A stretch of 40,646 nucleotides of DNA. Source: Intoshia linei (Eukaryota; Animalia; Orthonectida). A program made the translations under genes and the position numbers. A model generated the notes under the pieces. The model was not told the DNA's origin and did not search any database. It was given only the letters and a program-made list of their open reading frames with translations. The stretch covers positions 1 to 40,646 of the forward strand of contig LWCA01000199.1 in assembly GCA_001642005.1 (NCBI GenBank), written 5' to 3'. This document shows, piece after piece, positions 1 through 40,646 of the stretch; the stretch's first letter is position 1; each line of letters begins with the position of its first letter.

Positions 1-61
1 ATGGTAATTACATTTTTAAATTTGATTATCGTATAAAAAAAGTGATTTTAATGTAAAGTAT

Positions 62-256
62 CCTATGTTTATTGCGCGGCCAATTATCGATTTGTGTGAT
101 AAATTTTCATATAAAAGTGGCAATTAAAAAATAATGGTATCAACGAGCGTACTTTTTAATACCTTTTTTAATAGAGATGAAATATTCATGAAAATTAATG
201 TTAATAGACCAAAAAATAATATAAATCAGTTGAACCTATGTTTATTGCGCGCACTG
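62..256. mobile_element. Tc1/mariner terminal remnant with IR/DR-like organisation
   Basis: Exact 17-bp direct repeat CCTATGTTTATTGCGCG at 62-78 and 235-251; the outer copy runs into CACTG|TA, a Tc1-type terminus plus TA target. Confidence 0.55.
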
Positions 257-289
257 TATATATTATATAGTCATTACATAATTTTGTAG

Positions 290-3200
290 AAAAAGAATGG
301 TATTGTAAAGATAGTGTTTTCGATGTCCGTTGCATCGAATTCAAGCCTTATTATGAAAAAACCTTCGGAGTTCCTCAAGTTCGCAAACCAATACCTCAAC
401 AAGAATCACGGTAATGCTTTTAATTAATTAATATAAAATATAAACGTCAAATAATATAAACAGATCAATCACCTTTCAATAAATATTTATGGTATATCTA
501 TTTGAAATGATTTATATATGTCTACATTCATGTTCAAAGTACATTGTACACATTATTTAATTAGTAAACTGACAGTCCCGGAAATTGCATAAAAAAATCT
601 ATATAAATATAATATAATAAATAAATATAATAATAAATAAATCTTAAGTTTTTTTTCCGCGCGAAAGTTAGATAAGCTTTAGTGTCAGAAACTTGTCTCT
701 TAACAACCAAACACCCAAATTTGCCTTTTTTAACTTTAAAAACTAATAGGCTTAGAATAATGAAGAAATTATAATTAATACAGCTTTTTCCAGTGAATAT
801 ACAGAAAAATTTTCAATCTCCTAAATTAACGTAATCATGGTCAAAAAGGATTATACTATATATTTATTATTATAATACAGAATATGTATTACAGATACTT
901 GTATTTATTAGATTAAACTGTAAATAAATGTACTTGTGGTTGATATAATGGATCAATTAAAAAAATAATTAAATATATTGATTTAGATACTGGGAAGCCA
1001 TAAACTCAATAGAAAATGAACAATTGGCAGACATGTCAACAATTTTCAAAGATTCAACTATAAAAACTAAAACTTCCTATAAAAATGCATTGAACCAAAT
1101 TACTAAACCGGAAATATTACTAAACGTAAATTAATAACTAAAATGCGAAAATATCAACATTATTCATTGTAAAATAATAAATTAACGCCCGTATCGGATG
1201 AACAAAAAATACGTTTCTACCTACTCTACTACCTATTCTGCCTACGTTTGGGCAGTTTTAACTTTTAATTAGTTTTAGAGGAGTGTTTCCTAACCGTGGG
1301 GATAGGTCCCACCTTTGGGTTTGACGAAAGTTTTGGTAGGGCATGTGAAACTTGGTGGGGCGTAACATATTTTGATGGGATTCGGGAAATTTTACGAATT
1401 AAGGGAATTATGAAAACTCTAGATTCATTTAATGTTCATTTTGTATAATACTAACTTGACTGTTATGTACTTTAAGACTTACCAATTTAAGAATTAAAGC
1501 TGATTTGGTCATAATAATGGTCGTGGAGAGCCAGCAAAAATCCCGGGCGCGATGGAAAATATAGACCCCTATAAATCAATTATTAAAAAAGGACCTCTAT
1601 ACATTAATTAATCGAACGTTCATTATCTAAAAATTAAAAATAACCATTGGAAATCGTATTGATTATCGAAAATATGATATACTTAAAAAATTTTTTATCA
1701 TTTTTCATTGAAAAATATCGGAAAATGTAGTAGCCCTGGTCATACTACCAAATTCATTAATCAAAAATATACTATTCAAATATAATGTTATAGACTCAGA
1801 AAATAGACGAATTAAGTAGTAGCGGAAAACTTTTACAAAACAATTGAACAAATTTATATACATAAATTTTAATGGGATCGTTATTGTTGCTTTGAATTGA
1901 GAAGCCTAATCTTAGCATTGTTTTTAATAGGCTCACTCGCTTACCGGCACGGATATCTAATTTATTTTTTTTTCATTTTTTTTAACTTGTTAGAATAGAA
2001 AATCCAGCCTCACAAAACTATGTTGTAGCAAAAGTAATAATTACTTCAAAGGCAATTTTAATCACAAACTGATGTGCATGCACATCAGTTAAGAACCATT
2101 GCCTTAAGGGATTAATCCACTTTTACAAATCCCTAAGAGAAAAATTCCAATTTTATTAAGCTTTAGAAGAAAAATTCAGTCTTACCAAACCTTTAAGGAA
2201 AATTCCACGTTTACCAATCCTTAAATGAAAAATTTACTTTTACAAACCTTAAAACGAAAAATCCGGTTTTACCAACCATCAAAGATTAAAACCTTAACTA
2301 AAAACATTAACTACACACTACACAAAATATACACTTTTTCAATTCATTAAGGGTAAAAGTGGATGTTTCTTTTTAGGGTTGGTAAAAGTAGGTTTTTCAT
2401 TTTAAGTTTGGTAAAATTCGATTTTACTATTAAGGGTTGGTAAAAGTGGAATTTTCCTTAAAGGTTTGGTAAAACTGGATTTTTCTTTTAAGGATCAGTA
2501 ATTTTGATTTTTAGTAAAAATGGTTGGATTTAAGTGAACCCCTTTAAAAATTATAGTTTTTGTAAAAAATAGTCACTGAATTAATAATGATTTTTTTTAA
2601 GTGGGACTTGTATTCAAAAGAGGGAAACATTGTTTTAGGATGAATGAAATTTTTTAATTTGTTTACATTTAAAAACAATAAATTAAAAAAATAAATAAAA
2701 ATATTACTTTTCTTATAAATTTTATTTTAATTGGTTAATATTTACCCTCTCTCCAATGCAATTATTAACTTATATCATTATTCATTATATTATTTCAATG
2801 TACATTATCCAATTACATTAAATTAAATGTAATTAATATCTAAATTTAAATTATTAGGAAATTAAACAAAATTATTACAATTTTTCGAAAAAAGCAATAA
2901 TGGATTATATCCTACTAGATAAAAACATGCAAAATTACTTGGAAATTAATACTACTGAAAACAAAATTTCTGAATACACCAATTGGATATATCCTTGGAA
3001 AGACTCAAAAACAGAAGCTACCAGTTTTATAGATATAAACTTATACACCGTCAACCCTATCATTTTTTATATTCAAACCGATTGTCTTATTACGTAAGTT
3101 TATTTATTTAAAATATAATGTCCAAAAATGTTAACATAATATATTATATTATTTTTATAGATTCAATTTTCCAAATGTTTTCAATTATAGTGAAATTACT

Positions 3201-6200
3201 AGTAAATTTCCAATAAAAATAGTGGAGTTGGTCAAATCCGTTACTAATCATTGTTCAATTTTCTCGTAATTACTTACAGTAGTTGTAGTTGGTGTCAGGC
3301 GACAACCTTTATCACAATTGGATACTTCATGAAACGTTCGTCCTACACCGATTATCCTCTGTTTGTACAAAGTATTCAACAATTAGTCATGTCATAAATC
3401 ACGTCATAGTTTGTACCGTGAAGTCTCCAATATTCGCCAATGTGGATATTTGCTCAAAAAAATTTTTTCCAAATGAAAATAAATCAAAAAAACTGAAACC
3501 CCATCATTTTTTTAAAATAAATGAAAATGAAATATTCCTAAAATTTTTGAATTGTCAATTTGGCGAACAGTCATAGTGTCAGTTAGTTTTAGTCATCTTT
3601 CAAATGATAAAAAATCTTAAATAAAAATTATCTAATAAGATTATATGACAAAAACTAATACTGGTAATTACGATTTTTATAAAGAGCCACTTGTCGCCAT
3701 TTTTTTGTCCATTCTTTGTCGTCTTTGATTAATTAAATCAGTATTATATTAAAAATTTTTAGAAACTATTTAAAAAACACGTGGCTAACTAATTGCATTC
3801 ATTTTATATCTACCAAAAGAAATGAAATAAATCATTTTGTATATAGTACAGAAAAGGTATGCTAATTAATTGATTAATTATGTTAATTTTAAAATGATTA
3901 ATTAAAATGTCCCAAAAATTTAGCTTGGAAAATTTAATAATATGACAAAATATTTTAATGTCATTGCAAAGTTGATGGAACTAGATTTGAGAAAATCCGT
4001 ATCTAACAATATTGAAAATCTTATTGATATTTTTTCACAATATCGAGATAAATCGAGCAATACTACGATCAACAACATTGAATTTTTGTATCTTGATATG
4101 GTATTTTTTAAAAATCAGTAAAAATCACTCAAATATTTTTTCATACATTTTATTTTAATTTATATTAATGCTAGACTGTATCGGAAGATTGTGAAATAAC
4201 ATATGAATACAATTCTGAAGAAATAATTACAATTTTTCAGGAAATTGTAAAATCTATATTAAATTCAACAAATGATTTACTCCGAATAGAACACGGTTTA
4301 TTTGTCAAATTACCGTATCAATCCAAAAAATTTATACGAAATTTGCAATATCATGAAGAATTTACTGTAAAATCTCTAAATATCATTGAGGAAATTGTTC
4401 TCATGTATGAACCTGATTTATTAAAGTAATATTTATAAATTTTTTAATTAAAGTAGCAGTGTACTAAAGAAATCGGTGTAATATAGAAAGGATAAACATC
4501 GTAAATACTTGGAATACACTTAATTTTTATAAGAAAATTTTTTATACCTTGAACCGATTAAAAAAATTCACTTTTCCAAAAAAATTCTGGTCGTGTATAG
4601 AATTTTCGAACCGGTAACGGGAACTGGGGAATTGTAGATAATGCTGTATTACTATTATTATAATAGTCAACGTTTTAGTTTCAATACCAATAATTACATA
4701 CATTTTGAGTATTTATTAAGTCCGGAAAGAATATTGGAATATGAATTATTTATCATGGATTCTCACAATGTTGACGAATATCGTAAAGTACTTGAAGATT
4801 TTTTGGATTACAGAACAACTATTCTATCATTGCCTTATAATTATTCATTAAAATTTTACAAGATTAATACCGAAAATTTACATAAGGTTAATAAAAATTT
4901 TTTATATAATTTGTTGTCGTATACCAAATCTAATTATACATTGATACATTTAGCGTCTAATAGAACGAATAGATTATTTAATGGATCTATACGCAAATAA
5001 TATCCTGTTATTATCCACAAATTTAAATAAAAGTATAAGTGCCAAGTATGACGAAATTGTTAATACACTATCTCAAACAACCCAAGAGATTGGTGAGATT
5101 GTTGATATGCAATTATACCAAGATACTTTGAATAAATTTGAATTAAACAATTTGGAGGAAAAAATAGAATTTTCAACACATTATTTATATTTTATATTGG
5201 AATATAAATTACTTTCTCGTGAAGACTTTGCACTAAACGACATTACCTTTTCGTGGAATAAGAGGATTCGACTTATTTTAAGTGCAAGGTACTATTAACT
5301 TTGGAAATTAAATTTTGTTAATAAAAAATTAAGAGAAGAAAGTTTAAAAAATGAAAAAAACAACGCCATTAATATTTTGGAACATAACATAAAAGTTTTA
5401 ATGACGGACTTTGAAAGTATTCATGAAAAAATTACCAACTTTAGAAATAAAGACCGTTTGGCTGATGCAAACTCAAATGTGGCAGAGTTGAATAAAATTT
5501 CGGATAAAATTGAGTTTTTAATTATTAAGGTAAATAATTTATATCATTAATTTTATAAAAATTAAAAAGTATGCATAATTGATAATTTAATGTAGAAAAA
5601 TAAATTCAACGAAGAAGAAGAATTATTGAATTTACCAAATCCGTCCAATTTTGACATTGTAAATTCAATATATTTCACAAAAGAACCATATGATAAATTA
5701 TGGGAAATTGGTGCAAATATACAAAAAAAACATAATGAATGGTTGGATGGGTGTATTCTTAATTTGGATGCAACAGAAATTGAAAATAGTGTAAGAATAT
5801 AAAATACCAAGTTTATACCAAATTTATAAATATTGAATTAGGTTCAATCAATGTGGCGTTCAATGTACAGACTGGTAAAGCAATTTTCGCATCCGTCCTT
5901 TAAAGGTCCCATGAAAGTAGCAAAGTCGATTAAATTAAAATTGGAAAAATTCCGAACTCACATGCCTTTAATTAATGTCATTTGTAGTCCAGGTTTAAAG
6001 CAACGACATTGGAATGAAATGGGATTGATTGTTGTTGTATTTTAATTGAATTGACTTTATAAATAGATTGGAAAAAGTATTGAACCAAATCAAGATACAA
6101 AATTGAATCAAATATTAAATAAAAATTTGGATTCATATGTTAATTTGTTATCTCCAATTTCTCAAAGAGCAGCCAAGGAATTTGGTGTTGAAAGTGTAAT

Positions 6201-9200
6201 TATTAATTTTTATGCATTTTTGTGATAGTTTTTACATTTTCTTTCAGATTCTAAATACAATGATCTCTGAATGGGAAAATATGGAATTGACTTTTATTAA
6301 TTATAAACAAAAGGATATTTACATTTTGGGAGATTTAGACAATATTCAATCAATATTAGATGATCATATCGTGAAATGTAAAACTTTAAAAAATTCTACT
6401 TTTTCGTCGCATATTGCTCAAGAAATTGTAGATTGGAGTAATCAGTTGGTAAATTTTTCATTATAACTACAAGTGTGTATTTCAGTGTTCATATCGAAAC
6501 ATCATATAATTCTACGAATAACAGGGTTGTAGCCTACATAAATACTATGACTAAATAGTCATACAACTTCTAGGGCAGTTTATTTATTCAGGGTTATAGT
6601 TTACGTGTCAATATCTTAAATTGACATCTTCACTTTCAAAAATTTATATTACAATTTTGACTACAAATTCACTTTGTATATTTTAAAATGGAACTTTGCC
6701 ATTTCAAGATATTGAAAGTAAAATTTTGTTTACCCCACTTTAACTTAAGAATTAATAAAAATAAGGATCGTAGAATCTTGAAAATAACTCAAATAATAAG
6801 TTGAAAGTCACTTTTTCCTGTACAAGTTTTAGGTTAGGTCTCAAAGTCTAAAAGTGACACCTTCACATTAAAAAATTTATATTGTGATTTTAACTACAAA
6901 TTTACTTTGTATATTTTGAAATGGAACTTTGTTATTTCAACAATGTTGAAAACAATATTTTTTTATCTCCCTATACAGCGAAAAATCAGGTTCGTAGAGT
7001 CTTGAAAATAACACATTGTTAGAACAGTTTTGTCCTGTGCAAGTTTTAGGTTAGGTGTCAAAGTCTAAAAGTGACACCTTCCCAATAAAAATTAATATTG
7101 CGATTTTAACTACACATTTACTTTGTATATTTTGAAATGGAACTTTGTTATTTCAACAATGTTCAAATTTTTTTGTTTGTTTAGATTAAACGTTAAAGTT
7201 TTACGGAGAAACTAAGAAACGCAGATACTTGGAAATACCACATTGTTAAGATAGTTTTTTCTTGGGCAGGTGATAGGTTAAGTTTAAATGTCTGAGATGG
7301 ACACGTTCATTGTAAAAAAAGCAAATTACAATATCAACAACGTTTACTTTCAATATTTTAAATTGATAATATTCAATTTTGAAATTAAAAATGTTTTTTA
7401 GAAAAACATAACCAGCGTTTCTTAAATGGGGCTTACAGTATGGGGCTGTATATAAAATATTACCCTATTACCATATTATCTTTAGACCAAAGTACAACAA
7501 GTTTTGGATATTTGGAGACATACGCAAATATCGTGGATATATTTTCAAGAAGTTTTTAATTATTCAAATATTTCTAACGAATTATCCGAACAACAGGAAT
7601 GTTTTGGAGAAATAAATGAAAAATGGTATAATTTTATATAAATAAAATGTAGAATTTAATCTACATTTTAGTTAGATTATAATTATAAGGTACATCCAGC
7701 TACGAGCATGTAGTTAAAATTAGCTTTAAATTTAAAATTTAAATTTTGATAGGAATTCAATTGTACAGAAAATGCTTGATAATAGCAAAGCTTTAATAAT
7801 TTTTAAAAATCCAGAAGTTTACGAAACACTAAACTTGGCTCTCGTAATTTTATATCCAAAAAACTAATAATAATTAATTTAGAATGTTATCGAAAAAATA
7901 AAAAGTGTTTTAGTCCAATATTTATCTGGTAAAATGAAAATTTTTCCGAGGTATACATTACATTATTTCTTGTGATAACATTTCATAACAATTTTTTTTT
8001 AAATTTAAAATTTCTGTAAAATTCGTGTCATGTTGAATCAATGCACTAATTAGTAATTAAATGACACTGCATTCAATTCAGTGCATTGTTACAATTTACG
8101 AATCGAACCTAATAAAAACTTACTGTTGATAACAATCGGGAATATCAGTCTCTACAGGGCTGAATCGTTTATAAATGTCATCTAAATGGGATTTTAGATT
8201 TTATTTTTTATCGGAAGATGAATTATTGGATATTTTAAGTGAATCAAAAAATTTAAAACGAATAGAAACAAATTTGAAAAAAATATATTCTGGATTTAAA
8301 AAACTAAAGATAAATGCATCAGATCCTTATCAAATTGATGGAATTATTTCAGACTATGGAGAAATTGTTATATTTATGAAGCCCATCAATATAGAAAAAT
8401 TTGATTTTCATGTAGAAAAATGGATTGTTGCTGTAATTTTATTTTTATTTCATAAATACACTGTACTCTATGTTTAGTTGGATAATATGATTATTTCTTC
8501 ATTGAAAAATCATCTTACACAATTAACTAATCAAGAATGGGACTATAAACAATTTATCAAAGTTGACAATATTAAAAAATTTCCATCACAAATTAATATT
8601 TTATGGTCTCAAACTATTTTTTGTTCTCAAATTGAAGAGGTAAGATAATTTTTTAATAACATATATTATATTTCTCTGCATACACTTTGAGCCATTGAAT
8701 ACTGATTATGTCATCTGGAGGAATGTGTTTAGTATCGGTTATCACTCTCTAAAAACTGTCTTGAAATTGAGTTTTTTTAATTTTAAGACTTTTAATTTTT
8801 TAATTAAACGGTATCACATTCACAGAAATTCAATTTTATTTAAGTAAAGGATAACTGAAAAGTGTTGAAAAAATTTAATTTAAAGCCGACTATTTTTTTA
8901 TTTCGTGTTTCGTGTGCATAGATTAAATTAAATTAAATCTAACATATGTTTTTTAATTTTAATGTATATATAGGCATATCAGAAACAAAGCGGTCTCAAC
9001 GAGTTGCTGGTAAAAGTGGAGACTACATTAAAAAACGCATTGGACATGAAACTAAATTTAAAAAAAGAGTACAAATTTGAAAATTTTAAATTGATGAGCA
9101 TTTGTTATCAAAACATATTAGTAGTACTGATGTATCAAAAAGATGTACTCAAACGATTACTAAAAAGTAAGATGGATAAAATACCATTCGAATGGATTTC

Positions 9201-12200
9201 TCAGATTCGATATTACATTGACGAATCAAGTAATAACTTGATAATAGAAAGCGTATACGGTAATTTAAACTATCAATATGAATATCTGGGTAATCAAGAT
9301 TCATTGATAATCACACCAATAACTGAAAAAGTGACAACATTTTTATTGTGTACATTTTCATTGATGAAAGGAGGAAATATATGGGGCCCTACTGCTACAG
9401 GGAAAAAGGCAATGGTAAAAGAATATTGTAAAAGGATTGGTAAAAACTACATTTGCCGAAATTGTTCAAATGGCGACCAAGAACTAACAAAGCTTTTTAA
9501 GGGAGTATTTCAAACTGGAGCATGTCTTCTTTTATCAGAATTAGATAGATTAAACCCAAAAACACAATTAATATTTATAGAACATTTAAAACATATTTGG
9601 AATGCATTTAGAACAAAAAATAGTGTAATTATTTTTAATGGTTTTGAAATTTGTGTAAATTTCGAATCTGTGATTTGTACAACTATTTGCACCAATTCGA
9701 TATCTCAAAATTCTATATCTGACGAAGTAATGTCAAGTTTTCGATCAGTTTCAATTATAAAACCAAATGTGGATATTATTGTAGCAAATAGTTTGTTTAT
9801 CCTTGGGATCAGTCAGTATCAATCACTCTCTGAAAAAATTGTCCATTTGTTTCAAATTTGTAAATACATGCTCAGTTCTCAATCTCACTACAATTTTGGA
9901 CTTGAAAATTTGAATATTGTGCTGAAATTTGTTAAATCTAAAATGAATGAAAATGTACTTTCCGAAACTGTAAATATTATTAAAATGGAGCAAGATATAG
10001 TTGAAAGTGCACTAAACCACATAATTTGGCCTACTCTATTACCCGATGATTCTACAAAATTTGCTAGAATTATTAAAAATTTTTTCGATTCAGACAAAGT
10101 CAAAAAAAATCCAACTATAGACTTGTTATTCAAAGAAATTATCAAAGAATTAAACTTTGGTTGGGAAGATGGCCAATGTACTAAAGTATTACAAATCCTG
10201 GAAATGATGAATTTCAAAAATTCGATATTACTAGTAGGTGAACCCATGTCAGGTAAAACTAGTTGTATTGAAATTTCTCGGGCTTTCATTAATAAATTGG
10301 ACAAATATCAAGCAATGACTTCATCAGAGGAAATTTTCAAAAAAATATTGATACATAAAATTTACCCATATTCTTTGACAAATACAGAAAACTATGGAAT
10401 ATACGATGCAAATCAAAGTGATTACAATGACGGAATAATATCATCAACTTTTCGTGAAATTTCAAAATCTCCAGATTCAAATTGGATCATTTTTGATGGA
10501 CCAATTGAAAATTCGTGGGTTGAAAATTTAACTACAACAATGACAAATAACCCTTACCTACTTTTCAAAAACGGAGAAACGATTCTGGTCAATAATACGA
10601 CAAATTTAATATTTGAAACGGCGCACATGTCGAATTGTTCACCAAATGTCATTAATCAGTGTGGGGTAATTTATTTTGACGCCACCAAAAATGTACATTG
10701 GAAATCAATCTTGTACTGCTGGAAGACAAATGTATTGAACAAAAATTTTGTAGGTTCCGTGTCTATTGCTGTAAAATTTTTTGTTAACCACCTCATTGAA
10801 CCCACAATAACGTATCTAAAATCTCACGTACCAAATGATATTATTGAAGGAGTTTCATTTAGTATAAAAATTGATAATTTTTGCAAAATGTTTTCAATCT
10901 TTCTCAAAAAAATTAAATGCCTCAATGAATCTGAAAATGAAAACGACAATGAAAACTCGGAAATGGAACCAGATGAAATGTTTGCATCGGCTTCAGAAAA
11001 ATCACTAATGTTGGAACAAATTAGTATGGCTATAGCTCAATGTCAGTTTTCTATAGTATGGTGTCTAGCTTCATTAATTCCCCAAAAATATGTCAATCCT
11101 TTTAGCACCTTTTTTATTAATCTCATTACTAATACTCTAAAAGAATATAACGAATCTGAAACCAAATACAAAGTACAAAAATCAGCTTTGTACCCTAAAC
11201 GGGGCACAGTGTTTGATTTTTACTATAAATTTACAACATTTGGCGCATGGGATCATTGGAGTAATTTGGTAAATTCAAAGCCTAGACGTGAAACCCTGAT
11301 AAATTTACAAAACTATATTGCAAATACGATAGAAAGCGAAAAACAATTATACTTTTTAAAGCTTTACAGTCAAGCTAGAATTCCTCTCATTATTTTTGGA
11401 CCTCCAGATAGTGGCAAAACTTTAATTGCCAGTACATATTTAAGTGAACGAAGGAGTATGTATTTAAAATTGAACGCATTCAAGACTGTAAGTTCAATTC
11501 GAAATACAATTCTTAATCGAATGCAGAGTTATCACAAAAATTTTCAAAATACTACTGATACTTTTCATATTGCAGTAGATGACATTAATAATGACGTCTT
11601 ACCTGAATCAGTAGACTTTTTACGCAATTTAATTGACAATGGAACTGTTTTAAACAGAAATAAATATGAACGTATCTTAGATCAAAATGTTACTCTTTTT
11701 GGTATGATGACGTCTCAATCATGCTCAAAAAAACCTTTATCCGTTAGGTTTTTAAGGTTATTTAATATTCTCACCATTCAAGAACTGTCACAACAAGTTA
11801 TATTCAATATTTTGCAAGACATTTTTAGTCATCATTTTAATAAAAAAAAATTTGATGTTACTTTAAAACATTTTACTCGCGTAATTTTTTTCTTCAATAG
11901 ATATTTCATTCATTTTCATTTTAGATATATATTACCGGTTTATTAAAGCTATATTCTTTGTCCAATGGAATTTTCAAACCTTCCGCCACCAATCCTCATT
12001 ATGGTTACAAAATCAAAGATTTAAAATTTGCTTTACAGGTACAGATATAGTCATATCTTATTATCATTATATCCTAACTTATACAATATGATACACGATT
12101 TTTGTTTGTGTGTGTGTCCTACTTTATTAAAATAAGTATTAGTCTTAGAATTTTATAAAGTCCACATTTCCATTACAGTTTTTTCCGGGGTGATAATAAG

Positions 12201-15200
12201 ATAAATTTCAACCTCCCAAACTGACATCTTACGGGTCAAAAACCCCAATTGTCCTTCGTTTTGAAAATCAAACGAGTTGGAGAATATACAAAAATATATA
12301 CGCTGATACGAATTTTAAAATCATAATCATTATCATAAATTTAAATTAAAAAAAAATTATATCTTTAGGGCCAAAACCCCAAATTCCCCTTCTTTTTTTT
12401 TGAAAGCAGCCCTAGAATTTCAAAAAAATTACAGGTGATACAGTTGTATCCTGTTAACACACACATAAAATTTCAATACGAATAAGTGACGACTTCACGG
12501 TCAAAAAAGCATTTTAGTATTCATATATACCAATTACATTACCAACTAACTTTTCAAGTAGCAAAGATAAAATTAATAGATTTTAATTTAATGTTAGAAT
12601 ATATATCCCTATTTCCTTTAATTTAGAATATTATTATATCTTCAACTTCCATCCTATTAACAGGGCCTTGGAGATCCAGCATTAGGCACTATAAAAAAAT
12701 TTTAAAAATGGGACCTCTATACATTGCTTAATCGATCGTTCATTATCTATAAATTAAAAATAACCGTTGGAAATCGCATTGGTTATCGAAATTTTGGTAA
12801 CTTAAGAAATTTCCAACATTAACTTTTAATAAAAAATTAATATTAAAATTAAAACCTATTAATAATAATAAAAAAGTAGACCTTTCATGATTTTAGACCG
12901 GCCATATGGCCATACCCCTCTCCACGGCCCTTCCCTTTAATACTTTTCTTTGTCTAAAGTTAAATTTACATTAGCGTTTCCCAAATGCCGGTCCACGAAA
13001 TAATTTTTACTAATTAAAAGTCAACTTATATGTTGTATTACGTTTTATATCAAAAATTTTTTAATCTAGCCTAGTACTTTCGCTTTAATATTCCCCGATA
13101 AATTTAATAATTTATTACCGGTTCTCCGTAAAAAAAATTTGGCAACCTTTGCTTTACATCTGTACCATGTTGAGAACATGTGTCATAAACCTTGTTAAAC
13201 ATGACAGTATTTAAAATGCCTCCAAAAAAAATTACTAGAAAAAGTGACCAGTGTGCACCTGGAAAAGTAATATTGCCATTTTTAAATATTTAATCTATAG
13301 GGCTTTTTAATGCTTGATCCAAAAATTTTGATAGAATTGGATACAAAGGATACAAATGCAAAACTATACAAATTTTGGTTACATGAAATGGTAAACACAT
13401 TTGATGATCAATTAGTATGTAATGAAGATCATGAAAAGTTTTATGAAATACTAAAGGTATTATAGCTTGTCATACTTTTTGATTTATTTTAATTAAAAAT
13501 TAAAGACGGTTTATGAAGAATCATTTAAATCGAGATTGAGCAGTTTATTTGGAAGTTCGTTATTTAGTTTAAAAAAAACGGACGTCAATGTGTATAGAAA
13601 ATTAATTGGCCAAATAACTTTTATCTCATTATCTCCAGAAATTCCATATAATGAAATAGACGATATATCAGAAATAAAAGAGGTAAGTGTATATAAATTC
13701 ATCAAGTTTCCAATCACTTTCAGTCTCTTTGTTACTTCTGCTATGTTTACAATAAGTTTATTATATTGTTGATAACCCGTGATTTTATATTAATTGGTTC
13801 ACGTATATCGTAACAATGTAGTATTTTATAACAGTACACTTTCATTTTAAAAAAGGGATGCTTAGGAAAAGGGGTTAGAAATGTTAGAAAACATTAATTT
13901 AGATAAACTGTGAATAAAATGATCGAGATCCCATTAATAATCCGTCAAAGACGAAATAATTGCATTTATGTACATTTCATTTTTAATAATAAAAGTAGAA
14001 ACTGACAAATAGTATCAATGATTACAATAATGATTACCCGACAAAAATTGATGTCGTTTTATTTGACAAATCTATTAAAAATATTATTAAAATTTACAAA
14101 ATCTTGTCTAACGGAGGAGGACATGCATTATTAATTGGTAACGTTTTATAAATATTAAATATGTAAATAAAAATAAAAATTTATATAGGGCCCAGTGATT
14201 CTGAACGCAAATCATCAGTATTTTTGGCATCATACATGTTGGGTTATAAAATTTTTGTTCCACAAGTTTCGAGATATTACGACAACGAGAATTGGAACGC
14301 TGATTTACGAAAATTAATGCGTTATTGTGGTATTGGTAATCAACCAGCATCATTTGTTATCAGTGACACGCATATTAAGGTACGCTATTTTAACATTTAA
14401 AAAAGTATTAAAATTAAACTTTAATTTTTTAGTACTTTTATTTTTTAAGTGATATCAATTCACTATGTCACAAGGGTTTTGTAGCAGACATTTACAGTAA
14501 GCAAGATTTATGTGAAATTCAAGAAAATGTATTTTTTACCAAATTTTTAGTATATTCATTGTAGATGTACCCTATATTGAATGAAATGCAGAATCTCAAT
14601 CCAAATGTTGAAATTACGGATGTGGCTGCATTGGAGTTGTTTTACAAAACAATTTTGAAAAATGTGCACGTGGTTTTAAGTTTAAACAATTTAAACACAA
14701 AATACAACGAATGGTTACATTACACACCTATTTGTTTGAGAAAATGTGTCATTACTTGGTTTGAGGTATCAATATAAAGTTAAAATTAGTTAATTCTTTT
14801 TATATAACATAGCCAATGAACACTGATGCATATTCTGGTATAACGGAAAATATATTTAGTAATATAGAAATGTCTGATGAAGATAGAAACAAGTGCCATA
14901 CTATGATTAATTATTTTTATGATACGAGTATGATGATATCTAAAAAGTACATTTATAGCATATTTTAACTCTTGAATTGAATAGATTGAATAAAGAAAAT
15001 GGAACTCCAATATATATAACTCCAAGTTCTTATGTGGATTGTCTAAATACTTTTAAAAAATTCATTGATATTGATCGTATGAAGTTATTTGTAAGAATAG
15101 AGCTTTATAGAAAGGGCACGGAGACACTTAATACCTCAGAGAAAGCAGTAAGATTAATGCACAATTAAATATAGATATGTCACTTTCATCAGGCTTTTTG

Positions 15201-18200
15201 GTGAATTTATAGTTGTTTAAAGTTGGTAAATAATATTTTATTCCCCCAAATGTTCCTGGAAAAGTGCACTGAAAATCTTTACAAATAAACATTACAATTG
15301 TAGATTGTAATCATGAAGAATGATATCAAAAAACGACAACCTGAGCTCCAACGAATGTCTGATGAAACTATACATTTGATTAAAGAAATTGAAGAAGAGA
15401 ATGTACAAATAGAAGCAATCAAACATAATTTAGAAAATGAAAAGCTTTTATCTAACCAAATTGCTGAAGAAGCTCAACAAATTCGAGTATGATGAATTAT
15501 ATTAGATTTCACAACAAATTTAGAATGAATGTGAATATGAACTATCTTTGGCTATTCCCGCTATGCAAACATCGATAACGTCTCTAAATAAGTTAAAGCA
15601 AAGTGACATTTCTATGTAATGAATTATTATTAATAATTTTTTAATATTAATAAAAAATTTTAATAATGTTACATTTTTAATTTCTGATAGACTAAAGGCC
15701 ATGCAAAATCCTCCTCAAGGAGTAAAATTAGTTATGGAAGCTATTTGCTTGTTGAAAGTTAATTTTATTTCACAATTATTGATTTTATTTTTATTTTAAT
15801 AGGGATTAAAACCAACAAAAAAAATTATTGATGGTAAGAATGTGGATGATTTTTGGGGGTGTGCAAAAAAAGTAAAATTACACTGTTTTATGTCTAATGT
15901 ATATTTATCTATAGATGATGGGAGATTTAAGATTTTTAGAATCATTAAAGGAATTTGATAAGAATAATTTGTCAAATAATGTAATGAAAATTATAAATGA
16001 TAGATATGTTCAAAATCCTTATTTTGTTCCAGAAAAAATAAAAATCATTTCTTCTGCATGTGAAGGTCTTTGTAAATGGGTTATTGCTTTGAACGATTAT
16101 CATAATGCTATGAAAGTAATTGTTTGGTTTATCAATATCAAATGGGTTTCAATTTTTTTAAAGAATCATTGAAAAAATTTTTAATGCACACGAAATTTGT
16201 AGGGTAAAATTAGGGGACTTTTTAGTTTAAAGGTTAAGAGTCATATTAAACAGGTCATGATATAAAGTAAATGTATGTTTTCATTAATTCGTTATAAATT
16301 ACAGATTGTCATACCGAAACAAAAAAGTTTAAAAGAAGCAGAAAAGGTTTATGAACAGCAAGCTCAACAATTTAACCAAAAAACTAAAGAACTTGAAACA
16401 ATTGAAATGAAATTACAAAATCAAAATAAATTTTTAAAAAATAAAATTGCTGAAGAAAAGGTTATTTTATATTTTAACAAATAAGCAGTGGCGGCTCGTC
16501 ATTCCAGGGATGCAGCCTTCCAGAATTTTGAAAAATACATAACAAATTATTCACAAAATTATAATTTTATAATACATACATATTGTAGTACATACTGTAT
16601 AAGTACTACTATTTTAGTACTATTATAATAATTATTAATAAGTATTATTAATTAACTACAGAGTTACATAGCTTTGTTAGTGTAATGCTGTTTCTATATC
16701 GATCTCAATTATCGTTGAATTGGTAGGTATAAAATTTTTCACGACACCCCTTTAAGTTTGGTTCAAAAAAACAATCTTAATAACCCCTCTTGAAATTTTG
16801 CTTCAAAAAAAATCTTAAAAACCCTTCTTGAAAGTTTGGTTCAAAAAAAAATCTAAAAACCCCTCTTGAAAGTTTGATTAAAAAAATTTCCTAAAAACCC
16901 ACATTAAAAGTTTGGTTTAAATAAAAATCTAAAAAACCCCCCTTGAAAGTTTGGTTCAAAAAAAAATCGGAAAAAACCTTCCTGAAAGTTTGGTTCAAAA
17001 AAAAAGTCTTAAAAATCCTTTTAAAATTTGGTTTTAAAAAAATTTTAAGAAACGCACCTTAAAATTTGGTTTACAAATTTACGAAACACAAGTTGAAAGT
17101 TTGGTTCAAAAAAAATATCTTAAAAACCCCTGTTAAAAGTTTGATTCAAAAAAAACCTTAAAAACCCCTGTTGAAAGTTTGATTTAAAAAATTTCCTAAA
17201 AACCCACATTAAAAGTTTCGTTTAAATAAAAATCTAAAAAACCCCCCTTGAAAGTTTGGTTCAAATAAAATCTGAAAAAACCCCCCTGAAAGTTTGGTTC
17301 AAAAAAAAATCTTAAAAACCCCTTTAAAGTTAAGTTTAAAAAAATTCTAAGAAACGCACCTTAAAATTTAGTTTACAAATTTACGAAACACAAGTTGAAA
17401 GTTTTACACATTTTACGACTAACCCATAGATTCTATGCAACATATATATCATTAATGTTTGATATTATTAATGATAATATTTTATTATTAAACATTATTA
17501 ATTATCCATTAATACAATTATATAATAGAATTTATCCAAAGATATTGACATGTGCAATAAAAAAATTACAAGAGCTTTAAATTTAATTGCAGGGTTGTTA
17601 GAAGAAAGAGATCGATGGAATCAGGTTAATTATCAAATTTACAATTTACATATTTGTAGTTATACTTGGAGTTGGTAGAAATGATATTGTCTAAAATAGT
17701 TGTTAAATTTTATTTTTCATAATAGAGTTTGTAGAATTTTATTGATCATAAAAAATTTTCGAAAAGTGGATTGTGTCAAAAAGTGTTAGTAAATTTAGAT
17801 TTATAGTAAAATGATGATAAACTTAGATTTTGTTTAAATGATTTGGTAAATTTGGTATATGTCCAAAAGTGATTGTAAAATGCAATTTTTTTTAAAATTT
17901 TTTATAGATTAAATTGTGTTCAAAAGGGTTGATTAAAGTGAATTTGGCTAAACAGTACTGATACATTTGTATTTTTTATAAAAGTATTGGTAAAATTGAA
18001 TTTGTCAGAAAAAAATTTTATTAGAATAGATTGCGCCCTAAGGGTTGGTAAAAGTGGATTTTGCCCAAAAATTTTGTTAAATTTATATTTTTCATTACAT
18101 GGTTGAAAACAATGAATTTATGATAAAAAAAGTTTATTAAAGTAGATGTACCAAAAATGGTTGATAAATTGAGATTTCTCATAAAAGGTTAAATAAAAGT

Positions 18201-21200
18201 GGAATTTTCATTGTTAAATTAAAACATCAAGTCAAGAGTCTTAGAGAGGTCGTTAGAGCTATATGACTAATGCATACATTTGTAGTTTGTGAAAAAATAT
18301 TTTAGGGACCTATTTTTTATTTTCAGTTACTTATAGCTGGGTAGATTTGGCTCGGCCCTTCCACCACCCGGAAAATTAAAAATAGTCACCTTAAAAATTC
18401 ACTCAAACGATGCGTAATGACATATACCAGCCATCTCTCTACGGGTTGTAATTGACGGTTTTTATATTGAAAAATATACTAAATTTTCAATACTCAATTT
18501 GGAAAAATGCTGACCTGAAAAAAGTCTCGTAAACGACTAGTAGTAATGATTTATAAATCCAAAATTTTTAAAACACAAAATTTTATAGTTGGTTAAAGAT
18601 TTTGCTATAAATTCCCTAAATGATGCTGAAAAATTACCAAAATTTTTAAAGTTAGTAAGATTTCTGTCGTTTCAATATTTATTTTCAAATTAAAAAATAA
18701 TTTATGAAATATTTGACTCAGTGTTTAAAAAAGATGACAATCCTTAATTATAGAGATTGATTAATTTATAATTTTACAAATCCATCTTTAATAAATATGT
18801 AGGAATTGATAAAATTACAAGATCGATTTGATAATATTCTCAGCGATTTATTATTATCATCAGCTATAATAACATACATGTCATCATTCAGTGACACCAA
18901 GAGAAGAGTAATTATTCTTAAAATTATATATATATATATATAAATCAGTGATTCTCGTTGTTCGGTGTCTTACCTCAATTTGTGGTCAAGCGGCAAATTG
19001 AGTTTTTCAAAAATCAATCAATATCTCGCTCAAGCTGTAGTTGGTTTAATTTTATTCGTGTGTAACGCAGCGAACGTACTTTTGATATATGTTAAGATTG
19101 GAACACGGCACCTGAAAATGGTCCTGAACTACTGACTTAAATTGATAAATTTAATAAATTTAATAAAATTTGCAATTAGGAGTGTACGAAGGATTGGGTT
19201 ATTAAAATGAATAAAATAAATTTCAATTTATCTGTCGGATTTTCAATAAAAAGTGTTTTTTCAGAGCCAACTACTATTAAAAATTGGATAATGTGTGGAT
19301 TACCTAATGATGAGTAAGTTTATTAAATTTTTTTTACTTTTGTAATTTTTATAGGTTTTCAATTGAAAATGCAATTATATGTTATAAATCATTGCATTAT
19401 CCTTTTATAATCGACCCACTGGGTCAAGCAAATGATTGGCTGAAATGTAATGAAAAGAATAATAAAATTTTGGTTCTTAACATGAATATGGAAGATTTTT
19501 TACCACGTTTAGAAGATTGCATGCAGGTATAAACTTTATAAACTTGTCATAAATATTGCCCAAATTTATAATTTTTGTTAAATAAATTGTATGACTGAAT
19601 GATTTAGATGGGACAACCCTGTTTATTGGAAAATATATCTGAATATTTTGGTTCAACAATGGATTCCATTTTATCTCCAACAATAATAAAAACATCTCAT
19701 TCATTATTGTTTAAAGTTGGAAATAATGAATTTCCATTCAATCCAGATTTCAGACTGTTTATGACCACTTTAAATTGTGAACCTCAAATCGATAACTCAA
19801 CTCTTTCTAAAGTAATTTCATCAAATATCATTTTAATTTTACAAATCTGAAATTTTAACATAATTTAGATTAATGTTGTCAATTTTTTGCCTACAAAAGA
19901 GGGAATTATACAACAGTTGATGCGCGTCATTTCATTTTATGAACAACCTTCACTGGAACGAGAACATTCTCACTTAATTAATGTTGAAACTTTAAATCGA
20001 TTCAGATTACAGGAAGTAGAATCTAAAATACTTAAAGTTGTTTCAAATATTAAGGTAATAATGTATTTGAAAAAATAAGAAAAGGTGCCAAAACCGCTAT
20101 GAATATTATGTGTCAATTTCCAATATATTATGGGACCCTAATCGAAAACCACTGCCTTAGAGAGTTTTATTTTATTAAATTTGAAGGTTTTTCATATCTA
20201 AAGCATTGAAGATTAGAAACAAAAAATTGATACATATGTAGTGTAAAATTGACTACTATATAAAATATTTAGGGCGAAATACTAAATAACGAAGAAGCAA
20301 TAGAAATTTTATCTGAAAGTCAAAAACTTGCCACAGATTTAATTGAAAAGCAAGAAATTAACAAAAAATTGTTGATTAGTATAGAAGAGAACAGAAATTT
20401 ATATAGAATGGTTTAAATTGTAATTTTATTTAAAATTTAAAATAAATTTAGTTGTCCGTTGAAGCCAGTATTATATTTTATTCAATGTATCACATGCGGC
20501 TCAGTAATATTATGTATGAATTTTCCTTCAAAACATTTGTCAAGCTTTTTACTCAGGTACTACATATCTTAAGTTGAAATTTAACAACAATTATAATTTT
20601 CATATCTTATTCCATACGATATAATTTACAATTTAGTCATTGAAAGGATCCACCAAACACACCAAAATAGAAATTCGTATAAAAAAAATTTTTAACAAAT
20701 TAATGCAAAATATTGTATTATATGTTAATCATAGCTACTTTCAAAAAGACAGATTAAGATTACTATTGTTGATGGTTCTCAAATTGGAAAAATTTAGGTA
20801 TACTCATTGTATTATTAATAATGTAAAATGGCAAGAATGATCAATAAAATAATTTATTAACCAATATTTTTGAGATTATTTTCAAAAAAATATTGAATAA
20901 TTAAAATAACTAGAATTTAACAAAATTTATAATTCCAAGACAGTTTTCTTTCCATTTTTGACATGTGATATCGAGAAAAAATTTCAACCTCAGAAATTTT
21001 CCCCTGCCCGAATCAAAAACACATTTTAAATTAAAAATGTAATCTACGAATCTTAGATATCGTTGGCAGAGCGGAATCTATTTTACGCAATACCTGATTC
21101 CGGGACATTTTGATTCAAATGGGTGCCTCTCATTTTTCAAAATTAAGCAGTGCTCAATAAAAACTTTAAAAAAATTGTATTTTTGATAATCATAACTGTT

Positions 21201-24200
21201 TTGTGTGTCCAATTTAAACTGTAAGTCCAGTAAGATCCTGGAGAGATGGCTTGGATTACATGACATTACGTATCGTTTTAAAATATTTTAGGATATATTT
21301 TTGATTTTTAACGCCGGCGGCCTCAGTAGGTTCAGCTCTGATCGATAATACACTTTTTACGTAGAATTCAATTCAGCGACATACGTTTGAGTGATATTAT
21401 TTTGAGCGATGTATAGTTACAGCAATACATCTTAAAGCAGCGGTCGGCAACCAATGTTCACATAATAATTTTTGGTGGCCCTTTGAGTAAATATGTAAAA
21501 TTTACATTGTAAATTATTTATTTTTCAACTTTTAAACAGTTTTAAATATTTTCTATTATAATTGGCTCATTATAATCATTTTAATACTGAATTTTCAGAT
21601 CGTCCCGGATTTTATTTTGTTGAATATACTAGAAACTTTTCTCTTCAATTAAAATTGAAATCTATCATGTGTAAATTTTCAAAAACGGACCCACATATTT
21701 TTTTTATATAAAAAAGTGACGCACGAGATGCAAAAGGTTGCCGACCCCTGTCTTAGAGCGATATAATCATTGACTTTGTTAATTAATCATACTATTTATT
21801 TTTTGAAAATTGTGGTTTTTTTAATGACAATGACCAAAATGTAGGGTTTTTAAGGGATTTTTTTTCTACTATTTTTTTATTGACTTTGAAGATAATTTTG
21901 GGAACAAAGTTTTGTAGGGTTTTTAATAGTGTTTTTCACCCAATTTTTAAAGATTTTGAAGGTAATTTTGAGACCAAAAATTTGGTAGGTTTTTGAAGGA
22001 AATAGTATTTTTTACTCAATTTTTAAACATTTTAAAGGCAATTTTGGGGTTCAAATTTTGTATGGTTTAGAAGGGAATATTTAACATTTTATGGAATCTT
22101 CAAAATCTTTAAAAATTGGGTGAAAAAAATGTTCTATTAAAAACCCTACGAAATCTTATGACCAAAATCTTGAAAAATGGTAGAAAAAAATTCCCTTAAA
22201 ACCCCTACAAAATTTTCGTCTAAAATTATCAATACAAGATAATAAAAATAATAAATAAATATGAATAAAGAAACCCACTATAATTTTGTGAAAACATCAA
22301 TACATGTATGATAAATTAGTAAAATCGATGATTATGTCGCTCAAACGAATGTCACTCCAGAGAATGGACGTCGAATAATATATTTAAATTTTATAAATTG
22401 GCATATTCGCATTTTGAAAATTTCAAATCTTTAGTTCATCACGAGGTTTAGAAATTTTTTAAGAGTCCGTAAAAAAATTTTCTTGAAATGTGGTAAATAG
22501 GTCCGTAGATTTTTAGAATTTTAAATTTAGGAACCACCACTTTACTGCATTGTATTACATTTTATAGTAAAAATTAGTAATTTTACCTAATCAGTGATCA
22601 CACTTATGCATTCATTGTATTTAGAAAAATCATTAATCAAGACGATATTAATGCTTTGTTAAAACCCTATGACTATATTGTATATACAAAAACACAAAAA
22701 GTCTCTCAAGATGAAAAAAAAAATGAAATTTTGAATAATATTTCTGAAATTCCAAGATTAGAAAACGTCCCACTACATTACAACCAACACGTAATGTGAA
22801 TTACTTTATAATTACAATGTACATTCTAATATTACCGTTTTAGCAAGAGTTATTTGAAAATTTAATCAATAGTCAAAATCCTCTCCAATTTAAACATGAA
22901 GAATTCAATTATTCTATATTCGAAAAATTGTTAATTTTAAAATACTTCCATCCAGAAAAGGTATAAACATTTAATATTTTGTATTATTGTATTTTTTAAA
23001 TTTATTATTTTTAATATAAAATAAATTTAATGTAATGTTTTTAATATTAGCCATATTAATAATTTAAGAAGCGATTAACATTTAAATAATTTATTAACAT
23101 GTAAATATTTTATAAAAACGATAGTACTTATTATAATAATAATTTTAGTTGACTATGTATCTAAACCAATATGTGAATATAATTATTGGTAAAGAAAAGG
23201 GAAAATTCGTCCAATTCATAAATGTACTCAATAATATAATAAAATTATCCAAAAAAGATAAAGTTATAATAAAAGTGTTTTCATCCTTTTATATTGATGA
23301 TACAAACATAATAACTGGATTGGCAGAATCTAAAAGTAAGCAAATGTATTACTAGTATATTATAATATAACTATATATTTAAACTTAAGATATAAAATTG
23401 ACAAAATGTTTGATATACAGAAATACGAAAGAGGAAATACTTTCAATACTAACAAAAGGTATAATAAACGGAGAATGGTTATTGATTGAATCAGCACATT
23501 TATCAATATTACAAATGGAATGGATAGAATATTTTGTTATTAACGTAATTTTAATAATTATAATTTAAAAAAATTTAAATGATTTGCTTTAGATGCCAGT
23601 TAAAAAAAATAGTATTAATGAAAATTTCAGATTATTCATAACCACTAAAGAAACCAACAAATTCCCAGTGTTTTTGATTAAAAAAGCTATTAAATTCATT
23701 CATGAAAGTTCTCATAATTTTAAAACATATTTGGATGAATCGAAACAAGAAATTATGCAAAATATTAATAAAAATGTTTCTAGTTTGAATTATTTGGTAA
23801 ATTTACAATTTATTATTTTGGTAATTATTTACCAAATTAATAGTGTAATTAGACATTCTTAACACTTTGCATGGTGTTTTGAAGCTAAACTACATGAGTA
23901 GTAATTAGATTAATTCCACGTTGAGAATGTCTGATGTGCATGGAAATTTTTAAATAAAATTTAGAAAATTTTATTTTACATCACATACACCCATGCCTGT
24001 ATTCAAGGACGTGAGTTATTCAACACTGTTGGTTATAATGACAATTACAATTTCCACGATATCTATCTGGATGATTTTAAGCATCTCATGAATGTAATTT
24101 TCAATTTTCAATTGACCAATTATAAATTAAAAAATTTTAAAATTAAGATAATATCCGAGAGTTATTCAGACAATTACGAGTTGTTGGAAACTTATAGGTT

Positions 24201-27200
24201 TGAAACGGTCGAATATTTGGCTAAGGAAATTTATACAAAGCAATTAATAAATAGTCATGATGAAATAACGATATGTTCAATTCTGAAACAAATGTTGCTT
24301 GATCCAATGACTAAAGATGTACCAAATAAATACATGACGAAACTAAATTTCCCCGTTTGTGGTATGTATAATTTGGATAAAATTGAAAGATTCGATGAAT
24401 TTATTGAAAGTTTACCAGATTACAACAGCTCTACTGTATTTAATTTGATACAATTTAATAGTAATCATTTAAATTTCTAGTTGTATGGGCTCACTGAAAA
24501 TATATCCGCTCGTCAATCTTTGTCTGAAACAAGTGAATTACTGTATAGTGTTACGTCTCTTTTTGATCAAAAGGTTAGATGCTGTTTTAATATTATCATT
24601 TATTCTAATATAGAATTTATCCAAAAAAATTCGTGGAATTGACGTACACGTTTTGGAAACAATTTTGAAAGATTTTTCATCCCATCAAATTGAGTTAATC
24701 CAAGACGAAGTAATAAATAATTTACGTGTTAATAATAATTATAATTATTTTAGAGTTTGTTAAAAATGAAGAAAAATATTAATAGTCCCATAATAGAATT
24801 CCTTAATGATGAAATCAAAATGCATAATATTATTTTCAAAAAAATTTACACTGACACCCTCCTTATTTATGATAATATCAAAAACAATATAATAACTGAC
24901 GATCAAAACATTCAGATTGTCTCAGACTGTCTTGTAGATAATAAGGTATTATTATATTCTTCATCTTGAAAATGAAACTAAATCAGTTTCTCAACCCTTG
25001 ATAGATGTAATGTTTTTTAAATTTGATAACAGACTAGATTGACTGTTATGTACTTTGTACAAACAGAACCTAGCTCTGCCTAGGGCGGACTTTTTTAATC
25101 GTAACAAAAAATAAATTAAATAAGAAAGCTTAAAAATGCTATTTTTTACTATTATCAATCCTTTAAAGTAGTGATTCCCAAACTTGTTTCACAATAGACC
25201 AGTCATTTAACATTTATGATTTTAAAATTCGTATCAGCGTATATATTTTTTTAAATTCTCCAACTCGTTTGATTTTCAAAAAGAGGAACAATTAGGGTTT
25301 TTGACCGGTAAGATTTGAGTTTGGGAGGTTGAAATGTATCTTATAATACGTCCCGGAAAAAACTGTAATTCAAATGTGGACTTTATAAAATTCTAAGACA
25401 GGTAGTTATTTAAATAAAGCGTAACACAGACACACACAAACAAAAATCGCGTAGCATATTATATAAGTTAGGATACTAATCAAAGTAGTTTAAAGAATCC
25501 TGTAACTGTTTTCATTCAAAAATAAGATATTTTGTGGTTTTGACGGTGAAGATGCTAATTTCTCAATTTGAAATGTATCTTACGTTCTGAATCAGATAAA
25601 TGAGACTTAGAATGTTTGTTATATCAATAAATGGTTACAGACCGACAGACACACATTTTTAGCAACTTTAACTTGCCTATATTTAATAGGTAAGGTAAAG
25701 GATATTATAAATTCAATTTTTTTTATAAGTATACATTCATTTCCAATTTCTCACAAGGTCGTATCAAATTGTGAAAAAGTCATAACTTTTCCTTTGTATT
25801 AGTTCACTCCAATATTCAAAACAATTTATTTAAAATTTTCCAGTGTTTATGTCTACCTCATTAGACGGTATGACCCTGATTAAAAAATTTATCAATTTTA
25901 AATAAAATTTTACATTACAATTCATAAAATGTGAATAAAAATTAAAAAATAGATTCCACCATCTTGGTATGTCATAAAGAACATATGCTCATCTCATACC
26001 TGTGCTTCTTTCTTAGATTATAAAAAACAACAATTGCAGTATACTCAGGTAAAAATTAAAATTAACATGAAAAAATTAAAAATTATCTTTAAATTTAGAA
26101 ATTGTTTGAAAACCGTCAGCACAATGCTACCTACTGGATAGGTGCATTTTTCTACCCATCTCGCTTTTTGATATCAATTTTACAATTTAATTCTATTCGT
26201 CGACGTGTTCCGATTAGCAATCTTATCAACACGTTTAAAATAGCTACTACTAAACTCAAAAAAGCACGATCTAATTTATCAATCCTTGTGGTAATTACCT
26301 TTTTTTATTACTGGCTTGTCTGTTTCGTGTTTAGTTGAATTGGAATAAAAGTAGATGCTTAAATCAGTGGTTCCTGATTGGAAGTCCTTGGACCCTTTCT
26401 CATCAAAAACTATTTTCCTGGGGTCCGTGAGATTTAAATAAAATATAAAAAAATTTTATCAACTTTTGTTAATTTTTATAGGAGACTTTAATATTTATTA
26501 CAGATTTTCCAAATGTTGGGAATTTATCCCAAAGCCTGGACGACCGGTACATTATTATTTAAAAAATTCCATTTTAAAACCTCAGGGAAAAATCGACTTT
26601 TACCGATATTTTATTGAAAAATCCCCTTTTTCAAATATTTTTTTGAAAAACACGATTTCATCAAATCTTATCACAAAAACCTCTTATTCGAACCTCAAAA
26701 TAAAAATCCAATTTTAGAAATGCATAAGGTAAATATCCTCTTTTTCCAATATTTTTTTGAAAAAACTATTTTACCAAATCTTATGAGAAATAACTTCCTA
26801 ATCCAAAATCCAATATTACCCACCCTTAATGAAAAAATCCCCTTTTTCCCATATATTTTTGAAAAAAATGATTTTACCAAATCTTAAGAAAAAACCTTTT
26901 TTTCATTATTGTTTTATATTTCATGTTTCCGTTGGGATCCAAAAAAATAAATATTTTTAAATTAACTTTTTATTCAAAATTTAAATAACATTTGAATCGT
27001 GAACAACCGGCTTAAATTGATTTCATTAAATAATATAAATTTAGAATGAATCGTATCAAATGTATGGGTTGCACATTCACGGTGCTTTGTGGGACCCAAA
27101 AATGAAAAACCTTCAAGTTTTGCATGATAAATCAACATTTAGTGAATTTCCAAATGTAAATTTTTTGTATTTAAGACCAGTGCTGCCCACCTTTATCGTT

Positions 27201-27668
27201 ATCCAATTCTTGACAATAATTTTTTTAACACTCAGCAAATAAACAACTAAAAATGTAATTCTTAATTTAGGACCTAAATTTTAAATTAACAAGTGTAGTC
27301 AAAAGAATAAAATAAAATCCAATTTATAACCAAACATATTTTTTTTAATCCTAATTAAAAATTCTACGGAATCCATTATTAAATTCCAATTTCATTAAAA
27401 AATCAATATCATGTACATGTACATTGTACTAACTGTATTTTAAAAATAGGTAATTATCGAAACCGTGAATAAAGAGGATTATTCAAACATGGAAACTCAT
27501 TATTCTTGTCCAGTTTACTCTACACTTGTTAGACCTAATGAAATGTTTGGAAAATTCAAATCTGTAATAAATGATCCAATTTGTTACATAAAAATTCCAA
27601 TAAAAGACGAACAGGAGGGAGAATTTTGGAAATTACAAGGTTGTACGTTAATTTGTCAAAATATTTAA
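290..27668 (+). CDS. Axonemal dynein heavy chain, single-headed inner-arm (DNAH3/DNAH7/DNAH12-like) type, ~58 exons, degenerate AAA1; 5' end probably outside the window
   Basis: Manually spliced GT-AG exons join in frame, e.g. 290-410, 987-1125, 2858-3093 (EIKQNYYNFSKKAIMDYILLD), 5842-~6029 (PGLKQRHW), 8198-8432 (FPRFYFLSEDELLDILSE), 8974-11880 (YQYEYLGN; P-loops GPTATGKK, GEPMSGKT, GPPDSGKT), stalk/MTBD 15524-16115 (NPPQGVKLVMEAICLLKG...CEGLCKWV), AAA5 (GLPNDEFSIEN; IIDPLGQANDW), 27045-27155 (MYGLHIHGALWD) and last exon 27450-27668 (YSCPVY...FWKLQGCTLICQNI*). Assignment of exon 290-410 is less certain. Confidence 0.93.
1281..2632. mobile_element. Composite non-autonomous hAT (Charlie-like) element with nested insertions
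   Basis: Termini GAGTGTTTCCTAA...GGGAAACATTG; 8-bp flanks TTTTAGAG / TTTTAGGA (6/8). Contains a copy of the CAGGGCCGTGGAGA family (~1519-1700), a 24-bp palindrome and an inverted minisatellite array. Confidence 0.55.
2110..2520. repeat. Fold-back array of ~29-30-bp minisatellite units (AAATCCACTTTTACCAAACC...)
   Basis: Units run forward at ~2110-2290 and as reverse complement (GGTTGGTAAAAGTGGATTTT) at ~2350-2520. Confidence 0.75.
6600..7370. repeat. Diverged tandem repeat, ~220-235-bp unit, 3-4 copies, in a dynein intron
   Basis: A GACACCTTC...TTTACTTTGTATATTTTGAAATGGAACTTTG-like block recurs near 6623, 6856 and 7073, and degenerately near 7300. Confidence 0.8.
12072..12327 (+). mobile_element. 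Helitron-like non-autonomous element 5' segment, copy 1
   Basis: Begins A|TCCTAACTTATA followed by a (GT)n-like tract; aligns over ~255 bp with the reverse complement of 25214-25473. 3' end not resolved. Confidence 0.55.
12661..12932. mobile_element. hAT-type MITE (CAGGGCCGTGGAGA family)
   Basis: TIRs CAGGGCCTTGGAGA / TCTCCACGGCCCTT; flanks CCTATTAA / CCCTTTAA (6/8). Related copies at ~1519-1700 and 36537-36930. Confidence 0.75.
12972..13151. mobile_element. hAT (Charlie-like) MITE
   Basis: Termini TAGCGTTTCCCAAA...TTTGGCAACCTTTG; 8-bp flanks ATTTACAT / CTTTACAT (7/8). Confidence 0.55.
16745..17403. repeat. ~36-bp minisatellite with ~302-bp higher-order repeat
   Basis: Unit AAAACCCCTCTTGAAAGTTTGGTTCAAAAAAAATCTT; diagnostic variants recur at 17047/17349 and ~16869/17175. 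A hAT-like terminus CAGTGGCGGCTCG lies upstream at 16486. Confidence 0.88.
17700..18210. repeat. Degenerate ~29-30-bp minisatellite array (same unit family as 2110-2520, reverse orientation)
   Basis: Recurrent GGTTGGTAAAAGTGGATTTT-like units. Confidence 0.6.
21375..22356. mobile_element. Fold-back element with long modular inverted arms
   Basis: AGCGACATACGTTTGAG (21375) and GAGCGATATAATCATTGACTTTGTTAATTAATCATAC (21756) are inverted relative to ~22306-22356. Internal GTAGGGTTTTT / AAAACCCTAC repeats face each other. Confidence 0.65.
21438..21750. mobile_element. hAT (Charlie-like) MITE nested in the fold-back arm
   Basis: TIRs CAGCGGTCGGCAACC / GGTTGCCGACCCCTG; TSD TCTTAAAG / TCTTAGAG (7/8). 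Confidence 0.85.
25214..25473 (-). mobile_element. Helitron-like non-autonomous element 5' segment, copy 2
   Basis: Reverse complement of 12072-12327; same A|TCCTAACTTATA start. Confidence 0.55.
26365..27009. mobile_element. hAT MITE with internal minisatellite array
   Basis: Termini CAGTGGTTCC...GAACAACCG; perfect 8-bp TSD GCTTAAAT (26357-26364 and 27010-27017). Homologous to 30323-30986. Confidence 0.88.
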
Positions 27669-27679
27669 TGTATTATAAA

Positions 27680-28303
27680 TTAAATGCCTATTGTATTTAT
27701 TCTTTGGGTAAAAAAATTTTTGAGAATATAAATTTCCAAAAAACTCACAATGATGACAACACAGCATTGAAAAAAGGACCAATAATTGATTCTAATGAGA
27801 ATTCTTTTTGCAGCATCCAAAGATTGAAAATAAATTTGTTTTAGTGAAATTTGTATAGAACTAGACATGTGGCCATTTTCATGAATGTCGTTCAATTGAT
27901 CTTCCATTTGAGTGTTTACGGTAATTTTTTCTTTTCCAACTTCTTTCTCAAGGCTGTCAATTTCCGCAGTCTGTATTTGAAAAAAAATGACTTTTTGATC
28001 ACTATCCACATTGGTAAAGCAGAACGAATAAATACCGGATCGTCTCATATCAAAAGTGTATTCATAATCAGGCATATCATCCAACTCTTCGATTCGTCGA
28101 TTTGTAGGGTCATTGGAGTGGTAATTTATTCTATACTCGTTTCCACTAATGACTCGATAAGCAACTACAAACGTTTTCTTTGGAGAATTTGGAAATTCGT
28201 AATAAAAGCATTCCACCATTCTTCCTTGGATAACAAAACTGTATCGAACTTTTTTAGTGTATAGATTATTTAGGAACATGATAAAAATTAAATACAATTT
28301 CAT
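27680..28303 (-). CDS. p24/TMED (emp24/gp25L) cargo receptor, intronless, 207 aa
   Basis: Hydrophobic N-terminus, GOLD-domain cysteines (ECFY...GIYSFCF), coiled-coil region, TM helix RINYWSFFQCCVVIIVSFLEIYIL, and a short tail with FF and no KKxx (beta/gamma type). Confidence 0.9.
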   Translation of the reverse strand: MKLYLIFIMFLNNLYTKKVRYSFVIQGRMVECFYYEFPNSPKKTFVVAYRVISGNEYRINYHSNDPTNRRIEELDDMPDYEYTFDMRRSGIYSFCFTNVDSDQKVIFFQIQTAEIDSLEKEVGKEKITVNTQMEDQLNDIHENGHMSSSIQISLKQIYFQSLDAAKRILIRINYWSFFQCCVVIIVSFLEIYILKNFFTQRINTIGI

Positions 28304-28339
28304 CTCAATTTAATAATTTATAATAATACAATAAATACG

Positions 28340-29198
28340 TTAGGTTGGTGGAGCTCCAAACGCGTCAGGCATACGTTCGATAGAATATCTAAATGAATCA
28401 ATAAAACACACATTTTTATTGATTACTTGTGTTGAGACAAGTACATAATAGGAACACCCGGTATTTTACGAATACGTCTTTTTAAATCCTTATCACATGT
28501 GGCCACAATGTAACATTTGTGCTGCGTAACTCTGTCTACTAAACAATCATCTGCATACGTGCCTTTATGAAGACATGTTAATCGTTTAAAATTATCGGAT
28601 TTGACGATTCTAAAATAATAAGTAAAATTTTACATGCATTTTTTTAAACTTTAAAGCAACTCGATATTTTCTTCCCAGTTTTTCCAATTCTGCCATTACA
28701 CAATCAGTAATATAAGGAGTACCTAAAAATTGGCATTCATTTTACATTTCACAATATAAATTTACATTTCGCATACAAACAATCTGCCATAGCTTCCATA
28801 ATATCCAATTTATTTTTAATTGAAAAATTTACAAAGTTTGTATCAATTAAAACGCGATAGGGTGGCCCGAGTTGGTTGTTGTATTTGAAAAATAAGGCTG
28901 AAGACAATTGTGGACTAAAATTATTTTAACAAATTACAAAATAAAACATACGCTTGTCTAACAACATTTTTGGTTTTAGCTTCCAGTTTTTTAATTTTCT
29001 TTACCTTTTTAGACATAATTCGATTTTCCGGTTTTCTATTGAAAATATATAAGTTGAAAAAATTAAAAAAAAATTTACATTCTTCCATCTGACGGGTTGA
29101 TTATTTTTTTAACTTGAAATTTTGACTTTTTAGCCTATTCAATCATTACATTATTAAATAAACAAACACACCTTTTTTTTATTAGAAATTGTGCCCAT
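28340..29198 (-). CDS. FCF1: rRNA-processing PIN-domain nuclease FCF1/UTP24, 7 exons
   Basis: Exons 29172-29198, 29079-29134, 28952-29035, 28766-28914, 28650-28722, 28427-28609, 28340-28388 (introns 37-43 nt). Translation includes [39 protein letters not shown] and [16 protein letters not shown]. Missed by the ORF track. Confidence 0.96.
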
Positions 29199-29256
29199 TA
29201 CGAATTATCACACAAGTTAAATTAGTTTAAATGTATCTTTATTTTCGGTAACCAAC

Positions 29257-29689
29257 ATGTCATTAACCAAATTTGTCCTCAACTTTACAAGATGCGTGGC
29301 CACGTCTACTCCAATAAAACTTGAATATATTGACAAACTCGTTAAAGGATATAAATTGGTCGTTTTCATGAAAGGAACACCAACCAACCCCATGTGCGGT
29401 TTTAGTAAAGCAGTGATGGATATTTTAAATGTTCACAAGATTAATGATTTCGAAAGTCACAATGTACTTGAAAATAAAAAGTTACGCAAGGGTTAGAATT
29501 TTATGTAATTTTAAAATGTTTAATGTAGATATTAAGGAATATTCCGACTGGCCAACGATTCCTCAAGTATATATAAACGGGGATATGGTTGGAGGCTGTG
29601 AAATATTTATGCAAATGCACGAAAGTGGCGAAATTATTAAGGAATTTGAAAAGGCTGGGTTAGAATCCGGTTTAGAATTGAAAAAATAA
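29257..29689 (+). CDS. GLRX5: Monothiol glutaredoxin 5, mitochondrial Fe-S assembly, 2 exons
   Basis: Exons 29257-29491 and 29529-29689 (37-nt intron); VVFMKG, CGFS active site, [16 protein letters not shown]; N-terminal transit-like peptide. Confidence 0.95.
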
Positions 29690-29692
29690 TTG

Positions 29693-32600
29693 TTAAAATT
29701 TAATACAAAACACTTTATCTGTACACTTTTTTTCAATCATTTCTTTGAGTATTTTTTCCAATGTGTCTTTTTGTGAAATGTAATCGTCTAAAGTTCGTTC
29801 TATCAGAAAGTCAAAATTTAATTTTTCTTGATTTGATTCTATTATTTTTACCTAAATTTTCATATTTTAGTTTTGAGAAATTTAAACACGGTTAAAATTT
29901 TATTATCCATACAGGGTCAAATTAGAATAAATAAAACAATAGTATAATAATTCTACCAACTTTAGACAAACTACGGTTAAGGGAGTATGCGTCACCGCAA
30001 ACTAACCCATTAAAAAAATATTTTAATTGGTTTGGTTAGCACCAGTTGTATTTCATGTCTCGGTTCATCATCACAAGTCTGGGACTTTCTATCCATTTAT
30101 TATACGATATCATTTGATTATCTGTTAAATAACATACCATCCAGTCTACGAAGACTTCAGTACTTTTATACCACAAATCCACAGTTAGAATCAGTTTTTT
30201 GTGTTTTTTTTGCAACGTAAGACACTAAAAAACTTTATATAATAAGATACATTATATTGGTGATTCCACCCCACATTTACACCGGAAATATCTGCATAAT
30301 ATCATAATCTGTTCGTCTAAGGCAGTGGCTCCCAATTTGGGCCAAAACTATAATTATATATGCCTGGGGTCCGTCAGACCAAATAAAATATAAAATCTTT
30401 TGATATGATCTTTTGTTCATTTTTAATATTTATTTCATAGTAGGCAGATCATCTGCCGCAGATGTTGGGAATTTATGTCAAAGCCTAGACGCCCGCTACA
30501 TTATTATTTCAAAAATACTACTTTTATCCCACCATTAATAAAATTTAATCAAAAATACCCTTTCAAACATCAAATCAATCAAGGGAAAAATCCAATTTTA
30601 CCAAAGCTAATGAGAAAAATCCACTCAACCAAACCACCAAATAAAAATCCAATTTTATCAATTCTTAAAAGAAATATCCTTTTTCTAATATTTTTTTGAA
30701 AAATCCGATTTTGCCACATCTTATGAGCAAAAACTTCCTAATCCAAACCATAAAATAAAAAATCCAATTTTACCCAACCGTTAATGGAAAAATTTCCTTT
30801 TCCACTTTTTTTGAAAAATACAATTTTATCCAATGTTATGAGGAAAAACCTTAAATTTTTTTAAATCTTTTATATTTCATTTTCCTTGGGTACTAAAAAA
30901 ATAATATTTGAAATGGGATGCCTACATTATTTTAATATATATATATTATATATTATATTAACAATTATTTAAATTTGGAACCACCGGTCTAAGGATTACG
31001 ACTTAGACCAGTGGTTCATAAACTTTTTCCACAATGGACTACTCGTCACAAAAAAAATCTATGTTCAAATAAATTTGAGTATGTATGAATTGAAAAGCCG
31101 TTAGTTTTTAGTGGGCATTAGATAAAAAAGGTAGATATCGCCGTTTCAACATTCAAAATAGAAAAAATTAAATCTTGAACTAAAACCAACAATTGGTTAC
31201 CGTAAATAAGAAAATTTACATTGTGTGTTCCATTGAATTTGTCAATCAGTGCTAATAGTATTTGGTAAAAATTTTGACGTGATCTTTTACACAATTTATC
31301 AGAATTTAAGTTGAATTGGTTGATTAACTACATAATTAAAAATATGATTTCAAATATAAAAATCTACTTTTTTGTTGAAAGTGTTGAAACTGGAATTAAG
31401 CATATCGAATTTTCTTAAATTTGTATTCACTCTATCAATTAGACCACATAGTTCATTTTCTGAAATAGACTCTATATTAGTAGTATTTTCAGTTGGTGGA
31501 TTTAAAGTTTCTGGGTGTTTCTAAAAATTAACAAATAAAATAGTGCGACCATATTTTTAACGTACTAATATTGTTTAAAAACAAAAATTTAAAAAATATA
31601 TGAAAAAATTGTGTAACTAAACAATAAATAAATTGAGACAAAGTTTATGATAAACACGAGTAATTGCTGAAAATGAAATATATATTTATTATTATTAATT
31701 ATATTTATTGCTAGAATTAATGTTTCTACAAATTTCAATGTCGTTTAACAATTTTTATAAACATTAGTACATTTTTCATTTGAATTTTCTCGAAGTAAAA
31801 TGACAGATTTTAAACGGTTTTAAGCTAAGGTTGGAAATATGCTCTGTTCAAAAATTATTAGTAACACTAAATACTTTTTCTACATATTTATTTGAGCAAT
31901 ATAGAGAATAATAAATCTGGATTCATTTTTTGAATCTATTATTATCGATATTATCACACAAATCCTTCCAAGAAGGAATAGTAGGAGAATTTTTTAAACA
32001 TAAATCAACTGCAACAAATTCATTGAACATTTCATCTCGATTTATCTAGTTAATTAAATTTATTTTGTTATAAATTGTGATACATTTTTGTATGTTGATC
32101 CAATTAAATGTATTTTATTAATAACAAAGTAAAATGGTGATAAATATTGAGTTTGAATGGTTTATGTTAAAATATATACTATAAATACGTAAAAATTATA
32201 AATAACAAAATTTGTAATATAAAATTTAAATTCCTAACTTTATTTAGTACGTTAAAAGTACGTTATTGGCACAGTGCCAACGTACTTTTTATAAAATAAC
32301 ATACTTATGGTTGCACTAAATAAAATCATTTTTAGAAACATGACAACTTTTCATCTATAATTATAATTTAATAAATAAATTAATAAGAACAAAGATGCAC
32401 AAATACGTAATATCAGGTAAACAAGGCACCTGTAGTGTACTCTTTCCTTTTTTAAATTTTTTATAACATTCATGTGGCTGACCCATTGAATGTAATGGCT
32501 CCCTAGATATACACTCAAGGGCTATGGATTCCGTTAAGAACGAATAGTATAGTGTACTAAATTTTTGTACTACATATGTATTAATATATGTATTAATAAA

Positions 32601-33031
32601 AATACCTTAAAATATGCATAAACGACACCTTTGTAATCATTTAGTATTTTCAATTTGGTAAATTTTTTGAAAGATGATTTTCTTATAACAACAGATAAAT
32701 AAATCAGCATTTTACGGGGTTTATTTTCAAATTGAAGCGATAGTTTTCTATTATCTTTAAAAAAAATTATTGGTATATGATGAATCACTAACCAATTTTT
32801 TCAGTTAATGCGACAATAGAATTGTACAATGTACTGGACTAAACAAATTTTGGGATTATTTGAAGTTTTTTAAAAAATTTTTTATAATACCACATTTTTT
32901 AAATCATTATCATTGTTAAACTTTGCTAATCGTAAATGTTCAGCAGTAATTTCGTGATTAATATCTAAATCATTCAGCATTTTTGTCAAATTCTTAATAC
33001 ACATTTTTATTGGAAATGGTGAATTCTCCAT
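29693..33031 (-). CDS. Probable tubulin epsilon/delta complex protein 1 (TEDC1/C14orf80)-like protein, ~251 aa, 6 exons
   Basis: Exons 32891-33031, 32793-32838, 32606-32754, 31368-31520, 31220-31327 and 29693-29851 splice in frame. AEHLRLAKFN and PRKMLIYLSVVI resemble recalled TEDC1 motifs PEIFRRAKFD and SRELLLALSWLL. The gene model is more secure than the product call. Confidence 0.55.
30323..30986. mobile_element. hAT MITE with internal minisatellite array (sister of 26365-27009)
   Basis: Termini CAGTGGCTCCCAA...TTTGGAACCACCG; perfect 8-bp TSD GTCTAAGG (30315-30322 and 30987-30994). Confidence 0.9.
31542..32317 (-). mobile_element. Internally deleted hAT element with 9-bp TSD (hAT19-like) retaining a C-terminal dimerisation-domain relic
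   Basis: Termini AGTGCGACCATA / TATGGTTGCACT; perfect 9-bp flanks AAATAAAAT. Minus strand ~31700-31910 reads YSLYCSNKYVEKVFSVTNNF*...INSSNKY with stops and frameshifts. Confidence 0.7.
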
Positions 33032-33226
33032 TGAATCTTAAATTCAATAAACAAAAGACAATGAATACTACTAGAAAAAATAAATAAAAATAAAAATATC
33101 AAATAGTTTTAAATTAAATTAAACTTTTCATTTTACATTTTTATAAATATTGTTTATTGTTGTTATGACAGTTTGTTTATAAAGTTTATATAAAACTTTT
33201 CATTTTATTTCATAACATTTTGCAAA

Positions 33227-36200
33227 ATGGCATCAATTTTAAAAATTCAATCATTTTATGGAACTAGATCTGAAGCTCCTCATTGTTATTTACTGCAAAT
33301 TGATGATTTCAGAATACTATTGGATTGTGGATGGGATGAAAACTTTAACAAAAGTTTTGTTCATACAATTAAACGGTATTTTTGTTAAATGTGCTCTGTA
33401 CAGTATACAGTAGATATTATTTATAGTGACACAATTTTATGTAGATAACAACGAAATTTCACTATGAATCAAGGGTCTTCAACGGGGAAAAAATTTATTT
33501 ATTTTTTTTTGAAATTAAATTTAATACCAAGTAAACTAAAATTGATAGTTTTTTTGTGACCACTTTAACAAATTAAACTAGTGTGACCAGAAAAAAGACG
33601 TACTATCAATTTTAGTTTATTTGGTGATAAATGTATAGCCAAAATTACTTATTTATGATGACGAATTAAAATTTGTTTTCAATATTAGAAGCGTAATTTG
33701 TTAATTAGAAATCAAATTGTTTTATATATGCGACATGCGAAAAAAATTTATATCATGCTTTTAGGTACCGCGATTTTTTGAAATTTTATAAGGGTTCCGC
33801 GCAGTAAAAAAGGTTGAGAAACACTGATGTAAATAATAGAAATACTAAGTGTACGAAAATATTATGCAAATGTAATGAATATTGATAAATTCAACGGAAC
33901 ATATCATTAAAATGTAGGTCTAATGTTTAATATGGTTCCCATGAAGTTGTAAAACTTTAATAAGCCTACCATCCACTGAATCGGTCAATTTTTTAACTTG
34001 TTCTGGTAGGATTAAACTAGACGCCTGCTTGATGGAATCCCATAGAATCTCCAGGGAGTTATACTGAGTCCTAACAGCATATAATTTTCTAAATGGTATA
34101 TTTAATGTATTATTAAAATATTATAAAGCTTATTACATCTTTATCATGCTCCAATAATTTTCTATTGGGTTTAAGTCAGGACTGTTAGGAGGCCAAATCA
34201 TTAATTTGTTCTCTTAATGCCCTTTTCTCATAGAAATTTCCTTGTGAGAGATGATGAATGGGAAGGCGCATTATCCTGCATGAATATTACATTTTTTTAA
34301 ATTCTTCACTCTTCGAATTAAACCAAGGATAGTAGTTTTTTTTTAAGAATTCAGTATAACTTACGTAACAATTTAAAAATGCCAAAATATTAAGTATTAT
34401 AACTTCGAATTCATTTTCACTCCTGTGGGCAATTTATATGGTCCGAATACTTCATTTCCGATTATACCTGCCCAAAACATAACACCACCACCATCTTGTT
34501 GGCGACGTATTATTGATGGAACTTTGACGTCATTGAACACCCATCCGGACCATCTAATGTTGTTTTGCACTCATCAGTAACCTTTAAAAAAATTTGTCTT
34601 TAAATTGATTTTAGCCCATTTTATTCGTTTTTCCTAAAGGATAGATTTCAAAATATGTCTTCTTAGGGCTTTTTTACAGATGCATATAGAGTTTAAAATC
34701 CTACAGCGACTCGTTTTAGACACATTTTTTACATTACAAGATGAGAATATGCTGGAACTCGTGGAAAGTGGTGTTAGTAACACGATCCTTTTATTTAGAG
34801 ATGATTATCTTTGTGACACTACCTTTTTTCGACCGCATTTGGATCTTTTGTTTTTCTTTGATGGGGCATCCAGCCATTTTTTAATAGTCCGGTGATCCCG
34901 GTCTAGACATCGAGAAATTTGAATAGTACTATTTCTTTTAGCTAATAAACCGCCAATTTCATTTTTTTCGTTCACGCTTAGGTCGCTTTTTAACCGTATT
35001 TACGATTTGTCTAATAAATTGGTACACTTTAAATTTAAAAAAAACGTAATATGTAAATATAAAGTTTTTGTGTAACTTAACTACAATATATAATTGTAGT
35101 TATAAATTGCATCAATTAAAAGTCACTGGATCAAAAAAAAAATAGGAGTTTTGAACATTTTTAAAGTTTAATACGCAACTTTTAATGATTTGCATAACAA
35201 ATTGGTACTGTGTGTATTATTACTATAAATAATCTCCACTGTGTATAGCTGTTGGATTAAATAATTGTCTTCAATTTTATATTCATAGACATCTTGGTTC
35301 AATCGATGCCATTATAATATCACATTCAAGTTGTTTACATTTGGGAGCTTTGCCTTACCTTATTGGAAAATGTAATCTTAAAGCGCCCATTTTTGCAACA
35401 TATCCAGTCTATAAAATGGGGCAAATGTTTATGTACGATTTGTATCAGGTTTCTTTTATTCATTATTTTTAATTTATATTTAATAATGAAATCGTCTTTA
35501 ATTGCTTAGCAACGCGGTCCCAAGCACGGTTAGATACGACAATTTTAATTTGGACCGTGTTGTATCACTAAATACAATGGATTCTGGTTATTGTATTGTG
35601 AAGATAACCAGGCGTCAATCTCTGGGTTGATCTGATTTTTTATTTTTTATAGGAATTTTATATGATGAAATCATCCTTGCGCACGTAGTAATGCGATGAC
35701 GTCTAGTCGTCGTATTGTGAAGATAACCAGGCGTCAATCTATGGGTTGATCTGATTTTTTATTTTTTATAGGAATTTTATATGATGAAATCATCCTTGCG
35801 CACGTAGTAATGCGATGACGTCTAGTCGTCGTATTGTGAAGATAACCAGGCGTCAATCTATGGGTTGATCTGAATTTTTTATTTTTTATAGTAATTTTAT
35901 ATGATGAAATCATCCTTGCGCACGTAGTAATGCGATGACGCCTAGTCGTCGTATTGTGAAGACAACCAGGCATCAATCTATGGGTTGATCTAAATTTTTT
36001 ATTTTTTATAAGAATTTTATATGATGAAATCATTCTTGCGCACGTAGTAATGCGATGACGCCTAGTCGTCGTATTGTGAAGATAACCAAATGTCAATCTA
36101 GGGGTTGATCTAAATTTTTTATTTTTTATAAGAATTTTATATGATGAAATCATCCTTGCGCACATAGTAATGCGATGACGCCTAGTCGTCGTATTGTGAA

Positions 36201-38873
36201 GATAACCAGGCGTCAATCTATGGGTTGATCTGATTTTTTATTTTTTATAGGAATTTTATATGATGAAATCATCCTTGCGCACGTAGTAATGCGATGACGT
36301 CTATTCGTCGTATTGTGAAGATAACCAAGCGTCAATCTAAGGATTGATCTGATTTTTAAATTAAGTAGTTGTGGGACCGAGACATGGAAATAATTAACTT
36401 CTATATTATTTATTATTGGACTATATTTAAAAATTTAAATTTACAAATGATATATTTTATTGTGATTGATAGACAATTAAAATTAAATAATTATATTTGG
36501 GAATTAATCTTATCTAGATTCATCTTCCTTGATGGTCAGGGACGTGGAGAGCCAGATGAAAATTTTAGGATCGATATACATTTTTTTTAAAAAATGCGTC
36601 CTCTATACATTGCTTAATGATTAAATTTATTTACAAAAAAAAAAAAATTTAATATAAAAAATATTTATATAAATTTTTATTCGTTCTCATAGATAAGTAG
36701 ATTTGGCTTTACATTTAACACCAAATAAACTAAAATGGATTGTACGTATTTTTTTTGGTCACTTCACTGAATCGATTGTTCATTATAATGATAATTATCT
36801 AAAAATTAAAAAAACCTGTAGCAATCGAATTGAACATTTTATTATACGATTATTTTGGTATACTTAAAAAAATTTCCCACATTACCTATTAATAAATTTA
36901 AAAAGTAGGTCCGTTATGATTGTAGGCCCTGCTGGTGGTGAACGATCCCGACGTTTCTCAATTTAAGGTGAATAAACCTTTTTTAATGAGTTAATTACTC
37001 ATGTAGTTATCATTTATAAGAAATAAAACGGAATTAGGTTATTTTAAAAATTCCCTGTTCGTCTAGTATTAGTTATTTTAAAAAGGGTTTATGACAATTG
37101 AAAAATTGGTAATCATTATTACACACCTAAGCTCACTCGCTGCAAAAATATATTAGTTAATAAGCAAATTTCGCCACGATATAAAAAATATATATGCCAT
37201 CGATGACATGGATTATTTTAAGCTTTATATTTTTAAAAGTTGTTATTAATACAAATTTTAATTTTAGTCTCATAACAATAATGAAAACTTTGACCTTTTT
37301 TCATTGGACAACATTGATATGGCATTTGAAAATTTTCATCTGCTAAAATATTCACAAACGCATACATTTATAGGTAATATATTTTAAACTTTGCAAACAT
37401 TTATAATGTTTAGGTAAGGGAGTTGGAATACAAATTACGCCATTTCCATCTGGTCATTCCATTGGTGGTGCAGTTTGGCGTATAATGAAGGACAATGAAG
37501 AACAAATTATTTATGCCGTTGATTTTAACAATAAAAAGGAGAGGTAGTAACTGATTATGGTTTGTATTAACTATTTTTAGACATCTTAATCCCTGCAATC
37601 TTTTAGTATCAGATGTTGTACGTCCCTATATGATGATTACCGATGCACATAAAGCAGATATCCCTCAAACTCGTCGAAGAACTAGAGACGAACAATTATT
37701 GTGTAAGTTTATGGTATTTAGTACATTTTGTGTATTTTGTTAACTATAATATTGCAATAATTAATGAACCATTTTAAGCCCATGTCATAAAAACCATTCG
37801 GAACAATGGAAATGCTTTAATTTGTATAGACTCAGCCGGAAGATTACTAGAATTAGCTCATTTATTTGTTTATATTTATTTGGTCTACTTAATGTTGATT
37901 TAGGATCAAATGTGGAGTGTTATTACGGCCGGTGTCATGACCTATTCATTAGTCATTTTAAACAACGTTGCTTATAATGTCATAGAATTTGCCAAGTCTC
38001 AGGTACTTATTAACGCTTACAATCGAACCTTGATTTCTGTAGGTTGAATGGATGAGCAATAAAATTGTCCAACAATTTGAAGATCATAGAAATAACCCAT
38101 ACCAATTAAAAAATGTTCATCTTGTACATAACGTTGATGATTTAGATAGTATACATGGATTTAAGGTTATTAATATTGCTTTAATTTTATTCATATTTAG
38201 GTTGTTCTTGCATCACAGCCTGATCTCCAATGTGGCTATTCTAGAGAATTGTTTATAAGGTGGGCTGGTGAAGAAAAAAATACCGTTATTTTTACATCAA
38301 TGACCTCCCCTGATACCTTAGCTAGAAAAATTATGGATAACCCAAATCAAAAATTTTACAATTTGAATGTATGTTGATTTTTTTATTATATTTTAGTTTT
38401 TATAGGTTATAAAAAAAGTTGAATTGTGTAAAACTGATAAAGATTATATTCTTCATACAGTACAAAAACCAGTGAAACCGACACCAATTCCGTATTGTTT
38501 TATATTACACGCAATATTTCCCAACACAAACTCCCAATAAAATGAAGGATGTCAATGACGTCCATCAAAATATATACTGAATAATTGTAGTGGTGATTAG
38601 GGCAAATTTTTTAACTATTTAAATGGCATTTTAAATAAAATAGTAACTTTTGCTTGCCCTAATAGTGAATTTAATTTGTGTTAAATCACAATTATTAATT
38701 TTAAATAATATTGTTTTGTGGAAGTTATAGAATTTTTAATTTATAGTATTGAAACCGTTGAAAAAAAATTCGAAGTAAAAGAAGAACCTGTAAAAATTGA
38801 GACTGAAGAAAGTGATGATGAGTCTACTATGCCTGATGATTCAGAAATTGATTTAATGGCAAACAACGATAGT
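33227..38873 (+). CDS. CPSF2: Cleavage and polyadenylation specificity factor subunit 2 (CPSF100), 5' partial, 11 exons seen
   Basis: Exons 33227-33375, 35289-35448, 37268-37373, 37414-37543, 37581-37702, ~37779-37867, ~37904-38002, 38043-38165, 38201-38368, ~38406-38491, 38748-38873. Motifs MASILKI...[52 protein letters not shown]. Continues beyond the window. Confidence 0.96.
33845..35214 (-). mobile_element. Decayed near-full-length Tc1-like transposon, DD37E (TRT-type), in CPSF2 intron 1
   Basis: Minus-strand relic: HTH region ([10 protein letters not shown]), [52 protein letters not shown]. There are 37 residues between D and E after correcting one frameshift. TA-flanked imperfect TIRs (21/29 including TA) end in TTATGCAAAT. 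Confidence 0.9.
35571..36357 (+). repeat. Homogeneous 119-120-bp tandem array (~6.5 units) in CPSF2 intron 2
   Basis: GTATTGTGAAGA recurs at 35593, 35712, 35831, 35951, 36071, 36191 and 36310, with few substitutions between units. Confidence 0.97.
35662..35754 (+). ncRNA. Candidate box C/D-like small RNA with U6-antisense element (one of six tandem units)
   Basis: ATGATGA (C) ... GTGAAGA (C'-like) ... CTGA (D), 93 nt, intronic and sense to the host gene. TCATCCTTGCGCA is complementary to U6 UGCGCAAGGAUGA. No terminal stem and no canonical D' box. Confidence 0.3.
36537..36930. mobile_element. hAT-type MITE (CAGGGCCGTGGAGA family) with nested fragment
   Basis: Starts CAGGGACGTGGAGAG, ends GGCCCTG, collinear with 12661-12932. 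The insert at ~36693-36768 is the reverse complement of ~33578-33651. Confidence 0.7.
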
Positions 38874-39418
38874 GTAAGATTATCATATAAATTTAAGTCA
38901 TGAACGGTTTCAGGGTACACAACCTTTCCACCAATTCAGTTGCAAAGCTACTTTACACATTGATACTACGACCGCACAAAATTTACTTTGACATTGAAAA
39001 AGTTTAAATCCGTTTTGAGAAAATGGGCAATGTCAAAAATATAACTTTGATAAAAATATTTTTAATTTCCATTGAATAAAATCTAATTTAAACTTTTCAA
39101 TTTGAAGTAAAATTGTATATTGCATTATTTGCTATTGTTTATTTATTATTTATCAATTGCTAGGTTGGATTCTTGTAACGATCTAAATTCCAACGAATCA
39201 GTTGAGGCAATCAGATATCCAGTGTTTCTAGTATTTAATATATTGACTAAAACTCTATCCCCCGTTGTGATGAGGTAAAGAATAAAATATTTTTCAGTAT
39301 TAATAAAACTGAGGTAAAGACCGTAGGTTACATTTGTTACAATGCATTTGCTGATCTTACATTCCACCTCTAGCTCCGTCAGATTATAATCTAAAAAATT
39401 ATAATTATTATTTTAATT

Positions 39419-40646
39419 CACTGGCCAACAAAAAAAAATTTGTCATGCTGCCTAAGATGTTTTAACTGTTTTTACCTAATTTGAAGACGCTGATTTCAGA
39501 AGTGTTGTTAACTTTTATCTATCAGGTTTAGTTTTTCCGCTATTGTATCCCACTGTCTGTAGGAAACCGATAACTACAATAAAGATAGGAAAATCGAAGA
39601 AACAGTATTTTTATTTAACGATAAGCCACATAATCATAGAAACACATCAAAATATTTACAATTTAAGTTTGAAGTTGTAATACTAAGCGCCAACATCATC
39701 AGCCATAAAATGGCGTTTTACGGATTTTCTAGAATGGAAGGCTCTGGCATCATCGCACTTGATAATCCATCAGTAGTTTGCAAGCATGGTGCCATCACAA
39801 CGACCTTGATAGCGAACTTCCATGTTCTTGATGAAAGCGCTTCCCTTGCTCATCGCTCATATCACCTAGATTTTATGGAAAACGGTCAAGATGGTTGTGC
39901 AAAAAATGTAACTTGATGCTGATGTTTGCACCCAGTTGATGGAGACTTATGAGTAATGTTTCAACAAGCTCTTTGTAGTTAGGTACCTTTGTTTTTCTTA
40001 AGATGAATTTTACTACATTAGTAAACGCCATCTAGGCACTCAATTCTGCAGGATTCATAAAATTACAAAAATTTGAGTCATTCATTAACTTTCGAATCTG
40101 AGGTCCATCAAAAATTCCTGTTTTTAATTTATTTATAGTTAGGCTTGGAAATTTCATGCAAATATTTGAAATAGTCGCCATCTTTCTCAAGAGCCTTCAC
40201 AAACTGTTTCATGATGCCAAGCTTTATGTGAAGAGAAAGAGCCAGGAGTTAACATACTGCGCACAGACCAATATTTTTGTATCCAGTACCAAGCTGCCGC
40301 AGCAGGCCGGCAATGTCGTTGCAATATATTATGTTGTTTTCTTGAGTGAAATATGGCGCTTTCTATAGAAGGTTATGATAGTTCCAGGCTGAAATAGATT
40401 CTTTTCTTTGAGTCTTGAAGCCAGAAGTTCAGAAAAAGGCCAACCAAACCAAAAATCCTGAAAGAAGATATTACATTCTTAGAATTCCAAAAAAATTCTA
40501 TTGGTAGCATGGCAGGTCCTTCAACAATTTCTCATCCATATGTCGCTGTAAAAAGAAAATTTTAATCACAGGCTCAAAATAAATTAAAATCGAAAAAAAT
40601 GGAAATTACACAAAAGCTGATTTTATATATTCATTTAGTGACGAAA
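39419..40646 (-). mobile_element. Decayed Chapaev3-like (CMC) DNA transposon in a CPSF2 intron
   Basis: Terminus CACTGGCCAACAAAAA. Minus-strand relic SELLASRLKEKNL...LHIKLGIMKQFVKAL...GIFDGPQIRKL...KLHFLHNHLDRFP*NLGDMSDEQGKRFHQ...RYQGR with stops, frameshifts and internal deletions. Family assignment is from recalled motifs. Confidence 0.8.

What the first reader, a model, noticed from the sequence alone, without database searches (positions are those of the whole stretch)
9385..10659. Candidate 'pseudo-dynein': intact heavy chain with five catalytic elements of the AAA1 ATPase site substituted
Seen, compared with the recalled axonemal dynein consensus: Walker A is GPTATGKK (9385-9408; consensus GPAGTGKT, Mg-binding Thr->Lys). 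Walker B is CLLLSELDRL (9535; consensus CFDEFNRI, Asp->Ser, Glu retained). Sensor-I TMNPGYAGR is replaced by TICTNSISQ. Sensor-II is HYNFGLE (9904; consensus HYDxGxR, Arg->Glu). The AAA2 arginine finger is SPNVINQCG (10657; consensus SPATVSRCG, Arg->Gln). Established: AAA1 hydrolysis is essential for the dynein power stroke and for microtubule release. The ~58-exon frame nevertheless stays open through to the C-terminal domain. Inference: a selectively maintained, non-motile dynein acting as a static cross-link, brake, scaffold or mechanosensor in cilia. It appears to derive from the DNAH3/7/12 clade and may be independent of known degenerate chains such as DNHD1.
Basis: partly seen in the sequence, partly recalled or inferred. 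Interest (0 to 1): 0.9.

Follow-up and report, generated by a model that had tools for sequence, protein, structure and literature searches.

The report
Inner-arm dynein with dead motor site
The parasite Intoshia linei keeps an apparently intact gene for a ciliary inner-arm dynein whose main ATP-burning site is destroyed while its microtubule-gripping tip is preserved; this looks like a separately evolved example of the 'non-motile dyneins' first described in 2025, but I could get no expression data.

Summary
The window is a contig start of the orthonectid Intoshia linei. It carries a multi-exon dynein heavy-chain gene on the + strand, resolved from 3936 to 27668. One 2.9-kb exon (8974-11880) encodes AAA1 to AAA3. 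Every other dynein locus checked in this genome is canonical, as are most of the best hits among 1.84 billion proteins.

The gene does not look like a dead pseudogene:
- About 40 colinear exon pieces join through GT-AG introns in frame.
- The big exon could tolerate only about 1-2% neutral change before acquiring a stop.
- Erosion is domain-specific: AAA1 keeps 0.42 of canonical conservation, the linker 0.79 and the stalk/MTBD 0.82.

Similarity and an AU test are consistent with a DNAH3/7/12 (IAD-3) origin, not the outer-arm origin of DNAHX. DNHD1 could not be tested directly. The idea is not new: DNAHX and DNHD1 are known, and I found similar dead-AAA1 DNAH7-like proteins in sand flies and other insects. 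Other scan notes report dead-AAA1 dynein genes, one read as DNAHX-type, on other DNA of this genome. Verdict: new variant of a known kind, moderate interest.

The parts
3936..27668 (+). Resolved span of the dynein heavy-chain gene (linker to C-terminal domain, with stop codon). Tail exons upstream of 3936 are not resolved.
   Evidence: 38 colinear matches to an IAD-3 profile, positions 411-4062 of 4065. GT-AG introns restore frame and profile continuity at about 20 junctions. The stop lies at 27666-27668.
8974..11880 (+). Single large exon encoding the end of the linker, AAA1, AAA2 and AAA3.
   Evidence: Open frame. Pfam AAA_6 213 bits over the full model, AAA_7 65 bits, Dynein_AAA_lid. Acceptor AG at 8972-8973 and donor GT at 11881.
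9385..9408 (+). AAA1 Walker A, GPTATGKK. The Mg-ligand Thr is replaced by Lys, and the fourth residue Gly by Ala.
9526..9549 (+). AAA1 Walker B, LLLSELDR. Asp is replaced by Ser (9535-9537); the Glu is kept.
9682..9708 (+). AAA1 sensor-I loop, TICTNSISQ in place of TMNPGYAGR. The Asn, Pro, Tyr and Arg are lost.
9886..9906 (+). AAA1 sensor II, HYNFGLE. Arg is replaced by Glu (9904-9906).
10237..10263 (+). AAA2 Walker A, GEPMSGKTS, retained.
10639..10665 (+). AAA2 arginine finger that points into AAA1, SPNVINQCG. Arg is replaced by Gln (10657-10659).
11398..11421 (+). AAA3 Walker A, GPPDSGKT, retained. The Walker B VDDIN downstream is also retained.
14128..14215 (+). AAA4 P-loop region, which spans a 51-nt intron. 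It reads GPSDSERKS against GVGGSGRQS, so it is degenerate.
15686..16121 (+). Microtubule-binding domain on three exons (15686-15757, 15803-15871, 15915-16121). It reads in frame, has no insertion and keeps the hallmark helices.
   Evidence: The third exon is 51% identical to P0008, the IAD-3 dynein of the chytrid fungus Gonapodya.
19353..20051 (+). AAA5 exons, among the best conserved in the gene.
27450..27668 (+). Last exon of the C-terminal domain, with the stop codon.

Best explanation
The window carries a maintained, protein-coding paralogue of the single-headed inner-arm dyneins (IAD-3 group, the DNAH3/7/12 type) of Intoshia linei. It has lost the chemistry of its main motor site.

Shown:
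- Both Mg2+ ligands of AAA1 are replaced (the Walker A Thr and the Walker B Asp).
- The sensor-I Asn/Arg loop, the sensor-II Arg (now Glu) and the AAA2 arginine finger (now Gln) are replaced.
- The AAA4 P-loop is also broken.
- The AAA2 and AAA3 P-loops, the linker, AAA5 and a complete insertion-free stalk/MTBD are kept.

Inferred: the protein cannot run the ATP-driven cycle of power stroke and microtubule release. Without a working gamma-phosphate pocket it would sit in an apo- or ADP-like state, which in dyneins binds microtubules strongly. It most likely docks by its tail in one of the inner-arm positions of the ciliary repeat. There it would act as a passive microtubule-binding arm, either as a structural placeholder or as a sliding-resisting link. 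A canonical IAD-3 paralogue on contig C658 would supply the motor activity.
For: Identity of the gene:
- Pfam AAA_6, AAA_7 and the AAA lid match the big exon.
- The exons are colinear with an IAD-3 profile out to the C-terminal domain.
- The best solved relatives are DNAH3, DNAH7 and DNAH12, at 338, 303 and 301 bits, against 241 for DNAH6.

The loss is specific to this gene.

The gene looks intact:
- About 20 tested junctions have frame-keeping GT-AG introns.
- The chance of 980 open codons in DNA of this composition is 6e-39. Under neutral substitution the exon stays open with probability 0.12 at 1% change and 0.018 at 2%. Its protein branch, by contrast, is 2.4-7 changes per site against a median of 0.4.

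Selection is domain-specific. Identity relative to canonical IAD-3 proteins is 0.42 for AAA1, 0.79 for the linker and 0.82 for the stalk/MTBD. The heterogeneity gives chi2 59, p 2e-9.

Origin:
- Exon-by-exon best hits are IAD-3: summed bits 892 for P0008 against 448 for DNAH6 and 346 for the best outer-arm protein.
- Holding the query with IAD-3 gives a higher likelihood than the free search; AU p 0.64.

Precedents:
- DNAHX is a purified non-motile heavy chain with a degenerate AAA1.
- Sand-fly DNAH7-like proteins keep a shared degenerate Walker B across four genera.
Against: - No transcript, protein or orthologue evidence was obtainable.
- The free ML trees do not recover the IAD-3 placement. 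They attach the very long branch to other long branches.
- About 28% of the profile columns were not matched by any exon piece, so frame breaks in weakly conserved exons are not excluded. The tail exons are unresolved.
- The nucleotide state, the microtubule affinity and a ciliary location are all inferred.
- The whole protein is strongly diverged (21-39% identity to the consensus in every domain), which could also reflect broad relaxation of constraint.
Confidence: 0.6

Rival explanations
1. The gene is drifting towards loss. Constraint relaxed after a duplication or after the simplification of the parasite's cilia. The protein is made but is dispensable, or barely functional, and simply has not yet been hit by a stop or frameshift.
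For: It has the longest branch of all dyneins in the genome. Two ATP sites are degenerate. No orthologue was found anywhere. Orthonectid genomes are strongly reduced (my own knowledge).
Against: The open frame tolerates only about 1-2% neutral change, yet the catalytic site has been completely rewritten. About 20 splice junctions are intact. The linker and MTBD keep about 80% of canonical conservation while AAA1 keeps 42%. Uniform decay would not produce that pattern.
Confidence: 0.2
2. It is still a working motor. Either AAA1 uses unusual chemistry, for example the new Walker A Lys standing in for Mg2+ with the retained Walker B Glu, or AAA3 drives a modified cycle.
For: The Walker A Lys and the Walker B Glu of AAA1 are retained, and so are the AAA2 and AAA3 P-loops. 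The linker is well conserved.
Against: Five separate catalytic elements are lost, including a charge reversal at sensor II and the loss of the arginine finger. AAA1 hydrolysis is the step that drives the dynein cycle (established knowledge; restated). AAA3 of canonical IAD-3 proteins already has DD, not DE, in Walker B.
Confidence: 0.07
3. It is this animal's member of an already described inactive clade (DNAHX or DNHD1), not an independent loss.
For: The phenotype is the same: a degenerate AAA1 in an otherwise complete heavy chain. Long-branch effects make the trees unreliable.
Against: Against DNAHX:
- DNAHX derives from the outer-arm alpha chain, is about 5,270 aa long with many insertions, and has an insertion that disrupts its MTBD. 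This gene is colinear with a 4,065-column IAD-3 profile, has an uninterrupted MTBD and scores lowest against outer-arm proteins.
- Scan notes place a DNAHX-type gene on another piece of this genome (I did not check this).

Against DNHD1:
- None of the roughly 30 proteins I named among the 150 best hits is a DNHD1.
Confidence: 0.1

Closest known systems
Canonical single-headed inner-arm dyneins of the IAD-3 group (human DNAH3, DNAH7, DNAH12; PDB 8j07, 9fqr)
   Same: Best sequence matches over the whole AAA1-AAA3 exon. Same domain order and length. Most exons, including the MTBD, hit this group best. The AU test allows a common clade.
   Different: All five AAA1 catalytic elements and the AAA4 P-loop are substituted. 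Identity to the group consensus in AAA1 is 29% against 68-70% for normal members, including the I. linei paralogue P0056 = OAF70501.1.
DNAHX, the non-motile dynein heavy chain of sea-urchin sperm (Chai et al., bioRxiv 10.1101/2025.01.18.633724)
   Same: A complete heavy chain whose AAA1 Walker A Thr, sensor I and sensor II are changed, and which is inferred or shown to be non-motile.
   Different: DNAHX comes from the outer-arm alpha chain, is about 5,270 aa long with insertions, keeps its Walker B, is locked ATP-bound in the pre-powerstroke state, and has an insertion that disrupts its MTBD. This gene is IAD-3-like, of normal length, has lost the Walker B Asp and both arginines, and keeps a canonical MTBD. 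Those features predict the opposite, strong-binding state (inference).
DNHD1, the 'orphan' dynein heavy chain needed for sperm and nodal cilia
   Same: A poorly conserved AAA1 that lacks catalytic Walker B residues, and a suspected non-motile role.
   Different: DNHD1 is described as an orphan lineage with disordered insertions. This gene still scores as IAD-3. No DNHD1 sequence was available for a direct test.
Insect 'DNAH7/DNAH12-like' proteins with a degenerate AAA1, found here: sand flies (XP_059609452.1 and relatives), the wasp Microplitis, the bee Ptiloglossa, the damselfly Ischnura, the beetle Asbolus and the gall midge Contarinia
   Same: IAD-3-type heavy chains with substituted Walker A/B and sensor I. 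Their AAA1 is eroded to 40-45% identity with the consensus while the stalk/MTBD stays at 36-45%. In sand flies the degenerate Walker B CFK[DN]FN[SN]V is shared by four genera.
   Different: They are only 22-25% identical to the I. linei protein, no closer than canonical dyneins are, so common descent is not shown. Most keep sensor II Arg and the arginine finger. I found no paper that describes them.

Membership tests
Dynein heavy chain | Linker (DHC_N2), six AAA modules, stalk/MTBD and C-terminal domain, in order | tested here: met
   Pfam AAA_6, AAA_7 and the AAA lid match the big exon. The exons are colinear with profile positions 411-4062, covering the regions that Pfam calls DHC_N2, AAA_8, MT, AAA_9, AAA_lid_11 and Dynein_C in P0008; only 30 of the 114 Dynein_heavy (AAA6) columns were matched.
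Catalytically competent dynein motor (AAA1 ATPase) | Walker A GKT, Walker B DE, sensor-I Asn, sensor-II Arg and the AAA2 arginine finger | tested here: not met
   The five elements read GKK, SE, C (within TICTNSISQ), E and Q respectively.
IAD-3 subfamily (DNAH3/7/12) | Groups with DNAH3/7/12-type proteins rather than with other dynein classes | tested here: inconclusive
   Top PDB hits are DNAH3, DNAH7 and DNAH12. Exon-wise summed bits are 892 against at most 448 for other classes. The constrained clade is not rejected: p-AU 0.64, and its log-likelihood is 5.9 higher. The free trees, however, place the long branch with other long branches.
DNAHX | Derived from the outer-arm alpha heavy chain | tested here: not met
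   Outer-arm representatives are among the weakest matches: 330-346 summed bits against 892 for IAD-3. No DNAHX sequence itself was in the comparison.
DNAHX | Over 5,000 residues with multiple insertions, including one that disrupts the stalk/MTBD | tested here: not met
   Profile positions run on without large inserts across the exons. The MTBD reads uninterrupted over three exons. The unresolved stretches could still hide inserts.
DNHD1 | Membership of the orphan DNHD1 lineage | not testable with these tools
   No DNHD1 sequence could be fetched. Indirect evidence only: none of the named proteins among the 150 best hits is a DNHD1.
Expressed gene (not a pseudogene) | Spliced transcript with the observed residues | not testable with these tools

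The most novel reading that the evidence does not exclude
This would be an independently evolved 'rigor' pseudo-dynein. An IAD-3 inner-arm heavy chain lost nucleotide turnover at AAA1 and AAA4 but kept a canonical MTBD. It would then occupy an inner-arm site as a permanently strong-binding link between doublets, the mechanical opposite of DNAHX, which binds weakly in the pre-powerstroke state. It would also be one instance of a recurrent route by which IAD-3 paralogues turn into passive axonemal elements, as seen in sand flies and other insects too.
Probability: 0.3. Interest if true: 0.7.

Novelty: new variant of a known kind. Interest (0 to 1): 0.5.

Why it matters
Dynein motility depends on AAA1, so complete heavy chains with a dead AAA1 are natural experiments on what else a dynein can do. 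Only DNAHX and DNHD1 have been discussed so far. DNAHX's microtubule-binding domain is disrupted; DNHD1's was not examined here. If this gene is expressed, it would add a third case, probably independent in origin, from the inner-arm family, and with the opposite design: a dead motor and an intact microtubule grip. Together with the insect cases found here, it would suggest that turning inner-arm motors into passive axonemal parts is a repeated evolutionary route. That idea could be tested by cryo-electron tomography and by recombinant motor domains. The case currently rests on one genome of a fast-evolving parasite, without expression data.

Tried and rejected
- Orthologue and dN/dS. HMMER against 1.84 billion representatives found nothing above about 31% identity, so no sister sequence exists for a rate test.
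- Free ML trees (LG+G4 with 85 rows; C20 mixture with 57 rows). They placed the query with other long branches: P0132, then the DNAH14-like I. linei gene. P0132 proved to be a trichomonad dynein, 52% identical to a Tritrichomonas protein. I reject that join as long-branch attraction.
- Common descent with the insect dead-AAA1 proteins. Pairwise identity is 22-25%, no higher than to canonical dyneins, so this is not supported. The shared Walker A Gly-to-Ala ('ATGK') is too weak a character to count.
- ESM Atlas look-ups returned only generic dynein clusters.
- Literature. I found no paper on I. linei dyneins or on dead-AAA1 insect DNAH7-like proteins.
- Joined protein. Only two short local joins were made inside scripts, to check frames.
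- Structure prediction and complex prediction were not run. A model built on canonical homologues would return the canonical fold and could not tell the nucleotide state.
Full report
WHAT IS THERE

The window is AT-rich (about 27% G+C). It is the first 40.6 kb of contig C241 of a 41.6-Mb assembly. A paralogous locus of that assembly is 100% identical to GenBank OAF70501.1 of Intoshia linei, so the organism is this orthonectid parasite.

One frame on the + strand is open for 980 codons by the ORF listing, from the first start codon at 9004 to 11943. It matches Pfam AAA_6 over the full model (213 bits), plus AAA_7 and the dynein AAA lid. Its best solved relatives are human DNAH3, DNAH7 and DNAH12, at 338, 303 and 301 bits; DNAH6 reaches 241.

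THE OBSERVATION

The HMMER alignment to human DNAH3 and the raw sequence confirm each substitution:
- Walker A: GPTATGKK at 9385-9408, against GPAGTGKT.
- Walker B: LLSELDR, with Ser at 9535-9537, against CFDEFNR.
- Sensor I: TICTNSISQ at 9682-9708, against TMNPGYAGR.
- Sensor II: HYNFGLE, with Glu at 9904-9906, against HYDYGMR.
- AAA2 arginine finger: SPNVINQCG, with Gln at 10657-10659, against SPATVSRCG.

This is specific to this gene:
- The other dynein loci of the same genome carry canonical motifs wherever the fetched stretch covers them. The exceptions are a DNAH14-like gene on C122 with mild variants and an AGK in place of AGR in sensor I at L011.
- In an alignment of the 150 best hits from 1.84 billion representatives, 135 read GPAGTGKTE. 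The query is the only row that fails all five tests.

I add one point. The AAA4 P-loop is also degenerate: GPSDSERKS against GVGGSGRQS. The AAA2 Walker A (GEPMSGKTS), the AAA3 Walker A (GPPDSGKT) and the AAA3 Walker B (VDDIN) are kept.

IS THE GENE INTACT?

I built a profile from 16 full-length relatives, mostly of the IAD-3 group. It matches 38 colinear + strand pieces, from profile position 411 (nt 3936) to 4062 of 4065 (nt 27659). The stop codon is at 27666-27668.

At about 20 junctions where profile positions run on, a GT-AG intron restores both the frame and the profile count. Most of these introns are 36-81 nt long; three are 1.0-1.2 kb. The large exon runs from an acceptor at 8972-8973 to a donor at 11881. 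A 69-nt mini-exon (15803-15871) completes the MTBD.

About 28% of profile columns found no exon piece, and the tail exons upstream of 3936 are unresolved. Intactness is therefore shown for most of the motor, not for all of the gene.

IS IT MAINTAINED?

No orthologue closer than about 31% identity exists in the library. The argument is therefore internal to the sequence, and it has two parts.

First, the open frame:
- The chance of 980 open codons in DNA of this composition is 6e-39.
- In a simulation of neutral substitutions, the exon stays open with probability 0.12 at 1% change and 0.018 at 2%.
- The protein's terminal branch is 2.4 changes per site under LG, or 7.2 under a mixture model. 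The median is 0.4-0.46, and most other I. linei dyneins lie between 0.15 and 1.0, with two long ones at up to 2.2.
- Almost all of this divergence, including the rewriting of the catalytic site, therefore happened while the frame was being held open.

Second, the erosion is uneven. The table gives identity to the IAD-3 consensus.

| Domain | Query | Canonical members | Ratio |
|---|---|---|---|
| AAA1 | 29% | 70% | 0.42 |
| Linker | 36% | 45% | 0.79 |
| Stalk/MTBD | 39% | 47% | 0.82 |

The canonical set includes the I. linei paralogue P0056 for the domains it covers. The heterogeneity across ten domains gives chi2 59.2, p 2e-9. The hallmark helices of the MTBD are present and no insertion interrupts them. 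This agrees with scan note s1-793195. Uniform decay would not leave this pattern.

ORIGIN

- Exon by exon, the best hits are IAD-3 proteins in most pieces. Summed bits outside the big exon are 892 for P0008 (Gonapodya, a chytrid fungus), 448 for a DNAH6 and 346 for the best outer-arm protein.
- Free ML trees attach the very long branch to other long branches. One such partner, P0132, is a trichomonad dynein, so that join is long-branch attraction.
- Holding the query with the IAD-3 clade gives a log-likelihood 5.9 higher than the free search, and the AU test does not reject it (p 0.64).
- I. linei also has a canonical IAD-3 gene on C658.

I read the gene as a diverged IAD-3 paralogue, with moderate confidence.

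COMPARISON WITH WHAT IS KNOWN

Non-motile heavy chains are already described.

- DNAHX, from sea-urchin sperm. Its AAA1 Walker A Thr, sensor I and sensor II are changed. It is locked ATP-bound in the pre-powerstroke state. It derives from the outer-arm alpha chain, is about 5,270 residues long with insertions, and has a disrupted MTBD.
- DNHD1 is discussed in the same paper as a possible structural analogue.

This gene differs from DNAHX in origin, in length and in the state of the MTBD. A direct test against DNHD1 was not possible, because no DNHD1 sequence could be fetched. None of the roughly 30 proteins I named among the top 150 hits is a DNHD1. Scan notes s1-784651 and s1-783163 report dead-AAA1 dynein genes, one read as DNAHX-type, on other pieces of this genome. 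I did not check those notes.

There is also an unexpected set of parallels:
- Several insect RefSeq proteins named DNAH7 or DNAH12-like have degenerate AAA1 motifs: Ischnura, Phlebotomus, Ptiloglossa, Microplitis, Asbolus and Contarinia.
- In sand flies the degenerate Walker B CFK[DN]FN[SN]V is shared by four genera, while 112 other insect DNAH7-type proteins retrieved in the same search are canonical.
- These proteins are no closer to the I. linei protein than canonical dyneins are, so I treat them as parallel cases.
- I found no paper on them.

MECHANISM

Shown: both Mg2+ ligands, the sensor-I loop, sensor II (with a charge reversal) and the arginine finger are gone. Normal hydrolysis at AAA1 is therefore excluded by established AAA+ and dynein enzymology.

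Inferred:
- The gamma-phosphate pocket has lost two arginines and gained a glutamate, so the site is probably empty or ADP-like. In dyneins that state goes with the straight linker and with tight microtubule binding.
- With a conserved MTBD and linker, the likeliest role is a passive microtubule-binding inner arm, acting either as a placeholder or as an element that resists sliding.

This mechanism is a hypothesis. I give about 0.6 to 'maintained non-catalytic IAD-3 dynein' and about 0.3 to the specific rigor-link role.

VERDICT

- Observation: confirmed.
- Interpretation: partly supported.
- Class: a new variant of a known kind, not a new category.
- Interest: moderate (0.5). It is limited by the lack of expression and orthologue data, by the 2025 DNAHX precedent and by the insect parallels.

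Noticed in passing
G000 contig C3117, about 9750-16350 (L014:1924-3408, 5054-6901, 7304-8353): A second dynein-like heavy chain in the same genome, and a much more degenerate one. Its AAA_6 match is only 26-36 bits and its AAA ring is about 21% identical to any dynein. Its stalk/MTBD ORF, however, is 36-39% identical to DNAH7-type proteins (Pfam MT, 112 bits). It may be one of the dead-AAA1 dynein genes reported in other scan notes.
   Followed up: partly
G000 contig C122, about 16541-17995 (L006): A DNAH14-like heavy chain that is also fast-evolving: 35% identity to its best representative, terminal branch 1.6-2.2. Its AAA1 motifs are mildly altered (GPTGTGKTE, ICLDEINR).
   Followed up: no
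Proteins P0062, P0285, P0286, P0287 (Phlebotomus argentipes, P. papatasi, Lutzomyia longipalpis, Sergentomyia): Sand-fly DNAH7/Dhc36C-like proteins share a degenerate AAA1 (Walker A GxTSxGKTE, Walker B CFK[DN]FN[SN]V, sensor I lost) at 76-81% mutual identity. The 112 other insect DNAH7-type proteins retrieved in the same search are canonical. This looks like a conserved dead-motor inner-arm dynein in Phlebotominae. I found no paper on it.
   Followed up: partly
Proteins P0132, P0169, P0170, P0252 (trichomonads): Parabasalid dynein heavy chains with a degenerate AAA1: Walker B C[LF]QE[IL]QR, sensor I lost, and sensor-II Arg lost in P0132 and P0252. They are a source of long-branch attraction in dynein trees.
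   Followed up: no
window 12050-13300, 16461-17528, 17625-18802, 20823-22843, 24436-26098: Long introns (1-2 kb) in a gene whose other introns are mostly 36-81 nt. I did not examine their content; they could hold unmatched exons, nested genes or repeats.
   Followed up: no
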